Shown: positions 1 through 64,000 of the stretch, one piece after another
Layout: each line of letters opens with the position of its first letter
How positions within the stretch are numbered: position 1 is the stretch's first letter
From: Candidatus Enterousia sp.
GTDB taxonomy: Bacteria > Pseudomonadota > Alphaproteobacteria > Rs-D84
Length of the DNA: 64,000 bases
Assembly (NCBI GenBank): GCA_045614145.1
Contig: JAZLCH010000006.1
Coordinates: forward strand, 2,421 to 66,420
Reading direction: 5' to 3'
The notes under the pieces: generated by a model
Told to the model about the DNA's origin: nothing
Databases searched by the model: none
What the model saw: the letters and a program-made list of their open reading frames with translations, nothing else
Program-made: the position numbers and the translations under genes

Positions 1-751
1 AAAAGCACGCAGTATCGGAATGAATCAGTCTACGTTTGGAAATGCCAGCGGACTGCCCAATCCAAATAATTTGATGACCAGTCGGGAACTGGCAATACTG
101 GCAGAACATCTGATTTCTGATTATCCAGATATCTATCCGATGTTTGCAACAAAACGCTTTGAATTTAAAGAACACAAAACAGATTGGTGTCGCGAATGGG
201 GACGCACACATACGGCAAACTATAACAAACTGCTGTTTACAATGCGCGGGGCCGATGGACTGAAAACAGGTCACACAAACCAGGGCGGTTACGGCATGGT
301 CGCCAGTGCAAAAATCGGCAACCGTCGACTGATTGGGGTTATTAACGGTTTTAATGGCAAGGGACATGATGCCCTGGCGGCGGAAATGAAAAAACTGTTG
401 GAATTCGGGTTTGCAAATACTGTGGGCAAGGTATTCTTTGTCCCGGGGGACGCGGTTGCAAAAATCCCTGTTTGGTATGGACGCGAACCAAACGTTGAGG
501 CAACAATTACCAAACCATTTGCAATTACGACCGATAAAGAGGCGGGGCTAAAAAACATTCGCGTGCTGGCACGGTTTGACGAACCAATTGCTGCACCGGT
601 ACAGGCAGGTGATACCGTTGGCGAATTAATCGCAGAACAAAACGGGCGTGTGATTTCACGCGCGCCACTGGTCGCAAAAGATGGCGTCGGCAAGGTACGT
701 TTTATGGGACGTGTAATTAAAAATATCAAGGTAATATTGGGACTGAATTAA
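1..751 (+). CDS. D-alanyl-D-alanine carboxypeptidase (PBP5/6 family), C-terminal part; 5' end lies outside the window
   Basis: The reading frame is open from position 2. The motifs around SGLPNPNNLMTSRELAIL resemble the PBP5 transpeptidase/C-terminal domain region. Confidence 0.55.
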   Translation, partial: KARSIGMNQSTFGNASGLPNPNNLMTSRELAILAEHLISDYPDIYPMFATKRFEFKEHKTDWCREWGRTHTANYNKLLFTMRGADGLKTGHTNQGGYGMVASAKIGNRRLIGVINGFNGKGHDALAAEMKKLLEFGFANTVGKVFFVPGDAVAKIPVWYGREPNVEATITKPFAITTDKEAGLKNIRVLARFDEPIAAPVQAGDTVGELIAEQNGRVISRAPLVAKDGVGKVRFMGRVIKNIKVILGLN

Positions 752-752
752 A

Positions 753-1658
753 ATGGCACCACGAAAAAAAACGACATCTGAATACAATTTCCCGCACCCA
801 ATGGATAATGAATACCTGGTTGGACACAGGGACACCTGGAACAACTTTATAACCGCATGGGAACAACGTGATGCACACCCGATTCATCCTGTATGGATGC
901 TGACCGGGCCGATGGGAATTGGCAAAGCAACGCTGGCGTACAAAATCGCGAAGATGGTATATGGAAATGTTGGAGACTTTTTCATTATTGATATAGATAG
1001 AAATATCGACCAAAATGGCAAATCAAAAACAGATGGCAAGGTTATTTCAGTACACACTGTTCGCGCAATGATTGAAAGAATGCAAATGTCGTCTATGTCG
1101 GGGGACTGGCGCGTTATTCTGATTGACCCAGTCGATCAATTAAGCACATCTGCTTCGAATGCGATATTGAAACTGTTGGAAGAACCACCTGCAAAAACAC
1201 TGTTTTTATTGGTCGTACACCAATTGGCAAATGTCTTGCCAACGGTGCGTTCGCGTGCGCGCGTTGAAAAAATGCGACCTTTGACAATATCGCAACTGCG
1301 CGAATTGTGCGCGCGTTTTATGCCAGAAGAAGATATAAGCGTGGAAACACTGCGTTTAAGCAATGGCAGTTTCGGTAAAATCGCAAACCTGAAAAAGTCT
1401 GGGGGCGATGTGATTTATGCCGAACTGATTGAATTATTGAATAATCAAACCGCTAATAATGCAGATGCCATGATGTTGGCTAAAAAGATTGCGCCGGCGC
1501 CTGAACTGCATGGAATATTATTGGATGCGATTGCGCATTTTGGTTTGGCAGAGCTGTATCCAAATGCAACACGCGCAATTGCAGATATTAAAAACATTTA
1601 CTTGGAACCTGAGATTGGCATCTTTAAAATAATTATGGAAATTAAGAAATGTTTATAG
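753..1658 (+). CDS. holB: DNA polymerase III delta-prime subunit
   Basis: An AAA+ P-loop, GPMGIGKATLAYKIA, is followed by the SRARV sensor motif. Size and position next to tatD fit the conserved holB-tatD neighbourhood. Confidence 0.7.
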   Translation: MAPRKKTTSEYNFPHPMDNEYLVGHRDTWNNFITAWEQRDAHPIHPVWMLTGPMGIGKATLAYKIAKMVYGNVGDFFIIDIDRNIDQNGKSKTDGKVISVHTVRAMIERMQMSSMSGDWRVILIDPVDQLSTSASNAILKLLEEPPAKTLFLLVVHQLANVLPTVRSRARVEKMRPLTISQLRELCARFMPEEDISVETLRLSNGSFGKIANLKKSGGDVIYAELIELLNNQTANNADAMMLAKKIAPAPELHGILLDAIAHFGLAELYPNATRAIADIKNIYLEPEIGIFKIIMEIKKCL

Positions 1659-2401
1659 ATACTCATTGCCATTTGACCGACAAATATACAGGCGGTGCAG
1701 ATGGCGCCGTTGCACGCGCAATGGATGCAAATGTCAAGATTATGATTTGCCCAACCGCAGACCCTGCAGATATTCCAGCTGCGCTAGATTTGATGAAAAA
1801 GCACGATAATATTTTCTGCACAATTGGTATCCATCCAGAATACGCGCCAATGGATGCATCAAAACACTTAACTGACAACATCTTAAATAACCCGCGCGTT
1901 CTTGGAGTTGGAGAAATCGGACTGGATTACCATTATGGTGCAGACAATCGCATGGCACAGATTGAATTATTTTTGCAACAGTTGGAAATTGCAAAAAAAT
2001 ACGCCCTGCCCGTTGCAATCCACACGCGCGAAGCAGAAAATGATACTGCAGAAATACTGAACGGCGATGTTGGTGGGGTTATGCATTGCTTTACCAGTTC
2101 GTGGAATTTGGCAAAAAAAATGCTGGACCGCGGATTCTTCTTTTCAGCAAGCGGAATTTTGACGTTCAAAAACGCAACCGAGATACGGGAAACATTTGCA
2201 AAAATACCGTTGGACAGAATTGTTGTCGAAACCGATGCGCCATACTGTGCGCCCGTTCCATATCGTGGCCAGGTGTGTGAACCAGCAATGGTCGTCCAGA
2301 CCGCACATGTATTGGCAGAATTAAAAAATATACAGATTGATGAATTGAAATCTGTGTTAATACAGAATGTACAACGCCTGTATCCAAAAATTATTATCTG
2401 A
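1649..2401 (+). CDS. tatD: TatD family metal-dependent hydrolase/DNase
   Basis: It starts MFIDTHCHL, has EIGLDYHY, and carries the conserved His/Asp/Glu metal ligands of the TatD family. Confidence 0.8.
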   Translation: MFIDTHCHLTDKYTGGADGAVARAMDANVKIMICPTADPADIPAALDLMKKHDNIFCTIGIHPEYAPMDASKHLTDNILNNPRVLGVGEIGLDYHYGADNRMAQIELFLQQLEIAKKYALPVAIHTREAENDTAEILNGDVGGVMHCFTSSWNLAKKMLDRGFFFSASGILTFKNATEIRETFAKIPLDRIVVETDAPYCAPVPYRGQVCEPAMVVQTAHVLAELKNIQIDELKSVLIQNVQRLYPKIII

Positions 2402-2402
2402 A

Positions 2403-3572
2403 TTATACTTCGAAATTATAATTTTTAACCGAGCGAACAATCGCGTTTACCAGTTTATCTTGGTGACTGCTGGATTTTAATAATTTTTCTTCGGCAGGGT
2501 TAGACAAATGCCCCAATTCCAACAACGCGCCCGGCACAGTCGAACGCAAAACTGCAAATGGCGCATGACGGACATCAGGCCCAGGCTGCTGCGTTATCGA
2601 CGCGCGTTTGAATGATTTGGCACAACCGTTGGCGTACTCTTCACTCATTTCTGCGACGGCGTGTTGCTGCAGCGATGATAACGCCATGCGAATATTCTCT
2701 TCAAAATCCGCAAAGCCTTCAACCCCAATTTTGTCGGCTGCATTTTCTGCCTCGGCCAGTTTTTTTGCTTCTTCGTCAGACGCCTTGTCAGACAAGGTAT
2801 ATATTGAAAACCCCTTCATCTTGCGCGATGGATTTGCGTTCGCATGCAAGGATATAAATAAATCAGCCCGACGCGATTCTGCGATTTCAGCACGCTGTCC
2901 CAATTTCAGATATTGGTCGTCGCTGCGTGTTAGGTATGTTTTGAAACCATTTGAATCCAGCTTGTTTTTTAACTTTTTTGCAACAGATAAAACGACGTCT
3001 TTTTCACGGGTTCCACCCTTGCCAATGCATCCGGGATCTTTGCCCCCGTGGCCCGCATCAACAACAATAACGTATTTGCGTGATGCAGTTATAGCAGTCG
3101 TAGTGGTGGCAGATGACGTTGTATATGATTCATTTTTGATGGCCGGTGCGGCGCCCGCAACAAAATCCAGAACCAAACGATAATCATTATCCCCATTCGG
3201 CGTCAGTACCATTATTCCAGACTTTGGAATCTGAGAAATAGATTTCTTTAACGTCGCAACAATTTGCAAAGTATCACCATTTTGAACCTGGGAAATCGAT
3301 TTTATCAATCCATCAGAAGCCAAAGTGGCAGACACACCATTATTCACGCCCGTGTTCGTCAGATTTACAACCAGCTGACCCGCAGGGTATGATAAAGAAT
3401 ATGTTGGACGGTTCGCAGTTTCAATCACCAGGCGGGTCTTGTTCCCAGGCTGAACCCCAGTACGCATGGATCGCAACGTGTTACGCGCAGCAAATGCCAT
3501 GCGCGGCAATAAAAACGCCCCCGCAATGCCAAAACCAGTGATTTTTAAAACGCTGCGTCTGCTGAATTTCAT
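2403..3572 (-). CDS. amiC: N-acetylmuramoyl-L-alanine amidase (AmiC-like, Amidase_3) with a Tat signal peptide
   Basis: A twin-arginine motif, SRRSVLKITG, is present. The Amidase_3 core has VIVVDAGHGGKDPG. The ORF-track start at 3632 is probably too far upstream; MKFSRR is likelier. Confidence 0.7.
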   Translation of the reverse strand: MKFSRRSVLKITGFGIAGAFLLPRMAFAARNTLRSMRTGVQPGNKTRLVIETANRPTYSLSYPAGQLVVNLTNTGVNNGVSATLASDGLIKSISQVQNGDTLQIVATLKKSISQIPKSGIMVLTPNGDNDYRLVLDFVAGAAPAIKNESYTTSSATTTTAITASRKYVIVVDAGHGGKDPGCIGKGGTREKDVVLSVAKKLKNKLDSNGFKTYLTRSDDQYLKLGQRAEIAESRRADLFISLHANANPSRKMKGFSIYTLSDKASDEEAKKLAEAENAADKIGVEGFADFEENIRMALSSLQQHAVAEMSEEYANGCAKSFKRASITQQPGPDVRHAPFAVLRSTVPGALLELGHLSNPAEEKLLKSSSHQDKLVNAIVRSVKNYNFEV

Positions 3573-3678
3573 GAACGATATTATATCAAAATTCACAATG
3601 TCATTCAAGCAACTTTCAGGAACCAAGTCCAATCGAAGAGAAATTTATTTTTATCGTGTAAGAAAATGTGTCTATTGC

Positions 3679-3710
3679 CCCTTGAAATGGTTTTATGATT
3701 AACTATATGG
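3679..3710 (+). promoter_or_regulatory. sigma32 (RpoH)-type heat-shock promoter upstream of dnaK: CTTGAAA-N15-CTATAT
   Basis: The -35 element CTTGAAA sits at 3681-3687 and the -10 element CTATAT at 3703-3708. The identical architecture recurs upstream of groES. Confidence 0.55.
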
Positions 3711-3740
3711 TGGATAAGCAAATTTTTAAGGAGTAAAAAA

Positions 3741-5636
3741 ATGGGAAAAGTTATTGGTATCGATTTAGGGACGACTAATTCCGCCATGGCATTTATGGAC
3801 GGAACAGACCCAAAAATTATTGAAAATGCCGAAGGACAACGAACAACACCGTCTGTTGTTGCGTTGACCAGTGGCGGCGAACAGTTGGTCGGTATTACCG
3901 CAAAAAACCAGGCGGTAACAAATCCTGAAAATACAATTTATGAAATTAAACGACTGATGGGGTTGCGCTTTGACAGTCCTGCAGTCAAGGAAATTGCAGC
4001 GCGCGTTCCATACAAAATTGTTGCCGGGGAAAACGGTGACGCATGGGTTGAAATGGACGGCAAAAAATACGCCCCATCACAGATTTCTGCAATGATTTTG
4101 GCAAAATTGAAAAAAGATGCAGAAAATTATCTGGGCGAAACGGTGACAGATGCGGTTATTACGGTTCCAGCGTACTTTAATGATTCACAGCGCCAGGCAA
4201 CAAAAGACGCGGGACGTATTGCAGGACTAAATGTGTTGCGCATCGTGAACGAACCAACCGCTGCGGCGTTGGCATACGGCCTGGACAAGGGAAAAGACGG
4301 TATTATCGCAGTATACGATTTGGGCGGTGGTACATTTGACGTGTCTATCTTGGAAATTGTGGACGGCGTATTTGAAGTAAAATCAACAAACGGCGATACG
4401 GCGTTGGGTGGTTCAGACTTTGATGCGCGTATCTTGGAACACTTAATCGCAGAATTCAAAGCCCAGACGGGAATCGACCTGAGCGGCGACAAATTAGCAT
4501 TGCAGCGTTTAAAAGAAGCCGCAGAAAAGGCCAAGATTGAACTGTCTTCTAAGACATCGACAGATATTAACCTGCCGTATTTGACGGCAGATGCAACAGG
4601 GCCAAAGCACTTTAACACAACGTTGACACGCGCAAAGCTGGAATCGTTGGTTGCAGATTTGATCGAACGCACGATTGAACCATGTAAAAAGGCCTTGAAA
4701 GATGCAGGTTTGGAAAAATCACAGATTAACGAAGTAATCTTGGTCGGTGGTCAGACACGCATGCCAAAGGTTGCAGAAACAGTAAAAGAATTCTTTGGTC
4801 GCGAACCACACAAGGGCGTTAACCCAGACGAAGTTGTTGGTATGGGTGCAGCCATTCAGGGTGGCGTTTTAAAAGGCGATGTAAAAGACGTTCTGTTGTT
4901 AGACGTGACACCTTTGTCATTGGGTATTGAAACACTGGGCGGTGTGTTTACACGACTGATTGACCGCAACACGACAATTCCAACCAAGAAATCACAGGTG
5001 TTTAGTACCGCAGAAGACAACCAGTCAGCTGTGACAATTCGCGTATTCCAGGGCGAACGCGATATGGCGGCAGATAACAAATTGTTGGGCCAGTTTAACC
5101 TGGAAGGGATTGCACCTGCACCACGTGGTATGCCACAGATTGAAGTGTCTTTCGACATTGACGCAAATGGTATCGTTCATGTGTCTGCAAAAGATAAAGG
5201 CACAGGTAAAGAACAGGCGATTTCTATTAAGTCTGATGGTGGGTTGAGCGAAGATGAAATCAAACGCATGGTTGATGAAGCCGCACAAAATGCCGAAGCA
5301 GATAAAAAGAAACGCGAATTGGCCGAAGCGAAAAATACTGCGGAAACAGCCGTGTTCAGTATTGAAAAATCACTGAAAGAACATGGCGACAAAATCAGCG
5401 AAGATGAAAAGAAAGCTATTGAAGACGCTAAGAAAGAACTGGCCGATGAATTGGCCAAGGCAGACGCAACAGCAGAATCGCTGAAAGAAAAGACGGATGC
5501 ATTAACAGAAAAAGCCATGAAGTTAGGCGAAGCGGTCTATAAAGCCGCCCAGGCAGAACAACAGGCAAACACTGATACCGGCGACAAGAAAAATGACGAC
5601 GGTACAGTTGATGCAGATTTTTCTGAAAAGAAATAA
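3741..5636 (+). CDS. dnaK: Molecular chaperone DnaK (Hsp70)
   Basis: Hsp70 signatures are present: [18 protein letters not shown] and the acidic C-terminus. The product is 631 aa. No dnaJ follows. Confidence 0.97.
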
Positions 5637-5655
5637 ACATAAAAATACTGTGGAA

Positions 5656-5683
5656 TAAAAACGCCCCAAACGGGGCGTTTTTA
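5656..5683 (+). terminator. Rho-independent terminator after dnaK
   Basis: Hairpin acgcccc-aaa-cggggcgt is followed by a T-tract. Confidence 0.6.
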
Positions 5684-5686
5684 AAT

Positions 5687-6067
5687 TTGACACAACAGAA
5701 TACATGCAGTATTATTCTGGGTATGAAAAAACTATTGTTCTGTTTGATGTTTTGCGCCCTGCCCACCATGGCATGTGCATATGTTGACCGAGATTTGGCC
5801 GTTCTGCGCATAATGAACAAGGATGCAGGCAAGGTTCAAGAAGTCAATATTCCAGTTGGACAGGAATTTCAATTCGAAAAGATGTTTATAAATGTGCGCT
5901 CTTGCAAACAAACTGACCCGTTTCAGGCAGCCGACTTTTTTACATTCTTGGAAATATCAGAACGCGATAAAGGCCAGATTTTTGGCGGATGGATGTCGCG
6001 AAATGAACCAGGGCAAAACCCGTTACAGCATCCAGACTATGATGTTTGGTTGGTAAAATGCGAATAA
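5687..6067 (+). CDS. Small secreted hypothetical protein (signal peptide; likely starts at MKKLLF, position 5726)
   Basis: A hydrophobic N-terminus LLFCLMFCALPTMACA precedes the mature part. No motif was recognised. Confidence 0.4.
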   Translation: MTQQNTCSIILGMKKLLFCLMFCALPTMACAYVDRDLAVLRIMNKDAGKVQEVNIPVGQEFQFEKMFINVRSCKQTDPFQAADFFTFLEISERDKGQIFGGWMSRNEPGQNPLQHPDYDVWLVKCE

Positions 6068-6082
6068 AGGTATATAAAAATT

Positions 6083-6478
6083 ATGAATAAAGATAATGTC
6101 GTTGGATATATGCTGGGGAATAAGAATCACGTCGTTGTGCGTGGCGACCAATGGTGCAACGCAGGCACCCCTGTATACATTTGTGCAAACAAGGAGGCAG
6201 CACGTGCAATATTAGAAAAATCCCAGCAAAACGCAATGGAACCCGAAAATATTATATGGACAACGATTTATCGCGTACAGGCCACGAATATACAAATATA
6301 CAAATATGAACACGATTTGATGTGGACAACCCAAGGCAACAAAATTTTTGTTGACGAACCTGTGTTCTATCGCGATGCGCCAAAGATTTCTGAACAGCGT
6401 TTGCTTTGCAACGCTGCACGGATACAGGCGCGCGTTCTGAACATGGCACAATCTGATTCCGAGGAGAAGAGAAGATGA
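6083..6478 (+). CDS. Hypothetical protein
   Basis: ORF of 131 aa, tightly packed with its neighbours. No motif was recognised. Confidence 0.35.
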   Translation: MNKDNVVGYMLGNKNHVVVRGDQWCNAGTPVYICANKEAARAILEKSQQNAMEPENIIWTTIYRVQATNIQIYKYEHDLMWTTQGNKIFVDEPVFYRDAPKISEQRLLCNAARIQARVLNMAQSDSEEKRR

Positions 6479-6780
6479 ATTTTATAAAAAAATATTTCAA
6501 GATTTTTATTGGTATTGCTGTTTTAATACTGGTTATCATTGTGTTCTTTTTTGCACAACGCAGTGACACATTGGAAACAGGCACATTGAAAAATTGGCGT
6601 GCAGCAACAATTGAACGCAGAATTTCTGCCGCACAAATTATGACGGGCGCGACAGAAAACATTGATATTTTGGTTGCCTGTATCGATAAGATGGCCAGTC
6701 TGCCCAACAGTGGCGAAATGGCGGTACGCGATGCCGCGTCTTTGTGCCATACAGGCATAAAATTAAAACCCAGTTTATAA
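6475..6780 (+). CDS. Small membrane protein (one N-terminal TM helix)
   Basis: The ATGA overlap with the upstream gene suggests translational coupling. A hydrophobic segment IFIGIAVLILVIIVFFF is present. Confidence 0.35.
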   Translation: MNFIKKYFKIFIGIAVLILVIIVFFFAQRSDTLETGTLKNWRAATIERRISAAQIMTGATENIDILVACIDKMASLPNSGEMAVRDAASLCHTGIKLKPSL

Positions 6781-7467
6781 ATGCGACGATTTCTGATTGT
6801 TTTTTTAGTGGCCGGATGCGTGAACACAACCAGCCAATTGCCCGGCGGCGAGTTTTTAGGCACGCCATACATAGAATCCCCGCTGGGGGAATCTGTGCCG
6901 CCGGATTCAGACCCGCTGATACGATTTGATGCGTTCGATTGCACAACGTTTGTAGAAACTGTCATGGCCCATGGCAACAAAGAAAAATTAAATAAAATTC
7001 GTTATAAAGACGGAAAAGTTGAATTCTTGAATCGTAATCATTTCATAGAATCTGATTGGTTGTACAATAATTCACAGCGTGTAAAAAATGTCAGTCGTGA
7101 ATATGCACCAACCGCAATTCGCCACGTTGTTATAGACAAAAAAGCATGGCTGAAAAAAGTTCATAAAATTGATTCTGAGCTTGAAGTGCTTGAAATTAAC
7201 CTGGAATATATACCATATAAGTATACAGAGCAGATTGTTATTGATAAAACAATGATTGTACTGTTTGTTGCTGACAATCCAAAAATTCGTGATAAGATAG
7301 GAACAGATTTAGCCGTTGTGCATATGGGATTTGTCCTGCCAGACGGAACATTACGACACGCATCCAGCGAACGCGGTGCAGTTGTTGATGTTCCATTAAC
7401 AGAATACTTAAATGCACGTAAACAAAATAAAAGCAATATTGGTATAGCATTGGTGGAAATAAAATGA
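6781..7467 (+). CDS. Putative lipoprotein, function unknown
   Basis: A lipobox-like FLVAGC N-terminus is present. The product is 228 aa. The stop overlaps the start of tsaD. Confidence 0.4.
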   Translation: MRRFLIVFLVAGCVNTTSQLPGGEFLGTPYIESPLGESVPPDSDPLIRFDAFDCTTFVETVMAHGNKEKLNKIRYKDGKVEFLNRNHFIESDWLYNNSQRVKNVSREYAPTAIRHVVIDKKAWLKKVHKIDSELEVLEINLEYIPYKYTEQIVIDKTMIVLFVADNPKIRDKIGTDLAVVHMGFVLPDGTLRHASSERGAVVDVPLTEYLNARKQNKSNIGIALVEIK

Positions 7468-8585
7468 ACGACGAAAAACTAATCCGTATGGATATGGGGG
7501 CAATTAAGTCCGGCACACACAGCGACCGCCCAACCCTGTGTTTGGGGATTGAATCGTCATGCGACGAAACATCGGCGGCGGTTGTAGACAGTGACAAAAA
7601 TATTTTGGCGCATATTATCTATTCACAAATTCCAGAACACCAAAAATTCGGTGGCGTCGTTCCAGAATTAGCTGCCCGCGCGCATATATTGGCAATAGAA
7701 GACGTGGTAAAACAAACCCTGGACAAGGCAGGCAAAACAATTGATGATATCAACGTCATTGCTGCAACCGCAGGCCCAGGATTAATCGGTGGCGTCTTGG
7801 TCGGATGGATGGCCGCCACAGGCATCGCCCAGGCAACAAAAAAACCACTGGTCGCAGTTAATCATCTGGAAGGACATGCGTTGGTTCCGCGCCTGTGCGC
7901 AACAATGGCGGATGGCACAAATGAAAATATATCTGTTGAATTTCCATATTTGCTGATGCTGGCATCAGGTGGCCATTGCCAAATATTGTTGGTGCGCGGT
8001 GTCGGACAATATGAAATGATTGGTCAAACATTGGACGACAGCGCAGGCGAAGCATATGACAAAGTTGCCAAGATGCTGGGGTTGGGGTATCCAGGCGGCC
8101 CAATTGTTGACAAGCGCGCACAAAGCGGCAATCCACACGCCTTGGCGTTCCCGCGACCATTATGCGACAAGCCAGGCTGTGATTTTTCATTCAGCGGAAT
8201 TAAAACAGCTGCGCGAACCTTTTTAAATCGCACCAACGAAATATTAACCGATGAATATATCAATGATTTTTGTGCTTCGTTCCAGGCGGCAGTCGTTGAC
8301 TGTGTAATAAATCGCCTGAATAACGCAATGAAAGATGAACGCGTTTGTGTGGCCAACCCTAAAACACTGGTGGTTGCAGGTGGCGTCGCAAAAAACAGCG
8401 CAATTCGTGGTGCAATGGAAAAACTAGCACAAAAAAACAAGATGATTTTTGCTGCACCACCAATGAATCTGTGCACTGACAACGGTGCAATGATTGCATG
8501 GGCAGGATTGGAAAATTTTGCCATTGGAAATGTTGTGCACGAACCAATCGCGCCACGCCCACGGTGGCCGTTGACAGAATTATAA
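7464..8585 (+). CDS. tsaD: tRNA N6-adenosine threonylcarbamoyltransferase TsaD (Kae1/Gcp family)
   Basis: Gcp-family motifs GIESSCDETSAAV and HLEGH are present. The true start may lie downstream of the annotated ATG. Confidence 0.85.
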   Translation: MNDEKLIRMDMGAIKSGTHSDRPTLCLGIESSCDETSAAVVDSDKNILAHIIYSQIPEHQKFGGVVPELAARAHILAIEDVVKQTLDKAGKTIDDINVIAATAGPGLIGGVLVGWMAATGIAQATKKPLVAVNHLEGHALVPRLCATMADGTNENISVEFPYLLMLASGGHCQILLVRGVGQYEMIGQTLDDSAGEAYDKVAKMLGLGYPGGPIVDKRAQSGNPHALAFPRPLCDKPGCDFSFSGIKTAARTFLNRTNEILTDEYINDFCASFQAAVVDCVINRLNNAMKDERVCVANPKTLVVAGGVAKNSAIRGAMEKLAQKNKMIFAAPPMNLCTDNGAMIAWAGLENFAIGNVVHEPIAPRPRWPLTEL

Positions 8586-9134
8586 TTGATAAAAACAGAT
8601 TGTTATGTTATACTTTTCGCCATGGATGCCAGGAAAGGACAACAATTTGAAGCTGCGACAAAAAAACTGATCGACCAACTGAATACGATGGGGCTGGACA
8701 ATCGTACACGTATGCAGGCTAAAAATTTTGTTTTACTATTTCGCGACAGTTTTAAGCTTGACAGGGTTAAGCGTGCAACATTTGAGCACACAATAGGCGA
8801 TGACTTAAAATTGTTTACATATGATTCGGACGGTTTTTGTAAGGCTGCCAGTTGCTCTTTTATAGGATTGATGAACAACCCAAAAGAATGGCGTTTAATG
8901 TATATAAATGATATATGGGCATATGGTCCGCATTTTTTTGTTCAACACATTCCCAGCGGTCAACCATTTGATTTGACATATGACCAATATGAACATACTG
9001 GTATTAGCATTCCGTATTATATAGGGCGCCCAATTAAAATGAATGGCGACGCAAAGGATACCGCAGCACGTTTTTTAAAATCTGTTGGGATTGACTTCTC
9101 ACCATTTGTGAACAATAGAAATATAAAAGAGTAA
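8586..9134 (+). CDS. Hypothetical protein
   Basis: ORF of 182 aa. No motif was recognised. Confidence 0.35.
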   Translation: MIKTDCYVILFAMDARKGQQFEAATKKLIDQLNTMGLDNRTRMQAKNFVLLFRDSFKLDRVKRATFEHTIGDDLKLFTYDSDGFCKAASCSFIGLMNNPKEWRLMYINDIWAYGPHFFVQHIPSGQPFDLTYDQYEHTGISIPYYIGRPIKMNGDAKDTAARFLKSVGIDFSPFVNNRNIKE

Positions 9135-9139
9135 ATATT

Positions 9140-10372
9140 ATGCAAAGAACTGAAACAGCAGTGAATAGCGATACCATATTTAGCGTAACAGATGCATCCG
9201 CCCTGCTGAAAGGCGTTGTAGAATCAGCATTCCCACGCATAAAAATCCGTGGTGAATTGTCGCAAATTACGCGCGCGACATCGGGACACATGTATATGAC
9301 GATAAAAGATGCTGGCGCTGCAATTTCTGTTATTATATGGCGCGGAACGCCGGTGGCATTCAAACTGGAAGACGGGTTGGAAGTTATTATCACAGGGCGC
9401 TTTACAACGTACCCTGCCCGCAGCAATTACCAAATTGTCGCCAGCGAAATCGAAATGGCGGGCGTTGGCGCGATTCTTAAAATGCTGGAAGAACGTAAAC
9501 AAAAATTAGCAGCCGAAGGACTGTTTGATGAAAGCAAGAAAAAACCGCTGCCACGACTGCCGCAACGGATTGGTGTCGTAACCAGCCCGACCGGCGCCGC
9601 ATTCCAAGATATTCAAAACAGATTGCGCGAACGCTTCCCGGTACACGTGCTGCTGTATCCGGCAACCGTCCAGGGGGCAGCCGCCGCTGCCGAAGTCGCA
9701 GCAGGGATTGAATATTTTAACAGAATGCGTAATGTCGATGTAATTATTGTTGCACGTGGTGGCGGGTCACTGGAAGACCTGTTGCCATTTTCAGAAGAAA
9801 TTGTTGTACGCGCGGCCGCGGCCAGCCAAATACCGCTGATTTCAGGCGTTGGTCATGAACCAGATTGGATGTTAATTGATTTTGCGGCTGACCATCGTGC
9901 GCCAACACCAACGGGCGCCGCCGAAGCGGTTGTGCCAACAAAACTGGCGTTGATTCAAGAACTGGATAATATGTGGGTTCGATTGTCTGGTAATTTTATG
10001 ACCCGATTAACAAATGCAAAACAACGGATCGAAACAATTAATATAAAAAGTCCAAAACAAGTCCTTATGGAACACACACAACGTCTGGATGATTTGGGCA
10101 GAACAATGAATGTTATAATAGCGTCCAGAATAACAAATGCGCGTCAAAGAATGGAAATCGTTTCCGCGTTCCCAAACATTCTGCAAAATCGCATGTCATC
10201 ACTGGCCCAAGCATTGAATCATATGGGACAAATGTTAAATTCGCTTAGTTATAAAAGCGTACTGTCGCGCGGTTATGCAATCGTTCGCGATGCTAGTAAC
10301 AAAATAATCAGCAGAACTGATTCAGGTCGTCCCGCCAGTATTGAATTTGCAGATGGGATATTGCAGATATAA
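9140..10372 (+). CDS. xseA: Exodeoxyribonuclease VII large subunit
   Basis: An N-terminal OB fold (RIKIRGELSQI) is followed by the conserved XseA catalytic core and a C-terminal helical region. Confidence 0.8.
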   Translation: MQRTETAVNSDTIFSVTDASALLKGVVESAFPRIKIRGELSQITRATSGHMYMTIKDAGAAISVIIWRGTPVAFKLEDGLEVIITGRFTTYPARSNYQIVASEIEMAGVGAILKMLEERKQKLAAEGLFDESKKKPLPRLPQRIGVVTSPTGAAFQDIQNRLRERFPVHVLLYPATVQGAAAAAEVAAGIEYFNRMRNVDVIIVARGGGSLEDLLPFSEEIVVRAAAASQIPLISGVGHEPDWMLIDFAADHRAPTPTGAAEAVVPTKLALIQELDNMWVRLSGNFMTRLTNAKQRIETINIKSPKQVLMEHTQRLDDLGRTMNVIIASRITNARQRMEIVSAFPNILQNRMSSLAQALNHMGQMLNSLSYKSVLSRGYAIVRDASNKIISRTDSGRPASIEFADGILQI

Positions 10373-10375
10373 AAG

Positions 10376-10401
10376 AACCGCCGTTTGGCGGTTTTTCTTT
10401 T
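10376..10401. terminator. Bidirectional intrinsic terminator (xseA and the convergent secreted-protein gene)
   Basis: Hairpin aaccgcc-gtttg-gcggtt is flanked by an A-tract and a T-tract. Confidence 0.55.
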
Positions 10402-10404
10402 TGA

Positions 10405-11655
10405 TTATTTGCTGATGCAATGCGCCAATGATTGCGCGACCAGCGACTGTTCCGTCTGGGACATTTCTGATATTGGCACAACATAGCAACGCGCACTGTC
10501 GCGAATAACAATCACCTTGGTTCCCTGAGAATATGCACGTTGCATATCGTCCATCTGGGCACTGGTTAAAAATGCATTATCAACAAATACATTCGCAGGA
10601 TTCATGCCAGCATTGACAACCTGATATGCGGTTTGATAATCATATATTTCTGAACGTGATGTAACGTTCATCCAAATTGACTGATTTGCATATGGATTTT
10701 CAGCCGCCGTGCCAGATGTCGGGAATGTCGCCCCCAATGCAACCGCAGCAACAGTCTGCAGATTTGATGGCTGGTTCAAATCTGACGAGTGCGAGACAGT
10801 GTTTAATTTCAAATTGTCACCACATGCCAGATTCATGCGATTTGTATAGCCGGCCAACACAGCATCAACAGCAGCCTGCCAATCTGCGCCCTTGTTATTC
10901 AATTCCAAAGACACAATCTTTTCAGCCCAACCAAATATATCCGCCCCAACATTACCAGCAGTGGCGAAACGTGTTACCATTTCTGCGCTGCCCCCCGGAA
11001 TACCTGCGCCACAATAATCAGTCAAGGCGTTGTTTAATTTGCTGTTGGTTTCATTACCATATGCAAGCGCAACCGAGTGGCATGCCATGGCCGCTTCTAA
11101 TTCTTGGCGACGTTTTAGGCACAAATCAGAATTTGATTTTGACAACTGATTGGCCATGGACGACATAGACAGATACGACATAACTTCCTGTTGAACATAT
11201 GATGGACACAAATGCGCCGCAGTGTTCATCCCAGATTTACCGTTAACCGTTCCAACACCATATTGCGGCAGTAAAATTTCAGTATCCTTTTGCAGACACA
11301 GCAAGGCATAATTGTATAATTCGTTTTCAGATGCATATTGGCATTTTGATTCACGCTGGCCCGGGACAATCGTTACATCACCACAATAATCAGACAAACA
11401 TGCAAAAATCTTTTGACGGCACGCGGTATCAACGTCAGGCTGTGCAACCATAAAATATGTATTACGTTGGTTCGTTTTATATGCCTGGGCAATGCCTGCA
11501 TTGCCACGCAAATTTGTGCCCGACGTAGATGGTGCACCAACAATTAAACCACGCCCCTGATTTGGCGCAGCAGTTGTACCAGCAGAAACAGCAAACCCAG
11601 CACCAGCAAACAAAAATGTGCCAATAAATCCGAAGACACCAAAGAAATGTTTCAT
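10405..11655 (-). CDS. Secreted hypothetical protein (signal peptide, Cys-containing, 416 aa)
   Basis: A signal-peptide-like N-terminus FGFIGTFLFAGAGFAVSA is present. No domain was recognised. Confidence 0.45.
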   Translation of the reverse strand: MKHFFGVFGFIGTFLFAGAGFAVSAGTTAAPNQGRGLIVGAPSTSGTNLRGNAGIAQAYKTNQRNTYFMVAQPDVDTACRQKIFACLSDYCGDVTIVPGQRESKCQYASENELYNYALLCLQKDTEILLPQYGVGTVNGKSGMNTAAHLCPSYVQQEVMSYLSMSSMANQLSKSNSDLCLKRRQELEAAMACHSVALAYGNETNSKLNNALTDYCGAGIPGGSAEMVTRFATAGNVGADIFGWAEKIVSLELNNKGADWQAAVDAVLAGYTNRMNLACGDNLKLNTVSHSSDLNQPSNLQTVAAVALGATFPTSGTAAENPYANQSIWMNVTSRSEIYDYQTAYQVVNAGMNPANVFVDNAFLTSAQMDDMQRAYSQGTKVIVIRDSARCYVVPISEMSQTEQSLVAQSLAHCISK

Positions 11656-11742
11656 GACATATCCCCTCTCGATACGCAGATTTTATCACAAAGCAAAAAA
11701 AAAGGCAAACAATCATTTGCATAAAAAAAATATACTGGTATT

Positions 11743-12823
11743 ATGTCAAACATGATTATAGCAACAGACGTTTTATCACAAATCGCCGACGACATTTCTG
11801 CCGTCAGGGGGTTTCTTTGACCCTGAAAATTTAAAATCTCAGATTGAAGAACTGAATACGATTGTTAATGCACCAGATTTATGGAACAATCCGGAAGATG
11901 CACGTGCGGTTTTGCAAAAAAAATCAGGGCTGGAAAAAAAGTTAGGCGAACTAGCCGAACTGGAATCCGAATACCAAACATTATCAGAACTGTATGAAAT
12001 CGCCCCCGATGATGCAGATGTGTTGGATGCAATTGAAAAATTAGGTGACACTGCGCATCGCGCAAAGTTTATCACCCTGTTTCGCGAGCCGGCAGATAAC
12101 AATGGCGCATTTTTATTTATTCAGGCGGGCGCAGGCGGGACCGAGGCCCAGGATTGGGCCCAAATGCTGTCACGCATGTATGCACGATGGGCTGAACGCC
12201 ACGGCTTTACAACCGAAGTTATCGAAGAACACGAAGGCGATACAGCAGGAATTAAAAATATCACATATCGTATATCGGGCGAACGTGTGTATGGGTGGCT
12301 AAAAAATGAAATTGGGGTTCACAGATTGGTTCGAATTTCGCCTTTTAATGCAAACGGCAAACGTCAAACCAGTTTTGCTTCGGTTGATGTGTGGCCTGAT
12401 GTTGATGATACGATTGAAATCGAAATTAATGAAAAAGATTTGCGCATTGATACATATCGCGCATCAGGCGCAGGTGGCCAACATGTCAACAAAACAGACA
12501 GCGCAGTCCGCATTACACATATACCAACAAATACAGTTGTAACATGCCAAAATGAACGCAGCCAAATTCAAAACCGCGAAATGGCAATGAAAATGCTGCG
12601 CAGCAAGTTATATGAATTGGAATTGCAAAAACGGGCCGAGGCCGAGGATGCCGCCAAAGCAGCCCAGAAAAAAATTGAATGGGGCAGCCAAATCAGAAAC
12701 TATGTCCTGTACCCATATCAACTGGTCAAAGATGTTCGCACAGATGTTGAAAAAACAGATTCTGGGGCGGTTCTGGATGGCGACTTGGATGACTTTATGC
12801 TGGCGTCCTTGCAACAGGGATAA
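11743..12823 (+). CDS. prfB: Peptide chain release factor 2, with programmed +1 ribosomal frameshift at CTT TGA C
   Basis: Frame 0 runs 11743-11820 (MSNMIIATDVLSQIADDISAVRGFL) and ends at an in-frame TGA. An internal SD AGGGGG lies at 11806-11811, then TTT, then CTT TGA C. The +1 frame continues DPENLK and carries GGQHVNKTDSAVRITH with the GGQ motif. Confidence 0.85.
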
Positions 12824-12867
12824 GACCACTTGCATTTTATGTGTGAATAATTATAATTGTGACGTTT

Positions 12868-12944
12868 GCACCCGTGGCTTAATTGGATAGAGCATCGCCC
12901 TCCGAAGGCGGGGATTGCGCGTTCGAATCGCGCCGGGTGCGCCA
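12868..12944 (+). tRNA. tRNA-Arg (anticodon CCG)
   Basis: Manual fold: acceptor GCACCCG/CGGGTGC, D-arm GCTT..GAGC with GG, anticodon loop CTCCGAA, T-arm GCGCG-TTCGAAT-CGCGC, 3' CCA encoded. Confidence 0.8.
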
Positions 12945-12961
12945 GTTTTTAGATATAAAAA

Positions 12962-12989
12962 GACCGCCAAATGGCGGTTTCTTATTTTT
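12962..12989. terminator. Bidirectional intrinsic terminator after tRNA-Arg and the convergent lipoprotein gene
   Basis: Hairpin gaccgcc-aaat-ggcggtt is flanked by an A-tract and a T-tract. Confidence 0.55.
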
Positions 12990-13428
12990 CTAACTTATTC
13001 ATTATTCGATTAAGCAGGCGAACAGAACTGTTTGCACAACCGCGACCGCGCCATGTCATGATTTCTGTGCCAGATTTTTGGTCCGCAATCGACATGTTGA
13101 AATTCCACCACCAAAACCCATTCAATGCACACCAAATGGGACGAAATGTTTCAGTGCGTTCGGACACCTTGATGATATATTTGGCATCAGCAGGTATTTT
13201 TGTTTTATCACGATCAATGGTTTCCGACAGCTCGTTTAATTCAACAGCCCCAACCAATACTGTATAACCACGTTCTTCAAAAACTTCTTTGACAGTACGA
13301 CGCATAGAATAACCACCACGATCTGCATAAACTGCCGCGCCTGTATCCATCGTGTTTGGTTTTATATGAATGCTGTTGCATGCGGATAGCGCGAACAAAG
13401 TACAAACAATAAATAAAAATCGATACAT
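12982..13428 (-). CDS. Putative lipoprotein, function unknown
   Basis: The N-terminus has a lipobox, LFALSAC. The product is 148 aa. Confidence 0.45.
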   Translation of the reverse strand: MYRFLFIVCTLFALSACNSIHIKPNTMDTGAAVYADRGGYSMRRTVKEVFEERGYTVLVGAVELNELSETIDRDKTKIPADAKYIIKVSERTETFRPIWCALNGFWWWNFNMSIADQKSGTEIMTWRGRGCANSSVRLLNRIMNKLEK

Positions 13429-13663
13429 AACCGCCCCTGTTTTTTGACAGATATCAGTCTAGACCACCCAAAATTATAATACAAGGGAAAATATTCCCTT
13501 TACTTTAAATGAATTGTGTCCTAGACTGGGACGTGACTGGTATGTTTGCGCATGCCGGTTTAAACAGACGGTGGGTGTTGGCACCTTTATCGGTCGCCGG
13601 TACAAGTTAAAAAACTGCACCAGTTGTTCACCCACCATTCAAACACATACAGGATTACAGATT

Positions 13664-14665
13664 ATGAAGCGTATATTTTTTAGATTAATTGCCCTGTTTT
13701 TTCCTACGCGTAAAATGCGCGCACGCGTCAGACATCTTGGCGATGATCAACACGCACTGCTAATACAATCTGGTATCGACATGGTAAAAGAAACCATGGA
13801 TTTTTCTAAACTGCCACCTGCGCATGGTTATTTGCGACTGACCCAACAGATGAATATAAAATTGTTGGCGGCGTTCACGAAATTTTGCGACCTGAACGGC
13901 ATTGAAAATTTTTTGATTGGCGGGGCAATTATTGGCAAGCTGCGTCATAATGGGCTGATTCCGTGGGATGATGATATTGATATTGCAATTCCTGATCCGC
14001 ATTGGCACAAACTGGTGGATATATTGCGCAATACAGAACTGGGGGATGATTACTGCATATATTTTGGGACACGTTGGAATATGTTAAAGATATGTCACAT
14101 GCCAACCGGATTGTTTGTTGATATTTTTAGATTTTCATTGCTAGATTCTGATATAACCTTTGATAATCATCAGGAATATACTAACCGCAAACACGCGTAT
14201 TCTGTTGCACATACCCAGATGGGATTGAACCTGTATCGTAAACACGCTGTTGATATATTCCCTGGGGATACATTTGAACAAAAAAACGCAAAGATTGACA
14301 AGATATTGGAACATGTACGCAAGGAAGAAGACCTGTTTAATAAACATGTACTTGCCGGGCAACAACCGCAGACAGGATGTGGGTTGGCACACTTTTCTGC
14401 AGACAGCAAACCAAATGAAGTGTTCCCGTACGCAGTAATTTACCCACTGAAAAAAATTGAATTCGAAGGTTATGAATTTTCATTCCCAAATAATCTGGAC
14501 GATTATGCATATATTGTATGGGGTGATATATGGTGCTTCCCAGAACAGCTGGTCATGCACCAAAGCGGAAAACCAGATATAAAAAAGTATTTGATAATGC
14601 GGCACTTCCTTGAAACACCAGATGAAACGATATTTTCAAGCATGTTCAAAACAAAGGGCAAGTAA
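13664..14665 (+). CDS. LicD-family protein (phosphocholine/phospho-alcohol transferase-like, nucleotidyltransferase fold)
   Basis: The LicD hallmark LIPWDDDIDIAIPD is present. The ORF-track start at 13514 is probably an upstream extension; MKRIFF at 13664 is likelier. Confidence 0.55.
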   Translation: MKRIFFRLIALFFPTRKMRARVRHLGDDQHALLIQSGIDMVKETMDFSKLPPAHGYLRLTQQMNIKLLAAFTKFCDLNGIENFLIGGAIIGKLRHNGLIPWDDDIDIAIPDPHWHKLVDILRNTELGDDYCIYFGTRWNMLKICHMPTGLFVDIFRFSLLDSDITFDNHQEYTNRKHAYSVAHTQMGLNLYRKHAVDIFPGDTFEQKNAKIDKILEHVRKEEDLFNKHVLAGQQPQTGCGLAHFSADSKPNEVFPYAVIYPLKKIEFEGYEFSFPNNLDDYAYIVWGDIWCFPEQLVMHQSGKPDIKKYLIMRHFLETPDETIFSSMFKTKGK

Positions 14666-14666
14666 G

Positions 14667-15092
14667 ATGACGGTCGGCGTTGTTGTTGGAACGTTTGATA
14701 TGTTCCATATCGGACATTTGAAGCTGTTGTTGAATGCAATTCAAAATTGTGATTTTTTGATTGCAGGTGTTAACACAGACGCGGTTGTTTTACGTGATAA
14801 AAATAAAAAAACAGTAATTCCTGAACAAGATAGATTAGAAATCATACGCAGTATTTTTTGCGTGTCTGAGGCACACCTGGTTACAGACAATGCAGTTCAA
14901 TTTATTTCTGATTTGTTGTCCCAAGGCAAAAAGATAGACTTCTATTTTCGTGGCAACGAACCCGAGAAACCACATATCTTGGTCGAGAATAAAAAAATCA
15001 CTGACATGGGGGTGACTGTTGTTCAGTTTCCATATACTAAATCTATTTCATCGTCAAAAATTCGCGAAAGGTTGAATAATGAAAAACGCTAA
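14667..15092 (+). CDS. Cytidylyltransferase (TagD/LicC-like HIGH-motif nucleotidyltransferase)
   Basis: The GTFDMFHIGHLKLL HxGH motif is present. The ATG at 14667 follows an RBS-like aaaggg. The stop overlaps the start of the downstream GT2. Confidence 0.6.
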   Translation: MTVGVVVGTFDMFHIGHLKLLLNAIQNCDFLIAGVNTDAVVLRDKNKKTVIPEQDRLEIIRSIFCVSEAHLVTDNAVQFISDLLSQGKKIDFYFRGNEPEKPHILVENKKITDMGVTVVQFPYTKSISSSKIRERLNNEKR

Positions 15093-15975
15093 GATTTCGA
15101 TTATTACAATTTGTTACAACGCAGACAATTTAGAACGCACATGCGAAAGTATTGTAACACAGGATCGTGATGATTTTGAATGGGTCGTTATCGATGGTGG
15201 CAGTTCAGATGAACATCAGAAAATTTTTGATAAATATAAATCGCGAATGGATTATTTTGTGTCAGAACCTGACAAGGGTATTTATGACGCAATGAACAAA
15301 GGTATTTTAGCTGCAACTGGCGAATACGTGATATTTATGAATGCCGGTGATTCATTCTATGATACAAATATTCTTAGCCACGTTATGCGCTTTATGGAGA
15401 CAGATGATTCAGATATTATTTTTGGCGCAGCAAAATGTGATAATGATACAAAAATTGAAAAGCGTGTTATTAGGGTTTTTGACAAAGAAATAAATGATAT
15501 TTTCTGGTTTGATCGCTGCCCACCGCATCAAGCCATGTTTTATAAACGATCTTTGTTTAGTAATGTTGGTATGTACAGGATGGATTATCGTATTATGAGC
15601 GATAAAGTTCAGAATATGCGATTTTATTACGCGGGCGCAAAATATAAATTTATAGACCGTATTATAGCAAATTTTGACACATCTGGTGTGTCAAATAACC
15701 CCAAACAAAAATGTCGTCAATATGTTGAAAGGGCACTGTGGCGGCATGAATTTTATCCCGATTTAATGACGCGTTTTAATGTGTATAATATGACAATATC
15801 TAACGTATGGTATCGACTATTGCGGATTATTTTTTGTTTTTGGCGCAGCAAAAGGAAACATTATGCATTCAGAAGTAAACATCTGACCAGAATCATCAAA
15901 GAAACAAAAAATATATCCAGAAAAGAGATGCATGAAACATTGCGCGAATATTCGCATATATTAAAACCACGGTAA
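15079..15975 (+). CDS. Glycosyltransferase family 2
   Basis: GT2 N-terminus ISIITICYNADN..VIDGGSSD with a DxD-type motif is present. Confidence 0.6.
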   Translation: MKNAKISIITICYNADNLERTCESIVTQDRDDFEWVVIDGGSSDEHQKIFDKYKSRMDYFVSEPDKGIYDAMNKGILAATGEYVIFMNAGDSFYDTNILSHVMRFMETDDSDIIFGAAKCDNDTKIEKRVIRVFDKEINDIFWFDRCPPHQAMFYKRSLFSNVGMYRMDYRIMSDKVQNMRFYYAGAKYKFIDRIIANFDTSGVSNNPKQKCRQYVERALWRHEFYPDLMTRFNVYNMTISNVWYRLLRIIFCFWRSKRKHYAFRSKHLTRIIKETKNISRKEMHETLREYSHILKPR

Positions 15976-15992
15976 AACCGTGGTTTTTTATT
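15967..15992. terminator. Intrinsic terminator after the GT2 gene
   Basis: Hairpin ccacggt-aaa-accgtgg is followed by a T-tract. Confidence 0.55.
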
Positions 15993-16614
15993 CAGACGGG
16001 CCGCACACTTCCCACAATACGCTAAAATCGCTGTTACATATAACACATAAAGTTGTTTGATTTGATGCGCCACCTACTTTTTGTACAATTCTGCCTGTAG
16101 ATGATTCTACAATTGCGGTCAGATTAGTCGTGTATTCTGTAAACTGCATCTTTATAGGGAACGATAAATAATTTTTCCCATTGTTACATCCAACAACTCC
16201 CCCTTGTTCAACCCAGCCTGATTTATATTTTCTATACCAAGTATAGTTATTAGCCGCGGTTGGCATTTGCCATGCAATCACATAATCTGTGCCAGACATA
16301 TCTGTAACACTGTCAGCACGTGCCATGGTGGTGCCGCCCAGGGTTGAACCATCGTGAACACGTATTGTGTTACAATCTGTATCCATTGTAATTTCTCCGC
16401 ATACGCCGGTATAGTTATCGTTTTCGGTACTGTTGCCACGTTTAATCTTTAATTTGCGATTGTTATGCGTATTGTTCAGATATTTTTCAATATTAAATCC
16501 CGTCAGGCGACGACACATTTCACATGTTATGTCGCGGCGTTCTTGCGGGCTGATTGATTCTTCTATAAAACGCGTAAGAGTGTTCAATAAAACCGTTTTA
16601 TCATGTGCAGTCAT
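15988..16614 (-). CDS. Hypothetical protein (208 aa, Cys-containing)
   Basis: The ORF lies downstream of the guanylate-kinase-like gene on the same strand. No motif was recognised. Confidence 0.35.
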   Translation of the reverse strand: MTAHDKTVLLNTLTRFIEESISPQERRDITCEMCRRLTGFNIEKYLNNTHNNRKLKIKRGNSTENDNYTGVCGEITMDTDCNTIRVHDGSTLGGTTMARADSVTDMSGTDYVIAWQMPTAANNYTWYRKYKSGWVEQGGVVGCNNGKNYLSFPIKMQFTEYTTNLTAIVESSTGRIVQKVGGASNQTTLCVICNSDFSVLWEVCGPSE

Positions 16615-16734
16615 AAAATTTTATCCTTTTTTTATTTTGTCTACACCTGTTGTTTAAATAAAAAAAATCAGACCGCCTGCGCTGTGTCTGATTTGTACGT
16701 ATTATACCAAAAAATAGCATAAAAATCAAGCATT

Positions 16735-17328
16735 TTATCGATGACGTTGCAATTCATCAATATGTGCCGCCAAATATGGGTCATACACACCATCAATTGG
16801 GCGTAATATGTAATCTATATTCAGTCCCGCACCAGTAAAATCAGCAGGATTACATGTATTACAGGTACGCACAGCGGTATCATTTGGCATGTTTGCACGC
16901 GATTTTACCGTATCCATATGATTAATTGGTGGCAAGAAATACGCCACACGAAAATCATACTGGGCATCCAACCCATTTTTTTTGAACCAATCAATTAATT
17001 GGCGGGAATATTGAGGCTCGATTACATCATAAATCAAATTTTGCCCCAGATGTTCGTAAATTTCAGTTTCTGGCACGCCATACAGCCATTTTTTATCACC
17101 CGGTTTCCATACCGCGCGGTTTACCCACAGGCGCGTTGCCAGGGGCGCAGAATCAAAATACGCTTCGTCACGGAAGAAATACGGCTTGCCTTCGCTTTCG
17201 CCGTCACGCATGGGGCGCGTAGTTGCGGAACGCAGATTATAAAACAATCCAGATGGCAGTGTTTTATGAATAAAATATGTTTTGCCACTGCCCGAGAGAC
17301 CATTACAAAATAACAATGTTTTTTTCAT
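16735..17328 (-). CDS. Guanylate-kinase-like P-loop protein
   Basis: A Walker A motif GLSGSGKT is present, and the guanylate kinase signature SATTRPMRDGE..YFF. The C-terminal third does not look like Gmk. Confidence 0.45.
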   Translation of the reverse strand: MKKTLLFCNGLSGSGKTYFIHKTLPSGLFYNLRSATTRPMRDGESEGKPYFFRDEAYFDSAPLATRLWVNRAVWKPGDKKWLYGVPETEIYEHLGQNLIYDVIEPQYSRQLIDWFKKNGLDAQYDFRVAYFLPPINHMDTVKSRANMPNDTAVRTCNTCNPADFTGAGLNIDYILRPIDGVYDPYLAAHIDELQRHR

Positions 17329-17378
17329 TTTACCACCTTTAAAAATTATACCCCGCGCATGTGGCGGGGCAGATACAA

Positions 17379-19460
17379 TCAGTCTTCCAAGAAACTGCGC
17401 AATTTACGTGCACGCGTTGGATGTTTCAGCTTGTTCAATGCCTTTTGTTCAATCTGACGGATACGTTCACGGGTAACGCCGATGTATTCACCAACCTCTT
17501 CCAATGTGCTGGTCTTGTTTGTTGACATACCAAAACGCTGGCGCAGGACGGTTTCTTCCTTGGGGTCTAATTCCGACAAGATTTGAGTAACGATTTTACG
17601 CAGATTCTTTTGTGCAGCAGACGTAAATGGATTCTTTGCCGTCTCGTCCGCGATAATTTCAATACGCGAACTATCATCTTCGGTGCCAACTGGTGCTTCT
17701 AATGAAATTGGTTTCAGATTAACTTTCATCGCCTTGTGAATCTTGTCAACCGGCAGATAGATAATCTTTGACAATTCTTCGGCGGTCGGCTGGCGTCCAT
17801 ATTTATGCATGAATTGACGTGATGCGCGCTGAATCTTGTGTATATTATCAATCATGTGCACAGGAATACGTATTGTACGTGCTTGATCGGCAATACTGCG
17901 TGAAATACCCTGTTGAATCCAGTTTGTCGCATAGGTCGAGAATTTGTTCCCTAAGCGATAATCAAATTTATCAACGGCTTTCATCAAACCAATATTTCCG
18001 TCCTGAACCAAGTCCGAAAAATCAAGTCCCAGACCACGATTGCTGGATTTTTTTGCAAATTTGATAACCAATCGCAAGTTTGCCTCAATCATTTCGCGTT
18101 TGGCACGGGCTGCTTCGGCCTGGCCACGACGAACCAGTTCAACAACCTTTTTATATTCAGCTGTTGGTTGACCGGTTTCAGTAGCAATCGCGGTAATGTC
18201 TTCCTGAATTTTCAGAATATCTGCTTCGTGTTTTTTTGCAAATGCACCCCAGGCGGCATTTTTATGCTTGACTAATTTCTTGACCCAGTTGCGGTTCAAT
18301 TCATTGCCAGTGTATTCAGACAAGAAATCTTCGCGCTTAATCTTGTTCGCCATCGCCAAACGTAACAGTTTGCCTTCCAGCCCCATTAACAACTGATCAC
18401 GCTTGGTCAACTGTTCCAAAATTTCTGCAACACGGTCATCGTTCAGACGAATTTTACTGACATGTTCAAATAATTCCAGACGCTGTTTGGTGTACTTCTT
18501 TTCCAATGCCTCATCCGGCGTATCAGATGTTAACAGATTTTCCAAACGCTTGGCCTGAAGTTTCTGCATGCTATTAAAAATACGTTTTATTTTTGCAAAT
18601 AAATCCATGACCATTGGCATCAAAGATTCTTCCATAACTGGAATCGGAACACCAGATGTGCCACGGGGCGTATCTTCCTTTTTGATTCCGTCTTCATCGT
18701 CATCTAAATCTTCGTCTTCGCTATCATCTGCAACAGATGCATCGGCCAGATCATCTAAATCATCGTCATCCAGGTCGTCAACGTGTTCAACCCCCTTGGA
18801 TTTTAAAGTTTCAGACAATGCCGCCAGTGATTTTTGTTCGGCATCACTGGAATACATAACTTCCAGATTGACGATATAGCGCAGGCGAATGTCTTCGTTT
18901 AACAACTGCTGATACCAATCTAGCATGGCCTGGATTGTCATTGGACTTTCGCACAGACCATAGACCATTAAACGGGATGCTGCCTCGATACGTTGGGCAA
19001 TTGCAACCTCGCCTGCGGCGGTCAACAGCTGGACAGTGCCAATTTGCTTTAAATACGATTGAACAGAATCTTGGACACCCAGAACCAACGAACCAGTCTG
19101 ACTGCGTTCTAGCTGTTTTGCATAGTGTTCATAATCATCGTCATTGACATCAACCTGTTCCGCGTCTGCATTTAACAAATTGCGCGTTTTATCACGTGGT
19201 TCTTCATCTTCGGTGTCATAGTAACGACTTAAATCCTGGGGATAATTATCTATATCTAATACTTCCAGTCCCAAATCCTGCTGAAAAAAATCTAACACTT
19301 CTTCGTGTTCGTCAGATGGAACTTCATCCGCTTCGGTTGCAGCATCAAAATCCATGCGTGACATGTACCCAATTTCCATCGCATTGGATGCTAATTTTTG
19401 TAAGTTTTCTGGCAAAGACTCTATCAAAAGTCTTGTTGCTTCGTCCAGTTTTTTCGCCAT
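17379..19460 (-). CDS. rpoD: RNA polymerase sigma factor RpoD (sigma70)
   Basis: The product is 693 aa with an acidic non-conserved region, region 2 (DLVQDGNIGLMKAVDKFDYRLGNKFSTYATNWIQQGISRSIADQARTIRIPVHM) and region 4 (HTH). Confidence 0.95.
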   Translation of the reverse strand: MAKKLDEATRLLIESLPENLQKLASNAMEIGYMSRMDFDAATEADEVPSDEHEEVLDFFQQDLGLEVLDIDNYPQDLSRYYDTEDEEPRDKTRNLLNADAEQVDVNDDDYEHYAKQLERSQTGSLVLGVQDSVQSYLKQIGTVQLLTAAGEVAIAQRIEAASRLMVYGLCESPMTIQAMLDWYQQLLNEDIRLRYIVNLEVMYSSDAEQKSLAALSETLKSKGVEHVDDLDDDDLDDLADASVADDSEDEDLDDDEDGIKKEDTPRGTSGVPIPVMEESLMPMVMDLFAKIKRIFNSMQKLQAKRLENLLTSDTPDEALEKKYTKQRLELFEHVSKIRLNDDRVAEILEQLTKRDQLLMGLEGKLLRLAMANKIKREDFLSEYTGNELNRNWVKKLVKHKNAAWGAFAKKHEADILKIQEDITAIATETGQPTAEYKKVVELVRRGQAEAARAKREMIEANLRLVIKFAKKSSNRGLGLDFSDLVQDGNIGLMKAVDKFDYRLGNKFSTYATNWIQQGISRSIADQARTIRIPVHMIDNIHKIQRASRQFMHKYGRQPTAEELSKIIYLPVDKIHKAMKVNLKPISLEAPVGTEDDSSRIEIIADETAKNPFTSAAQKNLRKIVTQILSELDPKEETVLRQRFGMSTNKTSTLEEVGEYIGVTRERIRQIEQKALNKLKHPTRARKLRSFLED

Positions 19461-19501
19461 TTATCAACCCTGCTTTGTGTTTAACAGTTAATAAAAAGTT
19501 A

Positions 19502-20083
19502 TTATTTTTTCTTCTTTTTCTTTGGTGCAGCTGCCATTTTCTGGGCCTTGGCCACCGCATCATGGATTGCAGATTCAGACACCAACCCCAGTACAATCGG
19601 GCTTTGAATCTGGATAACCGAATAAGACGCATGTGTCTTGTTACGAACAGAAGCAACAGTTGGATTTGTACTGCGCATCAGACGTGCAATCTGGCCGTCA
19701 GACAATTCTGGATAATTTCTTACAATCCACAAAATACCACCCAGACGATTTTGACGATGTAATTTTGGCGTATAGCCGACGCCACGCTTGTTCTGTTTCT
19801 GTTGCGCATCAACAATTTCTTTGCGCAATGTCAGGCGTGCTGTCGTGTCCGCTTCGCAGCGTTCGATATCTTCGCGCGTAACCTGACCACTTAAAATAGG
19901 GTTTAATGGTTGAATTTTATATGTTTCTGCATCAGCAATGCTTTTCACTTCCAGTTCGTGCAAACCGCAGAATTCCGAGATTTGTTCAAATGTTAATGCT
20001 GTATTTTCAATTAACCACAAAGCGGTCGATTTTGGCATATATGGATAGTTCATGGAAAATTCCTCTATTGTTAATGGGGGCAA
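19502..20083 (-). CDS. Conserved alphaproteobacterial hypothetical protein (DUF1013-like), lysine-rich C-terminus
   Basis: The N-terminus MPKSTALWLIENTALTFEQISEFCGLHELEV resembles the DUF1013 family. This assignment rests on recall only. Confidence 0.4.
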   Translation of the reverse strand: MPPLTIEEFSMNYPYMPKSTALWLIENTALTFEQISEFCGLHELEVKSIADAETYKIQPLNPILSGQVTREDIERCEADTTARLTLRKEIVDAQQKQNKRGVGYTPKLHRQNRLGGILWIVRNYPELSDGQIARLMRSTNPTVASVRNKTHASYSVIQIQSPIVLGLVSESAIHDAVAKAQKMAAAPKKKKKK

Positions 20084-20120
20084 TATACACTAATATTGCC
20101 CCAATTTCAACAGTTTTTTG

Positions 20121-21581
20121 TTATTTTTTAGAAAAAACATGCGCCCCCATGTAATTAAACATCGCATTAACCGCATTACATTCTTCTAGATAGTTACTTT
20201 GCGCCAGCATAGTCGCCATCGCATCCGTTTCTTGATCCGTCAATGAATATACGTCTTTATCAAGCGCATCTTCGCCTGCAGATTGTTTTGACAATTGATT
20301 TGCAGGCACACCCCATGTCTCTTTACTTGGTTTCTGCTTAGCAAATGCGTCTGTCAATTTCATAAAAGATATAATAAATCGGTACTGTTTTGCCCCCATG
20401 ACAAAAGAATCCAGACTGTCCGACCTTAGATACAGTTCTGAAAATCCGTTATTATCAACAAATTGTAATGTACCACAGGGATTAGTTTTGCCAAAGTGCC
20501 TTAACAAGGCAGGTACATATTGATTTATACCCGTCTTATGTTCTATATCTGCAGCGTTCAACAAATCACTGTCGCGCCTTTTTTTATCTATGATTTTAAT
20601 CAACGAATATGGTGCACCGGAAAACTCGCGCAATTTTATATTGTAAAACGATGCAAAATCTATACAATAGTCTATGACCTGAGTAATATCATTCTTGCGG
20701 TGTCCTGGGCACATACGTTCAAATACAGCAACATTTTCTGGGCTGAGTGTTGTTGGGTCCGCGAAAAATGTTTTCAACACTGAATTTTTTAACATTGCAT
20801 TATTATCTCTTTGGACCCACCCCAGCAAATCATCAAGATTGCCAACAGGCAGATACACATAAACATTATTATTACGAATAAAATTGATTGATTTCTTTGT
20901 GCCAGACGCCCAGTATTGCTTTAATAACCCGTCCCCCAATCCTGGCACCTTGATATATCTTTCTATGTCGGCACCATTTAACAACCTACCTTCGCCGTGC
21001 GATTTTTCCAGATATTTTATAAAATCTGCGGATTCTTGTCGGTCATAAACCGTTAGTCCATTTGAAATACAATAATCCATCATATATCGCATACAATCAT
21101 TCGCGGTTCGAAGTATTATATTTGCATCATTTTTCCACGGTCGAACATTTGTTATCTTATATATTTTTGTGTTTAACCGGTCACGTAAAAGCGCCTGATA
21201 AAAAAGCGGTTTATATTTTGTTTGTAATAACATTGAAGAATCTGGACACGTGATAACACCGCGCCCAACGTGTGCTAATAAATCACGAGCGTTAAGAATA
21301 CCGTACTCTTTATCTAAATCATGCTCACTTAATAAAGCACCTTCGGTATATTTTTTGCGTATGTATTTCGTCATTCCGATATCATCCAAGGGGGCCTTTC
21401 TGTCATTTGGCAAACGTAAATTATAATACCCTGCAAAATTTAAAATATAATCCAACAAATCTTCTTTGTTTTTTATTTCAGGACGCCCTTTTGTAAAATA
21501 CATGCGGTCAAAATCAGCAATGTTATGCTCTGCTCGCAGTCTTTTTCCAAAAAGTATTTTTAGCATTTCTTTGTGTAACAT
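20121..21581 (-). CDS. Hypothetical protein with an internal ~250-aa duplication
   Basis: Two related modules were found: LLDYILNFAGYYNLRLPNDRKAPLDDIG...HDLDKEYGI and VIDYCIDFASFYNIKLREFSGAPYSLIK...ADIEHKTGI. Confidence 0.45.
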   Translation of the reverse strand: MLHKEMLKILFGKRLRAEHNIADFDRMYFTKGRPEIKNKEDLLDYILNFAGYYNLRLPNDRKAPLDDIGMTKYIRKKYTEGALLSEHDLDKEYGILNARDLLAHVGRGVITCPDSSMLLQTKYKPLFYQALLRDRLNTKIYKITNVRPWKNDANIILRTANDCMRYMMDYCISNGLTVYDRQESADFIKYLEKSHGEGRLLNGADIERYIKVPGLGDGLLKQYWASGTKKSINFIRNNNVYVYLPVGNLDDLLGWVQRDNNAMLKNSVLKTFFADPTTLSPENVAVFERMCPGHRKNDITQVIDYCIDFASFYNIKLREFSGAPYSLIKIIDKKRRDSDLLNAADIEHKTGINQYVPALLRHFGKTNPCGTLQFVDNNGFSELYLRSDSLDSFVMGAKQYRFIISFMKLTDAFAKQKPSKETWGVPANQLSKQSAGEDALDKDVYSLTDQETDAMATMLAQSNYLEECNAVNAMFNYMGAHVFSKK

Positions 21582-21642
21582 GTTTGATAAACCTCTGCTT
21601 TACACAAAAATATAGCACATAATAATATTTTGTCAACAAAAA

Positions 21643-21675
21643 TCCCCCCCCATCTTCTTGATGCGGGGGGAGAGA
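21643..21675 (-). terminator. cysS terminator hairpin built from C7 and G6 homopolymer tracts
   Basis: The sequence tccccccc-atcttcttgat-gcgggggga has a palindromic loop and a T-tract on the minus strand. Confidence 0.5.
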
Positions 21676-21692
21676 TTAGCATTTTTGTTGTT

Positions 21693-23117
21693 TTATGCCT
21701 TTTTAACGATTTTATAACCGTCTTTGCCGTCCAAAACAGTCCAACCAGCGGCATCGATTTCGGTGCGCAGCCGGTCAGCCGTCCCCCAGTCTTTGTTCGC
21801 CTTGGCGACCTGTCTTTGTTCCGCTAATTCGACAATTTCTGATGGAGCGCTTTCGCTTTCCAACGCAATCAATTTTTTTGCACGATCGATGAATTGCAGC
21901 CCCAATAAATCATCAACGAAATGCACCAATGCGATCTTGGTTGGATTGTCAACGTCATTTGATTTAATAAAATCTTGTAACAACACCAATACAGATGCAG
22001 TTTTCAAGTTATCAGACATAGCAGCAACCATATCATCATGCCATTTGTTATATATTTCCTGATTTATTATCTGACCGTCTGCCCCCATCAAATCTGCAAC
22101 ACGACGCACCAGGTTCGCATAGCTTTTTGCTGTTGCATCCATTGTTTCCCATGAAAACGCCAACTGAGACTGATAATGCCCCATTGCAACAAAATAACGA
22201 TATACCATTGGATCATATCCACGGCTGCGCACAGCGTCCATCCCTAAAAATTCACCTTTGGATTTAGCCATTTTTTCGCCAGATTTATCCAGCAAGAAAC
22301 TGTAATGCAGCCATATGTTCACCCATGGCGCGCCCGTAATTGGTTCGCTTTGCGCAATTTCGTTCGCATGATGCACACGCGACAAATCTTCGCCACCAGT
22401 ATGAATATCAAAATGCTGGCCCAGTAATTTCATGCTCATCGCACTGCATTCTGCATGCCAACCAGGGAATCCAACACCCCACGGGCTGTCCCATTCCATT
22501 TGACGTTTTACATCTGTTGGTGAAAATTTCCATAAGGCAAAATCCGTTGGATTGCGCTTAGCATCATTATAGTCAACGCGTGCGCCTGCGCGATTGCCAG
22601 ACAAAGAACCACCAGTTAACGCACCGTACGCAGCAAATTTAGATGTGTCATAATAAATGCCATCTCCTGGTATTTCATATGTAAAACCCAGTTCTTCCAG
22701 TTTTTTTACTAGCTCAATCTGTTCGGCAATATAATCCGTGGCATGCGGCATCACCGTTGGCGCAATCATGTTCAAATCGTTGAAGTCGCGTAAAAATTCA
22801 TCTTTATAGAATTTTGCGATATCCCAAACAGACTTATTTTCACGGGCCGCCCCTTTTTCCATCTTATCTTCGCCAGAATCATCTTCGTCATTGGTTAAAT
22901 GCCCGACATCTGTGATGTTCATTACATGACGAACATCATATCCATTTGCCAAAAACATGCGTTTTAAAAAATCATTGTGCATAAATGTGCGCAAATTTCC
23001 CAGGTGTGTATAATGATAAACCGTTGGCCCACATGAATAAAAGCCAACCTTGCCTTCTGTGAGTGGTTTAAATTCTTCAAGGTGGCGGGTCAAAGTATTA
23101 TATAATTTTATCGTCAT
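21693..23117 (-). CDS. cysS: Cysteinyl-tRNA synthetase
   Basis: A HIGH-type motif YHYTHLGN and a KMAKSKG KMSKS-type motif are present. The likely start is MTIKLYNTL at 23117; the ORF track begins at 23180. Confidence 0.9.
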   Translation of the reverse strand: MTIKLYNTLTRHLEEFKPLTEGKVGFYSCGPTVYHYTHLGNLRTFMHNDFLKRMFLANGYDVRHVMNITDVGHLTNDEDDSGEDKMEKGAARENKSVWDIAKFYKDEFLRDFNDLNMIAPTVMPHATDYIAEQIELVKKLEELGFTYEIPGDGIYYDTSKFAAYGALTGGSLSGNRAGARVDYNDAKRNPTDFALWKFSPTDVKRQMEWDSPWGVGFPGWHAECSAMSMKLLGQHFDIHTGGEDLSRVHHANEIAQSEPITGAPWVNIWLHYSFLLDKSGEKMAKSKGEFLGMDAVRSRGYDPMVYRYFVAMGHYQSQLAFSWETMDATAKSYANLVRRVADLMGADGQIINQEIYNKWHDDMVAAMSDNLKTASVLVLLQDFIKSNDVDNPTKIALVHFVDDLLGLQFIDRAKKLIALESESAPSEIVELAEQRQVAKANKDWGTADRLRTEIDAAGWTVLDGKDGYKIVKKA

Positions 23118-23310
23118 GGTATGTTTCTTCCTTATCCAGTTTATGTTGTATGATTTTATAGAGTCTTTGAGAAAAAGCAAACAAATCTGTTTGCAAAATA
23201 CAGCCTAGCGACAACAGTAAAAATTGATAAAGCGTATTGTCATGTCTGTATTATGACACAGATTCCCAGTCAAGCGCAATAAAAAATCGCCCTAAAAGGC
23301 GATTTTTATA

Positions 23311-24420
23311 TTACATCCCCAACAGGTCTTCGTATAATTTAATCGTATCACGCGCCATTTTCTTTGCAGTATAACGTTCTTTGTAACGCGCATATGCCAG
23401 GATACCTAATTTAGTACGCAGTGTCGGTGTTTCCATAACACGTATCATCTGACGCGCGTATTCGTCTGTATCTAATTCACCTTTTTCATTACTGCGAACA
23501 ATTATTGCAGCTTTGCCAAACATTTCAACCAGACCTGCGGCATCACTGCTGATAATTGGCATGTCGTATGCCATTGCCTCAATCCCGGCGAAAGAACATG
23601 CCTCAGAATACGACGCAAATAATGCACAATCGCACATTTCATAATATTTTTTGATATCTTCTGGGTTTTCCAACAACCCAATCTTGGTAATTGGCAGACC
23701 TTCGATTTTTTCAAAAATTTTATCGTCTGGCGCAAAACCACCAACAACAATAACTTCTATTTTATGTGTTTCTGCGACCTTTTTAATTGCCGGAATGATA
23801 CGCTCCATCCCCTTGTGACCGCCCCAACCGTGCGCAAACAAGAAACGAAATACACCGTCTTTTGGTTTCGCCTTTAGGTTAACCTTTGGGATATCGATAC
23901 CATTATATATAACCGTATGCGGCTGTTTATTCTTGACCCCGTCCAAGAATTCGCGACCGTGTTCACAGACCAATATTACATGATCCATGTTGAAAAACGC
24001 GTTGTTTGGCGGAAATTTCCCGTCACTGCCACGTGAACGATGCGGCAGACAATGCAAAACACCAACCGTTTTTGCATAAAAACGCGAACGCAAAGAATAC
24101 GCCAAACCTTCAAACCCCAGACAATTACTTTTGATAATTAAATTTTCCATCTGTGCAACCTTGGGGCCGATATAGGCAATCACCGCCTCGAACAAGACAG
24201 AACCAGGAAATCCCGTTGGATGATAGACAGAAATTTCATCGCCATTTTGTTTAATGGTCAATTCTTTAAATTCTGGCGACCAATAGAATATGATACGCAT
24301 CGTCTTGATGTGCTCGGGCATTTGCGCCGACAAAATACTTAAATAACGTTCAATACCAGACTGAAACCGCGCATCGCGTCCGTCAATTTCAATAATATTA
24401 ATTATTTTTTTCTTTTTCAT
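23311..24420 (-). CDS. Glycosyltransferase family 1 (GT4-like)
   Basis: The C-terminal GT-B motif EACSFAGIEAMAYDMPIISS is present. Confidence 0.6.
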   Translation of the reverse strand: MKKKKIINIIEIDGRDARFQSGIERYLSILSAQMPEHIKTMRIIFYWSPEFKELTIKQNGDEISVYHPTGFPGSVLFEAVIAYIGPKVAQMENLIIKSNCLGFEGLAYSLRSRFYAKTVGVLHCLPHRSRGSDGKFPPNNAFFNMDHVILVCEHGREFLDGVKNKQPHTVIYNGIDIPKVNLKAKPKDGVFRFLFAHGWGGHKGMERIIPAIKKVAETHKIEVIVVGGFAPDDKIFEKIEGLPITKIGLLENPEDIKKYYEMCDCALFASYSEACSFAGIEAMAYDMPIISSDAAGLVEMFGKAAIIVRSNEKGELDTDEYARQMIRVMETPTLRTKLGILAYARYKERYTAKKMARDTIKLYEDLLGM

Positions 24421-24488
24421 GATACCCTTCCGTATATTTCTGTCAGGCTGTCATTATAGGAATGTGTTTTTTCTTTTGCAAGCATATT

Positions 24489-24510
24489 TTAATATCAAAA
24501 ACCGCCGTTT
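24489..24510 (-). terminator. Intrinsic terminator downstream of the EF-hand protein gene
   Basis: Hairpin aaccgcc-gtttt-ggcggtt is present. Confidence 0.5.
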
Positions 24511-24524
24511 TGGCGGTTTTCATA

Positions 24525-25037
24525 TTATTCTGTTACCACAGGCATGGGCTGAGGCATTTCTGGCGCCGCAGGCTGGGGCATGTTTGATTTATTTTTACGA
24601 AACATTTTACGTGCCGCACGAAATTCTTTACGATTCACACAACCATCTTTATCAATGTCCATAACAGGTAACATTTCTGCCATCTTTGGGCATTTTACAA
24701 CCAAGCAGCCATTTTCAAATTCTGGACGTGGTGCCATTTTGCCACGTTTGTTCATCGGACAAAATTTGGCAGCAGCAAACCCCATGGCAAATATAATCAA
24801 AAACACAATTAATTTTTTTACAAAACGACCAAAAGTACATTTTTTGTGTCCGCAATGTCCATGACATGCACAACCGTGCGAACAGGCGCATTCATGCGAA
24901 CAGGCACATTCATGCGTCTCAACAACAGCAACCGGCGCAACTTTCTTTACAGCAGCTTTTTTAACAACGGGTTTAGAAATTGTTTTTTTTGCAACAGTTT
25001 TTTTTGTTGCAGGTTTTTTATTCGATTTTTCTGCCAT
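24525..25037 (-). CDS. Membrane protein with a Lys/Ala-rich histone-H1-like N-terminus, a Cys/His-rich cluster and a canonical EF-hand loop
   Basis: The N-terminus KKPATKKTVAKKTISKPVVKKAAVKK is followed by HECACSHECACSHGCACHGHCGH, then a TM helix IVFLIIFAMGFAAA, then DIDKDGCVNRKE, which matches DxDxDGxVxxxE. Confidence 0.45.
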   Translation of the reverse strand: MAEKSNKKPATKKTVAKKTISKPVVKKAAVKKVAPVAVVETHECACSHECACSHGCACHGHCGHKKCTFGRFVKKLIVFLIIFAMGFAAAKFCPMNKRGKMAPRPEFENGCLVVKCPKMAEMLPVMDIDKDGCVNRKEFRAARKMFRKNKSNMPQPAAPEMPQPMPVVTE

Positions 25038-25103
25038 TTGTCCTTCCTTTTTTGTTTGACGGTTTCATTTTATAAAAAAGATAAAAATATGTAAAGAAAA
25101 AAT

Positions 25104-25131
25104 TCAAAAAAAATCCCCCAAATTTGGGGGA
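25104..25131 (-). terminator. hupB terminator
   Basis: Hairpin tccccca-aattt-ggggga is followed by a T-tract on the minus strand. Confidence 0.55.
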
Positions 25132-25150
25132 ACAAATCAAAACCAAAGGT

Positions 25151-25423
25151 TTAGTTCAATGCATCTTTCAATGCTTTACCTGGTTTGAATTTAGGCTGAG
25201 TAGAAGCAGCGATTTTGATTGCTTCGCCTGTCTGTGGGTTGCGACCTGTTGTTGCCTTGCGTTTTGCAGTTGCAAATGTGCCAAAACCAACCAAGCGAAC
25301 TTCGCCTTTTTTCTTTAAAACTTTTGTGACTGTGTTGATAAATGCATCCAAGCAGCCTGCTGCTGTTGCCTTGGTAACATCTACTTCGTTTGCAATTGCT
25401 TCTATCAATTGTTGTTTGTTCAT
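25151..25423 (-). CDS. hupB: DNA-binding protein HU
   Basis: The product is 90 aa. MNKQQLIEAIA, GFGTF and an RNPQTGE arm are present. Confidence 0.85.
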   Translation of the reverse strand: MNKQQLIEAIANEVDVTKATAAGCLDAFINTVTKVLKKKGEVRLVGFGTFATAKRKATTGRNPQTGEAIKIAASTQPKFKPGKALKDALN

Positions 25424-25601
25424 GTGTTTCTCCTTTCATAGAATTTTTAAAGGTGTCCCGCAGTTCCAATGGACTTTTCCTGTACTGCTTGTTCGAATCG
25501 TAAAGAAATCTGCGCTTTAAGTCAAGACAATAATTAAAAATCCCCAGATTTTTGCATTTTTTACGTCATACAATATAAAAAAAACGCGAAATCAGCGCTC
25601 T

Positions 25602-26078
25602 TTATCGATAAACTGCACTGGCACGTACTGCCTGTCTGCCGGGCGTATTGTTATCGCAAAGCACCCAATTTCCAGGCGCACCCACCAAATGTACCGTACG
25701 GTAATAATTCGGCGTTGCCATCAACATTGAAATAATCACAACAGCCCAAAACAGTAACTTGGTAAATGCCCATGGGGTCTTGAACGCATCACGAACAAAT
25801 TTATCTTTTAACAAATTTTGATACAGCGCCCAGCCCCATGTAAACAGCAAAATAATTAATGAAAAAAAGAACCCGATTATCAGCGGACGTTTAAACATTG
25901 CAAAACCAACCGACAACCCGTCCCACAGACCACTGGCCGCGGGACAAACATATAACGCGTTCGGGGCATTTACAGCCGATACAGCAACCGTTTCATTCGG
26001 CCCAAGATTTATATTAAAGGCCGTCATTAATATGATTGATGTCAATAAAATAATGGCAAACATCATTGTTGGTTTCAT
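25602..26078 (-). CDS. Integral membrane protein (about 4 TM helices), function unknown
   Basis: Hydrophobic segments span the protein. No motif was recognised. Confidence 0.4.
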   Translation of the reverse strand: MKPTMMFAIILLTSIILMTAFNINLGPNETVAVSAVNAPNALYVCPAASGLWDGLSVGFAMFKRPLIIGFFFSLIILLFTWGWALYQNLLKDKFVRDAFKTPWAFTKLLFWAVVIISMLMATPNYYRTVHLVGAPGNWVLCDNNTPGRQAVRASAVYR

Positions 26079-26163
26079 GATTAATTATCCCCCCGTGCCT
26101 TTGCATTATATCATAAAAAACTATGTGATTGCAATTTATGAAATTTTTATATAACATTCAACT

Positions 26164-27015
26164 ATGTTTGCATGCAAATCGCGTATTATTGTCGGACTGA
26201 CCACATTTTATAGTGAAAACCTGATGATATCTTTATCGGGATTGGCACGGTTGGGCAAACGCGCAATATTAATTATTCATAATGATAATCCGCAGACCAA
26301 GGTTACAAAACGCGACGTGCGTCGTATGGGGTATGACGGCGATGTACATATCATAAATTCAGGGTATAATGTTGGTTTGCTGCGCGCACGTCTGGCAATT
26401 ATAGACTATGTAAAGAAACACAGAATCAACTCAGATTGGTTTGTGTTTGTGAATGACGATGATGTTTTATTAAATCTGGACATTCCGAATGTTGGGCAAA
26501 ATCATTTTGCAATTATACAAAACATGGCGGTTGTGCGGACGCGCTTGATTGACGTTTTGCGAATTATAAAGAATCCGGATAATTTTACAATTGATGACGA
26601 AAACATATATATGGTGCGCCCACATATTGGAATTATTGGCACACTGGTGCGTATGGATTATATTTTTAAGCTGGCTGATATATTACAGTCTGCATCGGTG
26701 GCGATATCAGACATTGATGAATCCCTGGGGTTCCGTCCACCTGTTGATATGATGATGTGGTCTGCACTAAATATTATTGCACGGAACGACAATGATACAA
26801 TCAGTCCCATATATATGGACACTGTCAATTATATTGCAATAGATATCGATAACGTTACCACGAAATATGGCATGTTGCTTCAGCCAGAAAAAAATCCACA
26901 CCAGCAAATTATGTCCGCAATTGCAAAGTACGATACGGCGATACATGCCGCATTGACAAATAATGAATCTGCAGCCAAGGCCGCCCCGGCGGGGCAAGAA
27001 TTAGACGCAGAATAA
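26164..27015 (+). CDS. Hypothetical protein (283 aa)
   Basis: The ORF has a DDD segment, VFVNDDDVL, that might be a DxD motif of a nucleotide-sugar transferase. This is weak. Confidence 0.3.
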   Translation: MFACKSRIIVGLTTFYSENLMISLSGLARLGKRAILIIHNDNPQTKVTKRDVRRMGYDGDVHIINSGYNVGLLRARLAIIDYVKKHRINSDWFVFVNDDDVLLNLDIPNVGQNHFAIIQNMAVVRTRLIDVLRIIKNPDNFTIDDENIYMVRPHIGIIGTLVRMDYIFKLADILQSASVAISDIDESLGFRPPVDMMMWSALNIIARNDNDTISPIYMDTVNYIAIDIDNVTTKYGMLLQPEKNPHQQIMSAIAKYDTAIHAALTNNESAAKAAPAGQELDAE

Positions 27016-27101
27016 ATTTTCAAAAAACGTAAATATATGATTGAAACATACGCGGAATATTTATACAATGACCGCAAAAATTAACCTAAGGGACAAAGAA
27101 T

Positions 27102-29180
27102 ATGACATACAACGAAATCAGAAAGGCTTTCCTGGAATACTTTGAATCCAAAGGGCACAAGATTGTGCCATCTGCATCACTAATTCCAAACGATCCAACG
27201 TTACTGTTTACGGTCGCAGGTATGGTTCCATGGAAGGGAATATTACAAGGTACGGAACCTGCGTTTGCACCACGTGTCGCAGATGTGCAAAAATGTATCC
27301 GCGCAGGTGGCAAACATAACGACCTGGAAGACGTCGGTTTCGATGGACGCCATCATACTTTTTTTGAAATGATGGGGAACTGGTCTTTTGGTGACTATTT
27401 TAAAGAGGGCGCAATTGAAATGTCTTGGGAATTATTGACCAAGGTATTTAAACTGGACCCAAATCGTATTGTCGTCACAACACACTTCAGCGATGACGAA
27501 GCGGCAAAAATATGGAAAAAGGTTGCAGGCAAGGATGCAATTCTGCTGGGAGACAAAGATAATTGGTGGTCAGCAGGCGAAACCGGTCCATGCGGTCCGT
27601 GTACAGAAATGCACTATGACATGGGGGAAAATTTACCGGGCGGCATGCCAGGCAGCGCAGATGAAGACGGCGGTCGTTGGGTTGAAATATGGAACGATGT
27701 GTTTATGCAATATGACCGTGACGCAAACGGTAATTTAACGCCACTGCCAAAGCAGAACGTTGATACCGGTGCAGGTCTGGAACGTGTTGCCGCAATTTTA
27801 CAAGGAAAAACAGATAACTATGACACAGATTTGTTTGTAAATTTGAAACACGCGGTCAGTGATATTACCGGCGTTGCAGAAACACCAGAAAATATCGCCA
27901 GCTTTAAGGTTATAACAGACCATTTGCGCAGCGTAGGCTTTGCAATTGCAGATGGTGTTTTGCCATCTAATTCAGACCGCGGGTATGTTATCCGTCGTAT
28001 TCTGCGCCGTGCAATGCGTCATGGGCAAATATTGGGACATCGTGGGGCGTTGCTGTCAAAATTATACCCTGCCCTGATTACAGAAATGGGCGATGCGTAC
28101 CCGGAATTAGCACGCGAGCAAGGACGTGTTATCGAAATCATTCAAAATGAAGAAAACGCGTTTGCGGATATGTTACAAAATGGCATGAAGTTATTGGAAA
28201 ATGAAATCCCAAAACTGAATAACAATATGTTGCCAGGCGACGTCGCATTTAAGCTGTTTGATACATACGGATTTCCATTGGATTTAACCCAAATGATTTT
28301 GCGCGACAAAAATATTGATGTTGATGTGGCGGGATTTGAACGCGCAATGACCGAACAAAAAGAACGCAGCCGTGCCAACACCAAGGGAACGCGTATATTC
28401 TGGGAATCACAAACAGAATTGACCGATACAGACGACACAGCAAAGTACGCACCAACCGACATGGAATCGCGCGTATTATCAATTCTGCGAAATGGTGAAT
28501 TTGTAGAAAACGCAACCGCAGGGGACGAGGTTGAAATCGCGCTGGACAAAACTACGTTCTATGGCACCCAAGGTGGCCAGGTTGGCGACAGTGGCGAATT
28601 AAAGCGCGGCAATGAATCCATTATGAATGTGTCTGAGGCAGCACGCGCAAACAACATCGTTATACACAAAGGAACATTGGTGGCAGATGTTAAAGTCGGG
28701 GACAATGTTCGTCCTGTGATTAATGAAAATATCCGCCAACAAACGGCACGCGCACACACCGCAACGCACCTGTTACAGGCCGCGCTGCGCAGCGTGTTAA
28801 ATGAAGATGTGGAACAACGCGGTTCTAAGGTCAGTCCGGATTCTGTTCGTTTTGACTTTTCATTCGGGCGCGCAATGACAGCCGAAGAAAAACAGGCGGT
28901 TGAAGACCTGGTAAACAAATGGATTGAAATGGACATGACCGTTCTGCATGAAGAAATGTCGATGGATGATGCTGTAAAACGTGGCGCAATGGCGCTGTTT
29001 GGCGAAAAGTATGGCGATACGGTTAAGGTTATCACCGCCGGCGACGTTTCATGCGAACTGTGTGGTGGAACACATATCAATCATACAGGCGAAATATTAA
29101 AGGCGCGGATAAACAAAGAAAAATCTATCAGCAGCGGCATCCGACGCATCACAATGTCGGTCGGAACACTGGCTGAATAA
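27102..29180 (+). CDS. alaS: Alanyl-tRNA synthetase (short form, 692 aa)
   Basis: Class II AlaS N-terminus FLEYFESKGHKIVPSASLIP, the editing-domain metal ligands HTATHLL, and CGGTHINHTGE are present. The protein ends soon after these, so the C-Ala/DHHA1 domain appears absent. Confidence 0.88.
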   Translation: MTYNEIRKAFLEYFESKGHKIVPSASLIPNDPTLLFTVAGMVPWKGILQGTEPAFAPRVADVQKCIRAGGKHNDLEDVGFDGRHHTFFEMMGNWSFGDYFKEGAIEMSWELLTKVFKLDPNRIVVTTHFSDDEAAKIWKKVAGKDAILLGDKDNWWSAGETGPCGPCTEMHYDMGENLPGGMPGSADEDGGRWVEIWNDVFMQYDRDANGNLTPLPKQNVDTGAGLERVAAILQGKTDNYDTDLFVNLKHAVSDITGVAETPENIASFKVITDHLRSVGFAIADGVLPSNSDRGYVIRRILRRAMRHGQILGHRGALLSKLYPALITEMGDAYPELAREQGRVIEIIQNEENAFADMLQNGMKLLENEIPKLNNNMLPGDVAFKLFDTYGFPLDLTQMILRDKNIDVDVAGFERAMTEQKERSRANTKGTRIFWESQTELTDTDDTAKYAPTDMESRVLSILRNGEFVENATAGDEVEIALDKTTFYGTQGGQVGDSGELKRGNESIMNVSEAARANNIVIHKGTLVADVKVGDNVRPVINENIRQQTARAHTATHLLQAALRSVLNEDVEQRGSKVSPDSVRFDFSFGRAMTAEEKQAVEDLVNKWIEMDMTVLHEEMSMDDAVKRGAMALFGEKYGDTVKVITAGDVSCELCGGTHINHTGEILKARINKEKSISSGIRRITMSVGTLAE

Positions 29181-29183
29181 ACA

Positions 29184-29208
29184 ATCTCCCCCTGTTTGGG
29201 GGATTTTT
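29184..29208 (+). terminator. alaS terminator
   Basis: Hairpin atctccccc-tgttt-gggggat is followed by a T-tract. Confidence 0.55.
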
Positions 29209-29269
29209 GTTTGGCAAATTGAAATTTTTATCTTGCATGATTTCCGAAATAGTATATAATGGGCGCCGT

Positions 29270-29346
29270 GGGTTAGTAGCTCAGTTGGTTAGAGCGGAGC
29301 GCTCATAACGCTTTGGTCGTGGGTTCAAGTCCTACCTAACCCACCA
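29270..29346 (+). tRNA. tRNA-Met, anticodon CAT (elongator type, or tRNA-Ile2 if lysidinylated)
   Basis: Manual fold: acceptor GGGTTAG/CTAACCC, D-arm GCTC-AGTTGGTT-AGAGC, anticodon loop CTCATAA, T-loop TTCAAGT, CCA encoded. Confidence 0.8.
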
Positions 29347-29356
29347 AAATTTAAAA

Positions 29357-29385
29357 ATCCGTCCGTTTGGATGGATTTTTTTATT
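29357..29385 (+). terminator. Terminator after tRNA-Met
   Basis: Hairpin atccgtcc-gtttgg-atggat with one G-U pair is followed by a T-tract. Confidence 0.5.
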
Positions 29386-29406
29386 TCATGTGATAAAATT
29401 TACATC

Positions 29407-30552
29407 ATGACGAAATTTGATGTTATCATTATTGGTGCAGGTGCAGCAGGACTGGTGGCGGCGGGGGCGGCCGTCCGGCGTGGTCGCAGCGTTGCAGTAT
29501 TAGATATGGGACCACAACCTGGACGCAAAATTATGGTATCAGGCGGTGGGAAATGTAATATTACAAATACCGCTGCATCACGTGATAGATATTTTGGAAA
29601 AAATCCCGACTTTGTTCGTGGCGCGTTAAGTCGCAGGTCCGCACAAGACATTCTGGACTGGGCCAGATTACACAATATAAAACTGTACGAAAAAACACCC
29701 GGACGATATTTTTGTAGTGATGGCGCAGCCGTTGTACTGGATGCGCTAATGCACGATGCAACGGGCGCAAAATTCTTTTATAACACAGAAATTTCATCCA
29801 TCCAGAAAAAGAACGGTGTTTTCATTGTAAATGAAATGCAATCTGAATCCGTCATTCTGGCAACAGGTGGGGTTTCTTTTGCGGCGCTGGGGGTGTCAGA
29901 TACGGGATACAAAATCGCAAAATCTTTTGGACACAAAATTATATCGCCCCGCCCAGGGCTGTGCGCGTTATCGATTACAGACTGGAATTCAAATTTAGCA
30001 GGCGTATCCATACCAGCACAAATAACAATTGGTAAAAAAAACATTTCTGATTCATTGTTGTTTACGCATTTTGGCATTGGCGGCCCGTTGGCATATCGCA
30101 TTAGTCTGCACAACATTCAAAATGGAATAAAATTAAATCTGTGCCCGAATGTCGACCTAATCGCGTTACTTAAAACAGCCAAGCAGCAAATGGGGCGACG
30201 TACGTTAACGAATGTACTGGCCACATGCATGCCAGCCAGAATCGCAAAGTGGATTGCACATGACGACGCACGAAACATTGCAGATATTCGTGATTCAGAA
30301 CTGATTACAGTTGCACAAAACGCCACAGAATTGTTTATCCCTGGCGACAGGATAGGATATCATTCTATGGCCAGCGCCGAGGTAACATATGGCGGCGTTG
30401 ATACGTGCGATATCTCGTCCAAGACGATGGAATCAAAACTGTGCCCAGGTTTATTTTTTGCCGGAGAAGTTATTGATATAACCGGCGATTTGGGCGGATT
30501 TAATCTGCAATGGGCATGGGCCAGCGGATTTGTCGCAGGCGAAAACGCCTAG
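29407..30552 (+). CDS. HI0933/BaiN-family NAD(P)/FAD-dependent flavoprotein
   Basis: An FAD-binding fold VIIIGAGAAGL...GGGKCNITN is present, and the family C-terminus GGFNLQWAWASG. Confidence 0.7.
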   Translation: MTKFDVIIIGAGAAGLVAAGAAVRRGRSVAVLDMGPQPGRKIMVSGGGKCNITNTAASRDRYFGKNPDFVRGALSRRSAQDILDWARLHNIKLYEKTPGRYFCSDGAAVVLDALMHDATGAKFFYNTEISSIQKKNGVFIVNEMQSESVILATGGVSFAALGVSDTGYKIAKSFGHKIISPRPGLCALSITDWNSNLAGVSIPAQITIGKKNISDSLLFTHFGIGGPLAYRISLHNIQNGIKLNLCPNVDLIALLKTAKQQMGRRTLTNVLATCMPARIAKWIAHDDARNIADIRDSELITVAQNATELFIPGDRIGYHSMASAEVTYGGVDTCDISSKTMESKLCPGLFFAGEVIDITGDLGGFNLQWAWASGFVAGENA

Positions 30553-30624
30553 AGAATTCATACCTATGACAAAATAACAGAAAAATATATATCCTGGGTT
30601 CCAGTTATACCAGGAGTTTATATC

Positions 30625-31158
30625 ATGCAATATTCAATATGGAACGAAACAAAAAAACCTGTCGGGATTGTTCAATTTATACACGATTCTGATTGGCCCC
30701 AGGCACGTTACCATGACTTTATAAGATATCTGAACGCGAACAGATATATTGTGTGTGATTCTGATATAAAAAACGCACAAGATTTAACAAGTATGCCTTA
30801 CGACCTGCCGGTTTTTCTGATTGGGGTGGGACGCGGCGGTAAAATCGTACAGAAAATATCGTGCAAAAATAAAAAATATACAGGTGCAATATCTGTAATG
30901 GCACACAGGCCAATGCTAAATTTTTTTGCCGGAATTTTACACCGCCGGGACACGGCACCGCAAATACCACTGATGATTATCGGCGGATGGTCGGCATTGC
31001 GACAAATAAATGCATATTCTGCAATTAATACAAATGAAGAGTGCGATTTTAACAATATAAACTTACTAATCTATCCTGAAATTCGCCCAAACACAGCGTT
31101 CAGCATTGCAAAAAATGATATAATCGTCTTTTTAAACAAGACCCTGGGCAGATTCTGA
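30625..31158 (+). CDS. Hypothetical protein (177 aa), possibly an alpha/beta-fold hydrolase lacking a clear GxSxG
   Basis: The ORF has an RBS, ccaggag. No motif was recognised. Confidence 0.35.
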   Translation: MQYSIWNETKKPVGIVQFIHDSDWPQARYHDFIRYLNANRYIVCDSDIKNAQDLTSMPYDLPVFLIGVGRGGKIVQKISCKNKKYTGAISVMAHRPMLNFFAGILHRRDTAPQIPLMIIGGWSALRQINAYSAINTNEECDFNNINLLIYPEIRPNTAFSIAKNDIIVFLNKTLGRF

Positions 31159-31193
31159 TGTAACAATTAATTTTACACTTAATACATTTTTAT

Positions 31194-31222
31194 TTGCATT
31201 CATTTCAACTGTTTGTTAGAAT
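31194..31222 (+). promoter_or_regulatory. sigma70-like promoter TTGCAT-N17-TAGAAT driving the structured RNA/leader
   Basis: The -35 element TTGCAT is at 31194-31199 and the -10 element TAGAAT at 31217-31222 with a 17-nt spacer. The predicted TSS is about 31229. Confidence 0.5.
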
Positions 31223-31228
31223 AGCATT

Positions 31229-31407
31229 GTCGTGATAGATTATCACGGTGGGGTGTCGAAACCCGTACGAAGGCGTCCGAAGTTTGGACGAAAAACATCT
31301 CCAACCATCAGGTTGGAGGGTTGGTGGAATATATCGAATACACCACACTATTCTTTCGTATAGTTTCGAACCTCCAACCGCTGTTGATTTATCAATGCGG
31401 TTTTTTT
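31229..31407 (+). ncRNA. About 180-nt structured RNA, or attenuator leader, upstream of the secreted repeat-protein gene
   Basis: The region contains hairpins at 31231-31247, 31274-31290 and 31323-31346. Three elements form mutually exclusive pairings: ctccaacc (31299-31306), ggttggagg (31311-31319) and cctccaacc (31371-31379). The last overlaps the 5' arm of a strong terminator, aaccgc...gcggtt plus T7, at 31376-31407. Confidence 0.45.
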
Positions 31408-31514
31408 GTTATGGTGATGTGGCCAAATGACAGTCCACCGATGATTGTCGTGCGCTCTTATTCTTACACATGGTCGCATCACCACCAATATAGAAAGACG
31501 GGAGAGATTATAAA

Positions 31515-32507
31515 ATGCAGGCTGATGCGAAAAAGTTTATGATAACCATATCACTGTGCGCCATGTTGGCGGTAAATCCAGTATTGGCAACCGCACCAGA
31601 GAATGACGAAGATTTGGGCAATGTACATGAAGTGTACGTTGAGTCAAGCCTGAACAAGGCAACAAATGGTATTGCGAGTGTTGGCTATGTAAACCGTATG
31701 GTTGATGCGGCAGGTGGTGCTGCGACACGCGCCGAAGAGCATGCAGCGGCGGCGGGCGAATATGCGATTGCGGCGGGCGAGTCAGCAGACGCAGCCCAGA
31801 CAGCAGCAGGCGAGGCCAAGGAAGCATTGAGCGGTAAAGTTAATGTCGCACAGGGTGCTGGTAATAAGAACAAGGCCATGGTGACGAACGCAGATGGCAC
31901 GGTCTATCCGGGGTATATTTCTAATGATATGATATCCACTAGTACTATAAATGCCGACAGGCTGAACATTTCAGGAACTTTGAATGGCAATCCTGGTGTA
32001 CTGATGGGCGCTATTGTTACAGATACCTTTGTTGATGGTTCTGGGAACACTCATACCTCAACGGGGGTTGCGTTGAAATGGCTGGGAAGTCAGGGGCTGG
32101 GTGTGTTGGTCTCTTCTACTGGTGATTTGAAATGGCAGTCTTTGTCTGGTAATTCATTGGTGGTTACCGATGGTTCAGGAAATCTGACCACTTTATCTGG
32201 TGATGGCTATTTTCGAAGTGTACGAGATACAAGTGGAAATTTGTCGTTTGGGTTTGACGAATTGTCTTTTTATGATATTGCAGTAGAAGATAGTTTAACA
32301 GGAGATGCGGTTTTGATGCTGAAAAATGGTAAGTTCAACTATGATGTCTATAGTTATGGTGCGTATCCGAATACGGTGTTAACACGAATGCCTGATGGTA
32401 CAATTGGTTGGCAAAAGGTTAAAACGCAAAATACAGACGCCGTTATTGGTGCAGTTCCGGTTGGCAGCAAAGATTCAACAACATACGGCGCATTTTGGAT
32501 AGAGTAA
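31515..32507 (+). CDS. Secreted Gly/Ser/Thr-rich repeat protein (adhesin or tail-fibre-like)
   Basis: A signal peptide, an alanine-rich stretch and repeated SGN/TGD motifs (DGSGNLTTLSGDG, DTSGNLSFG) are present. Confidence 0.45.
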   Translation: MQADAKKFMITISLCAMLAVNPVLATAPENDEDLGNVHEVYVESSLNKATNGIASVGYVNRMVDAAGGAATRAEEHAAAAGEYAIAAGESADAAQTAAGEAKEALSGKVNVAQGAGNKNKAMVTNADGTVYPGYISNDMISTSTINADRLNISGTLNGNPGVLMGAIVTDTFVDGSGNTHTSTGVALKWLGSQGLGVLVSSTGDLKWQSLSGNSLVVTDGSGNLTTLSGDGYFRSVRDTSGNLSFGFDELSFYDIAVEDSLTGDAVLMLKNGKFNYDVYSYGAYPNTVLTRMPDGTIGWQKVKTQNTDAVIGAVPVGSKDSTTYGAFWIE

Positions 32508-32523
32508 TACTTGCCACTTTAAA

Positions 32524-32548
32524 AATCCCCCGGATGGGGGATTTTTAT
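32524..32548. terminator. Bidirectional terminator shared by the repeat-protein gene and groEL
   Basis: Hairpin aatccccc-ggat-gggggatt is flanked by an A-tract and a T-tract. Confidence 0.55.
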
Positions 32549-32554
32549 TGGGAA

Positions 32555-34174
32555 CTACATCATTCCCGGCATGGCGCCCGGCATCTGTGGGGCGGATGGC
32601 TTATCTTCGGGGATTTCGGTCATTACCGCGCCGGTTGTCAACATAACACCTGCCGTGGATGCCGCCGCAGATATGGCCGTCTTTACAACCTTGGCTGGGT
32701 CAATAATGCCCGCTGCCATCATATCAACATATTCACCGGTCTGGGCATTATAACCAAAGTTATATTCAGTTGATTCCATAACCTTGCCTACGACGATTTC
32801 GCCAGATACGCCCGCATTTTCGGCAATTTGGGCGCATGGCGCAACAATTGCACGGCGAACAATATCAATGCCGACGTTTTGATCATTATTTGCACCATGC
32901 AGTTTTTCCAGCGCACGCACCGCACGAACCAGTGCAACACCACCACCGGCAACAATGCCTTCGGCGACAGCGGCGCGGGTTGCGGCCAACGCGTCGTCAA
33001 CACGGTCTTTCTTTTCTTTTACTTCAACCTCGGTCATGCCGCCAACCTTGATAACGGCAACGCCGCCAACCAATTTTGCCAATCTTTCTGACAGCTTTTC
33101 ACGGTCATAATCACTGGTTGTTGTTGCGATTGCATTTCGAATTTCATCTGCGCGTGCGGCAATTGCATTTTTGTCCCCTGCCCCATGTGCCAGCAGTGTC
33201 GAATCCTTAGAAACAACAACTTTTTTCGCAGTTCCCAGCACCGCAGGTGTGATATTTTCAAACGTCATGCCCATATCATCGCTGATTACTGTTGCACCGG
33301 TTACGATTGCAATATCTTTTAACATTTCTTTGCGACGATCGCCAAAGCCGGGGGCCTTGACCGCGCAAACCTTTAGACCGCCACGCAGACGGTTCAAGAC
33401 CAATGTCGCCAACGCTTCGGATTCGACATCTTCGGCAATGATTAATAACGGTTTGCCAGATTGTGCAATCGGTTCCAAAATTGGCAACAGCGCCTGCAGC
33501 CCTGTGATTTTCTTTTCAGAAACCAGGATTTGTGCGCCATCCAGTTCAGCTAACATTTTTTCACTGTTGGTGACGAAATATGGTGACATAAAGCCCTGGT
33601 CAAATTGCATACCTTCGACCACATCAATTTCTGTGTCCAGACCTTTGGCCTCTTCGACGGTAATAACACCTTCTTGGCCGACGCGCGCCATCGCATTTGC
33701 AATTTTTTCGCCAATGTCAGAATCAGAATTTGCAGAAATGGTTGCAACCTGGGCGATTTCAGACGAATCTTTGACCGGACGGGCATGCGCATCAATGTCT
33801 GCGACAACCGCATTTACCGCCATGTCAATGCCACGCTTGACATCCATTGGGTTCATGCCAGCCGCGATTACACGACGACCTTCGCGAATTAACTTTTGCG
33901 CCAATACGGTTGCAGTGGTTGTGCCGTCACCAGCATCGTCGCCGGCTTTTTTCGCAACCTCTTGCACCATGCGGGCGCCAATGTTTTCGCCCGGGTCTTT
34001 TAACGATACCGCGCGGGCAACGGTCACACCGTCTTTGGTCGCGACCGGCGCACCATACGATTTTTCAATTACGACCGTGCGCCCCTTAGGCCCCATGGTG
34101 ATTTTTACAGCGTTTGCCAATTTATCAACACCCGCTGCCAATTTATCTGTATCAAAAACAATTTCTTTTGCCAT
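32555..34174 (-). CDS. groEL: Chaperonin GroEL
   Basis: The product is 539 aa. [16 protein letters not shown] and the C-terminal PGAMPGMM repeat are present. Confidence 0.97.
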
Positions 34175-34185
34175 TTTATAATCCC

Positions 34186-34473
34186 TTATTCAATAATTCC
34201 TAGAATATCTGTTTCTTTGATTAAAACATAGTCACGACCTTCTAACTTAATCTCGTTCGCAGATGACGCCCATTTCGCAAATAAAACAACATCGTTTTCT
34301 TTGACTGCAACTGGGATTAATTTGTCGCCGCTATATATACCAGCACCAGCGGCAATCACACGGCCGCGAACCGGTTTTTCACGCGCATTATCCGGGATAA
34401 TAATTCCGCCAGCGGTAATATTTTCTTCTTCCAGCCTTTCCAGCAGAACATAATTATGCAGTGGTTTAAACAT
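34186..34473 (-). CDS. groES: Co-chaperonin GroES
   Basis: The product is 95 aa, begins [17 protein letters not shown], and sits immediately upstream of groEL. Confidence 0.95.
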
Positions 34474-34475
34474 TC

Positions 34476-34512
34476 ATATACTCCTTTGATAAACCTGTAC
34501 AGGTGATATAGT
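34476..34512 (-). promoter_or_regulatory. sigma32-type promoter upstream of groES (CTTGAAA-N15-CTATAT on the minus strand), followed by a cctgtacagg palindrome
   Basis: The minus-strand sequence reads CTTGAAAtcaataattttcagaCTATATcacctgtacaggtttatcaaaggagtatATG. The architecture is identical to the dnaK promoter. Confidence 0.55.
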
Positions 34513-34579
34513 CTGAAAATTATTGATTTCAAGTCTGTATTTTAATATGCTGGGACAGAAACACAAGGGGAATAAAAAG

Positions 34580-34960
34580 ATGTACGATTCAAATAATGTC
34601 TTTGCAAAAATGATACGCGGAGAAATTCCAACAAACAAGATTTTTGAAAATGATTACGCAATGAGTTTCCATGATATTAATCCTATGTTTGAAACACATG
34701 CGTTGGTTATACCCAAGGGACCATATCAGAACATACTGGATTTCGCAAAAAATGCCACCCTAGATGAACAGACAGGATTCTGGGAATGCTTTGCAAAAAC
34801 GGCAGACAGACTGGGCATTGAGTGCGAATTTAACTGTCTGGCAAATGCAGGGGCGGACGCACCGTTTGTAAAGCAATCTGTATTTCATTTTCATCTGCAC
34901 CTGGTTGCGGGCACAAAAACCGCAGCGTTCAAAAACTTAATTGCCGAGATTGAGCAATAA
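34580..34960 (+). CDS. HIT-family (histidine triad) hydrolase
   Basis: The histidine triad HFHLHLV is present. The ATG at 34580 follows an RBS, aagggg. Confidence 0.75.
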   Translation: MYDSNNVFAKMIRGEIPTNKIFENDYAMSFHDINPMFETHALVIPKGPYQNILDFAKNATLDEQTGFWECFAKTADRLGIECEFNCLANAGADAPFVKQSVFHFHLHLVAGTKTAAFKNLIAEIEQ

Positions 34961-34962
34961 TC

Positions 34963-35178
34963 ATGCGCATAAATGTTCGTGTTATTCCGCGTGCCAAACT
35001 TAATCGGGTTGAGGTTCAGCCCGATGGCACGGTGCGCGTGCATACAACAACCGCCCCCACAGATGGCAAAGCAACAAATGACGTGATAAAAATGCTGGCC
35101 GAACATTATGGCGTTCCAAAGACCAGCATTAAATTGGTTCGTGGCGCGACTTCGCGCGATAAAGTATTTGAGATTTAA
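34963..35178 (+). CDS. DUF167/YggU-family small protein
   Basis: The product is 71 aa, MRINVRVIPRAKLNRVEVQPDGTVRVHTTTAPTDGKATND, typical of YggU. Confidence 0.55.
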   Translation: MRINVRVIPRAKLNRVEVQPDGTVRVHTTTAPTDGKATNDVIKMLAEHYGVPKTSIKLVRGATSRDKVFEI

Positions 35179-35726
35179 TATTTCAAAATTTGTTTCTTTA
35201 ATTCTGCAACTGTATCTGCGTGGAATATGTTATAGTTATCGGTTTTGACAATAAAACCATTCTTTTTCATATGCTTAATCAAACGTGTCAACTGATTCCA
35301 AAAACCATTTGTATTTAAAAAGAACAACGGTTTGTCTGTTTCGCCAATCTGTTGCATTGTTAGAATATCTGTTAATTCATTCAATGTGCCAATGCCACCC
35401 GGCAGAATAATAAACGCATCAGATTCGTCAAACATGATTTGCTTGCGTTCGTTTACGCCGTCTACAACCTGGACATCGATTTCTTCGTGGGCGGGTTCTT
35501 GCATCGCGATTACATCATCGGTTGAAACACCGATAACCGTCCCGCCGTTTTTCAGCGCTGCCGTCGCCACCGTCCCCATCAACCCAACATCACCACCACC
35601 AAAAACCATGCGAATCCCATTCTTGGCCAGCATACGACCAACCGCCACCGCGTCACGCCGAAACTGGGGGTCGGTTCCCATTTGATGACCACAATAGACC
35701 GCAATAGACTTTAAATTAGCAGACAT
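35175..35726 (-). CDS. LOG-family protein (cytokinin riboside 5'-monophosphate phosphoribohydrolase-like / TIGR00730)
   Basis: The family motifs VFGGGDVGLMG and PGGIGTLNE are present. Confidence 0.75.
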   Translation of the reverse strand: MSANLKSIAVYCGHQMGTDPQFRRDAVAVGRMLAKNGIRMVFGGGDVGLMGTVATAALKNGGTVIGVSTDDVIAMQEPAHEEIDVQVVDGVNERKQIMFDESDAFIILPGGIGTLNELTDILTMQQIGETDKPLFFLNTNGFWNQLTRLIKHMKKNGFIVKTDNYNIFHADTVAELKKQILKY

Positions 35727-35773
35727 TCTTTTTCCCTTTATTTTTGTGAATTATAACATAAAATAGCATCATA

Positions 35774-36769
35774 ATGAATGAAAAGTTTTTGAATTTTATT
35801 TGCGCGTATTCCGACAAACCTGTTGCTGTTGCGGTCAGTGGTGGCGTCGATTCGATTTGCCTGTTACACTGGTTGGTGGCGCAGAAGATGAATATCACTG
35901 CGTTGCATGTACATCATCATCTGCGCGATGCCGCCGATACTGAGGCACAGTATGTCGCAGACACATGCAAACAGCTGGGTATTCCGTATCAGATATTTCA
36001 TTGGGAACATAACAATCACCCCACTGGTATCGAAGCCGCTGCACGCACCGCACGATATAAGTTTATGACCGATTTTTGCCGTGATAACGAAATCGGTATT
36101 CTGATGGTGGCACACCAGGCAGATGACCAAATTGAAACATTCTTGATGAATCTGGGGCGTGGCAGTGGGGTGAGCGGACTGGCCGCAATGCGCGACATTT
36201 CATATCGCGACGGAATTAAAATTGTGCGGCCTTTGTTGCGGGTATTTCGACGCGAATTAGTTGAATACTGTGATGCGAATAATATCAAATATTTTTCAGA
36301 CGAAATGAATTTTGACGATAAATACACACGTGTAAAAATTCGTCAGAACCGGCATTTGTTATCAGACAAACTGGGCATAAGCGATGAACGCATTCTGTTG
36401 GCGATTGAAAACCTGGGGCGGGCGCGCGATGCGTTGGATGGCGATGTTGGGGCGCGTGTAAAATCTGTGATGTATGATGGATATGCTTTGTTTGGGGATT
36501 CTTTTCTATTTGACGTGCCACGTGACATTGGGCTAAAGTGTTTGGGCATGTTGATTCAAATTATCGGGGGGGATGATTATCAGCCACGCTTGAATTCGTT
36601 AATATTTGCACTAAGTAAACTGCAGTCTGATTGCAAATTTACATTGGGGCATTGCACAATTCGGCGACATAAAAATCAGATATTAATCGTTCCCGAAGGC
36701 GCAAAAACAAGTATCAGGAAGAAAAATGAAAAACTTAAAAGACTTCAAAAAATCAAACAAAAACAATAA
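35774..36769 (+). CDS. tilS: tRNA(Ile)-lysidine synthetase
   Basis: A PP-loop VAVSGGVDS is present. The gene lies upstream of ftsH in the conserved tilS-ftsH arrangement. Confidence 0.75.
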   Translation: MNEKFLNFICAYSDKPVAVAVSGGVDSICLLHWLVAQKMNITALHVHHHLRDAADTEAQYVADTCKQLGIPYQIFHWEHNNHPTGIEAAARTARYKFMTDFCRDNEIGILMVAHQADDQIETFLMNLGRGSGVSGLAAMRDISYRDGIKIVRPLLRVFRRELVEYCDANNIKYFSDEMNFDDKYTRVKIRQNRHLLSDKLGISDERILLAIENLGRARDALDGDVGARVKSVMYDGYALFGDSFLFDVPRDIGLKCLGMLIQIIGGDDYQPRLNSLIFALSKLQSDCKFTLGHCTIRRHKNQILIVPEGAKTSIRKKNEKLKRLQKIKQKQ

Positions 36770-38657
36770 TCAAAATGTGAAAAAACGTGATGTTGCGTCG
36801 TGGGCATTAACAATATTTGCCGCGCTGTTTATCGCAATGATTGGACGCGTGTTTATATATGGTGGCACAACGCCTGTTATGCCGGGCGCGCAAAGTGCGA
36901 ATATTTCACGGCCGATTGAACTGTCTTTTTCAGACGTTCTGCGTCGTGCAGACGAAATCAAGACAATGACCGTCAACGGAAATAATGCGACCGGAACATT
37001 GGCAGATGGCACAAAATACAAAGCTACAATTACATACGACCCAGAAATGCTGGCGAAACTGGCCGATACGGGTACTGCCATTACAATTGACACGTCACGT
37101 GGTTGGTTTGATACCATTGCAACGTTTGCGCCATTGGCGTTGACGTTGTTATTTATATTCTGGATTTTGCGTGGCTTTCGTCGTGGGGGCGCAGCCGGCG
37201 GAATCAGTCGCAGTCTGATTGGCCAAAACCCAACAAAAATCGCAACAGGCAAACCCAAAACCACGTTCAAAGATGTCGCAGGCATCGATTCTGAAAAACA
37301 AGAACTGGCTGAAATTGTGGATTTCTTGAAAAACAAAGATAAATACAAATCACTGGGGGCGCGCGTGCCACGCGGGGTGCTGCTGTCGGGTCAGCCGGGT
37401 ACAGGTAAAACATTGTTGGCACGTGCAATCGCAGGCGAAGCAAATGTTCCGTTCTTTGCGGCATCAGGGTCTGACTTTTCAGGCATTATCGTTGGATTGG
37501 GGGTCGCAAAAATCAAAGAAATATTTGAAATGGCAAAACGTAATGCACCATGCATCTTGTTCATTGATGAAATTGACGCAATTGGGCAAAAGCGTTCAAC
37601 ACATTCATATAATGACCAAGACCGTGAACAAACCTTGAATCAGTTGCTGATTGAAATGGACGGTTTTGCAAATGACACAGGCATTATCGTTATTGGCGCA
37701 ACAAACCGCGCAGATATGCTGGACGCGGCATTGCTGCGCCCAGGACGCTTTGACCGCCAGGTTTATATTGAATTACCTGACATGGCGGGACGTCGCGAAA
37801 TCTTGGATTTATATGCTAAAAAGGTTAAAATTGGCGACGATGTAAATCTGATGGATTTGGCCCGTGGCACAACCGGATTTTCAGGCGCAGATTTAGAAAA
37901 CCTGTTGAATGAAGCGGCACTGCACGCGGTGCGAAACGGGCGCGACAAGATATCGCCAGATGATATAGAAGAAGCACGCGACAAAATCATTATGGGGCCG
38001 CGCAAGATTCGCAAAATGCGCCCAGAAGATATAAAACTGACCGCCTATCACGAGGCAGGACACGCGTTCGTCAGTCTGATGTACGATGGTGTCGCAGATC
38101 CAATTCACAAGGCGACAATTATTCCACGTGGACGCGCACTGGGGATGGTACAGCACCTGCCGATTGATGACAAGGTTTCAATGACCCTGGCCGAGGTGCG
38201 TGCAAATCTGTCTATTGCACTGGCCGGCAGATGCGCAGAAGAAATATTCTTTGGCGCAGACAAAATCACCACCGGCGCAGAAAGCGATATTGCGTCGGCA
38301 ACGCGACTGGCCCGTTATTCAATTACAACCGCCGGGCTGTCCAAGAAAGTTGGATTGCCGGCAATTAATCAGGTCGGCACATTTGGTGTGCGTGGTGCGT
38401 TGGAAAATGCGTCTGAAAAGACCGCAGAAATTGTTGATGCAGAAATACGCGCATGGCTGGATGCAGCGCATGCAGACGCGACCAAGCATTTGGTTAAAAA
38501 TAAAGCCAAGGTTGAGAAATTGGCAAACGCATTGCTGGAACACGAAACACTGACCGGCGAAGAAATTCGCGAAATTGTGTTTGGTAAAACAAAAAAGACC
38601 GCAGCCAAAAGAACAACCAAGAAACGTGCAAATGCAACAAAAACTGGCGAACAATAA
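36726..38657 (+). CDS. ftsH: ATP-dependent zinc metalloprotease FtsH
   Basis: TM helices, an AAA Walker A GQPGTGKT, an SRH segment and an HEAGHA zinc motif are present. Confidence 0.95.
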   Translation: MKNLKDFKKSNKNNNQNVKKRDVASWALTIFAALFIAMIGRVFIYGGTTPVMPGAQSANISRPIELSFSDVLRRADEIKTMTVNGNNATGTLADGTKYKATITYDPEMLAKLADTGTAITIDTSRGWFDTIATFAPLALTLLFIFWILRGFRRGGAAGGISRSLIGQNPTKIATGKPKTTFKDVAGIDSEKQELAEIVDFLKNKDKYKSLGARVPRGVLLSGQPGTGKTLLARAIAGEANVPFFAASGSDFSGIIVGLGVAKIKEIFEMAKRNAPCILFIDEIDAIGQKRSTHSYNDQDREQTLNQLLIEMDGFANDTGIIVIGATNRADMLDAALLRPGRFDRQVYIELPDMAGRREILDLYAKKVKIGDDVNLMDLARGTTGFSGADLENLLNEAALHAVRNGRDKISPDDIEEARDKIIMGPRKIRKMRPEDIKLTAYHEAGHAFVSLMYDGVADPIHKATIIPRGRALGMVQHLPIDDKVSMTLAEVRANLSIALAGRCAEEIFFGADKITTGAESDIASATRLARYSITTAGLSKKVGLPAINQVGTFGVRGALENASEKTAEIVDAEIRAWLDAAHADATKHLVKNKAKVEKLANALLEHETLTGEEIREIVFGKTKKTAAKRTTKKRANATKTGEQ

Positions 38658-38673
38658 ATTTGAACTAATACAA

Positions 38674-39279
38674 ATGCCACCACAGAATACACAATCGGTG
38701 ATTGTGTCTGTGGGGGATGCGTGCGTTATCTTTGACCCGTGGGGACATGTGGACGATTGGATGCGCGCATTGGACATGCGCGGTTTAAAATTGCGTGCAA
38801 TTTATGTGACACACGGGCACCCCGATCATATCGCATGTGCGCCAATGCTGGCCCAGAAATACGGTGTACAGTGGTTCCTGCATACGGGGGATTTTCGCCT
38901 GGTTGGATGGGGTAATGATTTATTGGAATACTTTGGTTTACCAAAAATCAACATTAATAATGCGCGCCCAACACCGCTGGAAATACAATCCGTTGAAATT
39001 TTACCTGGGATTAGTATGGATATAATTGAAACACCGGGACACACACCAGGGGGCGTTGCGTATCATTTCCCAGATGAAAAGGTAATTATTATTGGCGATA
39101 CACTGTTCCAGGAATCTGTTGGCCGATACGATTTGCCGGGCGGGGGAAAAAAAATGCTGATGCAATCAGTTGCAAGTATATATAATTTAAATTTATCTGA
39201 TGACACAGAAATAATTCATGGACACGGCATGGCAACAACCGTTGGATGGTTAAAACGAAACAATCCGTATTTTCATTAA
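38674..39279 (+). CDS. MBL-fold metallo-hydrolase (glyoxalase II-like)
   Basis: The MBL zinc motif THGHPDH is present, and downstream conserved His/Asp ligands. Confidence 0.7.
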   Translation: MPPQNTQSVIVSVGDACVIFDPWGHVDDWMRALDMRGLKLRAIYVTHGHPDHIACAPMLAQKYGVQWFLHTGDFRLVGWGNDLLEYFGLPKININNARPTPLEIQSVEILPGISMDIIETPGHTPGGVAYHFPDEKVIIIGDTLFQESVGRYDLPGGGKKMLMQSVASIYNLNLSDDTEIIHGHGMATTVGWLKRNNPYFH

Positions 39280-39285
39280 TACCAG

Positions 39286-40158
39286 TTAATAATCGTATTC
39301 GTCAACACCTGTGCCCTTGTAGGTTGAGCCCTTGTCGTTAATTGGTGTTCCGAGATAGGTACAACCAATTGTGCCCTTTAGATCCTGGGGGTTCGAAAAA
39401 GTAAAATATCCGAATTCATCTTCTACCCCTTTGGACAATGGGAATACAGTGCATGTTTGTATGCCGATCTCTCCTGTTTTAATGTCAACATAAAGACCAT
39501 TTGAAACCTGTTCAAATGCCCGGTGCGAATACGAGCCGGTATACATTCCACGTGGACACGGCCGACAAATGGGAATGATGTCTTTTTTATCAGCGCTGAG
39601 GCAACCGGCATTTGGATTGTTGGGGTATTCCCCCGTCTCGGCAGCGAGATAGTATCCACCCGAACACTGCAAATAACCAGTTGGATCGTTCTTTGCTGTT
39701 TCTAGCTGGTAACCACCATTAAGGCAGTTGCCAGCGGAAGTGGTACCAGAACCGGTGCAGCTCCAAGTACACTGTCCTGTTGATTGCTCATTGTAACCAG
39801 TTGTTCTGTGATACGTACAACTTTGGCAGTTATCCGGATCTACACCAGCGATATCAGGCATATTACAGGTATAGTTTGCAGGAGTCAACGCGTCATACCC
39901 AGAGCAAACCTCATCAGAATTAGAACAGCCCACCGATGCCGCCCAACCTGTATAACAAAGGGGGTGAAAACCTTGTTCGCCTGATTCATGCTTCACTTTT
40001 ACCATAATATTGTTTTGATTTTTTTCATTTCGGTAAAATTCTTTTCCTGCTAGATTTGTGTTTTCTGAGTCTGTTTCTGCATAAACCGTAGTATTTTTTG
40101 TAAAACATGCCAGTGTACAATAAAAACAATACAGAAAAAATCTTTGGATTGGTTTCAT
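39286..40158 (-). CDS. Secreted cysteine-rich protein with furin/TNFR-like Cys repeats
   Basis: A signal peptide is followed by more than 25 Cys in CxxC / CRPCPRGMYTG-type patterns that resemble eukaryotic cysteine-rich repeats. Confidence 0.4.
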   Translation of the reverse strand: MKPIQRFFLYCFYCTLACFTKNTTVYAETDSENTNLAGKEFYRNEKNQNNIMVKVKHESGEQGFHPLCYTGWAASVGCSNSDEVCSGYDALTPANYTCNMPDIAGVDPDNCQSCTYHRTTGYNEQSTGQCTWSCTGSGTTSAGNCLNGGYQLETAKNDPTGYLQCSGGYYLAAETGEYPNNPNAGCLSADKKDIIPICRPCPRGMYTGSYSHRAFEQVSNGLYVDIKTGEIGIQTCTVFPLSKGVEDEFGYFTFSNPQDLKGTIGCTYLGTPINDKGSTYKGTGVDEYDY

Positions 40159-40264
40159 TTGGGAACTCTCTTTCTGGGGGATATTTTAGTTTAATGCACG
40201 CTGAAATTCAAGTATAATTTATGGGTTGAATATTTATGCAAAATCCACTAAATTCTGTACTGTT

Positions 40265-42322
40265 ATGAAACGCGATTTAATTGATTTTTTAAATTCTGAT
40301 TTGCAATTTATACGCGGGGTTGGCCCCGTGGTGGCAACACGACTAATTGACGTGCTGGGTGGGCGAAGGGTGTTAGATTTCTTGCTGCATCGACCGTCTT
40401 ATGTGCGCGCACGCGGCATAACAGAAAATGTTATGGATGCAAATCCAGGCGATGTAATCACAATCCAGGTGCAAATAAAATCTCATAAACGGGGCGGCGG
40501 GCTTGGACGTGGACGACGCAGACCAACCCAGGTTATCTGTAATGATAAAATGAATAATACCATTGTTCTGCAATTCTTTAATTCAAATTATCTGGATTAC
40601 TGGTTAAAAAAACTGCCCGTGGGAACGTGGCGAATGATTTCAGGTAAACTGGAAAAATCATCACGACCAACAATTAATCACCCAGACTTTATCGAAGAAT
40701 TACAAAACGCAGCAAAAATCCCATCAGCCCAGGTTATCTATCCTGCCGGCGAAGGTTTAACACAAAAAATATTTACAAATATTCGGGATGGGATATTTAG
40801 CGCCCTGCCCGATAAACTGCGCGGCGTGACAGATGGGCGCATAACAGAATTCTTTGATGCATTGGAACATGTACATTATGCGAAGTCTGATGCCGATTTA
40901 GCACCAAATGCAACATACATGGCAAAATTAGCATATTGCGAATTACTGTCGCACCAGGCCGCAATTGTTATCAGCAGAAAAAATCGAACAGATGTACGCA
41001 ACCGACGAATACCGCGACCCACAAAATATAATTTGATGGACAAATTTTGGGAAAATATTCCGTTCGAAATGACCGGGGCGCAAAAACGTACCTGTAATGA
41101 AATCTTTGATGATTTGAAACAAAATATTCCTATGATGCGACTGGTCCAGGGGGATGTCGGCAGTGGCAAAACAATCGTCGCGTTGGCCGCCGCAATAAAA
41201 ATGGCAGAATCTGGGGCGCAGACCGCCCTGTTGGCGCCAACAGATACCCTGGCCCAGCAACACTGGGTAAAAATCAAGCCAATGTGTGATAAAATGGGGA
41301 TTGTTTGCGAAATCCTGACCGGGCGCGACAAGGGCGCATGCAGACGCGAAAAATTAATATCACTGCGTTCTGGACGTACGCGGATTGTCGTGGGAACGCA
41401 TGCACTGTTTTCGAATGATGTGGAATATCGCGACCTGGGGCTGGTTATCATAGATGAACAACATAGATTTGGCGTATCCCAACGCGAAGCGTTACGACAA
41501 AAAGGTAATAACCCAGATATGTTGGCACTGTCTGCAACACCAATTCCGCGAACGCTGTCTATGACCGTGTATGGCGATATGAATGTTTCAATCATTAATG
41601 AAAAACCTGCCGGACGAAAACCTATTAAAACAATCAAAATTTCATGCGGACGTATAATCGAACTGATTGAACGAATAAAACCACAAATTGATAATGGCGC
41701 CAAGGTATTCTGGGTGTGCCCGTTGGTCGAAGAATCTGAAAACGAAAACACAATGGGCGCCGCCGAAGAACGATATAAAATGTTGGCGGAATATTTCCCA
41801 AATGCAGGTCTGGTTCATGGAAAAATGGACAAGAAAGAACGCGACCGCGTTATGACAGAATTTGCCGATGATAATTCAGGTATGCAAATCTTGGTTGCGA
41901 CAACAGTAATCGAGGTCGGTATCGATGTCCCGCGCGCGTCTATTATAGTAATTGAAAACGCAGAACGGTTTGGATTGGCCGCCCTGCACCAATTGCGCGG
42001 ACGCGTGGGGCGCGGCAACACGCAATCGTTTTGCGTTCTGGTATTTGGACGAAACATCAGCGAAGATGGATTAAAACGACTGGACGTGCTGTGCGAAACA
42101 GATGACGGATTTGCCATTGCAGAACAAGACCTGATTATGCGGGGGGTCGGTGAACTGTTGGGAACACGACAAAGCGGATGGATGCGATATCATTTTGTAG
42201 ACTGGCGTGAACACAGGGATTTATTCAAGTTGGCCGCTGCGGCAGCGCGCGACAATGATATTGATTCATGGGAACAGGATTTAATGTTTATCTTTGACCG
42301 TGGGGTGGTGCTGGGTGCGTAA
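40265..42322 (+). CDS. recG: ATP-dependent DNA helicase RecG
   Basis: A wedge/OB N-terminus, a helicase Walker A GDVGSGKT, DEQHRFG and a helicase C-terminus are present. Confidence 0.9.
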   Translation: MKRDLIDFLNSDLQFIRGVGPVVATRLIDVLGGRRVLDFLLHRPSYVRARGITENVMDANPGDVITIQVQIKSHKRGGGLGRGRRRPTQVICNDKMNNTIVLQFFNSNYLDYWLKKLPVGTWRMISGKLEKSSRPTINHPDFIEELQNAAKIPSAQVIYPAGEGLTQKIFTNIRDGIFSALPDKLRGVTDGRITEFFDALEHVHYAKSDADLAPNATYMAKLAYCELLSHQAAIVISRKNRTDVRNRRIPRPTKYNLMDKFWENIPFEMTGAQKRTCNEIFDDLKQNIPMMRLVQGDVGSGKTIVALAAAIKMAESGAQTALLAPTDTLAQQHWVKIKPMCDKMGIVCEILTGRDKGACRREKLISLRSGRTRIVVGTHALFSNDVEYRDLGLVIIDEQHRFGVSQREALRQKGNNPDMLALSATPIPRTLSMTVYGDMNVSIINEKPAGRKPIKTIKISCGRIIELIERIKPQIDNGAKVFWVCPLVEESENENTMGAAEERYKMLAEYFPNAGLVHGKMDKKERDRVMTEFADDNSGMQILVATTVIEVGIDVPRASIIVIENAERFGLAALHQLRGRVGRGNTQSFCVLVFGRNISEDGLKRLDVLCETDDGFAIAEQDLIMRGVGELLGTRQSGWMRYHFVDWREHRDLFKLAAAAARDNDIDSWEQDLMFIFDRGVVLGA

Positions 42323-43622
42323 AGTATTTGCATTTTTAATGGCGATGAGTGTTTGCACATCTGGGTGGACGGCATCACAAATCAGTGACACGGAAACAGA
42401 ACGTGTGATTGGTGAACTGATTGCGCCCCTGGGGGACGCAGCTGGGATTCCAAAGGGACGCTTGAAAATTCACATCATCGATGATGATGATTTTAACGCG
42501 TTCGTTATGGGTGGAGAAAGTGTCTATGTTTACACAGGCCTGTTAAAGCAAATCAAAACACCTGATGCCCTGCAGGCTGTGGTGGCGCACGAGCTGGGGC
42601 ATATGATTGGCGGACATATGGCACAAATGCGCGACCGTATGGCGGCTGAAATGAAACGAACAATGCTGATTCAAGCATTGGGGGTGGGATTGATGGTCGC
42701 AGGCGGCAACCCGTCCCTGGGGGCCGGCGTGCTGGGCGGCGCCAGCGGTGTGGCACAGCAATCTATGTTGGCGTTTTCACGCGACGAAGAAAGAATTGCA
42801 GACAGCATGGGGGTCGATTTGATGATACGGGCCAGGCAAAACCCGAATGGATTTATTGACGTCTTGAAACAAATGCACGAAATGACCGGTGCACTGGAAG
42901 AAAAAATAAACCCAAACAGAATTAACCACCCGCTGACAACAGAACGGCTGAATAGTGTGCGCGAATATCTGGATAAACTAGATTACGATTATATTCCTGA
43001 CAAAAAATTGACAACACGGCGCACAGATGATTATGAAATGGTGCGGGCAAAATTGGTTGGATATCTGGATTCGCCGGCCCAGGTACGCGAAAAATACCCC
43101 TATTATGACAAGTCTGATGCAGCATTGTACGCACGCGCGATTGCAAATATGCAGGGTGGCAATCTGGATGGGGCGCGCATGGGGACGCAAACGTTGATTT
43201 CACGAAATCCTGATAACCCTTATTTTTGGGAACTGATGGGCGATATTCAGTATCAATTTGGTCACTATGACAACAGTGTTGATGCATATGAAAAATCATT
43301 AGAGATGGCAGGAAATGCACCACAAATTCAAACTGCTTTGGCACTGGTGCTGGTAGAACGAAACAAACCAGGCGACAATATCCGCGCAATTGAATTATGT
43401 AAACGTGCATTATTGACAGAACAAATGCCGTTAACATACTGGACTTTATCGCGTGCATACGGCAATACAAACCCGGGACGCAGCGATTGGGCAATGGCAG
43501 AATACTATGAAATGATTAATAAGCATGCAGATGCAAAAAAATATGCAAAACGCGCACAGAAAAATCTAAAGAAAACAGAGCCAGAATATATCAAGGCCGA
43601 TGATATATTAAATATAAAATAA
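42294..43622 (+). CDS. M48-family zinc metallopeptidase with C-terminal TPR repeats
   Basis: The HEXXH motif HELGHMIGGH and a signal peptide are present. The C-terminal half is TPR-like. Confidence 0.7.
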   Translation: MTVGWCWVRKVFAFLMAMSVCTSGWTASQISDTETERVIGELIAPLGDAAGIPKGRLKIHIIDDDDFNAFVMGGESVYVYTGLLKQIKTPDALQAVVAHELGHMIGGHMAQMRDRMAAEMKRTMLIQALGVGLMVAGGNPSLGAGVLGGASGVAQQSMLAFSRDEERIADSMGVDLMIRARQNPNGFIDVLKQMHEMTGALEEKINPNRINHPLTTERLNSVREYLDKLDYDYIPDKKLTTRRTDDYEMVRAKLVGYLDSPAQVREKYPYYDKSDAALYARAIANMQGGNLDGARMGTQTLISRNPDNPYFWELMGDIQYQFGHYDNSVDAYEKSLEMAGNAPQIQTALALVLVERNKPGDNIRAIELCKRALLTEQMPLTYWTLSRAYGNTNPGRSDWAMAEYYEMINKHADAKKYAKRAQKNLKKTEPEYIKADDILNIK

Positions 43623-43628
43623 AAAAAT

Positions 43629-43650
43629 CCCACCCAGAAATGGTGGGAGA
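43629..43650. terminator. Bidirectional terminator between the convergent M48 peptidase and RSH-like genes
   Basis: Hairpin tcccacc-cagaaa-tggtggga is flanked by an A-tract and a T-tract. Confidence 0.55.
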
Positions 43651-43658
43651 TGGATGGA

Positions 43659-45059
43659 TTATTTTTTGTAATAACGCTGAATTTCAGTCATCACAAAGTT
43701 AAACAGTTTGCCCGCCTGGGTCGTTTGTGGCATTGCCCAATCATGCTGCATATATGGCATTGCCGCGACCAACACAAAACGCGCCATAAAATGGAATATG
43801 TTTGCCTGTTGCACACGCGACAGTTTAATCGGCGCATTATCAATGGAAAACAATTCGTTTTCAATCGCATCGTCCAGTTTTTCGTTTATATTATCCAGAA
43901 TTTTTTGTGGATAATATAATTTGCATTCTTTTGGAAAACCTTCGAACATTGCGGTTGAGTCACCCTGGGAATACAACAGATTCCAACCGACGCGGTCAAA
44001 CAAATCTTCCAGACAGTTGCAAATCATACTGTTATATGATTTTACCCCATTTTCCATAAAGGTCGCCAGGCGCGCTTCTATATCATCTGATTTTGCACAC
44101 TTTTTCTTGCGCGCATCTTCATAAGCCAGGTGCGTTTGGCGTTCAAATTCAAAGAATGCACGAACCTGACATATAATCTCCATAGGAATAACAGTTTCAG
44201 GGTTGGGGCCAATGTTAATAACCAGTTTTGCATCACGATAATTGCGTGGATTTTGCATATTATAAAAACTGTCGCGGACTGATATGATACGATCTGGCAT
44301 CATTGCCTGAATCCGTTCAATAAATGTGCGCGCCTGGGGGATTAAATCAAACAGACACTTTACCCGCCAGACATCCTGCAGACGCATGCGCGGTTTTTCA
44401 ACCCGATCCAAGGCACGAACCAAATCAACCGCAATGTTTTCATGCCCAGAACCAATGATGGACAGCACTGTTTCCGATGGCGTTGAAATATATTTTTCAT
44501 TCAGTTTATCGCGGATCTTGGTCGCAATGGCGCGCGCGGACGCTTCGCGTTCGTGCGATGCGATTACGCGGTATACGGTTGACGCAACCTCGTCCACATA
44601 AGAGGCATAGTATTTACCAGTCATTTTATCCAGTGCGCGCCCAATTTTCTTCTGGGCCGCCACAATAACCGTGACAATGGACGATACCGCCAAGTCAATC
44701 TTGTGACCGGCAGTGCTGGTGAAAAATTGATTGCGCATCGGATCCGCATCCAAACGATGCTGCACAATATATGGCGACAGCGGATTAATATCAGAAATGC
44801 GCATAGGTTCGTCAATGGCACTGTCCGAGTCGTAATCATACTTCATAACCGCTGCCTTGGGCGCACCAAAGCATTTGCCCAGAACATAAAACACTTCACG
44901 AAACCAGTGCATACTATCCGAATACAGCAGGCGCAAATGATCAGCCGCAACTTCGTTTATACGCCCAGATTCCAAGGCCCGGTCTATGGCAATCAGATTC
45001 TTTTTGTCATTTTCTGCGGCGATGTCTTGGGCGACTGTTTCAGCACCGATATAAGACAT
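43659..45059 (-). CDS. RelA/SpoT-like (RSH) nucleotidyltransferase-domain protein, 466 aa, no HD hydrolase domain
   Basis: Central motifs are WRVKCLFDLI (compare GRVKSxxSI), DSFYNMQNPRNYRDAKLVI (compare DYIANPKPNGYRSLHLVV) and EIICQVRAFFEFERQTH (compare EVQIRTxxxHxWAExxH). Confidence 0.45.
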   Translation of the reverse strand: MSYIGAETVAQDIAAENDKKNLIAIDRALESGRINEVAADHLRLLYSDSMHWFREVFYVLGKCFGAPKAAVMKYDYDSDSAIDEPMRISDINPLSPYIVQHRLDADPMRNQFFTSTAGHKIDLAVSSIVTVIVAAQKKIGRALDKMTGKYYASYVDEVASTVYRVIASHEREASARAIATKIRDKLNEKYISTPSETVLSIIGSGHENIAVDLVRALDRVEKPRMRLQDVWRVKCLFDLIPQARTFIERIQAMMPDRIISVRDSFYNMQNPRNYRDAKLVINIGPNPETVIPMEIICQVRAFFEFERQTHLAYEDARKKKCAKSDDIEARLATFMENGVKSYNSMICNCLEDLFDRVGWNLLYSQGDSTAMFEGFPKECKLYYPQKILDNINEKLDDAIENELFSIDNAPIKLSRVQQANIFHFMARFVLVAAMPYMQHDWAMPQTTQAGKLFNFVMTEIQRYYKK

Positions 45060-45078
45060 TATTACCCCCTTTGGCTGG

Positions 45079-46554
45079 TCACTTCATTATAGGAAACAAT
45101 ATTATGTCGCGCAGTGTTGGCTGGTCAAAAACAATACTGGCCAGTCTGTCAACACCAACACCAACACCGGAAATCGGTGGGAAACCGTGTTCCATCGCAC
45201 GAACAAAGTCATTATCCGGGTTAAATGCTTCTTCGTCACCGTCGGCAATATTGCGCGCCTGTTCTTCAAACGCCGCCAATTGCTGAATTGGGTTTACAAG
45301 TTCTGAATACCCTTTGCATATTTCGGCGCCACATACCAACAACTGATACATGTCAATGCGTCGGTTGTCGGCATCGTTACGACGGGCCAATGGAACCATG
45401 TACGCTGGATAGTTGTACAAGAAAGTCGGATTGACGATATTGCCTCGAATCTTGCGCTTGTAGACATAGTCAACCAAAGTTGGAATTGATTTCAAATCTT
45501 CCAGTTCAGAATATGGGAACATGCCGTTATCAACCAGTTTTTGACGCAGGGCATCAACATCGTCAAAATCCAGAATATCACAACCAAAGAATTCGTTCAT
45601 CTTGGCCGTGTAATCAATCATTTCATAAGACGAGAAATCTAGTTTTGTACCCTGGTATTCAATCTGTAATGTACCACGACATTTCATCAATAAATCTTGG
45701 ATTAAATCCCACGTAAATTTTATATTATCATTGAAATCCCAATATGCTGCATACCATTCAACCATTGAAAATTCCTGCAGATGCATAGCATCCATGCCTT
45801 CGTTACGAAAATCCTTGGCAACTTCGTATACGCGGTCAAAACCGGCACCAATTGCCTGCTTTAAGAACAATTCTGGTGAAATACGCAACTGAAAATCTGC
45901 ATCTAGGGCATTGTGATGCGTTGTAAATGGGCGTGCCGCCGCACCAGACGCAATGTTCTGCATAATTGGTGTTTCAATTTCTAAAAATCCATGCGCATTC
46001 ATAAAATCACGCCAATATTGCATCATCTTGAAACGCCCCAGCAGCGCATTGCGTGATTCAGGATTGGAAATAATATCCAGATAACGCTGGCGATAGCGGG
46101 TTTCCATATCGGTCAGGCCGTGGTATTTTTCAGGCAGTGGACGCAAAGCCTTGGACAGGATTTCATATGCAGACACCCGAACCGTCAGTTCACCGGCGGT
46201 CGTGTGGTATAAATCACCTGTGATACCAATAAAATCCCCCAAATCAACGTTTGCCTTCATAAATTTATAGTTTTCTTCGCCCAGTTCTTCGCGTGACATA
46301 GAAAACTGGATTTCACCATTAATATCATAAATGCGACCGAACATCAGTTTGCCCAACCAACGCAACGCTGTCACACGCCCCGCCAGACGCACAGGCGTTC
46401 CATCTGACAATTCGCGAGCAGTTTCAATCGTATGCGTGCGGTCAAATTTGTCTTTCCATACAACACCATCACGGTTACGAATGTTTTCAGCCTTTTGCAG
46501 ACGTGCCGTTAATTCGTTTGTTGAAATTGTATTATTTGTTGTATTTTCTGACAT
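45079..46554 (-). CDS. lysS: Lysyl-tRNA synthetase (class II)
   Basis: An N-terminal OB fold and class II motifs FRNEG and GAGFDRVYE are present. ELTVRVSAYEILSKALRPLPEKYHGLTDMETRYRQRYLD is typical of LysS. Confidence 0.9.
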   Translation of the reverse strand: MSENTTNNTISTNELTARLQKAENIRNRDGVVWKDKFDRTHTIETARELSDGTPVRLAGRVTALRWLGKLMFGRIYDINGEIQFSMSREELGEENYKFMKANVDLGDFIGITGDLYHTTAGELTVRVSAYEILSKALRPLPEKYHGLTDMETRYRQRYLDIISNPESRNALLGRFKMMQYWRDFMNAHGFLEIETPIMQNIASGAAARPFTTHHNALDADFQLRISPELFLKQAIGAGFDRVYEVAKDFRNEGMDAMHLQEFSMVEWYAAYWDFNDNIKFTWDLIQDLLMKCRGTLQIEYQGTKLDFSSYEMIDYTAKMNEFFGCDILDFDDVDALRQKLVDNGMFPYSELEDLKSIPTLVDYVYKRKIRGNIVNPTFLYNYPAYMVPLARRNDADNRRIDMYQLLVCGAEICKGYSELVNPIQQLAAFEEQARNIADGDEEAFNPDNDFVRAMEHGFPPISGVGVGVDRLASIVFDQPTLRDIILFPIMK

Positions 46555-46771
46555 TTTTTGCCCTTTTGGTTTATATAAAAAAACAGACGCAGAAATGTGC
46601 GCCCGCAGCTGTTATTCTGTTGGTCGCACCGTACTAGTTAAAACGTTTAAATAAAATCCTCATCTGTTTTGCGCCATATATCTTTTGCATGAATTATATA
46701 TACCTTTTGCGAAAAGTAAAGTAGAAAATATAACTGTTGACAAAACACACATTACGTACTACGCTCTCCGC

Positions 46772-47851
46772 ATGCAAAGACCAGATTTATCTGTTATTAT
46801 CCCCGCATACAATGCAGAAAAAACAATTTCTGCATGCTTGGATAGCATCTTTTATCAAAAGAATGCAGATAAATACGAGATTATTATTGTAAATGATGGC
46901 TCGACAGATAAAACAGGCCTTATCGCCAGACAATATCAGACCAGGTATAAAAACATTACTTTGATTAATCAAAAAAACCTGCATGTATCCGCAGCCAGAA
47001 ATACAGGTATGGATTTCGCAACAGGCCGATATATAACATTTGTTGATGCAGACGACCGGGTCGGAATATCTTATTCGTGTGTTCGCGATTATTTAAGTGG
47101 GAAAAATAACTATGTATATCGGTCAGAATATAATGGATTAAATTTTGAATGTACAAGTTTCAAGACGATGCCAGATTTTCAACCTGTATTCGAACGCTGT
47201 TATTTTACGCGCATGATAAAAATAGCGGACGAGTTCAATGCAGACCTGCTGCTGGCAAATAAAATCACATTGAATAAAGATGAAAAGTATATTAGTTGGA
47301 TGGGTTATAAAGAACTTATGTATTCTGGCGCATACGACAAGACATCGTTACTGATTGATGCTGCAAAACGAGAAAGCGCAAACTTTGCCCTGTATAGTCG
47401 CGATTTTCTGAATGATAACGGCTTGCGTTTTGAACCGGCAATGTCATTGGATGAAGATATATTATTCTGCATGTTGACAGCACTGCATGCAAAAAGGGCA
47501 ACAATGGCACCTAAATCAAACTATCTGTATAACAGATGTTATGGAACGGCGTCTAATATACAAAATGAAATCGTGGCAGATTATAAATATACTATTGCGA
47601 ACATACAACGATTTTCGATTTTATTGTCAAATTTGGGGCAAAATCCAGATTGGGAAAAATTATATACGATGCAATTAAGAGAATTTGCATGTGCAGGTCG
47701 TAAAGCCCGGGATAAATATCGAAAAAACTTTGCAGACTGGTCATGTACATGGTGTGCACGCGAAACGTGCACAAATTGTAAGAAAAGGAAAATATTGGAT
47801 GAAAAAATCAAGATAAATATTGAACAATTCATCTTGCAAAAACAAAAATAA
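46772..47851 (+). CDS. Glycosyltransferase family 2
   Basis: The GT2 N-terminus LSVIIPAYNAEKTISACLDSIFYQ...IIIVNDGSTDKT is present. The ATG at 46772 is preferred over the ORF-track start. Confidence 0.65.
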   Translation: MQRPDLSVIIPAYNAEKTISACLDSIFYQKNADKYEIIIVNDGSTDKTGLIARQYQTRYKNITLINQKNLHVSAARNTGMDFATGRYITFVDADDRVGISYSCVRDYLSGKNNYVYRSEYNGLNFECTSFKTMPDFQPVFERCYFTRMIKIADEFNADLLLANKITLNKDEKYISWMGYKELMYSGAYDKTSLLIDAAKRESANFALYSRDFLNDNGLRFEPAMSLDEDILFCMLTALHAKRATMAPKSNYLYNRCYGTASNIQNEIVADYKYTIANIQRFSILLSNLGQNPDWEKLYTMQLREFACAGRKARDKYRKNFADWSCTWCARETCTNCKKRKILDEKIKINIEQFILQKQK

Positions 47852-47870
47852 GATATTCGCTGGCCTGCAT

Positions 47871-48052
47871 GCAACTCGCCCCTTTGCCGACAAAATCAAA
47901 AAACCGCCCTGACGGACGGTTTTTAAAATTTTGGTGCGAGCAAAGTACTTCGCCGGTATTTTTTACCGGCTCGCCTCGCAACTCGCCCCTTTGCCGACAA
48001 AATCAAAAAACCGCCCTGACGGACGGTTTTTAAAATTTTGGTGCGAGCAAAG
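47871..48052. repeat. Two tandem ~75-bp copies (107-bp period) comprising the tRNA-Gly 3' end plus a terminator hairpin
   Basis: Copy 1 spans 47871-47945 and copy 2 spans 47978-48052; the two are near-identical. Copy 2 contains the 3'-terminal 14 nt of tRNA-Gly. A 32-bp spacer carries the palindrome gccggtattttttaccggc. Confidence 0.7.
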
Positions 48053-48115
48053 GGGCTCGAACCCTCGACCTCAACCTTGGCAAGGTTGCGCTCTAGCCAA
48101 CTGAGCTACGCTCGC
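48039..48115 (-). tRNA. tRNA-Gly (anticodon GCC)
   Basis: Manual fold on the minus strand: acceptor GCGAGCG/TGCTCGC, D-arm GCTC-AGTTGGCT-AGAGC, anticodon loop TTGCCAA, T-arm GAGGG-TTCGAGC-CCCTT, CCA encoded. Confidence 0.8.
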
Positions 48116-48209
48116 ATTGCGTGGTGTATAATGACATATATTTTATTTAATTGCAAGTGTTTTTTATAAAAATTTAAAAGTCCCGAATTTTACAGGACTT
48201 TTTTTACTT

Positions 48210-49199
48210 TTAAAACCATGTCCATGGCTGAAAAACCTTTAACAGCCCCAGCGCAGTGCGCTTGTCCGCATAGGTATGACCACAACGCGGACAGACATTA
48301 AATGGCTTTAATATTGATTTTGCCCGCTTGAACATCATAAACCATATGTACAGGCCGATTGCCCACGCCGCAACAACCAGTCCCCATGCAACATAACCGA
48401 AATATTTATCAACTGTGTTTGTGATAACTGTTATTGTGGTTACATCTGATTTTGATAAATCGTTATAGATTTTTGTTGCAACAGGCCAACTGGACGGACG
48501 CCACGGATAAACATGTTCAATACCATAATTCGTCAGCAATGTTGTCCCCAGACCACCAGATTGTTTATCCAGCGCAGTTTTTATCGCACTGTCCAGTGCG
48601 TTATCAATTTCCGTCTGGGCAACGCGTGTCAGATTTGATTTTACGGAATCTAATTTTTCATTCACCAGTTTGGCGGTGTTATCAACTTTTTCAATGGTAG
48701 AATTTGCCTGGGCAACACCTTGGTCAACAGATGCGACCGCCTTGTCTACACCGTCTGTTTTAACACCAAATTTGTTTGCCAGGCCTGTTAATTTTTTAAT
48801 ACCAGTTGTCTTTTCTGATACCTGGGCGTTTTTTTCACGGGCCGCAGCGGTTTTGTCAGTGACCCGGTCAACCGCGTCTTCGGCAATTTTTACACCGTCT
48901 ATGGCAACTGCAATCGGTTTTTCCAGATTGATAGAATCAGCAACACCGTCCAACAATGCCTCGTATTGCTTTACTATACCCTTTTGCAGGTCAAAGAACA
49001 TAGACACAACAATCGATTTCTTAATCGGGGACGAATATCTGTTTTTTACATGTAACGGGCCCCATACAACCAATGCCAACCATATGACCGTTATTATTGC
49101 AAATATGCGCTTTGTCCATGTTATGACAGACTGTTTCTTTTTAACGGTTTTTGCGCCGCCCATGTCGATTACTTCGACCTCTTTCTTTTTACGTGGCAT
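48210..49199 (-). CDS. Membrane protein with two TM segments, a coiled-coil middle and a C-terminal zinc ribbon (CPRCGHTY)
   Basis: The N-terminal TM segment is IFAIITVIWLALVVWG and the C-terminal one YVAWGLVVAAWAIGLYIWFMMF, followed by CxxC-like CPRCG. Confidence 0.4.
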   Translation of the reverse strand: MPRKKKEVEVIDMGGAKTVKKKQSVITWTKRIFAIITVIWLALVVWGPLHVKNRYSSPIKKSIVVSMFFDLQKGIVKQYEALLDGVADSINLEKPIAVAIDGVKIAEDAVDRVTDKTAAAREKNAQVSEKTTGIKKLTGLANKFGVKTDGVDKAVASVDQGVAQANSTIEKVDNTAKLVNEKLDSVKSNLTRVAQTEIDNALDSAIKTALDKQSGGLGTTLLTNYGIEHVYPWRPSSWPVATKIYNDLSKSDVTTITVITNTVDKYFGYVAWGLVVAAWAIGLYIWFMMFKRAKSILKPFNVCPRCGHTYADKRTALGLLKVFQPWTWF

Positions 49200-49262
49200 A
49201 AGAAAAACTCCTTTACATTATGTAAAAGAGTTTAGACGATTATTATTAGCGTTTGCAACAGT

Positions 49263-49586
49263 TTATTTGGACTTTGTTTGCTTGCCGAAATACACGTTGT
49301 CAATTGTCTGGTTGAACCTGTCCACTTCTGACCGCATTGTTTTTTCTAGTTCGGGCATCTGGGGATACTTTATTCTTTGAAATGCCTGCACCCGCTGAAT
49401 TGCGCTAATATAGTCTTGAAATTCCAGGGCCTGCCTTTCGCTAAAGACAAGCATATCCGTATTCGGTACCGCATTCCATCTGTCAGGTCTGTTTATATCG
49501 GCACGCAGAACCAAAGTGTAAACATGATTATTTATCTGCTTGTAAGCCAAAATCAAATCATCAGTGTTTATTTTTATAACACTCAT
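49263..49586 (-). CDS. Small hypothetical protein, paralog of the adjacent 117-aa protein
   Basis: Shared motifs YTLxL..A..N..D....N.D...VF....Y...IQ align with the product of 49599-49952. Confidence 0.4.
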   Translation of the reverse strand: MSVIKINTDDLILAYKQINNHVYTLVLRADINRPDRWNAVPNTDMLVFSERQALEFQDYISAIQRVQAFQRIKYPQMPELEKTMRSEVDRFNQTIDNVYFGKQTKSK

Positions 49587-49598
49587 TATTTTATTACC

Positions 49599-51069
<1,471 letters not shown>

Positions 51070-51088
51070 TTATTTCCCTGTTGATACC

Positions 51089-51673
51089 TTATGCTGCCTG
51101 TCGTTCATAGGCAGCGGACATAATGGCCTGATTTTGCGCGGTCTTAGCACCTTCAAGTTGTTCCAGGATTGCGCGCATTTCAGCAATTGATTGCTTCATA
51201 TTGCGTGCTATTTCTTGAACCTGTTCTGGGGTTAAATCCCGGGAAGAAATAGCCTCTTTGCTGTTGCGAACATTGTTTTTAGCGCTTGTATATTTTTCTT
51301 CCTGCGATTTACTCATTTTGCGCATGTTATTGTTAACAAACTTTTCTATTGCACGCATGGCTTCTCTGCTGTTCAAAAAATCTATTCCAAAATTGAACAT
51401 AGCTTTCTTGCCCGCTTTGGTCCCCAGGAATCGCCCAGCGACGCGCGGATTTTTCGCCAAACGCGTTATCGTAGGCATTGCTTCGGAGACAATTTTTCCT
51501 GCGCTTTTTGATGCGACAGCCTTGCTCCCCTGTTTTGCGGCAGCCTTGGCCCCTTGTTTCGCGGCAGCCTTGGCCCCTTGTTTCGCGGCGGTTTTTGCTG
51601 CCTGTTTTGCTACGATTTTTGCGCCCTGGGTGACGGCAACTCTGCCGGTGGCGACGACGACTGGTGCAACCAT
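51089..51673 (-). CDS. Lys/Ala-repeat protein (AAKQGAKA repeats) with a coiled-coil C-terminus, lying between queA and tgt
   Basis: The protein carries tandem AKQGAKAAAKQGAKAAAKQG encoded by perfect 24-bp DNA repeats. It is coupled to the queA stop. Confidence 0.45.
   Translation of the reverse strand: MVAPVVVATGRVAVTQGAKIVAKQAAKTAAKQGAKAAAKQGAKAAAKQGSKAVASKSAGKIVSEAMPTITRLAKNPRVAGRFLGTKAGKKAMFNFGIDFLNSREAMRAIEKFVNNNMRKMSKSQEEKYTSAKNNVRNSKEAISSRDLTPEQVQEIARNMKQSIAEMRAILEQLEGAKTAQNQAIMSAAYERQAA
51517..51610 (-). repeat. 24-bp in-frame tandem repeat array (cagccttggccccttgtttcgcgg, about 4 copies, 2 perfect)
   Basis: The perfect copies are at 51541-51564 and 51565-51588, with degenerate flanking copies. 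Confidence 0.75.
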
Positions 51674-51675
51674 AA

Positions 51676-52701
51676 TTATTCTCCTTTCCTAAATAGTAAA
51701 CAACAATCACCATAACTGAAAAAACGATATTTTTCAGCAATGGCGTGCGAATATGCCGCCTGCATTTCTGACAGACCGGCAAAGGCCGATACCAACATAA
51801 ACAGCGTTGATTTTGGCAAATGAAAATTTGTTAACAAAACATCTACTGCACGGAATTTATATCCTGGTGTGATAAAAATGTTTGTTGTTGTGCAAAATGG
51901 TGCAACACGGCGATATTTTTCGGGTTCACTGTTGGCCATTGCCGCACTTTCCAGCAATCGCAGTGATGTTGTCCCTACCGAAATAACACGCGTAGCGCCG
52001 TTGATTACATCTGCCTGTTCTGCGGTAATACACCCCCATTCGCTGTGCATTTTATGTTCGGACAGATTTTCGGTCTTGACTGGCATCCATGTACCTGCGC
52101 CAACATGCAGGGTAATGTTTACGATTTTTGCACCGCGCGCACGAATTTCATCCAACAATTCAGGTGTAAAGTGCAAACCGGCCGTCGGCGCAGCCATTGA
52201 ACCAATCGGATCGGCATAGACCGTCTGATAGCGTTCACGGTCTGATATTTCTGCGTCACGCTTCATATATGGAGGCAATGGCATTTTGCCCACACGGTCC
52301 AGTGTGGCAAACACATCTTCGGTCATGAATTTGATTTTCAGACCACTGTCCGAATCAATATCACAGATTTTGATTTGCGTGCCGTCGTCCAGCGACATTG
52401 TTTCGCCAACCCGTATTTTTGTAAATTTTCGGCACAATCCCCACCAGCACCCGTCATCGGTTGCAGTATGCAATGTTATTTCATGTTTGCCATCTGCCAT
52501 AAAACGCGCAGGAATAACACGTGAATTATTAAAGACAACAACATCGCCCGGGCGCAGATAATCCAAAAAATCACGGATATGTTTATCCGTCACCCCAGAA
52601 TTATTCACAACCAACATGCGTGATGCGTCGCGCACATCCAGCGGGCGCGATGCGATTAATTCGGTTGGCAATTCAAAATCAAAATCGGACAGTGTTAACA
52701 T
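51676..52701 (-). CDS. queA: S-adenosylmethionine:tRNA ribosyltransferase-isomerase
   Basis: The product is 341 aa and has the QueA N-terminus MLTLSDFDFELPTELIASRPL and a conserved core. Confidence 0.9.
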   Translation of the reverse strand: MLTLSDFDFELPTELIASRPLDVRDASRMLVVNNSGVTDKHIRDFLDYLRPGDVVVFNNSRVIPARFMADGKHEITLHTATDDGCWWGLCRKFTKIRVGETMSLDDGTQIKICDIDSDSGLKIKFMTEDVFATLDRVGKMPLPPYMKRDAEISDRERYQTVYADPIGSMAAPTAGLHFTPELLDEIRARGAKIVNITLHVGAGTWMPVKTENLSEHKMHSEWGCITAEQADVINGATRVISVGTTSLRLLESAAMANSEPEKYRRVAPFCTTTNIFITPGYKFRAVDVLLTNFHLPKSTLFMLVSAFAGLSEMQAAYSHAIAEKYRFFSYGDCCLLFRKGE

Positions 52702-52704
52702 GTT

Positions 52705-53601
52705 CTATTTCTTAAATTCCAGACCCTGGTCAATGTAATTTTCTGCCTTTTCTTCCCAATCAGGTTCAACACGAACAAACAGGTGCAGACGCGCGTTAAC
52801 ACCCCACTGGTCCTGGATATCATGGCGGGCGGCGGTGCCAATTCTTTTTAACTGTTCGCCCCCCTTGCCCACAACAATCTTTTTATGTCCATCGTTGCGC
52901 ACAGCAATTTTTTGATAGATGTCCAGAACGCCATCTTCGGCGACATCAACACGTTCGGTGACAACATTGATATGATATGGTAATTCCTGGTGAATGTATT
53001 TGTATATCTTTTCACGCGTTAATTCAGATAAATACAATTCATCAGGCACATCCGGCGCATCAACAGTGTCAAACAAGTATGGCGATTGTGGCATAACAGA
53101 TGCCAATGCATCCAACATCGGCGCAATACCGTCATTCTTTAATGCAGAAATCATAAAGATTTCGCCCCACGGTGCCATTTGTGATATTTCCGCAACCATT
53201 GGCAGCAGTTCCAGTTTTGGGATCGCGTCAACCTTGTTCAATGCGACAAATATATTTGGACGGTCGGCAATCTTGGTTGCCAGGGCGCGAATTGTTTCGG
53301 TTATACCCTTTTGCGCATCAATCAACAGCAACACCGCATCGGCGTCACTAACCGCATCCATTGCAGCGGCGACCATCGCGCGGTCCAGACGGCGCGAAGG
53401 CTTGAACACGCCGGGCGTATCAACAAATATTAACTGTTTGTCCCCAACCATTTTGACGGCACGCAGACGAGTGCGCGTGGTCTGCACTTTGTGCGAAACA
53501 ATCGAGACCTTGCGCCCCATAATTTGGTTTAACAATGTACTTTTGCCCGCGTTTGTCGGGCCAATGATGGCAACAAAGCCGGAATATGTTTTTTCTGTCA
53601 T
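52705..53601 (-). CDS. era: GTPase Era
   Basis: G1 GPTNAGKSTLLN, G3 DTPG and a C-terminal KH domain are present. The start is placed at MTEKTYSG, 53599-53601; the ORF track has a long N-terminal extension. Confidence 0.88.
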   Translation of the reverse strand: MTEKTYSGFVAIIGPTNAGKSTLLNQIMGRKVSIVSHKVQTTRTRLRAVKMVGDKQLIFVDTPGVFKPSRRLDRAMVAAAMDAVSDADAVLLLIDAQKGITETIRALATKIADRPNIFVALNKVDAIPKLELLPMVAEISQMAPWGEIFMISALKNDGIAPMLDALASVMPQSPYLFDTVDAPDVPDELYLSELTREKIYKYIHQELPYHINVVTERVDVAEDGVLDIYQKIAVRNDGHKKIVVGKGGEQLKRIGTAARHDIQDQWGVNARLHLFVRVEPDWEEKAENYIDQGLEFKK

Positions 53602-53702
53602 GCTGAAAACCATAGCACAACAATTTGAAAAGTAAACAAAAACCTTGCAAATATGCATATTTGTGCTAAATCTGGGTATACCATAAAACAAAGGATTTTT
53701 AT

Positions 53703-54407
53703 ATGCAGTTAACTGGGCCAGAAATTTTACGCAGAATGCAGACAAAAGGCAAACCTGATATTGTTATTGAACCGTTTGATTTAAGATGTTTGGGGTCTAA
53801 CAGTTATGACCTGCATCTGGCAGATACACTGCGTATTTACAAGCACACATTGCCGTATGGAATGAAACCAGCAATTGAATACAAAGGCGACAGAAAACAA
53901 CATCATATGGAAGACTGGTTCGAAACAACAAGCTATTTTCTGGCATTTCAAAAAGCACCGTGGGCGTTCACCAGTGACAACCCGTTCTATTTAATAGACC
54001 CAACAAATCCTGAACATCACGAAACCATGGATATAAAAATACCAAAAACGGGGCTAATTTTATCCCCGGCGATTGGCTATCTGGGGTCAACGGTTGAATA
54101 TACAGAAACACGCAACCTGTTCCCGTATATTGATGGGAAATCCAGCGTTGGACGCAATTTTATACTGAATCACCATACCGCAGGCCGTGGCGACGATGGT
54201 TTCTGTGGGGAATGGACGTTGGAAATACGTGTTTTGTATCCAACAGTTGTTTATCCAAATATGCGAATTGGCCAGATTTACTATGAAAAGTTTTCAGGCA
54301 ATCGCTTGTCATATGATAAAAACCCAACCAGCCACTATAACGGGCAACGCGGACCAACAGCGGCGGCAATCATACCAATTGATGACTTTATACAAAAACA
54401 AAGATAA
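53703..54407 (+). CDS. dcd: dCTP deaminase
   Basis: The product is 234 aa with Dcd-like N- and C-terminal regions and a dUTPase-fold size. Confidence 0.75.
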   Translation: MQLTGPEILRRMQTKGKPDIVIEPFDLRCLGSNSYDLHLADTLRIYKHTLPYGMKPAIEYKGDRKQHHMEDWFETTSYFLAFQKAPWAFTSDNPFYLIDPTNPEHHETMDIKIPKTGLILSPAIGYLGSTVEYTETRNLFPYIDGKSSVGRNFILNHHTAGRGDDGFCGEWTLEIRVLYPTVVYPNMRIGQIYYEKFSGNRLSYDKNPTSHYNGQRGPTAAAIIPIDDFIQKQR

Positions 54408-54419
54408 AAAGGTTTTAGC

Positions 54420-54917
54420 ATGAGCGAGTTTATGCAAGATTCTGAACAATATTATTTTACCGTACGTGACACTTTTGAAGCTGCGCAACGCATCATAGAA
54501 CTGTCAAAAGAAATGCCTGAAAACAAGCCCTTTGTCAAGGATTTAAATGATATGTGTGAACTGTTTCATGCAATGGAAAACGCGATTATTTCTAATCCAG
54601 ATTCCACAGGAAATATAACATATGACATCGCATATCAGATACTGGCGCTGTGCAAAAATGAAAAATATGCATGCATGATGATGAAACGCAAATTCTATAT
54701 GAACATGGTGACGATATTAAAGCGCGCAAACCGCGGTGTGCCAGTTGACCCGGCGTTGCGCCATGCACTGTCGGGGATGCAACAGAAATTTGCACCCTTG
54801 ATGCTACAAAATCTGAAAGATATCATTGCGCCCGAACAGACCGTCAGAACATTTGATGAAACACGGCACAAAATTATCCATCAGAAAATTCAGGTTAAAC
54901 AACCGCGAAAGAGATAA
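54420..54917 (+). CDS. Hypothetical protein (165 aa)
   Basis: The stop is followed by a terminator. No motif was recognised. Confidence 0.35.
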   Translation: MSEFMQDSEQYYFTVRDTFEAAQRIIELSKEMPENKPFVKDLNDMCELFHAMENAIISNPDSTGNITYDIAYQILALCKNEKYACMMMKRKFYMNMVTILKRANRGVPVDPALRHALSGMQQKFAPLMLQNLKDIIAPEQTVRTFDETRHKIIHQKIQVKQPRKR

Positions 54918-54920
54918 AAA

Positions 54921-54945
54921 CGCCGCCGTTTGGCGGTTTTTTATT
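54921..54945 (+). terminator. Intrinsic terminator
   Basis: Hairpin ccgcc-gttt-ggcgg is followed by a T-tract. Confidence 0.55.
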
Positions 54946-55137
54946 GATTTTTTTCGTGCTTTGTCTATAATATGCGTATGTTAAGAGAAAATTTTATCTT
55001 CTTTGATTCTAAATGCTGGCGCGTTGTCGCCGACTAAATTTTTGCGCCCCGGGGCCCGGGCAAAGTAAATTTGGGCTTTCATTTCATGAATAAAATTACT
55101 AAAATAAAAACGATAAGAATAATAAAAGGTATTTACT

Positions 55138-56130
55138 ATGTCTGAAAAGGTAGTATTAACAGGTATTAAGCCAACCGGCATGCCGCATTTGGGGAACTAT
55201 GTTGGCGCACTGAAACCATTAATTGAACAGTCAAAAACACAGAAAACATTTATGTTTATCGCAGATTTGCACGCGTTGAACACTATTCATGATGCCGCGC
55301 AGATAAAACAGCACACTTATGAAATTGCGGCGCTGATGGTTGCGTTGGGACTGGATTTGAATAACGCAATATTATTCCGCCAGTCTGATATTAGTGAAAT
55401 CTATCATTTGAACACATTGCTGACGAATGTCACGCCCAAGGGGTTAATGAATCGCGCACATTCGTACAAGGCCGCAATGGATAAAAACATCGCAATTGGT
55501 GCAGACGTTGATGCAGGGATTAATATGGGGCTGTATACATATCCAATTTTAATGACCGCGGATATTTTGCTGTACAATTCTGACATTGTGCCGGTGGGCG
55601 CAGATCAAAAACAGCATGTTGAATTCGCGCGTGATATCGCAGGGTACTTTAATAAAATATATGGCGATACTTTTAAAATGCCAGAACCTGTTATCGGTGC
55701 AGAAACAGGCCTGATACCTGGGCTGGACGGGCGCAAGATGAGCAAATCCTATGACAATATCATCCCGCTGTTTGCACCAGAAAAGGAACTGAAAAAGAAA
55801 ATTATGCGCATTATTACGGATTCTAAACTGCCCGAGGATAAAAAAGATCCGGATGAATCCACGATATATCAATTGTATAAACATTTCGCAACAGATGCCG
55901 AGGTTGCAGAATTTGCAGAAATGTTCCGTCGTGGTGGCATGGGATATGGCACTGCAAAAACAATACTGTTTGAAAAAATCAATTCAGTATTGGCAGAACC
56001 ACGGGCAAAATACGAATACCTGATGTCAAACACTGCGGAAATTGATGCGATTTTGGCAGATGGCGCAAAACGCGCAGGTGCGGTCGCACGCGAAACACTG
56101 GGGCGCGTTAAAAAGGCAATGTTGGGCTAA
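55138..56130 (+). CDS. trpS: Tryptophanyl-tRNA synthetase
   Basis: A class I HIGH-type motif TGIKPTGMPHLGNY and KMSKS are present. The product is 330 aa. Confidence 0.92.
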   Translation: MSEKVVLTGIKPTGMPHLGNYVGALKPLIEQSKTQKTFMFIADLHALNTIHDAAQIKQHTYEIAALMVALGLDLNNAILFRQSDISEIYHLNTLLTNVTPKGLMNRAHSYKAAMDKNIAIGADVDAGINMGLYTYPILMTADILLYNSDIVPVGADQKQHVEFARDIAGYFNKIYGDTFKMPEPVIGAETGLIPGLDGRKMSKSYDNIIPLFAPEKELKKKIMRIITDSKLPEDKKDPDESTIYQLYKHFATDAEVAEFAEMFRRGGMGYGTAKTILFEKINSVLAEPRAKYEYLMSNTAEIDAILADGAKRAGAVARETLGRVKKAMLG

Positions 56131-56156
56131 AAGATAAAATAAAGGAGAGAGAACAG

Positions 56157-56891
56157 ATGAAAAAAACACTGATTTGGATTGGAACAGTTGTTGGGGCGGG
56201 CGCGGTAATGGCGCTGGCCTTTAATTTACTGGAACAAAATGCCGTGGTTCGAACCGTGTCTGTTAATGGCGAATGCATCACCACGTTTAAAAAAGACAAG
56301 ACTGCAATTACTCTGCGTGTGACAACATTGGCACCAACAGCGGCGGAATCTATGAAACGCGCCACAGAAAAAGTGACCCAGATAACAAAACAACTGGAAA
56401 CGTTGCCGGTGGAAATGCAGACAACGCAATTTAATTCATACGAAAAAACCGAATGGAATCGCGATGAACAAAAATCTGTTACACTGGGGATTGAAACAAC
56501 TATCGCAATCGAGGTTTCAGCAAACGGCATGACCACAATCGAAACCGTGTTGGCACAATTTGCGGGACAGAATGATATATATACCGAAAACCTGCGCATG
56601 TATGCCAGTCCGGCTGTTACCAAGGCGGCACTGGAAAAATGCCTGAGTGGCGCGACCGAAAACGCACGCGTGCGTGCAGATGCACTGGCCGCTGGCGATG
56701 GACGCAAGGCCGGTAAAATGTTAAGCGTTTCGTACGGTACACAGATGACAAATGTCGCAGTGCCAGCATATGGATTGATGCGCACAAAAATGAACATAGC
56801 CGAAGCTGCTGCCATGGATACCAGCGGAACAATCGTCGGCAAAGATGCAGAATTGTCTGTTTCTGTGTCCGCAATATTTGAAATTAAATAG
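56157..56891 (+). CDS. SIMPL/DUF541-family periplasmic protein
   Basis: A signal peptide, a strong RBS aaaggagag and DUF541-like sequence character are present. The equal-length antisense ORF is a shadow. Confidence 0.55.
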   Translation: MKKTLIWIGTVVGAGAVMALAFNLLEQNAVVRTVSVNGECITTFKKDKTAITLRVTTLAPTAAESMKRATEKVTQITKQLETLPVEMQTTQFNSYEKTEWNRDEQKSVTLGIETTIAIEVSANGMTTIETVLAQFAGQNDIYTENLRMYASPAVTKAALEKCLSGATENARVRADALAAGDGRKAGKMLSVSYGTQMTNVAVPAYGLMRTKMNIAEAAAMDTSGTIVGKDAELSVSVSAIFEIK

Positions 56892-56898
56892 GCACAGC

Positions 56899-57810
56899 AT
56901 GAATGCGAATGTCATCGATTTTATTGAATATCTGATTCAAACAAAACACTATTCTGCGCACACGGCAACGGCGTATGAAAATGACATTCGCGATTTTATA
57001 AATTTTTTGGACGATTATCAGGGTGGCGCGCCCAGCCTGTCAGATTTTGCGCGCGCAGACACAATCTGCTTTCGCGCATATCTGGCAAATCGCCAACGGC
57101 GCGGTATGTCTGCAAACGCTACGGCGCGGGCGCTGTCTTCGCTGCGGGGTTTTTACAGGTTTCTGGGGAAATATTGCGGAATAAATAATGAGGCAATCGG
57201 TCTGATATCTGCGCCCAAGATTCCACGAAAATTGTCCAAGGCAATCGCACCAGTTGATGTTGAAAATATGCATGGCGCAATATCTGAAATCAATGCGCGC
57301 GAACCATGGATTGCGGCGCGCGATTGGGCGTTGGTCGTGTTGCTGTTTGGGTGCGGCCTGCGCATATCCGAGGCATTAGCCCTGAAGAACAAAGACATCG
57401 CAGGATTCCCAGCGGTATTAAGAATTACTGGCAAAGGCAAAAAGGAAAGATTGGTACCGGTTCTGCCGGCGGTTTGGGGCGCGATTGAAAAATATATGCG
57501 ATTGCGTCCATTTGGGAACGGTGCAGACGATGCGCTGTTTCGCAGTGTGCGCGGTCTGCCGATGTCGGCCCGCATGGCGGAAAAGGTTATCGAGGCACTG
57601 CGACACCATCTGCAATTGCCAGATTATGTGACACCGCACGCGTTGCGACACACTTTTGCGACCGCCCTGTTGGCGGACGGGGCAGATTTACGCAGTTTGC
57701 AAGAGCTGCTGGGGCATTCGTCGTTATCAACCACACAATTATATACGCGCGTGAACATGGCAGAAATCACGGATATTTACGCAAATGCACATCCGCGCGC
57801 CAAGGATTAA
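56899..57810 (+). CDS. xerC: Tyrosine recombinase XerC/XerD family
   Basis: An N-terminal SAM-like domain precedes a catalytic domain with R...HALRHTFAT...LLGH...Y. The catalytic residues R, H-x-x-R, H and Y are present. Confidence 0.8.
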   Translation: MNANVIDFIEYLIQTKHYSAHTATAYENDIRDFINFLDDYQGGAPSLSDFARADTICFRAYLANRQRRGMSANATARALSSLRGFYRFLGKYCGINNEAIGLISAPKIPRKLSKAIAPVDVENMHGAISEINAREPWIAARDWALVVLLFGCGLRISEALALKNKDIAGFPAVLRITGKGKKERLVPVLPAVWGAIEKYMRLRPFGNGADDALFRSVRGLPMSARMAEKVIEALRHHLQLPDYVTPHALRHTFATALLADGADLRSLQELLGHSSLSTTQLYTRVNMAEITDIYANAHPRAKD

Positions 57811-57884
57811 TTTATTTTTTTACAACAATCGCAAAAAAGTACTTGCATTTATTCCAAGAACATTATATTATAAGCAACGCTTTA

Positions 57885-57961
57885 GGGGTTGTAGCTCAGC
57901 TGGTTAGAGCGTCTGCCTGTCACGCAGAAGGTCGCGGGTTCGAGCCCCGTCAATCCCGCCA
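57885..57961 (+). tRNA. tRNA-Asp (anticodon GTC)
   Basis: Manual fold: acceptor GGGGTTG/CAATCCC, D-arm GCTC-AGCTGGTT-AGAGC, anticodon loop CTGTCAC, T-arm GCGGG-TTCGAGC-CCCGT, CCA encoded. Confidence 0.8.
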
Positions 57962-58138
57962 GTATTTACACCGTCGTTCGACGGTGTTTTTTATTTGACG
58001 GGGCGAAGAACCCACAGGGTTCGGAACGCCAGTTGACAAGAACAAGCACGCGCTGTTCGAGTCTTATGTAGTGAAAGGCCCCATCGTGGCGACGCGCCAC
58101 AGATGGGAATTTACAACCCCGTCATCCCGCCAGTATTT
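57945..58138 (+). repeat. Direct repeat of the tRNA-Asp 3' end (ccccgtca(a)tcccgccagtattt): copy 1 at 57945-57967 inside or adjoining the tRNA, copy 2 at 58117-58138
   Basis: The match is 22 of 23 nt with a single 1-nt indel. The copies are about 172 bp apart. Confidence 0.65.
57969..57992 (+). terminator. Terminator after tRNA-Asp
   Basis: Hairpin caccgtcg-tt-cgacggtg is followed by a T-tract. Confidence 0.6.
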
Positions 58139-58229
58139 GCTGCAGTTTCCTGCGGTTTTTCTTTTGTTTGTTTTCCACATAAAAAACGCATACACAGTTG
58201 GTATGCGTTTTTATCCAGCGATTCAAAAA

Positions 58230-58946
58230 TTAAAATCTGTAGCCTATCCCCATGGCAACAGAAAAAGAACTGGCGCTTATCGAAATGTCTGTATCATCTA
58301 TTTCTGTCTCGGGGATAAAGGCATAGCTGGCAACGCCATATAAAAAGAAATTATAATTTACATAATAATTTACACCAAATCCAAATTTTATCATCAGGGA
58401 AGAAAAATCTATATCACTGGTTTCTGCAAAAATACCGGCCAGCCCCAGACGAAAAAATGGCGATGTATTTTCTGTTCCGTTTATAAAGCCATCAACAGTT
58501 ATTCCATATACGCCGGCATCCGTTTCTGTATTGTCGTCACCATCTATTGATGTTTCAATGTTCTGGTGCGCAATATCAAATGACAAGCGGACCCTGTTAT
58601 CTATATCAAAGCCAAACTTTAATGATATATCATCAAAAATCCCTTGGTTAATGGTAAATTCTGATGTGTCCTGATTAATTTCTTCTCCAAGTAAAACACT
58701 GCTCAGGTTTGTCGTATTATAAGACAACAAGGGTGCTTCTACGCTTATGAAAAATCGTGTATCAGATAATCTTTTTGGAACATAAACCGTGTCATTGTAT
58801 ATGATTTCGTCTGTAACATCTTGAAAGATGATTTCTTCTGTCTCTTGCGTATCAATATCAGGTTCTGCAACATTATCTTCGGCAAAACATGCGGCAGAAA
58901 CCGATAAAGACATTACCAAAGATAGTAACAATAATTTTGTTTTCAT
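58230..58946 (-). CDS. Outer-membrane beta-barrel protein (OmpA-like transmembrane / OMP_b-brl family)
   Basis: A signal peptide MKTKLLLLSLVMSLSVSAA, alternating amphipathic strands and a C-terminal GIGYRF aromatic terminus are present. Confidence 0.55.
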   Translation of the reverse strand: MKTKLLLLSLVMSLSVSAACFAEDNVAEPDIDTQETEEIIFQDVTDEIIYNDTVYVPKRLSDTRFFISVEAPLLSYNTTNLSSVLLGEEINQDTSEFTINQGIFDDISLKFGFDIDNRVRLSFDIAHQNIETSIDGDDNTETDAGVYGITVDGFINGTENTSPFFRLGLAGIFAETSDIDFSSLMIKFGFGVNYYVNYNFFLYGVASYAFIPETEIDDTDISISASSFSVAMGIGYRF

Positions 58947-59128
58947 TTTTTCCTCTTTTTGTAATAACCAGGCAGTCTTTCTGTGTGATGATTATATGCT
59001 AGGAAAAAATATTACATATTGCAAATTTTATTTCTGACTATCGTCATATTGACGGTGTTTTTTCTTGTTTATTATTTTAAATTAATAATCTATAATCTGA
59101 ATATACAAAACAAACAAAGGAGAATATT

Positions 59129-59590
59129 ATGAACCTGAAATCTTTTATCGCAGGCGCATGTGTGTTGGCGTTGGTCGCATGTGGTGACAATGCACAAAAC
59201 CCAGAATTATTAAAGGGCGCAAACTTTGTTTCTGCACAGCCGGGCGCAGATATCACACTGACGTTTGATCCAAATGAAATGCGCGTTTATGGGCGCGTGG
59301 TAAACCTGTATAATGGTGGATATACCGCAGATGGTAATAACATTAAATTTGAAGGCTTTGCATCAACAATGATGATGGGAGACCCCCAGGCGATGGAGGC
59401 AGAACAAGAATACTTTCAGTTTATGCCGACGGTTGAAAAATATGAACTGGGCGATGGGAAATTGACATTGATTTCTGGCGACGGCAAAGAGATTGTCTTT
59501 ACCCAGGTTGAAGAATTGCCAGGCGAAAAGGCACCGGCCAACACCGAAGCGCCAGCCGCTGAAGTGCCAGCCGCAGCGGACGCAAAATAA
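59129..59590 (+). CDS. META/HslJ-like domain lipoprotein
   Basis: A lipobox LALVAC and a META-domain-like core (ITLTFDPNEMRVYGRVVNLYNGGYT...KLTLISGDGKEIVF) are present. Confidence 0.5.
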   Translation: MNLKSFIAGACVLALVACGDNAQNPELLKGANFVSAQPGADITLTFDPNEMRVYGRVVNLYNGGYTADGNNIKFEGFASTMMMGDPQAMEAEQEYFQFMPTVEKYELGDGKLTLISGDGKEIVFTQVEELPGEKAPANTEAPAAEVPAAADAK

Positions 59591-59677
59591 ATCGGAATAA
59601 AATCATTGTTATTTACTTGACAATTGATTTGAATACCGTTATAATTTGCCAGCGTTTGATTAAGAACAGGCAGTTTT

Positions 59678-59753
59678 GGCCCCATCGTCTAGAGGCCTAG
59701 GACACCGCCCTTTCAAGGCGAGAACACCGGTTCGAATCCGGTTGGGGCTGCCA
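59678..59753 (+). tRNA. tRNA-Glu (anticodon TTC)
   Basis: Manual fold: acceptor GGCCCCA/TGGGGCT, D-region GTCTAGAGGCCTAGGAC typical of tRNA-Glu, anticodon loop CTTTCAA, T-arm ACCGG-TTCGAAT-CCGGT, CCA encoded. Confidence 0.8.
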
Positions 59754-61290
59754 AATCTGATTTTCCGTCCATTTGGGCGGATTTTTTATTGAAAATCCAA
59801 GGGGTTGCGGCGGTTCGAAATCCACTCTCTATACAAAAAACAGGTTTTTGCTCAAAAAGTATATGAACAAGTCGCTTGCGCTGGTTTAAACTTCCATTTT
59901 TCCACAGAATTGCGGGATTTTTGAAGAAACTATGCCCACGTTCCATGGCGGTTCGAAATTTCTGGGTGGCCGACATTGGCAACGCATCATTCAGTTGTTG
60001 TTCCAACTTTCGCTTCTTTGCTGATGCATGGCGTAACTGTTCAGAATATACCGCAACCATATCTTGGTCATCATTTCTATTTGCATCTGCCACCAAACGA
60101 CCAAACTGAACTATATCTTGTTCCAATGTTTCTATTTCCCTTTTCCATTTTTTTCGCTGCGCCAACACTTCATCGTCCTTGGCTCTGCAAACACGCTGCA
60201 ACACCACGTCGAATAAAAGAATCACATCATCTGGGGTCTGCATGCCATTCAAACATTCCACAAAAGCATCTTCAACCAGCGCACGTTTAATTGATTTATT
60301 ACGATGAACGCACCCCTTGTTATAGCATCGGTAATATGGATGTTTATTTTTACGCCCCCTGGCAAAATATCCACTTAATGGATTACCGCAATATTCACAA
60401 CAAATTTCATTACGCAAGGGAAATTCATATGCTAAATCTGAACGATGCGGCTGTCGCTTGTGTTTGTTTAGTTTGTTTTGAACTGCCAGAAACAAGTCCT
60501 GTGGGATAATTTTATCCATTTGCCATTCCCGACGTTCGATTCCCCAACGCCCGTATGCAAATACACCAGTATAAACCTCGTTCTGTAACATATTAGAAAC
60601 CTTGGTGTCATTTAACTTATCGTTATTAAACGCCCCTGATGCACGTAAAAATTCTGTAACATCATGCTTGGTTTCTAATTCCCCAGATGCGTATTTAGCA
60701 AATGCTTGGTAAATAACACTGGCTTTCGGCTCATCACGCACCAAAATAGTGCGTTTATGTTCATTTTTTATGCGTTTAAGCCCCGATGGCGGATTTAACG
60801 GATAAAATCCCAGTGTGCATAATGCACGCATTCTGTTAGTTGTTTTTTCAGACAATTCATCACTATACATTTGTGCGCGCAACACATCAAGACCACGCAT
60901 AAATCGCCCCATGGCATTATTTTCCAATTTGCCACCGACCACCGTTTGTAATTCCAAGTCATATTTCATAATAACATTTTCAATTGCCGTGTAATAAACA
61001 CCCATATTGCGCGCCAAGCGCGACATGTCATAACACAGAATGCGAATATGTTTATGTTTGTGATTTTTTTCGATATATTCAACCATGGCGTCCAGTCCAG
61101 GGCGGTTTGTTTTCCACCCCGACACCCCGTCTTCATAAAAGAATTTATCTATTTTGAAACCATTGTTGTTTGCATAGTTTAAACACGCCTGTTTTTGTGA
61201 TGTTATTGTTTCGTTTTTCGCTTGTTTATCCGATGAAACACGACAAAGGCACAATGTTTCTATTGGCAGGTTTTTAGTTGTTTGGGACAT
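59713..61290 (-). CDS. Large serine recombinase (resolvase/integrase family); ORF C-terminus overlaps the tRNA-Glu 3' end
   Basis: The N-terminal resolvase domain has a catalytic-Ser region LCRVSSDKQ. A recombinase domain and a Cys-rich zinc-ribbon-like CEYCGNPL...YYRCYNKGCVHRNK follow. The product is 525 aa. Confidence 0.8.
   Translation of the reverse strand: MSQTTKNLPIETLCLCRVSSDKQAKNETITSQKQACLNYANNNGFKIDKFFYEDGVSGWKTNRPGLDAMVEYIEKNHKHKHIRILCYDMSRLARNMGVYYTAIENVIMKYDLELQTVVGGKLENNAMGRFMRGLDVLRAQMYSDELSEKTTNRMRALCTLGFYPLNPPSGLKRIKNEHKRTILVRDEPKASVIYQAFAKYASGELETKHDVTEFLRASGAFNNDKLNDTKVSNMLQNEVYTGVFAYGRWGIERREWQMDKIIPQDLFLAVQNKLNKHKRQPHRSDLAYEFPLRNEICCEYCGNPLSGYFARGRKNKHPYYRCYNKGCVHRNKSIKRALVEDAFVECLNGMQTPDDVILLFDVVLQRVCRAKDDEVLAQRKKWKREIETLEQDIVQFGRLVADANRNDDQDMVAVYSEQLRHASAKKRKLEQQLNDALPMSATQKFRTAMERGHSFFKNPAILWKNGSLNQRKRLVHILFEQKPVFCIESGFRTAATPWIFNKKSAQMDGKSDLAAPTGFEPVFSP
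59765..59790 (+). terminator. Terminator after tRNA-Glu
   Basis: Hairpin ccgtcc-attt-gggcgg with one G-U pair is followed by a T-tract. Confidence 0.5.
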
Positions 61291-61315
61291 ATCATCACCC
61301 CTTTAATTACAATTT

Positions 61316-61450
61316 TTATTTTGTTAATAAAGTCCAGGCAAGTTCCTCCATAATCTCCACAAGTTTTGCCAACTGCTCATCTGTTAATTTGGTATGTTTC
61401 AAATACTTTCTTGCATCAGACACCGACATAATCGCCATCGCATATACCAT
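61316..61450 (-). CDS. Possible small ORF (44 aa) immediately upstream of the serine recombinase; candidate small regulatory or directionality factor
   Basis: The product is MVYAMAIMSVSDARKYLKHTKLTDEQLAKLVEIMEELAWTLLTK. It is not in the ORF track because it is under 60 aa. No clear SD is present. Confidence 0.2.
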   Translation of the reverse strand: MVYAMAIMSVSDARKYLKHTKLTDEQLAKLVEIMEELAWTLLTK

Positions 61451-61511
61451 TTAGGTTGCGTTTTGGCTTCGGTGCTTCCGATAATCAAAACAAGATTTCC
61501 ATTGGACTTTT

Positions 61512-62375
61512 TCATTTTGTCACCTTTCTTTTCTTTACTTGTTTGATGTGTATAATATTACCGTTACGTATCGATACTTCGACACTACCAAACCCTATTC
61601 CGTTTATGATTTTATGCAATTCGTCTTCTGGCGACTTGTTATGCGAATATTCTATTTCTAAACAATCTATTTGACCATCGTGTTTTTTTGCGCTGACAGT
61701 ACTGTTTTTTGGTGCTTCATTTACTGCATCAATTAAATCTTTTTCGCCATTATTTAACCACGTTGTGTTTTCAACATGCTTTGCTATTTCCCGATTTATA
61801 AATGTTTCATCAAAAACATCATTCAAATTCATTGTAATGTATGTACTTGGCATACACCCGCTTTGTTGATTTTTTAATATATCGCGTTGAGTCATAATCG
61901 CCGCACCGCCATCATCAAAAACCAGTAAATAAATATTACCGTCACCAGACATGCAAATAGAACGCCACAGCGCGAATTCTAACGACGTTAATGATTCTTG
62001 GCGTTTCTCATAATAATCTTCTGTATTCGGTTCTATATCCGTATCTAACACCAAACAAAATAACGCCCGATATGTTCTTTTTAGCGCCCCATTGGATAAA
62101 CCAATTTTACGCAACCTTGTTGCAATACCAACGAACAAAATGTCCATAAGTGTAAATTTATGCCATCCACGGTCATCAGAACGAATATCTGTTAATACCC
62201 CTGTTTGCAACCAGTAATTTATTACCCGCGAAGAAATCCCCGTGTTATTCGCGGTATATTGTTTTTTTCGCCACGTATTTATTGTTTCCCAGTTATCTTC
62301 TGTTGCAGCCGCATGTCCAAGCCCCATTTCATGCAGCGTTTCATCAGTATATTCCAGCATTATGGTCATTATCAT
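61512..62375 (-). CDS. Hypothetical island protein (287 aa), possible HTH-like segment
   Basis: The segment GISSRVINYWLQTGVLTD is HTH-like. The gene sits between the recombinase and the ankyrin protein. Confidence 0.35.
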   Translation of the reverse strand: MIMTIMLEYTDETLHEMGLGHAAATEDNWETINTWRKKQYTANNTGISSRVINYWLQTGVLTDIRSDDRGWHKFTLMDILFVGIATRLRKIGLSNGALKRTYRALFCLVLDTDIEPNTEDYYEKRQESLTSLEFALWRSICMSGDGNIYLLVFDDGGAAIMTQRDILKNQQSGCMPSTYITMNLNDVFDETFINREIAKHVENTTWLNNGEKDLIDAVNEAPKNSTVSAKKHDGQIDCLEIEYSHNKSPEDELHKIINGIGFGSVEVSIRNGNIIHIKQVKKRKVTK

Positions 62376-62451
62376 TCCCCTTATGAACTCATGACCATAA
62401 TAGGAACGAATAAACGCAAAAGCAAGAAAAACATTACATTATTGTAATATT

Positions 62452-63642
62452 TTACTTCGTGCCGAATTTCTTTTGTTGCATTTTGCGATATTCTGCCTTG
62501 GCGGTGATATTCGGGGTAATTTTGATTAATTCATCCCAATCATCATAACTGAAAAACCTGTTTCTGAAATCGTGTGCGGCAGCGATGAAACGCTTTTCTC
62601 TGGCGTTGTCATTATTGTATGCATATACACTCCACAAATATTCATAATACAGGAATTGGGCAACATTTTGCGAAACCATGTCACACTCGTCATAGAAACG
62701 TCTTGCGAAACTTTCTCCCAGTTCGTTATACAACATTTCTACGCCGTTGCCGCAAAAGGCATAAGAAGCGGGTTTGTCATAAATATCCCACGGTTCTTCA
62801 CCATTGGCCCAGCGATATTGCCCATGGCATTCCAAAATATAACGTGGTTCAATAAATTCAACAGGTTGCGCTGGCACAGGTTCATACACTTTATATTCTT
62901 GCCAAAAACCAATAAAACGGATTTCGCGAAACGATTGCGCTTTAACGCTAGTATCTTTACCCAACCAGTCCCACACATCATCCAGCGCACCCGCGCGCAA
63001 TAAAATCAGTTCTTTTTGTGCGTTTTCATGGGACGCTGGCTGCGAACGCACAATTGCCAACGGTGTTTTTTGTGTCCCATCTATCATCGTAGCAGCATTT
63101 ACATTTGCACCGTTAGCAACCAGCATTTCAATGATTTCAACTGATGAATTCTGTCGCAGTGCGTTGGTTAACGGACTATCCCCAACGTCATACCCATCAA
63201 CCCAATCTACGATTTCGCCACGCTGTATATGTTTGTTTAATTCGTCTGGCGTTATTTTAGACCAATCTTCAATATTCAATAAATCATGACCTGGCCTGTC
63301 TGGATTGATATTTTTACGTCTGGCCGAATAAATTTCAGGTTTTATGATATTCTCAATGTTATCAACATCAGGTTCGTTCAATTCATATTCTATCACCATT
63401 TCCACCATATAATCTATACTTGACTGGCGGTTTTCAAATACAGCAATATCCATCCCGCCATCAAATATACACGCGGCTTTCTTGGCAATATCAAAGTCAG
63501 TTTTTACCCACTTTCCACCGACAAACGCCTCTGTTTTACCAGAACCATCCACACGGTGAACAATGCCATCACCATAATAATCATACTTGGAAAAGTCCAA
63601 ATCTAATGCTTTTAAGATTTCATCTTTGTTCATTTTGTTCAC
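62452..63642 (-). CDS. Ankyrin-repeat-containing protein
   Basis: The ANK consensus SPLTNALRQNSSVEIIEMLVANGANVNAAT...TPLAIV is present. The product is 396 aa. Confidence 0.55.
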   Translation of the reverse strand: MNKMNKDEILKALDLDFSKYDYYGDGIVHRVDGSGKTEAFVGGKWVKTDFDIAKKAACIFDGGMDIAVFENRQSSIDYMVEMVIEYELNEPDVDNIENIIKPEIYSARRKNINPDRPGHDLLNIEDWSKITPDELNKHIQRGEIVDWVDGYDVGDSPLTNALRQNSSVEIIEMLVANGANVNAATMIDGTQKTPLAIVRSQPASHENAQKELILLRAGALDDVWDWLGKDTSVKAQSFREIRFIGFWQEYKVYEPVPAQPVEFIEPRYILECHGQYRWANGEEPWDIYDKPASYAFCGNGVEMLYNELGESFARRFYDECDMVSQNVAQFLYYEYLWSVYAYNNDNAREKRFIAAAHDFRNRFFSYDDWDELIKITPNITAKAEYRKMQQKKFGTK

Positions 63643-63687
63643 CTTTTCTCATTTTTTTAATACACGACCAAGCAGCGTGTTATTATG

Positions 63688-63906
63688 TTATTCATCGTAT
63701 TTTGCCAGCGCATTCTTGAATTTAAATGCCGCATCCATGTACCAATCGAAAATCGCCTGTTCGGATGTGGCCAAATCTTTCGGCATTTCCCAGCGGATGG
63801 TGCATGTGTTTTCTGATTCTTTCCATTTTAATTTTGTACCAAGTTCATTTTCAATATTACCCGCATTGGCCTTTAAATGGTCGTACAGTGGCTTTTGATT
63901 AATCAT
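63688..63906 (-). CDS. Small hypothetical protein (72 aa)
   Basis: The ORF is taken from the track only. No motif was recognised. Confidence 0.25.
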   Translation of the reverse strand: MINQKPLYDHLKANAGNIENELGTKLKWKESENTCTIRWEMPKDLATSEQAIFDWYMDAAFKFKNALAKYDE

Positions 63907-64000
63907 ATACGCGGTTATACTGCAACCCTTTTTGCTGGGCTGTGCGATGTTTGCTACATAGAAATGATAGCGTTTGTCACCAAAGGTTAAATCCAGGTAT

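Follow-up and report, generated by a model that had tools for sequence, protein, structure and literature searches.

The locus described here raises two questions: what is made by an operon of a LicD-family transferase, a cytidylyltransferase and a glycosyltransferase, and how this operon relates to the gene resembling a phage tail fibre that converges upon it. The window is the whole stretch of DNA that was analysed, 64 kb in length. The explanation that we consider best, to which as a whole we give an even chance, is that a glycan decoration operon is carried as an exchanged allele together with a matched fibre tip. The features concerned are the following.

12868–12944, + strand: tRNA-Arg(CCG) (ARAGORN; Rfam 62.6 bits)
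12982–13428, − strand: predicted lipoprotein (148 aa ORF), conserved, bounding the variable segment on the left
13638–16194, no strand: unit replaced relative to strain L087, comprising LicD, CTase, GT2 and the fibre tip (blastn)
13664–14665, + strand: LicD-family phosphotransferase, 333 aa (PF04991)
14667–15092, + strand: HxGH nucleotidyl(cytidylyl)transferase of the TagD/ECT/CCT superfamily (CTase), 141 aa (PF01467)
15079–15975, + strand: GT2 glycosyltransferase, WcaE-like, 298 aa (PF00535)
15400–17400, no strand: imported divergent tract relative to strain L086, taking in the last (C-terminal) two-thirds of GT2, the entire fibre gene and the P-loop gene
15967–15989, no strand: candidate bidirectional terminator, hairpin CCACGG-TAAAA-CCGTGG followed by T6, between both convergent stop codons
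15988–16614, − strand: phage tail-fibre-like protein, 208 aa (PF18454, profile, AF2/Foldseek, phrog_9648)
15988–16197, − strand: allele-specific tip ('LicD-type tip'), formed by the final 69 codons of the fibre gene
16735–17328, − strand: P-loop protein resembling phage guanylate kinase, 197 aa (phrog_1815, E=1.7e-11)

Operon layout and predicted chemistry

LicD, CTase and GT2 form a tight operon on the + strand, the open reading frames being called at 13514–14665, 14610–15092 and 15079–15975. The probable start of LicD is the ATG at 13664, giving a protein of the same length as a database protein of 100% identity (P0001), and that of CTase is the ATG at 14667, as in P0242 (96% identity). With these revised starts a single nucleotide separates the LicD stop from the CTase ATG, and the sole overlap in the trio is one of 14 nt between CTase and GT2. 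The first-pass annotation had described three co-oriented, overlapping genes; the common orientation stands, and overlap holds for CTase and GT2 and not for LicD and CTase. Both motifs quoted there, IPWDDDIDIAIPD and GTFDMFHIGH, were found in the translations. No riboswitch or leader was found 5′ of LicD with Rfam. The hairpin between the stop codons was found by reading the sequence and was not reported by the automatic scan. The cassette had previously been closed at 15975, a right border that excludes the functionally linked convergent gene at 15988–16614, and this tail-fibre-like partner was missing from its description.

All three proteins scored above the Pfam gathering scores, which confirms the family names given earlier to LicD and GT2. 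LicD matched PF04991 with 86.5 bits (gathering 22.6, E=3.8e-24) over profile positions 1–221 of 227, CTase matched CTP_transf_like (PF01467) with 61.1 bits (gathering 21, E=1.7e-16), and GT2 matched Glycos_transf_2 (PF00535) with 78.7 bits (gathering 23.3, E=6.5e-22) through residues 7–142, the N-terminal GT-A domain. The LicD catalytic core GxxRHxGxIPWDDDxD, DxF and a C-terminal H are invariant columns in alignment A1, the N-terminus is short, hydrophobic and conserved (MKRIFFRLIALFFPTRKMR), and the LicD profile matches the catalytic domain of FKRP (6kaj, 3.9e-11). The closest LicD in a scan of species-representative genomes had ≤30% identity, and close relatives came from metagenome and MAG look-ups only. 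Many gut Alphaproteobacteria MAGs carry LicD loci (L006, L007, L009, L029, L034 and L042), and the earlier remark that the cassette is unusual for an alphaproteobacterium was not sustained. GT2 reached no equivalog (WcaE TIGR04009, 105.7 bits against a cut-off of 369.2) and weakly resembles GtrB; it is an accessory member of the cassette, most LicD-CTase relatives being without it.

Among solved structures, CTase matched human ECT (3elb, 1.5e-15) and, over its full length, B. subtilis TagD (1coz, 3.6e-11), with CCT the weakest solved relative (3e-5); identity with the CTases of LicD-linked relatives was 60–80%. The HxGH motif is present as GTFDMFHIGH, and KNK of CTase aligns with KQK of TagD 1coz. 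The TagD signature RTEGISTT is degenerate, reading YTKSISSS in CTase and YTQRISTT or YTSNISSS in relatives. CTase fell below the equivalog cut-offs for both TagD/TarD (TIGR01518, 48.1 against 165.4 bits) and RfaE/HldE domain II (TIGR02199, 64.9 against 181.5 bits) and, since both comparisons fail and the signature is degenerate, they do not fix the nucleotide or the alcohol. Automatic database labels reading 'glycerol-3-phosphate cytidylyltransferase' were not accepted as evidence of the substrate. The enzyme had been called TagD/LicC-like, of which the TagD/ECT type was retained and the likeness to LicC was not, as CTase belongs to PF01467 and LicC has the NTP_transferase fold; no NTP_transferase (LicC-type) match for CTase was found in Pfam or NCBIfam.

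LicD and CTase alone make up the module in relatives L001–L005, L239, L242 and L243. From this two-gene composition, a ubiquitous activated metabolite that calls for no dedicated kinase, reductase or transporter fits best. We infer CDP-glycerol, the most economical donor, as the most likely one, and glycerol-phosphate is predicted as the group transferred at a little short of an even chance. A CDP-activated alcohol passed as a phosphodiester onto a glycan, as proposed earlier, is sensible chemistry for an operon of LicD, a nucleotidyltransferase and GT2, and judged by their sequences the three genes very probably constitute a CDP-alcohol decoration module. The HxGH enzyme would couple an alcohol phosphate with CTP, the probable substrate being sn-glycerol-3-phosphate and the product CDP-glycerol. 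LicD would then move the alcohol-phosphate to a sugar hydroxyl, giving a phosphodiester decoration of a cell-envelope glycan, and GT2 would provide or extend the sugar. Because LicD, CTase and GT2 are all without signal peptides and transmembrane segments, the trio is predicted to act on the cytoplasmic side, and because flippase, polymerase and ligase genes are missing from the cassette, it must presumably feed a pathway encoded elsewhere. Taken alone, the trio adds an ordinary further example to an established class of glycan-decoration cassettes.

Joint exchange of the cassette and the fibre tip

L087 is a strain with the same backbone as the window. In blastn comparison, homology of 81% stops at 13637 and restarts at 90% at 16195, and in the interval L087 carries GT2 (368) and GT4 (384) with an unrelated tip. 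In the near-identical strain L086, LicD is 97% identical (dN/dS 0.05), and GT2 is identical as protein over residues 1–107 and strongly diverged over residues 108–298. Sliding nucleotide identity between the window and L086 drops from 94–98% to 59–71% at 15400–16200 and is 73–80% from there to 17400, the maximum of divergence being the junction of the GT2 3′ end and the fibre tip. Values of pS were 0.7–0.84 in the tract, near saturation, and 0.08–0.2 in the flanks. As synonymous sites are also near saturation, the tract is taken as imported DNA, and accelerated evolution of the tip in situ was rejected on the same ground.

The cassette represents a single allele at a hypervariable glycan locus and is exchanged by homologous recombination; the exchanged unit always takes in the 3′ end of the convergent orphan fibre gene. 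That it is such an allele, at a recombining locus with a physical link to the fibre tip, we hold with high confidence. Tip and cassette abut, and recombination tracts, rather than function, could account for their being replaced jointly. The P-loop gene, 79% identical in L086, falls within the divergent tract and is absent from the other fibre loci; its match to TIGR03263 (1.3e-7) is far under the cut-off, and its membership of the module is uncertain.

The left flank of the exchanged unit is conserved, the predicted lipoprotein (no Pfam or PHROG match) being 95% identical in L086 and 82% in L087. The tRNA-Arg lies inside a collinear block common to the window and L087, and is also beside the locus in L089. 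A tRNA-associated genomic island was rejected, as the tRNA-Arg context is kept in these relatives with other cassettes; no integrase was found in the window, no tRNA-derived direct (att-like) repeat was found in 12800–17400, and the boundaries of the exchange are 13637 and 16195, not the tRNA. The tRNA-Arg is a conserved landmark beside the locus and not an integration scar. GC content is atypical for GT2 (0.347, the lowest among the 56 window genes, z=−2.3) and for CTase (0.367), and not for LicD (0.411). Horizontal acquisition, which the first-pass annotation had suggested, is upheld in the sense of exchangeable DNA, by the low GC of two genes and the exchange relative to L087 and L086, and is not upheld in the sense of an island targeted to the tRNA.

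These findings bear on two other accounts of the operon. One is that a lic-type system, acquired horizontally as a tRNA-Arg island, places host-mimicking phosphocholine on LPS. The classical phosphocholine transferases are of the LicD family, the best NCBIfam match of LicD is the M. fermentans cholinephosphotransferase Mf1 (1.4e-15), the HxGH superfamily includes eukaryotic CCT, and the gut habitat and the low GC of GT2 and CTase would be in keeping. However, the match to Mf1 reaches 58 bits against a cut-off of 225, CTase is not of the LicC type and has CCT as its weakest solved relative, and the tRNA-Arg context is ancestral to strains with other cassettes and comes without integrase or att repeat. 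Other LicD enzymes transfer P-Etn, and FKRP transfers ribitol-P (PMC11982090). The cassette contains no choline kinase or permease, relatives have the two-gene module, and scans of the cassette, the neighbouring genes and unannotated window ORFs gave no LicA kinase or LicB permease. Phosphocholine mimicry has no specific support, and we consider this account improbable. The other account, which we find scarcely credible, takes the CTase-like gene for a housekeeping nucleotidyltransferase, either CoaD or RfaE/HldE domain II for ADP-heptose, that simply lies beside LicD. Its top matches are indeed RfaE domain II/HldE-like (NCBIfam 6.9e-18; phrog_7878 1.1e-16), with weak matches to CoaD, but every score is far under the equivalog cut-offs, and the gene, besides its translational coupling to LicD, has been inherited along with LicD in at least eight lineages. 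Moreover, LicD and CTase are not housekeeping genes, because L087, with the same backbone, lacks both at this locus.

The fibre gene and its pairing with glycan cassettes

The protein encoded at 15988–16614 is composed, in order, of three N-terminal helices, an Mtd_N beta-prism, a conserved WYRKYKSGWVEQGG and a beta-sandwich receptor-binding tip. It matches Mtd_N (PF18454) with 34.9 bits (gathering 26.3, E=1.4e-8), and its profile matches BPP-1 Mtd (1yu0-4) at 1.2e-13. The AF2 model has a pLDDT of 85.6 (>94 in the C-terminal domain); with Foldseek it matched the R2 pyocin fibre (3.5e-5) and also Mtd and AP22 gp53, and against BFVD it gave 92 matches, mostly tail fibres. The gene matches phrog_9648 (tail protein). 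The fibre family has >4,400 known members, typically of 155–235 aa, some of which carry PF21882. The window protein is a bona fide tail-fibre homologue, a minimal tail fibre with an Mtd_N beta-prism and a tip resembling those of gp53 and R-pyocins. It has a promoter-like site at 16729–16701. The protein is without a signal peptide, which counts against our best explanation.

The fibre locus is flanked by RpoD, TrcR, CysS, PrfB and XseA and is not within a virion or tail module; no recognisable phage structural gene was found among the annotatable or scannable ORFs of the 64-kb window, which are housekeeping or unknown. Close homologues of the fibre lie at the end of the tail module in phage L172. 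The tip is the hypervariable part of the family. The LicD-type tip is common to all fibre genes beside LicD-CTase without an SDR gene, at 44–54% identity, and phmmer against 1.84 billion representative proteins returned 2 matches, one of which (L239, contig read) adjoins CTase-LicD. This tip was not found among 70 viral loci (tblastn of all tips) or on phage fibres in IMG/VR (tip-specific pattern scan). A diversity-generating retroelement was rejected as the source of tip variability, there being no RT ORF near the gene and no template/variable repeats; no repeats >29 nt were found in 12800–17400. In Foldseek comparison of the model, the tip is not a CLec fold.

A glycosyltransferase operon converges on the fibre gene in 35 of 38 related loci, the two being adjacent with a gap of at most ∼150 bp and mostly ≤60 bp. 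The first three operon genes are mainly GT2, GT4, GT8, acetyltransferases, LicD, CTases, RgpF, WbsX and similar; families at positions 4–8 are similar, with no exporter among those listed. Fibres of a second architecture, with a T7-like N-terminus, show the same arrangement beside glycosyltransferase operons. The relatives came from rumen, faecal and other gut metagenomes, some being labelled reduced-genome Rs-D84/Enterousia-like.

The LicD-type tip accompanies LicD-CTase in five lineages, the loci (window/L086, L001–4, L005 and L239) having unrelated flanks and the fibre of L239 having a different, T7-like N-terminal adaptor. L006, L240 and L242/L243 have LicD-CTase and no fibre gene, and dependence therefore runs from tip to cassette and not from cassette to tip. 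The pairwise correlation of tip identity with cassette sharing was weak and driven largely by one clade (Spearman 0.18, p=9e-4), and the conserved N-terminal part of the fibre showed none. Tips of L097 and L133 form a counterexample, being 45% identical beside unrelated cassettes, and other moderately similar pairs behave likewise. In line with a coupling of tip to chemistry, L144 and L241, whose fibres share 71% identity, both have cassettes with LicD, with just 35% identity between the LicDs and non-homologous CTases.

We propose that the fibre tip would be a lectin-like receptor-binding domain that fits the epitope made by the adjacent cassette, so that a receptor and the protein that binds it would be passed on together as a unit. 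That the tip binds the product of the cassette is put forward tentatively, at somewhat less than an even chance.

The co-variation of tip and cassette could also arise if the fibre protein itself were the acceptor, glycosylated and phospho-decorated in the cytoplasm by the cassette. The cassettes lack flippase, polymerase and exporter, some contain GT8, GT-D and MptE/Maf-like genes (types of cytoplasmic protein O-glycosylation) with CMP-sugar synthetases, divergence from L086 affects the tip and the acceptor-side half of GT2 alike, and the eukaryotic LicD relatives FKTN and FKRP act on a protein-linked glycan. Yet LicD-CTase pairs of the same subfamily occur without a fibre (L006, L240, L242/243) and must have another acceptor there, the tip folds like lectins and like the receptor-binding domains of pyocin and phage fibres, and the genes converge on an intervening hairpin and hence are not co-transcribed; we regard the fibre as an unlikely acceptor. 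The models for such an acceptor are serine-rich-repeat adhesins, flagellins and mycobacteriophage virion proteins. Decayed temperate phages that left a fibre and a serotype-conversion module, whose adjacency would be merely historical, with the fibre now playing no part connected with the glycan, are a fairly unlikely source. Phage host-recognition islands do combine tail fibres with glycosyltransferases (PMC7029224), L001 neighbours BPP-1-like remnants (Bbp19, truncated portal, truncated terminase), and the phage-like P-loop neighbour, the weakly GtrB-like GT2 and the two kinds of phage adaptor N-termini point the same way. Against this stand the intact fibre gene, the purifying selection on it over deep divergence (dN/dS 0.07–0.2) and the size of its family; the gene's position by glycan cassettes is constant, in syntenic housekeeping contexts across genera (L005/L089, window/L087), and in most loci no further phage gene was recognised within 10 kb.

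If the matched-tip explanation is extended, the orphan fibre, encoded by the host and mounted on a phage-like particle, might target cells displaying the glycan of the adjacent locus, a kin-addressing, greenbeard-like system that we think rather unlikely. Candidate particles would be a GTA, a tailocin, a resident prophage or the progeny of infecting phages, and the adaptor domains of the fibre, of Mtd_N type or T7 type, would be interchangeable.

Thousands of uncultured gut Alphaproteobacteria retain an intact orphan tail-fibre gene that borders a hypervariable glycosyltransferase cassette, and recombination swaps the receptor-binding tip and the cassette jointly. We did not find such a pairing described in the literature, where a search for a chromosomal tail-fibre/glycan-cassette locus, or for Mtd_N in Alphaproteobacteria, gave phage examples only. 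If the tip recognises the adjacent product, each locus would be an entry in a dictionary readable from sequence, setting lectin-like domains against the enzymes that build their ligands, and would be useful for phage receptor prediction and for mining glycan-binding proteins. It would also indicate that organisms still beyond cultivation have a self-addressing system, particle or surface structure, not yet described.

Comparison with known systems

The lic1 systems (licABCD) of Haemophilus, Neisseria and S. pneumoniae, acting on LOS or teichoic acid, and Mf1 share with the window cassette the LicD CDP-alcohol phosphodiester chemistry with an activating gene adjacent. In contrast, lic1 has LicA kinase, LicB permease and an NTP_transferase-fold LicC, none of which was found in the window cassette, where the activating enzyme has the HxGH fold. 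TagD/TarD, the CDP-ribitol pathway of ISPD, FKTN and FKRP, and H. influenzae Bcs1 likewise combine a small cytidylyltransferase with one or more polyol-phosphate transferases of LicD fold, and ISPD/FKTN/FKRP is mirrored by the related locus L144, with two LicD paralogues and an IspD-SDR fusion. Unlike in the TagD and ISPD pathways, the window CTase is a distant TagD relative with an altered signature, and no reductase is present.

The foot of the R-type pyocin fibre (R2, 6cl6) resembles the predicted fold of the window tip, and the receptor-binding fibres of R-pyocins and RcGTA bind the LPS or capsule of the producer's own species (6cl6; PMC10218006). The logic is alike, a chromosomal fibre that must match the surface polysaccharide of kin. 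The window locus differs from tailocins and GTAs in that no structural genes were seen around it and that its fibre is linked to glycan genes; for pyocins or RcGTA, we know of no report of a fibre gene physically linked to glycan genes. BPP-1 Mtd has the homologous Mtd_N beta-prism and is also a short distal fibre with C-terminal specificity, whereas diversity at the window locus comes from allelic recombination and not from mutagenic retrohoming, with no C-type-lectin domain, RT or repeats.

Phage host-recognition and serotype-conversion modules likewise hold a fibre and glycan-modifying genes side by side in a hypervariable segment. The P22 tailspike (gene 9) adjoins gtrABC. In pelagimyophages the host recognition cluster has tail fibres with glycosyltransferases (PMC7029224). 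The window pair, by contrast, stands alone in the chromosome between housekeeping flanks, with no integrase or virion genes, and loci of its type are conserved across genera, the fibre tip and the cassette being swapped as a unit.

Cassette genes and predicted chemistry

The first-pass annotation had described a co-oriented LicD, cytidylyltransferase (CTase) and GT2 trio just after a tRNA-Arg gene as a CDP-alcohol glycan-decoration cassette, suggested to be horizontally acquired and with phosphocholine decoration as a plausible function. The trio itself was borne out: the suggested profile searches were run, all three open reading frames matched far over Pfam gathering scores, and the motifs quoted earlier were found in the translations. 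The features concerned are:

12868-12944, tRNA-Arg(CCG)
13514-14665, + strand, LicD-family ORF (PF04991, E=3.8e-24)
14610-15092, + strand, CTP_transf_like ORF (PF01467, E=1.7e-16)
15079-15975, + strand, Glycos_transf_2 ORF (PF00535, E=6.5e-22)
15988-16614, - strand, tail-fibre-like protein of 208 aa with an Mtd_N domain, convergent with GT2

The probable LicD start is the ATG at 13664, giving 333 aa as in database protein P0001 (100% identical), and that of the CTase is the ATG at 14667, giving 141 aa as in P0242 (96%). With these starts a single base lies between the LicD stop and the CTase ATG, and CTase and GT2 overlap by 14 nt.

LicD has the invariant core of its family in alignment (GxxRHxGxIPWDDDxD, DxF and a C-terminal His), and by profile it matches the human FKRP catalytic domain (6kaj, 3.9e-11). 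GT2 was assignable generically only, being WcaE-like but under the WcaE cut-off. The CTase had been called LicC-like, which did not hold; it is a member of the HxGH superfamily whose nearest solved relative is human ethanolamine-phosphate cytidylyltransferase (1.5e-15), followed over its full length by Bacillus subtilis TagD (3.6e-11), while the CCT match was weak. It scored below the equivalog cut-offs for TagD (48 vs 165 bits) and RfaE domain II (65 vs 181 bits) and carries YTKSISSS at the RTEGISTT signature position, therefore its substrate is not readable from sequence. A search for licA and licB counterparts in the cassette, its neighbours and the scanned unannotated ORFs of the window yielded no choline kinase or permease. 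LicD and CTase alone are the whole module in most relatives, and such a two-gene module would need an alcohol phosphate already present in every cell; the most economical guess is thus sn-glycerol-3-phosphate, which would make CDP-glycerol the product. LicD-family enzymes accept more than one CDP-alcohol, as Mf1 takes both CDP-choline and CDP-ethanolamine (PMC11982090).

Acquisition as a tRNA-inserted island was rejected, as neither an integrase nor a tRNA-derived repeat was found. GC is low in GT2 (0.347, the lowest among 56 genes) and CTase (0.367); LicD (0.411) lies inside the backbone range of 0.433 +/- 0.037. Nor is the cassette unusual for an alphaproteobacterium, since many alphaproteobacterial MAGs from the gut have LicD loci. 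In one of these related loci, L006, a GT2-LicD-CTase trio has been assembled independently and is flanked by housekeeping genes.

Several other features of the window were recorded. A large serine recombinase (59716-61290; Resolvase, Recombinase and Zn_ribbon_recom) abuts tRNA-Glu (59678-59753) and is followed by low-GC ORFs without assigned function at 61515-62375 and 62455-63642; the stretch 59678-63642, at the right end of the window, probably represents an integrated element. Glycosyltransferases are scattered elsewhere: a GT4 at 23314-24420 (-), a low-GC (0.358) GT2 at 46685-47848 (+) and a weak GT2-like ORF at 26164-27012 (+). A 170-aa protein (24528-25037, -) with a lysine/alanine-rich N-terminus and a Cys/His repeat (HECACSHECACSHGCACHGHCGH) is possibly metal-binding. 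A 486-aa ORF between TrcR and CysS (20124-21581, -; GC 0.372, no Pfam or PHROG match) is missing from the otherwise collinear near-identical strain L086, and therefore represents an insertion or deletion polymorphism.

The adjoining tail-fibre gene

The fibre gene, which the first-pass annotation had not mentioned, lies thirteen bases past the GT2 stop, with a hairpin and T-run in between. The protein matches Mtd of Bordetella phage BPP-1 by profile (1.2e-13). Its AlphaFold model (pLDDT 85.6, and >94 in the C-terminal beta-sandwich) resembles the R2 pyocin tail-fibre foot, Mtd, Acinetobacter phage AP22 gp53 and a cyanophage tailspike receptor-binding domain, and gave 92 matches among predicted viral structures, annotated mostly as tail fibres. 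In L172, a contig from a genuine phage, the tail-fibre module ends with two homologues, of 138 and 171 aa. Taken together, the Mtd_N domain, fold matches and phage homologues identify the protein as a minimal distal tail fibre.

The family has >4,400 matches; among the best 120 listed, 155-235 aa is typical and the few named members come from 'Alphaproteobacteria bacterium' MAGs. The fibre protein lacks a signal peptide, and the 64-kb window showed no recognisable particle on which it could be mounted. The possibility that the gene is pure prophage debris is weakened by its intactness, by purifying selection (dN/dS 0.07-0.2) and by the constant position it keeps among syntenic housekeeping genes, its neighbours in the window being RpoD, TrcR, CysS, PrfB and XseA.

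Other phage-related genes were noted. Immediately upstream of the fibre gene, a 197-aa P-loop protein (16735-17328, -) matches the phage 'guanylate kinase' phrog_1815 (1.7e-11), is not an equivalog-level bacterial Gmk, and lies within the tract that diverges from L086 (79% aa). Locus L001 contains BPP-1-like prophage remnants (7073-9624: Phage_Bbp19, a 407-aa head-tail connector and a truncated 282-aa T7-type terminase) within ~1 kb of its LicD-CTase-fibre module, the nearest gene being 616 bp away. Locus L157 (7374-10558) encodes, between an 836-aa coiled-coil protein and acetate kinase, a 189-aa protein with the Mtd_N part only and an unrelated C-terminus, and has no glycan cassette; these genomes therefore hold several small Mtd_N-headed proteins.

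Tip and cassette are exchanged together

The glycan locus recombines, and the cassette is one of its alleles; the segment exchanged includes the receptor-binding tip of the orphan fibre gene. In alignment the conserved N-terminal part of the fibres ends in WYRKYKSGWVEQGG and is followed by a hypervariable tip of ~68 aa. Strain L087 shares the backbone of the window at 81-90% nucleotide identity; homology ends at 13637 and restarts at 16195. In L087 the interval between these breakpoints is taken up by GT2 (368 aa), GT4 (384 aa) and an unrelated tip; fibre residues 1-139 are 94% identical. The L087 homologue of the window GT4 at 23314-24420 is immediately upstream of the fibre gene. In L086, housekeeping proteins are 94-99% and LicD and CTase 97% identical to those of the window, whereas identity falls to 59-71% over 15400-16200, spanning the acceptor-side two-thirds of GT2 and the tip, and is 73-80% in the remainder of the fibre gene and the P-loop gene. 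Synonymous sites in this tract are near saturation, so the tract is imported DNA and not a product of fast local evolution. A second sharp divergence valley was seen between TsaD and XseA, at a 182-aa ORF (8586-9131, +; GC 0.377, no Pfam or PHROG match) whose identity to L086 and L087 is 62% (aa) and 64-68% (nt), with both flanks at 93-98%.

The tip type of the window, here called the LicD-type tip, shows 44-54% identity among window/L086, L001-4 and L005 and ~44% in L239; these loci have unrelated flanks, and LicD-CTase adjoins the tip in each. In the L239 fibre a T7-like N-terminus replaces Mtd_N, and this protein is among only 2 matches to the tip in 1.84 billion representative proteins. 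The reverse is not true: pairs of LicD and CTase of the same subfamily occur without a fibre gene in L006, L240 and L242/L243. The fibres of L144 and L241 are 71% identical over their full length; their cassettes share LicD alone (35% identical), and the activating enzymes are not homologous, one locus having an IspD-SDR fusion and the other an HxGH CTase with a separate SDR. This pair hints that one tip type may go with non-orthologous routes to one predicted product. Over all pairs, cassette sharing correlates with identity of the tip and not of the conserved N-terminal part, the effect being small and clade-driven.

Among the 38 bacterial loci with enough flank, 35 have a convergent operon within ~150 bp after the fibre gene (mostly <=60 bp); the other three are phage-like. 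The arrangement recurs in a second fibre architecture, which joins this kind of tip to a T7-tail-fibre-like N-terminus and a coiled coil. The first three operon genes (72 proteins, 26 non-redundant loci) were most commonly GT2 (13), GT4 (7), hexapeptide acyltransferases (6), LicD (5) and HxGH CTases (5), and also included GT8, RgpF, CMP-sugar synthetases, Maf-like, WbsX, WbqC and a PEP-mutase phosphonate set. Positions 4-8 resemble the first three in content, and the families listed for them include neither a flippase nor a polymerase or ABC exporter.

A phosphonate route of decoration (AEP/HEP-type) is encoded by one fibre-adjacent alternative cassette in alignment A6, which has PEP mutase, a TPP-dependent decarboxylase and an Fe-alcohol dehydrogenase. 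In L144 (9998-14073) the fibre gene is followed, in the same orientation, by two paralogues of LicD and by a 456-aa fusion of an IspD-like cytidylyltransferase with an SDR; this Bcs1/TarIJ-like fusion probably makes CDP-ribitol, and the gene set resembles, on the bacterial side, the tandem ribitol-phosphate pathway of mammals (ISPD-FKTN-FKRP). Locus L240, whose LicD-CTase-Stealth cassette has no fibre gene, also carries a reverse transcriptase gene (RVT_1) and one of the Pom family (10395-11432), ~4 kb (3.9 kb) away from that cassette.

Role of the fibre and comparison with known systems

These data suggest a lectin-like tip whose binding is matched to the epitope built by the cassette. Joint replacement could also follow from physical abutment alone. 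In a less likely alternative the fibre is the substrate, the cassette enzymes glycosylating protein; in its favour, the cassettes lack export genes and include GT8, GT-D and Maf-like enzymes. The fibre-less LicD-CTase pairs, the adaptor swap in L239 and the fold of the tip favour a binder over a substrate.

Tail fibres are mixed with glycosyltransferases in the host-recognition clusters of pelagimyophages, inside phage genomes (PMC7029224), and RcGTA has chromosome-encoded fibres binding the polysaccharide of the very species that produces them (PMC10218006). No description was found in the literature of an orphan fibre gene fixed beside a chromosomal glycan cassette and swapped with it. Taken alone the cassette is ordinary. 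It is not a lic1 system, and the trio is a new LicD-plus-cytidylyltransferase decoration module alongside lic1, the TagD-type systems and ISPD/FKTN/FKRP.

Follow-up and report, generated by a model that had tools for sequence, protein, structure and literature searches.

Within the window (the whole stretch of DNA that was analyzed, 64,000 nucleotides from a Candidatus Enterousia genome), a short open reading frame (ORF) on the minus strand joins a lysine-rich tail, a cysteine cluster, a transmembrane (TM) helix, and an EF-hand in one predicted protein. This raises the questions of whether such a combination is the product of a genuine, inherited gene and, if so, what an EF-hand tethered to a membrane in this manner might do.

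A genuine gene in a family specific to Enterousia and its relatives

The ORF is accompanied by its own expression signals and by a terminator-like hairpin, as follows.

24525..25037, minus strand: ORF with ATG start, 170 aa, and TAA stop (ORF listing); founding member, in the window, of an unannotated family
25041..25095, minus strand: the gene's own expression signals, a sigma-70-like promoter plus a Shine-Dalgarno sequence (promoter scan and sequence reading)
25095..25067, minus strand: sigma-70-like promoter match TTTACA-17-TAAAAT, 10/12 matches (promoter scan)
25049..25041, minus strand: Shine-Dalgarno sequence AAGGAAGGA (sequence reading)
24520..24498, minus strand: intrinsic-terminator-like hairpin and T-run directly 3' of the stop codon (scan)

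The Shine-Dalgarno-like sequence, as read from the DNA, lies 3 nt 5' of the ATG, and the hairpin at 24498..24520 has a stem of 10 bp, of which 5 are GC pairs (the scan lists it on the plus strand, and the stem is palindromic). Homologs of the 170-aa protein number 111 (E values from 5e-97 to 1.5e-17), relatives occur in 89 GTDB species genomes, and the median dN/dS of the family is 0.29; given these values, together with the promoter-like site, Shine-Dalgarno sequence, and terminator, the ORF is a genuine gene under purifying selection. Two overlapping plus-strand ORFs, at 24580..24864 and 24846..25094, are mirror artifacts of this minus-strand gene.

All of the named homologs come from gut MAGs labeled Candidatus Enterousia, Alphaproteobacteria, or Rickettsiales. 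Rs-D84, the order of Enterousia, has genomes smaller than about 1 Mb, and its members have lost most biosynthetic pathways, leaving roughly 800 to 1200 genes (PMC12306168); the lineage is regarded as dependent on partners, and its genomes contain many membrane proteins without an explanation, for which a role in cell-cell interaction has been proposed (PMC12306168). The host lineage is diderm, with LpxI, an OMP beta-barrel, and AsmA encoded beside homologs. The protein family is specific to genome-reduced gut alphaproteobacteria around Candidatus Enterousia (Rs-D84), and its retention under such strong gene loss argues for an important role in the partner-dependent gut lifestyle.

The protein falls outside every Pfam, NCBIfam, PHROG, and PADLOC family, which agrees with the view of the initial annotation that its domain combination is not a described one; with no PHROG or PADLOC match at an E value of ≤0.01, a phage or defense origin was rejected. 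That annotation had also called the protein chimeric. Its four-part architecture is genuine and conserved, but it is ancestral to a whole family (171 signature-positive proteins; 89 species genomes) and is not the outcome of a recent event. The family signatures are a Cys at position 7 of the EF loop, a second invariant Cys in an upstream F-x-N-G-C hairpin, and a G-x3-A motif in the TM helix, and the combined signature F-x-N-G-C ... D-x-[DN]-x-[DN]-G-C-[VI]-x3-E would enable annotators to name a set of proteins now carried as "hypothetical."

A minimal four-part protein

The sequence features that had been described initially were all found where they had been placed, in a gene that lies on the minus strand, and the protein can be divided as follows.

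24915..25037, minus strand: disordered polybasic tail of KKxxx pentapeptide repeats, residues 1 to 41 (pLDDT < 50, K/R periodicity of 5)
24837..24914, minus strand: juxtamembrane Cys cluster, residues 42 to 67 (core C50-x-C52-x3-C56-x-C58, plus C62 and C67); putative metal-thiolate site
24877..24916, minus strand: 18-bp in-frame tandem duplication doubling HECACS (TRF: period 18, 2.2 copies, 95% match)
24762..24836, minus strand: single TM helix, residues 68 to 92 (AF2 helix 68-92 with pLDDT of about 90; hydropathy)
24690..24725, minus strand: conserved beta-hairpin PEFENGCLVVKC, residues 105 to 116, turning at N-G, with C111 invariant and C116-P117 near-invariant; predicted to be extracytoplasmic
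24585..24689, minus strand: single EF-hand, residues 117 to 151 (helix E 117-126, loop 127-138, helix F 136-151)
24528..24584, minus strand: variable Pro/Met-rich C-terminal tail, residues 152 to 170 (dN/dS of 0.78)

Selection is uneven along the chain, with dN/dS values of 0.31 in both the N-terminal tail and the Cys cluster, 0.21 in the TM helix, 0.22 in the hairpin/EF-hand module, and 0.78 in the C-terminal tail. The Pro/Met-rich character of the terminus, noted at the outset, was recovered at residues 151 to 170, and the last residues of the chain are a conserved V-[AT]-E-COOH, the conservation of E170 being 90% or more. Distant members of the family have the K-rich tail and Cys cluster shortened or lost and always keep the EF-hand module, which identifies the extracytoplasmic module as the essential part. 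At about 170 aa, with one EF-hand, a TM helix, a Cys cluster, and a repeat tail, the protein constitutes a minimal dissectable system.

A single EF-hand preceded by a beta-hairpin

The EF loop (residues 127 to 138, DIDKDGCVNRKE) follows the pattern D1, D/N3, D/N5, G6, C7, V/I8, E12. A scan with PROSITE PS00018 (tested as D-{W}-[DNS]-{ILVFYW}-[DENSTG]-[DNQGHRK]-{GP}-[LIVMC]-[DENQSTAGC]-x(2)-[DE]-[LIVMFYW]) matched DIDKDGCVNRKEF at 24621..24659, its sole match over the six reading frames of the window, and the pattern arose in 6 of 200,000 shuffles of the 170-aa protein. It is kept in 110 of the 111 homologs, with all liganding positions canonical, so the EF-hand loop recognized from the first reading stands. 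Against the window protein, Pfam EF-hand_1 (PF00036) scores 18.2 bits (E = 0.0017), below its gathering threshold of 25.4 bits, a value that is exceeded by the two-module relatives P0254, P0246, and P0112 (27.2, 30.6, and 32.4 bits, respectively). A family profile searched against PDB finds Entamoeba histolytica CaBP1 and calmodulins (E of about 2e-7) over profile positions 116 to 155.

The AF2 model places the hairpin (DSSP strands at 107-108 and 111-112) ahead of a helix-loop-helix (helices 117-126 and 136-151) with a pLDDT of 76 to 85, and the equivalent module of P0112 is modeled at 91 to 96. The second module of P0112 has lower confidence because MAFFT aligned all single-module sequences to module 1. 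Fold searches returned weak matches, most though not all of them EF-hand proteins, and Foldseek of the full model against PDB gave matches at E > 2 only. The EF-hand is therefore identified at the level of sequence, profile, and predicted fold, and we expect that it binds Ca2+.

EF-hands normally work in pairs, and there is one EF-hand per chain here, although tandem-module relatives exist; the partner may be the upstream hairpin or a second chain. In the AF2 model of P0112, the hairpin strand apparently pairs with the EF-loop strand inside one module, such that a module may be self-sufficient and a dimer unneeded. The protein shares with the EF-hand superfamily (PS00018 and PF00036, including bacterial "single-handed" forms) the canonical D-x-[DN]-x-[DN]-G-x-[VI]-x-x-x-E loop and two flanking helices, but it differs in having a single EF-hand per chain and an F-x-N-G-C beta-hairpin before the loop in place of a second helix-loop-helix. 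The loop-7 Cys is invariant in this family, whereas it is present in 3% of loops (38/1191) among unrelated EF-hand matches, and the upstream hairpin Cys is found in 171/171 family members. The assertion that bacterial EF-hands are rare does not hold for extracytoplasmic ones: the profile search yielded 6405 matches at an E value of ≤1e-3, and many of these proteins have EF-hand repeats and a signal peptide. Excalibur (DxDxDGxxCE) and dockerin were each rejected, since those motifs place the Cys elsewhere and have another residue at loop position 12; Dockerin_1 gave a subthreshold match in one relative only.

Membrane topology

As had been proposed, there is a single TM helix: the protein has one hydrophobic span, at about residues 72 to 92 (Kyte-Doolittle maximum of 2.43), that coincides with the AF2 helix at 68-92. 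Within this helix, F83 and G86 are invariant and F87, A88, and A90 are near-invariant, so that G86-x3-A90 makes a small-xxx-small motif; G-x3-small occurs in 156 of the 171 family members. The N side of the helix carries a net charge of about +16 and the C side one of about +3, and in 160/171 members the N side exceeds the C side in positive charge. The EF-hand module also occurs in relatives with other N termini, namely, P0254, in which two modules come straight after a cleavable-looking signal peptide, and P0246, in which two modules follow an N-terminal anchor. Because of the charge balance and the signal-peptide relatives carrying the EF-hand module, the EF-hand is probably outside the cytoplasm, and the Cys cluster and Lys-rich KKxxx tail are therefore predicted to be inside; the N terminus would be in and the C terminus out. 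Dx[DN]xDG motifs are, in general, biased toward periplasmic or secreted proteins (PMC3123361).

The Cys cluster and polybasic tail, predicted to be cytoplasmic

Residues 42 to 64 (HECACSHECACSHGCACHGHCGH) had been described as a Cys/His metal array. The Cys part of this description holds, with C52 and C56 invariant and C50 and C58 at least 90% conserved, but His is unconserved (a mean of 2 per N-terminal region). Across homologs, the N side averages 6.9 Cys, and some members keep merely 0 to 3 Cys in the cluster. The 18-bp duplication is recent, since P0001, a 94%-identical homolog, lacks it (an alignment gap). The cluster is predicted to be cytoplasmic and may bind metal. The first suggestion, that the protein has to do with metal or calcium at the membrane, is still plausible.

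The tail (residues 7 to 32 are KKPATKKTVAKKTISKPVVKKAAVKK) is likewise predicted to be cytoplasmic over residues 1 to 41 and, across the family, consists of 29% K, 19% A, 15% V, 12% T, and 9% P. Its K/R residues are spaced at lags of 5 and 10 at 2.4 and 2.2 times expectation, respectively, with lags of 2, 7, and 12 nearly absent, and its coding sequence has a 15-bp DNA periodicity at 24984..25019. In the K-rich tail, the pentapeptide KKxxx is truly repeated. The initial label of "H1-like" was apt for its Lys/Ala-rich composition and not for its ancestry: Pfam HC2 (PF07382) reaches 14.8 bits (E = 0.031) against a gathering threshold of 40 bits, and the H1/HC2 resemblance is compositional only. 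In mycobacterial Ku and HupB, DNA is bound by Lys-rich pentapeptide repeats of the PAKKA type (PMC3553676, PMC5676037), and the tail might similarly bind a polyanion.

Gene neighborhood

Genes within about 8 kb encode HU, GT4, CysRS, TrcR, RpoD, AlaRS, and an FAD oxidoreductase, and the GC content of the gene is like that of its surroundings. HU is directly upstream in 35 of 80 species loci (36/86 of all loci), lies within about 2.6 kb in 6 more, and is found directly upstream in the distant member P0211 as well; about half of the loci have no HU nearby. The two genes are separated in the window by the following feature.

25114..25131, minus strand: terminator hairpin of the upstream HU gene, splitting HU and the focal gene into two transcription units (scan)

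A hairpin and T-run lie between HU and the gene in all 36 adjacent loci (spacer of <400 nt; median dG of -14.3 kcal/mol), and so an operon with HU, with a nucleoid function read from cotranscription, was rejected. Given these terminators and the absence of HU near about half of the loci, the link may reflect inherited gene order only, and we treat HU adjacency as weak synteny evidence. An anti-sigma factor (ZAS) was likewise rejected by inspection of the neighbor list and sequence, there being no adjacent ECF sigma and no HxxxCxxC; RpoD, about 5 kb off, is a housekeeping gene.

A tentative model and its alternatives

We tentatively read the protein as a calcium-loaded bitopic inner-membrane coupler or anchor that is probably dimeric and binds a polyanion through its polybasic tail, an interpretation in which our confidence falls somewhat short of even. 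The extracytoplasmic module of about 45 residues (beta-hairpin and one EF-hand) would bind Ca2+ in the periplasm, and the invariant pair C111 and C133 would staple or complete it, possibly as a disulfide. Two chains would pair by way of their EF-hand modules and G-x3-A TM helices, bringing together the cytoplasmic juxtamembrane CxC clusters in a possible metal-thiolate site, while the disordered KKxxx tails would bind DNA, RNA, or the acidic inner leaflet; in this way, envelope calcium or redox state might be coupled to a cytoplasmic polyanion-binding tail, a logic akin to that of the nonhomologous STIM1 and ToxR/CadC. Dimerization is proposed because EF-hands are normally paired, tandem-module relatives exist, and G86-x3-A90 is invariant or near-invariant, and polyanion binding is proposed on the basis of the KKxxx periodicity, the Ku/HupB PAKKA precedent, and the HU gene directly upstream.

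Calcium is high in the gut lumen, and a micromolar site would therefore be permanently occupied, which favors a structural role over sensing. The protein could thus be a structural envelope protein, in which the Ca2+ site stabilizes the fold; the module contacts peptidoglycan, the outer membrane, or an envelope protein; and the polybasic tail and Cys cluster are a topogenic or lipid-binding anchor only, with no signal passed. We regard this joint reading as possible though doubtful. Besides the abundance of gut calcium, it draws on the EF-hand module being the one part that every distant member retains (the N-terminal parts vary or are missing), on the conserved C-terminal V-[AT]-E, which could be a docking motif, on the structural nature of most extracytoplasmic Dx[DN]xDG sites (PMC3123361), and on the cell-cell interaction proposed for Rs-D84 membrane proteins (PMC12306168). 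However, conservation of the TM helix is as strong as that of the module (dN/dS of 0.21, with F83 and G86 invariant), which exceeds the need of a passive anchor, and a 45-residue tail with conserved K spacing, together with a conserved Cys cluster, goes beyond the positive-inside rule. Were the EF-hand merely a structural calcium site, the finding would be that of a routine new envelope-protein family.

Bacterial calcium signaling is poorly understood, and few EF-hand proteins have been studied. Those closest in kind are the periplasmic EF-hand calcium sensors EfhP of Pseudomonas aeruginosa (PA4107; Kd of 13.7 uM) (PMC9132961) and CaBP of Caulobacter vibrioides (PMC13171946), which likewise are small bacterial proteins with extracytoplasmic EF-hands, an N-terminal hydrophobic targeting segment, and a proposed role in calcium signaling. 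EfhP, however, has two EF-hands and is predicted to have a signal peptide (a transmembrane domain in an earlier report), three EF-hand motifs are predicted for CaBP, which has a Sec signal peptide, and both, going by their descriptions, are set apart by being without the polybasic tail, Cys cluster, hairpin Cys pair, and retained conserved TM helix.

A stronger version of the coupler, to which we give little credence, is STIM-like or ToxR-like: periplasmic Ca2+ (or redox, via the Cys pair) would control module dimerization and, by way of the GxxxA helix and a thiolate cluster shared in the cytoplasm, the hold of the tail on the nucleoid or RNA at the membrane. The protein would then be a one-protein calcium-to-chromosome link kept in bacteria that have fewer than 1000 genes. 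The comparison with STIM1 and ToxR/CadC is a functional analogy drawn from architecture only, all being single-pass proteins with a noncytoplasmic sensing domain and a cytoplasmic effector part. STIM1 has one canonical EF-hand with a nonbinding partner element and a polybasic Lys-rich end that binds acidic lipid, and the sensing domain of ToxR/CadC carries a Cys pair, but there is no homology, the protein contains no SAM, coiled-coil, or wHTH domain, and its orientation is opposite to that of STIM1.

Improbable, too, is a membrane-anchored, metallothionein-like metal handler, in which (CxC)n binds Cu(I), Zn, or Cd and the EF-hand is an accessory. The 6 to 8 Cys within about 20 residues, with their invariant CxC..CxC core, are what such a protein would have; several members (e.g., P0109, P0119, P0121, and P0151) have extra CxC clusters just past the TM helix and at their C termini, and the plasticity in cluster copy number indicated by the 18-bp duplication is typical of metal-buffering repeats. 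Nevertheless, His is unconserved, and the cluster can dwindle to 0 to 3 Cys in members that always have the EF-hand module. Searches of Pfam and NCBIfam gave no metallothionein, HMA, or bufferin family match, the likeness to metallothioneins being one of high CxC content only, and no MNIO, DUF2063, transporter, or metal-regulator gene occurs within about 8 kb. A TM helix, a short Cys segment, and EF-hands are also combined in chimeras of Buf_EGKCG with EF-hand_5 in MNIO/bufferin clusters (PMC12452194), but those run in the order TM helix, Cys motif, and two EF-hands, all periplasmic, with an EGKCG motif and an adjacent MNIO enzyme, whereas here the CxC cluster, predicted to be cytoplasmic, comes before the TM helix, and there is one EF-hand. 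A bufferin/MNIO link was rejected, as there is neither an EGKCG in the protein nor an MNIO (DUF692) gene nearby.

Finally, the suggestion of host mimicry, by which a histone H1-like domain and a eukaryotic EF-hand would form a host-mimicking or eukaryote-derived chimera, is scarcely credible: in PDB, eukaryotic EF-hand proteins match the sequence best, Pfam HC2 matches weakly, and the lineage is regarded as dependent on partners (PMC12306168), but the PDB matches span a generic 30-residue EF-hand that thousands of bacterial proteins match equally, the HC2 score is compositional and far under threshold, the GC content is unremarkable, the neighbors are housekeeping genes in conserved synteny, and a tail that is predicted to be cytoplasmic in a membrane-anchored protein would have no host exposure.

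The tail can be likened to the disordered, pentapeptide-type Lys-rich repeats of chlamydial Hc2, mycobacterial HupB, Ku (PAKKA), and HBHA, again in composition only. The repeats of Hc2, HupB, and Ku bind DNA, and those of HBHA bind heparan sulfate (PMC3553676, PMC5676037, PMC10665949); in contrast to these tails, that of the present family is N-terminal, about 45 aa long, and membrane-tethered.

A conserved gene in Rs-D84 genomes

The gene encoding the membrane-anchored, single-EF-hand protein is real and conserved, and every element listed for it in the initial annotation (KA-rich tail, Cys/His array, transmembrane [TM] span, EF-loop and Pro/Met end) is present in the translation. It appears to carry its own expression signals, namely, a predicted promoter, a Shine-Dalgarno-like AAGGAAGGA read 3 nt ahead of the ATG, and a hairpin with T-run, as follows.

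25095..25067, minus strand: sigma-70-like promoter match
24525..25037, minus strand: focal ORF, ATG start, 170 aa (ORF listing)
Residues 1-41: K/A-rich N-terminal segment, read from the translation
Residues 42-64: Cys/His-containing segment HECACSHECACSHGCACHGHCGH, read from the translation
Residues ~72-92: single hydrophobic span
Residues 127-138: EF-hand loop DIDKDGCVNRKE, read from the translation
C terminus: Pro/Met-rich end
24520..24498: hairpin and T-run directly 3' of the stop codon

Searching 5.8 billion proteins returned 111 homologs (110-216 aa; E values of 5e-97 to 1.5e-17), all unnamed or "hypothetical," those with names coming from Alphaproteobacteria MAGs. When a single genome was scanned for each GTDB species, relatives appeared in 89 species genomes. 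Their records carry the titles Candidatus Enterousia, Alphaproteobacteria bacterium or Rickettsiales bacterium, and the sources that these titles name include ruminants, chicken, human (Hadza) and other gut samples. GTDB places Enterousia in order Rs-D84, whose members have genomes of ~0.75-1.0 Mb, are missing most biosynthetic pathways and are thought to be partner-dependent (PMC12306168). One contig titled Bacteroides fragilis (CAVGNU010000004.1, locus L082) encodes a family member and an AlaRS 81% identical to that of the window; mis-binning of an Rs-D84 contig is the probable explanation.

Compared codon by codon, 84 copies of the gene yield median dN/dS values of 0.29 for the whole gene, 0.21 for the TM helix, 0.22 for the EF-hand module, 0.31 for both the K-rich tail and the Cys cluster, and 0.78 for the last 24 residues. 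The C-terminal V-[AT]-E (residues 168-170; 24528..24536, minus strand) is conserved (E170 in at least 90%), the tail before it being near-neutral by the latter value; this motif may serve in docking or processing.

A divergent EF-hand behind a predicted cysteine-bearing hairpin

PROSITE pattern PS00018 matches only the focal protein across the six reading frames of the 64-kb window and arises in just 6 of 200,000 shuffles of that protein, and the pattern is therefore not a product of chance. Across 110 homologs, the loop proposed in the initial annotation is retained, with the following residues by position.

Residues at EF-loop positions in 110 homologs
1: D (100%)
3: D/N
5: D/N
6: G (109/110)
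7: C (100%)
8: V/I
9: S/T/N/D
12: E (100%)
13: F/Y/L

Judged from sequence, the calcium-ligand set is fully canonical. AlphaFold2 predicts a helix (117-126), loop and second helix (136-151) here, with pLDDT of 76-85, preceded by a tight beta-hairpin at P-x-F-x-N-G-C-L-V-V-K-C-P, in which C111 is invariant and which a short linker joins to the TM helix.

The window protein scores 18.2 bits, below the Pfam EF-hand_1 cut-off of 25.4, and the relatives P0254, P0246 and P0112, natural tandem duplications of the hairpin and EF-hand module, exceed the Pfam EF-hand cut-off. Compared with PDB sequences, the family profile matches Entamoeba CaBP1 and calmodulins over the helix-loop-helix (E ~2e-7). Searched against 1.84 billion representative proteins, a profile built from the TM helix and the C-terminal region matches more distant full-length family members and, by the EF-hand part only, generic multi-EF-hand secreted proteins. 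We therefore regard the C-terminal module as a true, divergent EF-hand. Two features in combination set the family apart: the Cys at loop position 7, which only 38 of 1191 loops of unrelated EF-hand matches share, and the hairpin Cys, found in 171/171 family members.

The protein belongs to the EF-hand superfamily at the levels of motif, profile and predicted fold, and no curated family in Pfam, NCBIfam, PHROG or PADLOC fits it. It differs from Buf_EGKCG|EF-hand_5 chimeras in domain order, motif, EF-hand number and gene neighbourhood. Compact and experimentally tractable, it is lineage-defining for an uncultured, genome-reduced gut clade.

N-terminal region and membrane topology

Predicted to be disordered (pLDDT <50; AlphaFold2), the N-terminal tail was initially described as KA-rich, which holds for residues 1-41; beyond this, it is a KKxxx pentapeptide repeat, with K/R spaced at period 5 (2.4x expectation at lag 5, 2.2x at lag 10) and depleted at lags 2, 7 and 12 (0.04-0.27x). 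Lys-rich pentapeptide repeats of mycobacterial Ku and HupB bind DNA (PMC3553676, PMC5676037). As for the proposed Cys/His cluster, the family alignment retains a Cys core (C50-x-C52-x3-C56-x-C58, with C52 and C56 invariant), and its histidine component did not survive, the N-terminal histidines being unconserved (mean of 2). The doubled HECACS is an 18-bp in-frame tandem duplication (24877..24916) absent from the 94%-identical homolog P0001, which has one unit fewer, indicating that cluster length changes by replication slippage.

Conservation of the TM helix is unusually high: F83 and G86 are invariant, F87, A88 and A90 nearly so, and a G-x3-A small-xxx-small motif is found in 156/171 family members. 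Net charge is ~+16 on its N side and ~+3 on its C side, the N side being the more positive in 160/171 members, and no signal peptide precedes the highly charged 67-residue N-terminal region. Under the established positive-inside rule, translocation of these residues is implausible. P0254 has a cleavable-looking signal peptide directly followed by two modules, with neither TM helix nor tail, such that the module also exists as a predicted soluble periplasmic protein; P0246 has a short N-terminal anchor, then two modules. There is a strong bias of Dx[DN]xDG sites toward periplasmic or secreted proteins (PMC3123361), and genes for LpxI, OMP beta-barrels and AsmA show that the lineage has a periplasm. 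From these features together, we infer that the tail and Cys cluster are cytoplasmic and the hairpin and EF-hand periplasmic.

Gene neighbourhood

The gene directly upstream, also on the minus strand, encodes HU (Pfam E value of 2.6e-33); on the downstream side are genes for a GT4 glycosyltransferase and CysRS, and RpoD, TrcR and AlaRS are nearby. The block of AlaRS, a GT2-like ORF, a 158-aa membrane protein, HU and the focal gene is widely recurrent. HU is directly upstream in 35/80 species loci (36/86 of all loci) and within ~2.6 kb in 6 more; the distant member P0211 also has HU directly upstream. Because a hairpin and T-run separates the two genes in 36/36 adjacent loci and about half of family loci have a different context, we treat this adjacency as weak evidence.

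The 158-aa predicted multi-pass protein (25602..26078, minus strand) has no Pfam or NCBIfam match and retains synteny with HU and the focal gene in 38/86 loci (45-85% identity); a distant locus, L087, has a 169-aa ORF at the equivalent position. Between it and AlaRS is a conserved 283-aa ORF (26164..27015, plus strand), unannotated apart from a sub-threshold GT2 match (E value of 9.5e-4).

Possible function

We tentatively favor, at somewhat less than even confidence, a bitopic coupler loaded with calcium, in which Ca2+ would be bound by the periplasmic EF-hand and the module stabilised by the invariant Cys pair. Two chains would associate, as suggested by the principle that EF-hands pair, by relatives with natural tandem modules and by the conserved GxxxA motif of the helix; in the cytoplasm, their CxC clusters and polybasic tails might then act jointly on a polyanion or the inner leaflet. 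Periplasmic EF-hand sensors are known in Pseudomonas (EfhP; Kd of 13.7 uM; PMC9132961) and Caulobacter (PMC13171946), and the coupler logic resembles that of STIM1 and ToxR/CadC by analogy only. Three points count against it: the site may be saturated by gut calcium, the model of P0112 hints at pairing of the EF loop with the hairpin rather than with a second chain, and distant members have lost the tail and Cys cluster.

A purely structural envelope protein is on the unlikely side, and a membrane metallothionein-like metal handler is quite improbable. Host mimicry, raised in the initial annotation, we consider very improbable.

Elsewhere in the window

A 208-aa ORF (15988..16614, minus strand) in a lower-GC stretch (14001-16000; GC of 0.365) matches Pfam Mtd_N, the major tropism determinant N-terminal domain, above cut-off (E value of 1.4e-8; 34.9 bits). 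Its product may be what a diversity-generating retroelement targets, or else a receptor-binding protein of phage origin.

Follow-up and report, generated by a model that had tools for sequence, protein, structure and literature searches.

A multicopy leader RNA with mutually exclusive pairings, probably a transcription attenuator, in relatives of Candidatus Enterousia

The window (the whole 64,000-nt stretch of DNA that was analysed) contains a promoter-to-terminator segment directly upstream of a gene for a 330-aa protein with a signal peptide (Table 1). Upstream of the segment lie alaS, a tRNA-Met gene, a gene for an HI0933-like flavoprotein, and a 177-aa ORF without a family; the 330-aa ORF is followed by groEL-groES on the opposite strand. 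Using the flavoprotein for comparison, the nearest genomes are those of Candidatus Enterousia and other uncultured gut Alphaproteobacteria, with at most 64% amino acid identity. The alanyl-tRNA synthetase ORF (27102–29180) encodes only 692 aa and stops directly behind the second additional domain, which looks short for the enzyme and fits a reduced genome. The convergent 330-aa gene and groEL are separated by a GC-rich hairpin, TCCCCCGGATGGGGG (32526–32541), which has T/A runs on both sides and scores as a terminator on both strands.

A preliminary description of the segment proposed a sigma-70 promoter, three complementary elements (A, B and C), an intrinsic terminator and the downstream ATG at 31515, and all of its coordinates match the sequence. 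The promoter, TTGCAT-N17-TAGAAT, is also listed by a promoter scan, which reports no further promoter-like site on the plus strand up to the ATG, and transcription is predicted to start at about 31229. The terminator is not listed by a simple terminator scan because its 15-nt loop exceeds the 3–8 nt limit of the scan; RNAfold gives it as an extended hairpin free of branches, and it covaries among the copies described below (e.g. alignment columns 198:216, AU 15 and GC 10). The transcript from 31229 to 31407 (179 nt) has a minimum free energy of −71.1 kcal/mol, compared with −45.1 ± 3.9 for 200 shuffled sequences (z = −6.71), and none of the 200 folds as well. The second long hairpin, which lies beyond the terminator, has a variable loop of ~50 nt and a fold z-score of only −1.55. 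Its stem sequence is conserved in five loci of the 330-aa gene family (four besides the window) with no covariation; it appears to be specific to this gene family and could be either an RNA element or an inverted pair of DNA sites.

Table 1. Coordinates of the element, its surroundings in the window, and selected related loci
Feature	Location	Position	Strand	Description	Basis
Sigma-70-type promoter	Window	31194–31222	+	−35 TTGCAT (31194–31199), 17-nt spacer, extended −10 TGT-TAGAAT (31214–31222)	
−10 hexamer	Window	31217–31222	+	TAGAAT; TGT just before it gives the extended −10	
P0	Window	31230–31248	+	5′ hairpin, sequence free, structure conserved, loop often GNRUU	Fold and covariation
a	Window	31250–31253	+	GGGG; pairs with a′ (hairpin Ha) or with CCU of C	Covariation
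b	Window	31256–31262	+	UCGAAAC; P2 5′ strand	Covariation
a′	Window	31263–31265	+	CCG; Ha 3′ strand	Covariation
c	Window	31267–31273	+	ACGAAGG; P3 5′ strand	Covariation
P4	Window	31274–31290	+	Optional hairpin CGUCCGA-AGU-UUGGACG	Alignment
Joiner	Window	31291–31298	+	A-rich, after P4	
A	Window	31299–31306	+	CUCCAACC; anti-antiterminator strand, 5′ arm of P5	Covariation
B	Window	31311–31319	+	GGUUGGAGG; partner of A (P5) or C (antiterminator)	Three-way covariation
P6	Window	31320–31346	+	Hairpin with variable stem, loop GAAUAUAUCGAAUA	Family consensus GAAUA-N4-GAAUAA
Hd region	Window	31348–31363	+	Flanks form alternative hairpin Hd around c′: C-UAU (31348–31351), x (U31352), c′ CUUUCGU, P3 3′ strand (31353–31359), AUA-G (31360–31363)	
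b′	Window	31363–31369	+	GUUUCGA; P2 3′ strand	Covariation
C	Window	31371–31379	+	CCUCCAACC; pairs with B	Alignment
Intrinsic terminator	Window	31376–31407	+	AACCGC...GCGGUU + U7; arms aaccgc (31376–31381) and gcggtt (31397–31402), T7 (31401–31407)	Sequence, RNAfold, covariation
Second long hairpin	Window	31412–31485	+	UGGUGAUGUG...CGCAUCACCA; between terminator and ribosome-binding site	
Ribosome-binding site	Window	31500–31506	+	GGGAGAG, of the 330-aa gene	
330-aa gene	Window	31515–32507	+	Protein with signal peptide; putative target of the leader	
Tandem RNA units	L091	8686–8863, 8931–9107		Each with own promoter and terminator	
Tandem RNA units	L094	7986–8096, 8162–8333, 8418–8590		Each with own promoter and terminator	
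Phage-type neighbours	L103	7803–8792, 9956–11828			
CWC-motif proteins	L082	2004–2429		No Pfam family	
CWC-motif proteins	L089	1338–3410		No Pfam family	
CWC-motif proteins	L093	about 2605–3312		No Pfam family	

The element is one of a family of at least 31 copies in gut and rumen metagenomes, from relatives of Candidatus Enterousia (Alphaproteobacteria with genomes of <1 Mb). A homologue was identified by nhmmer in one related genome (L009), on the opposite side of the flavoprotein gene and ahead of another ORF. A DNA search pattern made of two blocks conserved between this copy and that of the window matched 22 loci in metagenomes of the human gut, the rumen and comparable sources, and a covariance model built from 21 copies was then used to find further ones; nine of the 31 copies were found independently of the DNA pattern. 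Those found with the covariance model include a tandem pair in L091, at least four full copies and a remnant within 14 kb of L094, where they lie among housekeeping genes, and one copy in an IMG/VR contig ahead of an operon of secreted proteins without assigned function. Two IMG/VR contigs, representing one region, hold a copy beside such genes. One IMG/VR locus with a copy of the RNA (L103) has a phage baseplate-hub (gpD) gene and a methyltransferase/PLD-nuclease pair a few kb upstream. The remnant in L094 is degenerate, and this locus also has an extra terminator hairpin (CCCCGC..GCGGGG-U5) between its second and third units. A weak covariance-model match in the window itself (61045–61126, minus strand) was rejected as a second copy and is a coincidence; the minus-strand ORF in which it lies (about 60980–61200) reads YEDGVSGWKTNRPGLDAMVEYIEKNHK and resembles a serine recombinase or resolvase.

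Every copy has its own sigma-70-type promoter and intrinsic terminator, with pairs of TTGACA-like and TATAAT-like sequences at equal distance in front of the other copies. The order of the parts is promoter, P0, a, b, a′, c, P4, the A-rich joiner, P5 (A paired with B), P6, CAC-UAU (d), c′, AUA (d′), b′, a single A, C and the terminator. The preliminary description did not include the long-range helices (P2 and P3), the pair of small alternative hairpins (Ha and Hd) or the multicopy status. P4 is optional, being missing from three copies and expanded in L106–L108.

The 31 homologous copies share this architecture and have abundant compensatory changes. In the family alignment (26 copies), 95.6% of cells are paired, compared with 32–53% in slid controls, and there are 174 double-change cells, compared with 50 ± 6 in shuffles. 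Double changes are present in all seven pairs of P0 (96% of cells paired) and in five pairs of P2, which is a constant 7 bp and 99.5% paired. P3 varies from 5 to 10 bp per copy and has 25 distinct sequences in the 26 copies, such that strands of different copies rarely match. The pairs of the two small hairpins also change together: columns 38:51 of Ha are GC in 21 copies, AU in six and GU in four, and columns 244:261 of Hd are UA in 19 and AU in 12, with none unpaired at either; columns 246:259 of Hd include one CG and one UG among the pairs. The P6 loop is mostly kept in the nine pattern-independent copies as a two-part GAAUA...AAUAA with a variable middle, although its first repeat is CAAAUA in L094:8162. 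The invariance of C and of the P6 loop is partly a matter of ascertainment, since both were in the DNA pattern that retrieved 22 of the copies. We note a correlation in length across copies (Spearman 0.82) between two U-rich linkers, one in front of the 5′ strand of P3 and one in front of its 3′ strand (U31266 and U31352 in the window); neither length correlates with that of P3, and no structural reason for this was found.

The central feature of the element is the complementarity of B to A as well as to C. In 30 of 30 copies examined B:C is 8–10 contiguous bp, and A:B is 5–9 bp. Most copies have the common form (A CUCCAACC, B GGUUGGAGG, C CCUCCAACC), and there are departures from it. One example is L094:8418, with a concerted substitution giving A UCCAGUC, B GGCUGGAGG and C ACUCCAGCC. 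In others there are substitutions and a 1-nt insertion in all three elements, giving A CUCCUGAUC, B GGUCAGGAGG and C CCUCCUGACC in both L106 and L107, and A CUCCUGACC, B GGUCAGGAGG and C CCUCCUGGCC in L108. Because A, B and C change in concert, B appears to pair with each of the other two, and this three-way covariation is the strongest evidence that both pairings are used. B and C vary in only six of the 31 copies, representing about two or three independent events, and concerted change is seen in copies retrieved without the DNA pattern.

The overlap of C with the 5′ arm of the terminator is constant across copies. The last four bases of C in the window, AACC (31376–31379), lie in this arm, and three of its bases form terminator stem pairs counted in the family alignment, so that formation of B:C would remove the pairs adjoining the U-tract. 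The logic of anti-antiterminator, antiterminator and terminator put forward in the preliminary description is therefore well backed, both by the concerted changes and by the presence of B:C in every copy examined.

The covariation extends to helices that belong to two different folds. In the terminator fold, P0 is followed by P2, which encloses P3 and within it P4, P5 and P6, and then by the terminator. In the antiterminator fold B:C is formed, the base of the terminator stem is lost, and Ha and Hd replace P2 and P3. Ha (GGG/CCC around b) and Hd (C-UAU/AUA-G around c′) cross P2 and P3, and a nested fold of the window RNA with B:C enforced has precisely these two hairpins where P2 and P3 would be. 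Since Ha and Hd covary and arise together with B:C, we read the family as having two global folds; the pattern of substitutions indicates that the helices of both are kept by compensatory evolution, with the record for B:C coming from few copies only.

Ha and Hd might instead be tertiary contacts that coexist with P2 and P3 in a single pseudoknotted, ligand-binding core, with only A:B and B:C being exchanged. The geometry of Ha and P2 is that of a canonical H-type pseudoknot, with a 3-bp stem, a first loop of 2–3 nt, no second loop, and a second stem of a constant 7 bp, and Ha and Hd share no nucleotides with the P2/P3 core except in the terminal C:G pairs. However, there are 0 nt between the 5′ strand of Hd and c′ in eight copies, and almost no copy has nucleotides between c′ and the 3′ strand of Hd, with P3 being 5–10 bp. 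Without a spacer around a fully paired c′ of 7–10 nt, closure of the Hd stem is sterically improbable. The linker length also does not scale with that of P3, and the outer C:G pairs in Ha and Hd could form only at the direct expense of the terminal P2 pair. We regard this arrangement as possible but rather doubtful, and favour two exclusive global folds.

The two folds differ greatly in predicted stability, with the terminator fold favoured over the nested B:C fold by 5–22 kcal/mol. In transcripts truncated before the 3′ arm of the terminator, A:B and P2 dominate the ensemble. These two observations suggest that termination is the default and that read-through needs an effector. Under the nested energy model the RNA has no way of reaching the antiterminator fold spontaneously, which counts against reading the element as an attenuator.

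The association of the element with a downstream gene is conserved. A same-strand ORF follows 28 of the 30 units with downstream DNA. In 20 copies this ORF, with a ribosome-binding site, starts 12–51 nt after the RNA, which leaves no space for a separate promoter; in the other eight it begins 104–191 nt after the RNA. The two departures are L091:8686 and L094:8162, where the next item is not an ORF but another RNA unit with its own promoter. One of these, the L094 tandem unit, has the extra terminator behind it, as would be expected of a stand-alone RNA gene and against expectation for an attenuator, and the terminated RNA may thus also have a role of its own.

An independent check used the 330-aa gene family. 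Its members were sought with the protein sequence only, and the DNA upstream of them was then inspected: the RNA is present in five of five distinct loci with upstream DNA. In the homologous loci (L106, L107, L112 and the L108 group) the start codon follows it after 104–120 nt, a spacing like that in the window, and the neighbourhoods differ, with smpB, grpE/surA, RNase J or a 1709-aa ORF nearby. The link between leader and gene that was proposed from the window alone is thus conserved both across copies and within this gene family. The protein has no Pfam or PHROG family, and a search of contigs did not find this protein itself or the window's 177-aa one. Its AlphaFold model is of low confidence (pLDDT 55) and has a signal peptide, a long helix at residues 55–106 and a beta-rich C-terminal part; the model is compatible with, and does not establish, a fibre- or adhesin-like protein.

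Genes behind other copies encode signal-peptide proteins without known domains (including the 330-aa family and a Cys-rich 'CWC' family), XRE-type HTH proteins, a protein with a weak TrbC/VirB2 match, a Listeria-Bacteroides repeat protein and a beta-flower protein. The theme is thus one of surface proteins and regulators, with no obvious metabolic theme or pathway pointing to a ligand. The cysteine-rich secreted family has a '(Y/Q/R)CWC' motif and is found downstream of leaders in several genomes, sometimes with paralogues in a row.

Leader-peptide attenuation was rejected. No leader ORF is present upstream of B in six copies including that of the window, and in the other copies none is conserved in position, length or ribosome-binding site, in agreement with the preliminary description, which had noted no obvious leader peptide.

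These findings bear on the unlikely alternative that the element encodes a stand-alone, trans-acting sRNA, in which the terminated RNA of ~180 nt is the functional product, its CCUCC segments pair with the ribosome-binding sites of mRNAs or titrate a protein, and read-through into the next gene is merely incidental. Each copy does have its own promoter, intrinsic terminator and protective 5′ hairpin, and the promoter is present even where units stand in tandem. Behind one unit there is a second terminator instead of an ORF, and A and C hold the anti-Shine-Dalgarno-like core CCUCC. Its position, however, is not independent of the gene downstream, as the counts of same-strand ORFs and their short spacing attest, and the RNA travels with one gene family, the 330-aa homologues, into different neighbourhoods. 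The three-way covariation and the terminator overlap indicate an internal switch, and since A is paired with B and most of C is also paired in the stable fold, no free seed is evident. Alphaproteobacterial anti-Shine-Dalgarno sRNAs ('cuckoo' and AbcR-type) resemble the element in host class, in having their own promoters and terminators and CCUCC segments, and occasionally in having tandem genes. They act in trans, with the CCUCC motif shown in hairpin loops, whereas the CCUCC motifs of the element have a GGAGG strand of the same RNA as their partner, and this RNA is linked to the downstream gene.

The element does not correspond to any RNA family with which we compared it. A search of the window with Rfam 15 at the gathering threshold (4227 models, including T-box, c-di-GMP-I/II, C4, 6S, tmRNA and SRP) gives only five tRNAs, and at E ≤ 10 the region 31100–31560 has a single match, a chance one to an miRNA on the other strand (E = 6.1). 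The impression that the sequence is unlike the common riboswitch classes is thus borne out, and identity with 6S, SRP, T-box, c-di-GMP or C4 RNAs was rejected. ARAGORN likewise reports five tRNAs and no tmRNA in the window. A tmRNA- or tRNA-like reading of GGGG...CCUCCA-ACC was rejected because ARAGORN and Rfam are negative and a T-arm is absent, and because the GGGG covaries instead with the adjacent CCC. A blastn search of 50,697 phage and 72,556 plasmid records has no match to the RNA, and a phage or plasmid origin was rejected on this ground. No description of this RNA was found in the literature on the organism or on the sequence motifs. On these comparisons the element represents an RNA family that has not been described before, whose members are probably devices of a known type, namely riboswitch-like terminator/antiterminator leaders.

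Several known systems share parts of this design. As in the trp, his and leu attenuators, the element is promoter-proximal with the controlled gene directly behind it, and has mutually exclusive 1:2, 2:3 and 3:4 pairings with an intrinsic terminator: 1:2 (A:B) and 3:4 (C with the 3′ arm of the terminator) terminate, and 2:3 (B:C) reads through. Unlike those attenuators, it has no leader peptide or ribosome-stalling codons, its switch is built into a scaffold of 130 nt that comprises P2, P3 and further hairpins, and it is multicopy and ahead of non-biosynthetic genes. With riboswitches that have terminator platforms it shares a structured 5′ leader domain with covarying helices, in which the terminator of the expression platform overlaps a conserved strand. 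c-di-GMP-I (GEMM) riboswitches can number many in one genome, some of them in tandem, and lie ahead of genes for pilins, adhesins and regulators. The element resembles this type in having several copies per genome, tandem units, and downstream genes for secreted or surface proteins, a VirB2-like pilin and transcription factors, but it matches no riboswitch model and each tandem unit has its own promoter. T-box leaders are also large, multi-helix leaders in which an antiterminator competes with a terminator, termination is the default and the effector stabilises the antiterminator. However, the element lacks a specifier loop, a T-box sequence and an Rfam match, its downstream genes are unrelated to amino acid supply, and there is no sign of tRNA binding.

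It is quite unlikely that the element is a constitutive one, with a leaky terminator and a stabilising 5′ structure providing fixed low expression and insulation with no regulated switching. The strongly favoured terminator fold in every copy, the heterogeneous downstream genes, and our not having found an effector are consistent with such a role. However, a fixed terminator needs no concerted complementarity of B to A and C, the covariation of hairpins exclusive to the alternative fold would be unexplained, and ~130 nt of conserved architecture is not required.

We consider it very improbable that the element is an immunity circuit of a mobile element, like those of P4 CI (seqA/seqB/seqC) and P1/P7 C4, in which a processed B-RNA would act in trans on A- and C-like sites in nascent leaders of its own or sister copies and so control termination. 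The design is similar, in that those RNAs also have a central sequence complementary to upstream and downstream leader sites that controls premature termination. Such a circuit would also fit the many copies with the same A, B and C within a genome, the XRE-type repressor-like genes behind some copies, and one locus that is 4 kb away from a phage baseplate gene, on a contig classified as viral. However, the known RNAs act after processing and lie in phage immunity regions, whereas the element is chromosomal, unprocessed as far as the sequence tells, and without a match to the Rfam C4 model or any other or to the phage and plasmid collections. In the window it lies beside housekeeping genes (alaS, groESL), and most neighbours at other loci are of this kind too (e.g. 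topoisomerase IV/gyrase subunit A, lpxI, smpB, grpE, RNase J). In the stable RNA, moreover, its B is already held by A.

The reading we prefer, and think probable, is that of a transcription attenuator that acts in cis through four switching segments, with the element as the promoter-proximal leader of the 330-aa gene. Transcription would start at the element's own promoter, and by default the terminator fold would form, with most transcripts ending at 31407 as an RNA of ~180 nt. An effector would shift nascent transcripts to the B:C fold and polymerase would read on into the gene, making this an ON switch. The effector might be a ligand (a small molecule or second messenger) that binds to the conserved core, or else a protein that binds the RNA. 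For c-di-GMP as effector, a tblastn search for GGDEF domains in ~0.43 Mb of related DNA, a weak test with approximate queries and little DNA, gave none there and matched only unrelated loci, and Hfq, CsrA and NusG had no match in the DNA of the collected related loci, which is uninformative.

The element precedes many operons for surface proteins and genes for small XRE-type regulators within the same genomes, which suggests that it may co-ordinate a regulon of surface proteins and regulators. More tentatively, and with less likelihood than attenuation itself, the family could be a riboswitch-like class whose two-fold core senses a signal, and serve as the main ON device for the secreted and surface proteins and XRE regulators of Rs-D84 as a regulon. 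In a more exotic version, the copy-specific strands of P2 and P3 displayed in the loops of Ha and Hd may be addresses for RNA–RNA contacts between copies.

For RNA biology, the family offers a clean natural case in which covariation appears to record the helices of two mutually exclusive global folds, together with three-way change of the anti-antiterminator, antiterminator and terminator strands. Candidatus Enterousia and its relatives belong to the order Rs-D84, with genomes of about 0.75–1 Mb, and are common, uncultured gut bacteria with genomes of <1 Mb and few regulators (PMC12306168). Such organisms nevertheless keep several copies of a 180-nt leader, at least four of them within 14 kb of one contig. 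Were the regulon reading true, its hosts would be these host-dependent Alphaproteobacteria with genomes of <1 Mb, Candidatus Enterousia and its relatives in Rs-D84. The location of the element before secreted, fast-evolving proteins and XRE-type regulators suggests control of the surface that is presented to host or partner cells, and the effector of this orphan switch could reveal a signal used by these reduced organisms.

Follow-up and report, generated by a model that had tools for sequence, protein, structure and literature searches.

The analysed DNA, referred to below as the window, is a stretch of 64,000 nucleotides from a contig of Candidatus Enterousia sp. Its minus strand carries an intact ATG-to-stop frame for a protein of 290 aa, located between the divergently oriented recG and a convergent gene for a metallo-beta-lactamase-fold hydrolase (Table 1), and the opposite strand has no competing long ORF. 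The synteny around the gene is the same in the orthologous loci L001–L008, where its neighbors are recG, the hydrolase, ftsH, and an M48 peptidase. The recG gene is 98% identical to that of L001 and 92% identical to that of L005, and its linkage to a cysteine-rich gene is kept across the genus (L010, L011, L012, and L019). The hydrolase is 94.9% identical to that of L001; the identity falls at positions 39298–39209, so that its last few codons lie inside the island of divergence described below. Elsewhere, at positions 15988–16614, the window encodes a protein with an Mtd_N domain.

The intergenic DNA between the gene and recG is nearly invariant in four loci (DNA alignment A2). It contains a minus-strand candidate for a sigma-70-like promoter, TTGAAT-17-TAAAAT (from 40211 to 40183), which is a consensus match only, since shuffled sequence yields at least as many such sites.

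Like the other members of the alphaproteobacterial order Rs-D84, Candidatus Enterousia is widespread in the gut and uncultured; genomes in this order are below 1 Mb in size, and the bacteria are apparently unable to live alone (PMC12306168). The original prediction, made from the letters of the window and its reading frames, had placed the gene in a host-associated bacterium, and this agrees with the gut origin of the genus.

Table 1. Features of the locus of the cysteine-rich gene (positions within the window).
Feature	Position	Strand	Basis
CDS, predicted exported cysteine-rich protein, 290 aa	39286..40158	-	ORF list and translation; stop codon included; same-slot orthologues in L001–L008
Predicted signal peptide MKPIQRFFLYCFYCTLACFTKNTTVYA, codons 1–27	40078..40158	-	alignments A1 and A3; hhalign against L010; hydropathy and -3/-1 rule
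Hypervariable mature region, codons 28–230	39469..40077	-	blastn break, sliding-window identity, dN/dS
CRPCPRGMY, codons 198–206, sole conserved C-x2-C-P motif	39541..39567	-	alignment A3
Best-conserved part, codons 165–266	39361..39666	-	alignments A1, A3, and A5; hhalign against L028
Intergenic region to recG, divergent	40159..40264	.	promoter scan; DNA alignment A2
recG, divergent neighbor	40265..42322	+	Pfam DEAD, Helicase_C, RecG
Metallo-beta-lactamase-fold hydrolase, convergent neighbor	38632..39279	+	Pfam Lactamase_B

According to the hydropathy analysis, the sole hydrophobic stretch of the protein is N-terminal. It comprises an n-region with K2 and R6 and an h-region from F7 to F19 (mean hydropathy of 1.8 over the best 11 residues), followed by V25-Y26-A27 before E28, which by inspection fits the -3/-1 rule; the orthologues share a V-[YF]-[AG] site at this place. 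These are the features of a Sec-type signal peptide of signal peptidase I, and the protein is accordingly predicted to be exported, as had been proposed for the 290-aa product from the start. The signal peptide is far better conserved than the mature protein, with C11 and C14 invariant (alignments A1 and A3), and in the hhalign comparison with L010 the aligned segment was the signal peptide alone (E 9e-8, probability 94%). A lipoprotein reading was considered and rejected because the lipobox (L-[AS]-[GA]-C) is not conserved: T-L-A-C18 occurs in the window allele only, and position 18 is Tyr in all orthologues. In the 290-aa protein we recognized neither an outer-membrane anchor nor a signal for a secretion system, a sorting motif, a beta-barrel, a pilin, an autotransporter, or an anchor to the cell wall.

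The protein contains 18 cysteines, 15 in the mature part and three in the signal peptide (C11, C14, and C18), fewer than the more than 25 originally counted. The description of the product as cysteine-rich nevertheless holds, with a cysteine fraction of 6.2% compared with a mean of 1.5% for the 59 genes of the window (binomial P 5e-7), the second highest in the window. Cysteines are preferentially conserved across the orthologues: of the 28 mature columns without variation in the orthologue alignment, nine are Cys (hypergeometric P 1.6e-6), and the invariant ones include CxxC and CxxxC pairs. The recurring CxxC...C...CxxG.Y pattern that had been read from the sequence was not recovered. The mature protein has two CxxC motifs, C111-C114, which is CxC in the closer orthologues P0002–P0004, and C198-C201. 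No internal repeat was detectable; an alignment of the N- and C-terminal halves scored 25, whereas shuffled sequences averaged 28.9. The hhalign self-comparison returned the trivial full-length match only and carries little weight, as the tool omits off-diagonal alignments.

The family to which the protein belongs is very small. A search of 5.8 billion clusters yielded three homologues, and when 1.84 billion protein representatives were scanned exhaustively with an HMM, three real clusters and no eukaryotic protein were obtained. All three clusters are positional orthologues adjoining recG in Candidatus Enterousia. Two further candidates of the exhaustive scan, P0005 and P0006, proved to be repeat or low-complexity artefacts, one being the translation of a tandem repeat and the other a Big_13 repeat protein. 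A first scan of genome contigs with the family alignment returned nothing, the scan of metagenome contigs returned one contig, which was already known, and the homologous-protein search with the alignment of the C-terminal module (A5) returned L019b-like proteins only.

Comparison of the orthologous loci revealed that the cysteine-rich gene is a sharp island of divergence in a conserved neighborhood, the sole one among the regions open to comparison. Between the window and L001, its closest relative, 15 neighboring genes are 88.6–98.9% identical, compared with 43.8% for the gene of the 290-aa protein; with L005 as the reference, the corresponding values are 79–95% and 25.7%. In the blastn alignment with the closest relative, the HSPs break at positions 40075 and 39466, the flanks being 92–97% identical and the middle unalignable, and the sliding-window identity is 0.28–0.65 in the hypervariable region versus 0.9–1.0 in the flanks. 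The original prediction was blind to this hypervariability because it had been made without relatives for comparison.

The orthologues of L005 and L007, two otherwise near-identical strains, are under diversifying selection. Their cysteine-rich proteins differ by 16% amino-acid replacement (Nd 47.5, Sd 2.5, dN 0.087, dS 0.016, dN/dS 5.3), compared with Nd 11 and Sd 26 for five flanking genes together, in which dS is about 0.015; the excess is significant both against the flanks (Fisher P ~2e-10) and against neutrality (binomial P 0.003). The differences are distributed over codon positions 1:2:3 as 23:19:8, with two in-frame indels, and they leave unchanged residues 1–35, which include the signal peptide, residues 192–224 of the C-terminal core, and every cysteine. 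In the window allele itself dS is saturated over codons 29–230, with dN of 0.61, and its comparisons give dN/dS of 0.12–0.33. For the alleles P0002, P0003, and P0004, the dN/dS of 0.69–0.83 confounds recombination with selection because their dS is raised above that of the flank.

In more distant congeners, the relatives adjoining recG are proteins of 260–772 aa with 27–87 cysteines and tandem 28-aa units (772 aa in L010, 626 aa in L011, 714 aa in L012, and 260 aa in L019), and they belong to no Pfam family. The Pfam MSC matches obtained for the long relatives were discarded, as only 27 residues aligned to a model of 337 positions, with scores that did not exceed the threshold. The long relatives occupy the same slot divergent from recG, and L010, L011, and L012b share with the window protein the unusual signal peptide RFFLYCFYC. 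As in the window protein, a final C-x2-G-Y-Y ... C-x2-C-P unit is followed by a C-[YF] ... D-D-x-G-x-[YF]-x-[FY] tail, and the divergence is equally fast, as seen between L011 and L012 (RecG 95% identical, the cysteine-rich protein 43%). Unlike the window protein, which has only the terminal unit, they carry 7–13 tandem 28-aa units with four cysteines each, and the similarity of the mature regions is marginal (blastp E 0.02–0.5 in a 14-sequence database).

The best-conserved part of the window protein follows the pattern C165-x2-G-Y-Y ... C186 ... C198-x2-C-P ... C236-[TAY]-V ... [ED]-D-x-x-G-[YW]-[FY]-x-F ... C266, in which C-R-x-C-P does not vary among the six orthologues and recurs in the last repeat of the long relatives. 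Alignment with hhalign to the C-terminal module gave E 0.018 for L019 and, for this module only, E 2.9e-4 with a probability of 40% for L028. An HMM built from the C-terminal modules of the relatives did not recover the window ORF, and their repeat profile aligned with the window protein over 12 columns only. We tentatively regard this part as homologous to the terminal repeat and C-terminal module of the relatives, with weak statistics outside the close clade. Most probably, the window protein is a shortened and degenerate relative of the long proteins with tandem cysteine repeats beside recG.

The original prediction had compared the cysteine repeats with furin-like and TNF-receptor domains. 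TNFR_c6 modules are about 40 aa long and contain six cysteines. Neither Furin-like (PF00757), TNFR_c6 (PF00020), EGF, nor Ephrin_rec_like (also GCC2_GCC3, PF07699, gathering threshold 23.1 bits) matched the 290-aa protein in Pfam at E<=10, and the same domains gave no match for the orthologues P0002, P0003, P0004, P0007, and P0008 at E<=1. NCBIfam, PHROGs, and PADLOC gave no match for the window protein or for the orthologues that were scanned; the lone Pfam line, RCR at E 0.054, was noise. The profile search of the PDB with the 290-aa protein returned nothing at E<=10, and sequence and profile searches of the PDB with A1, A5, A6, L010, and L011 returned nothing significant; the family profiles gave sub-significant matches to the GCC2/GCC3 region of thyroglobulin and to EphA2. 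AlphaFold2 models from the 4-sequence and 6-sequence alignments had mean pLDDT values of 35.7 and 36.4 and no usable fold. The form C-x2-C-P-x-G-x-Y, typical of ephrin-receptor-like and TNFR-like modules, in which this core is usually repeated, is present once, as CRPCPRGMY, and one short motif of this kind is not diagnostic.

A different picture was obtained for a cysteine-rich secreted protein of Enterousia excrementavium (L028:5842-6639), which is located across the recG–M48 pair, on its far side. It matches Ephrin_rec_like with 29.4 bits against the cut-off of 23.1, has a TNFR_ELAPOR1-like match, and finds Mst1, a mastigoneme protein of Chlamydomonas (8tx1), and ELAPOR1 (9vqm) in the PDB. 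The repeats of the long relatives appear to resemble ephrin-receptor-like or TNFR-like modules. The furin/TNFR idea is only partly supported because the Ephrin_rec_like domain sits in this distant Enterousia protein: in the window protein the motif occurs once and the domain was not detected. The outcome is split, the match to a cysteine-repeat domain being absent, yet the cysteine positions being well conserved. A literature search on cysteine-rich proteins in Rs-D84 and on GCC2_GCC3 in bacteria found nothing relevant.

With moderate confidence, and from sequence evidence, we interpret the product as a Sec-exported interaction protein that is built on a cysteine scaffold and evolves under diversifying selection. 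In the scenario that we propose, the conserved N-terminus would serve for export and the C-terminal module probably for anchoring or folding, while the variable middle would be exposed outside the cell, where it may bind or be recognized by a co-evolving counterpart; selection would therefore favor new variants. Candidate counterparts are a receptor of the host or of a partner cell, a secretory antibody, or a phage. The very old alleles, such as those of the window and L001 with their saturated dS, were probably swapped by homologous recombination, with the conserved recG and signal-peptide DNA as one arm and the hydrolase as the other. The cysteines of the mature chain are assumed to be disulfide-bonded, though the organism has been reported to lack respiratory chains (PMC12306168).

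Several other explanations account for part of these observations. A eukaryote-like furin/TNFR cysteine-repeat protein, acquired from the host or mimicking it and acting either as an effector that is secreted or as a receptor mimic, would fit the C-x2-C-P-x-G-x-Y motif at residues 198–206, the Ephrin_rec_like domain of L028 with its Mst1 and ELAPOR1 matches, and the sub-significant matches to thyroglobulin and EphA2. We nevertheless find it unlikely, as no such domain was detectable in the window protein and five orthologues, there is no internal repeat, the GC content of the gene (43.2%) equals that of the genome (43.1%), and the exhaustive search contained no eukaryotic protein; that the gene keeps its place on the chromosome throughout the genus also speaks against a recent acquisition from a eukaryote. 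In secreted toxin families, a conserved leader precedes a mature part that is hypervariable and framed by cysteines. The 290-aa protein appears to share this pattern, and together with dN/dS above 1 it could point to a secreted antagonist, bacteriocin-like or a polymorphic toxin, diversifying in an arms race with competitors. This seems slightly less probable still: no small immunity-like gene adjoins it among recG, the hydrolase, ftsH, and the M48 peptidase, no toxin, PHROG, or PADLOC match was obtained, and the relatives of 600–770 aa resemble structural repeat stalks more than toxins. Even less credit is given to a metal-binding or redox protein, located in the periplasm or anchored in a membrane, which would use its cysteines to bind Zn or Fe-S instead of pairing them in disulfides and which might be exported folded. 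The CxxC and CxxxC pairs among the invariant cysteines and the conserved signal peptide are compatible with it, as are the resemblance of (K/Q)-R-F-F-L to the Tat motif R-R-x-F-L minus one Arg and the reported lack of a respiratory chain, which normally reoxidises DsbB. However, a cofactor enzyme would not tolerate 16% replacement and two indels at a dN/dS of 5, no known metal-binding domain was matched, and the n-region has a single Arg.

The remaining two explanations concern the origin of the variation, and both are very improbable. A dedicated mutagenic system, for example a diversity-generating retroelement, would agree with the concentration of the differences at codon positions 1 and 2 and with the Mtd_N-domain protein in the window; for the window it is largely rejected, as neither the 64 kb analysed nor the loci L001 and L005 contain a second copy of any part of the gene that could be a template repeat, no reverse transcriptase was matched among the approximately 29 of 59 window ORFs scanned, and the substitutions have no adenine bias. 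In addition, the variable stretch is about 600 nt long and includes in-frame indels, and the variable codons are not AAY. Decay of a functionless gene under relaxed constraint could be suspected from the very fast divergence and the lack of a known domain, but all nine loci with a full-length copy have an intact ORF, and the many indels seen in the alignments of the orthologues are in frame throughout. Conservation extends to the cysteines, the signal peptide, and the C-terminal core. Neutrality predicts a dN/dS of about 1 throughout and fits neither the close pair, where the ratio significantly exceeds 1, nor the distant pairs, where it is well below 1.

The interaction protein that we favor has parallels in known systems. 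Cone-snail conotoxin superfamilies and the CxxC-rich variant-specific surface proteins of Giardia combine a conserved signal with a hypervariable mature region. Like them, the window family has a conserved signal peptide and a fixed cysteine skeleton, and the residues between the cysteines are replaced under positive selection; unlike them, it is bacterial and single-copy, located in a housekeeping locus, 290 aa long, and shares no sequence similarity with them. In surface antigens and adhesins of pathogenic bacteria, diversifying selection and the exchange of alleles by recombination are classical. The island of divergence, the ancient alleles with saturated dS, and the dN/dS above 1 in close strains correspond to this, but no barrel, pilin, autotransporter, or anchor is recognizable here, and surface exposure of the window protein is a prediction. 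The Ephrin_rec_like/GCC2_GCC3 modules are likewise extracellular and cysteine-framed, with a C-x2-C-P-x-G-x-Y core that is found once in the window protein; the latter and its orthologues differ in having neither a match to the model nor tandem repeats.

By analogy with these systems, a more specific reading is possible, though we hold it to be rather doubtful: the protein may be what determines recognition of the partner or host in a gut alphaproteobacterium with a tiny genome and an obligate dependence on a partner. As a bacterial counterpart of the evolution of conotoxins or Giardia surface proteins, it would combine a conserved, sequence-specific export signal and a fixed cysteine scaffold with an exposed surface that extreme positive selection rewrites. 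Whole alleles would be swapped by recombination through the two arms named above, and the number of repeats (0 to ~13) would set its reach from the cell.

The gene may bear on how Rs-D84 bacteria attach to a partner or exploit it. As the sole sharp island of divergence in the regions compared, with dN/dS of about 5 in a close pair, it is a concrete candidate for an interface molecule. Our analysis also shows that bacteria have an unannotated cysteine-scaffold family, invisible to domain databases, whose mode of evolution is more familiar from toxins of eukaryotes and surface antigens of parasites. In metagenomes, the gene could be used as a marker of strain or host specificity; each allele was found on several contigs from independent samples.

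The cysteine-rich gene divergent from recG is intact, its opposite strand carries no ORF longer than 60–66 aa in the ORF listing, and it matches the window in GC content (43.2% vs. 43.1%). Its product contains 18 cysteines, three of them (C11, C14, and C18) within the hydrophobic segment at the N-terminus and the other 15 outside it, and not the more than 25 counted in the original prediction. The protein was rightly called cysteine-rich, with a Cys fraction of 6.2% against a mean of 1.5% for the 59 window genes (binomial P 5e-7), the second highest among them. The predicted export also fits: by inspection, the sole hydrophobic stretch is N-terminal (K2 and R6, F7–F19, V25-Y26-A27, then E28), and V25-Y26-A27/E28 is compatible with a signal peptidase I site. 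The putative signal peptide (MKPIQRFFLYCFYCTLA.FTK) retains 59–70% identity even in orthologues whose mature chains are ≤25% identical. A signal peptide that is better conserved than the mature chain is the opposite of the usual case; this may reflect export or anchoring through a dedicated route, retention as an uncleaved anchor, or use as an arm for recombination. Its (K/Q)-R-F-F-L stretch appears to resemble a Tat motif, minus one arginine.

Coordinates of the cysteine-rich genes and of other features in the window and the compared loci
Locus	Coordinates (strand)	Feature	Product	Cys
Window	39286-40158 (-)	Cysteine-rich gene, ATG to stop, 290 codons	290 aa	18
Window	40078-40158 (-)	Putative signal peptide; two invariant cysteines, also in orthologues		
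Window	39466-40075	Break in blastn alignment to L001 (codons 28-231 of the cysteine-rich gene)		
Window	40211-40183	Candidate promoter, sigma-70-like, inside recG/Cys intergenic DNA		
Window	40226	recG start, TTG, by mechanical call	698 aa	
Window	40265	recG start, ATG, per orthologues and conserved N-terminus	685 aa	
Window	10405-11655 (-)	ORF without Pfam match		
Window	20121-21581 (-)	ORF without Pfam match		
Window	43659-45059 (-)	ORF without Pfam match		
Window	48210-49199 (-)	ORF without Pfam match		
Window	15988-16614 (-)	Mtd_N (Pfam, E 1.4e-8); tail protein (PHROG, E 8e-8)	208 aa	
Window	24525-25037 (-)	Lysine-rich N-terminus; no Pfam match	170 aa	12
Window	47871-47945	Direct duplication, first copy		
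Window	47978-48052	Direct duplication, second copy		
Window	48039-48115	tRNA-Gly		
Window	59678-59753	tRNA-Glu		
Window	59713-61290 (-)	Large serine recombinase (Resolvase, Recombinase, Zn_ribbon_recom)		
Window	61512-62375	MerR-like gene		
Window	62452-63633	ORFan		
L010	7578-9896 (-)	Divergent from recG	772 aa	87
L011	3602-5482 (-)	Divergent from recG	626 aa	62
L012	6294-8447 (-), 8555-9895 (-)	Two tandem copies: second copy (L012b); copy adjoining recG	714 aa; 446 aa	72 (73 on 717/718-aa ORF calls); 30
L019	2182-2964 (-)	Divergent from recG	260 aa	27
L028	5842-6639 (-)	Secreted, far side of recG-M48 pair		Cys-rich
L029	13377-15488 (+)	Secreted, far side of recG-M48 pair		Cys-rich

Across six orthologues, 28 columns of the mature chain are invariant, and nine of them are cysteines (C68, C98, C114, C130, C134, C165, C198, C201, and C236; hypergeometric P 1.6e-6), which confirms that Cys positions are conserved among the homologues. 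The C-R-x-C-P stretch at residues 198–202 is invariant in the same set. The recurring CxxC...C...CxxG.Y pattern that had been proposed was not recovered: the mature protein has only two CxxC motifs, the first of which (C111-C114) reads CxC in P0002–P0004, the closer orthologues, and its N- and C-terminal halves align no better than a shuffle (score 25 vs. 28.9 ± 6.3). An hhalign self-comparison returned the trivial full-length match alone and adds little, since the method lists no off-diagonal alignments.

A word-indexed search of 5.8 billion clusters revealed three homologues with 39–44% identity, and an HMM scan run exhaustively over 1.84 billion representatives gave three real clusters, namely P0001, P0003, and, at a greater distance, P0007, whose one close relative is P0008. 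Two further matches of that scan were discarded as repeat-protein artefacts. All homologues occupy a common slot, in which an M48 peptidase gene and recG are followed by the cysteine-rich gene, an MBL-fold hydrolase gene, ftsH, and tilS; recG is divergent from the cysteine-rich gene and the hydrolase gene convergent with it at all orthologue loci. The recG/Cys intergenic DNA is almost invariant across four loci. In agreement with the expected host association, the nearest RecG records in a RecG-alignment scan of GTDB species genomes belong to Candidatus Enterousia and to alphaproteobacterial MAGs from yak, goat, sheep, chicken, and human gut. Genomes of Enterousia (order Rs-D84) are mostly smaller than 1 Mb; the TCA cycle, respiratory chains, and most biosynthetic capacity are missing from them, and a partner-dependent lifestyle has been proposed for the genus (PMC12306168).

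Against this conserved background the gene itself forms an island of divergence. The window aligns with its closest relative, L001, over 17.6 kb at 92–97% identity with only one break, and the island is bounded on one side by the signal-peptide end and on the other by the final codons of the hydrolase gene. Fifteen neighbouring genes are 88.6–98.9% identical between the two loci vs. 43.8% for the cysteine-rich gene; for L005 the corresponding values are 79–95% (nine genes) and 25.7%. Deeper in the genus, the RecG proteins of L011 and L012 are 95% identical and their Cys proteins only 43%. Since dS between the window and L001 is saturated in the cysteine-rich gene (dN 0.46) and only 0.10–0.24 in the flanks, the two alleles are much older than the genomes carrying them, which in turn points to recombination-driven allele exchange or a long-maintained polymorphism.

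The strongest signal of selection comes from the near-identical orthologue pair L005/L007 and not from the window allele, for which dS is saturated in the comparisons. The flanks of this pair are 99.5–100% identical (dS 0.007–0.029), whereas in the cysteine-rich gene the nonsynonymous differences number 47.5 and the synonymous ones 2.5 (dN 0.087, dS 0.016, ratio 5.3), distributed over codon positions 1, 2, and 3 as 23:19:8, alongside two indels, both in frame. Pooling five flanking genes gives 11 nonsynonymous against 26 synonymous differences (Fisher P ~2e-10 against the flanks; binomial P 0.003 against the neutral expectation). Residues 1–35, residues 192–224, and all cysteines are unchanged. 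Each allele was seen in several independent samples and is therefore not assembly noise. Positive selection on this gene is thus demonstrated in the orthologues; the alleles P0002, P0003, and P0004 show dN/dS of 0.69–0.83, with dS 4–7 times the flank value.

The cysteine-rich proteins beside recG in more distant Enterousia range from 260 to 772 aa. The long ones consist of tandem units of ~28 aa with four cysteines each (C-x2-G-[YF]-[YFW]-x4-5-C-x2-C-P-x3-4-C-x5-6), for which no Pfam family and no significant PDB chain was found; Pfam MSC matches in them were rejected as a 27-residue artefact. Their C-terminal tail, C-[YF]...D-D-x-G-x-[YF]-x-[FY], is similar to C236-T-V-F...E-D-E-F-G-Y-F-T-F of the window protein, and three of the recG-linked proteins (L010, L011, and L012b) carry the same RFFLYCFYC signal peptide as the window protein (hhalign E 9e-8). 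The repeat profile aligned with the window protein over 12 columns around C-x2-C-P and nothing more, blastp of the mature regions was marginal, and an HMM built from the relatives' C-terminal modules alone did not recover the window ORF. The L028 protein of Enterousia excrementavium reaches 29.4 bits (E 6.8e-7) against a Pfam threshold of 23.1 for Ephrin_rec_like, and is thus a bacterial protein with a genuine domain of this family; its further matches are Mst1, a mastigoneme protein of Chlamydomonas (E 4e-7), and ELAPOR1 (E 1.6e-3). The window protein aligns weakly with the L028 protein at the C-terminus (hhalign E 2.9e-4, probability 40%). Because the link consists of position, signal peptide, and this weak alignment, we consider the window protein a probable short, degenerate member of a lineage-specific, recG-linked group; that it belongs to the ephrin-receptor-like or TNFR-like proteins is not demonstrated.

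The analysis thus establishes a signal for export, a cysteine skeleton that is conserved, a locus that stays fixed, a divergence island, and, in orthologues, positive selection. In the mechanism proposed here, the protein would leave the cytoplasm via Sec, and its cysteines would hold a compact scaffold together through disulfides or possibly metal, with the conserved C-terminal core serving in folding or anchoring. The variable surface may face something that co-evolves with it, for instance a receptor on a partner or host, a secretory antibody, or a phage, and alleles could be exchanged by homologous recombination via the conserved flanks. A eukaryote-derived TNFR or furin mimic is unlikely, given the lack of any domain match, the native GC content, and the conserved chromosomal slot. 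For the window protein, Pfam at E ≤ 10 gave nothing but RCR at E 0.054, which is noise; NCBIfam, PHROGs, and PADLOC gave zero matches, and the family profile matched no PDB chain at E ≤ 10. In view of these searches, the protein appears to lie outside the Furin-like, TNFR_c6, EGF, and Ephrin_rec_like families, and the furin/TNFR-type domain originally proposed is not demonstrable in it. AlphaFold2 models had mean pLDDT of 35.7 and 36.4 (four- and six-sequence alignments) and yielded no fold.

As neither an immunity gene nor a toxin domain was found, we consider a secreted toxin quite improbable. The 16% replacement between near-identical strains is incompatible with a metal or redox protein, which makes this role very unlikely despite the cysteines. 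The probability of DGR-type mutagenesis is minimal: the window contains no template/variable repeat pair, L001 and L005 likewise lack a template repeat, reverse-transcriptase matches were zero among approximately half of the window ORFs, and the substitutions have no adenine bias. Decay is equally remote, as the ORFs are intact, every indel is in frame, and dN/dS is not ~1.

Diversifying selection on surface or secreted proteins is already known, and so are cysteine-framed extracellular modules. What is new is an unannotated, genus-restricted family without a detectable domain, in which the signal peptide is conserved beyond the mature chain, the cysteine framework is fixed while dN/dS is ~5 (orthologue pair), and repeat number ranges from none to ~13 at one recG-linked locus. 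A further new element is its occurrence in an uncultured gut symbiont with a tiny genome.

Several other elements were observed in the window. The highest Cys fraction (7.1%) belongs to the 170-aa protein, and similar ORFs occur in L010, L013, L015, and L017. The four ORFs of 329–486 aa without Pfam matches are lineage-specific proteins, two of them kept at 91–97% in L001. Mtd_N, found in the 208-aa protein, is the N-terminal domain of the major tropism determinant of Bordetella phage. The serine recombinase gene starts directly after tRNA-Glu and is followed by the MerR-like gene and the ORFan; the region 59678-63633 may be an element integrated at the tRNA gene. The direct duplication is perfect over 75 nt, with its copies 107 nt apart, contains a terminator-like hairpin, and adjoins tRNA-Gly.
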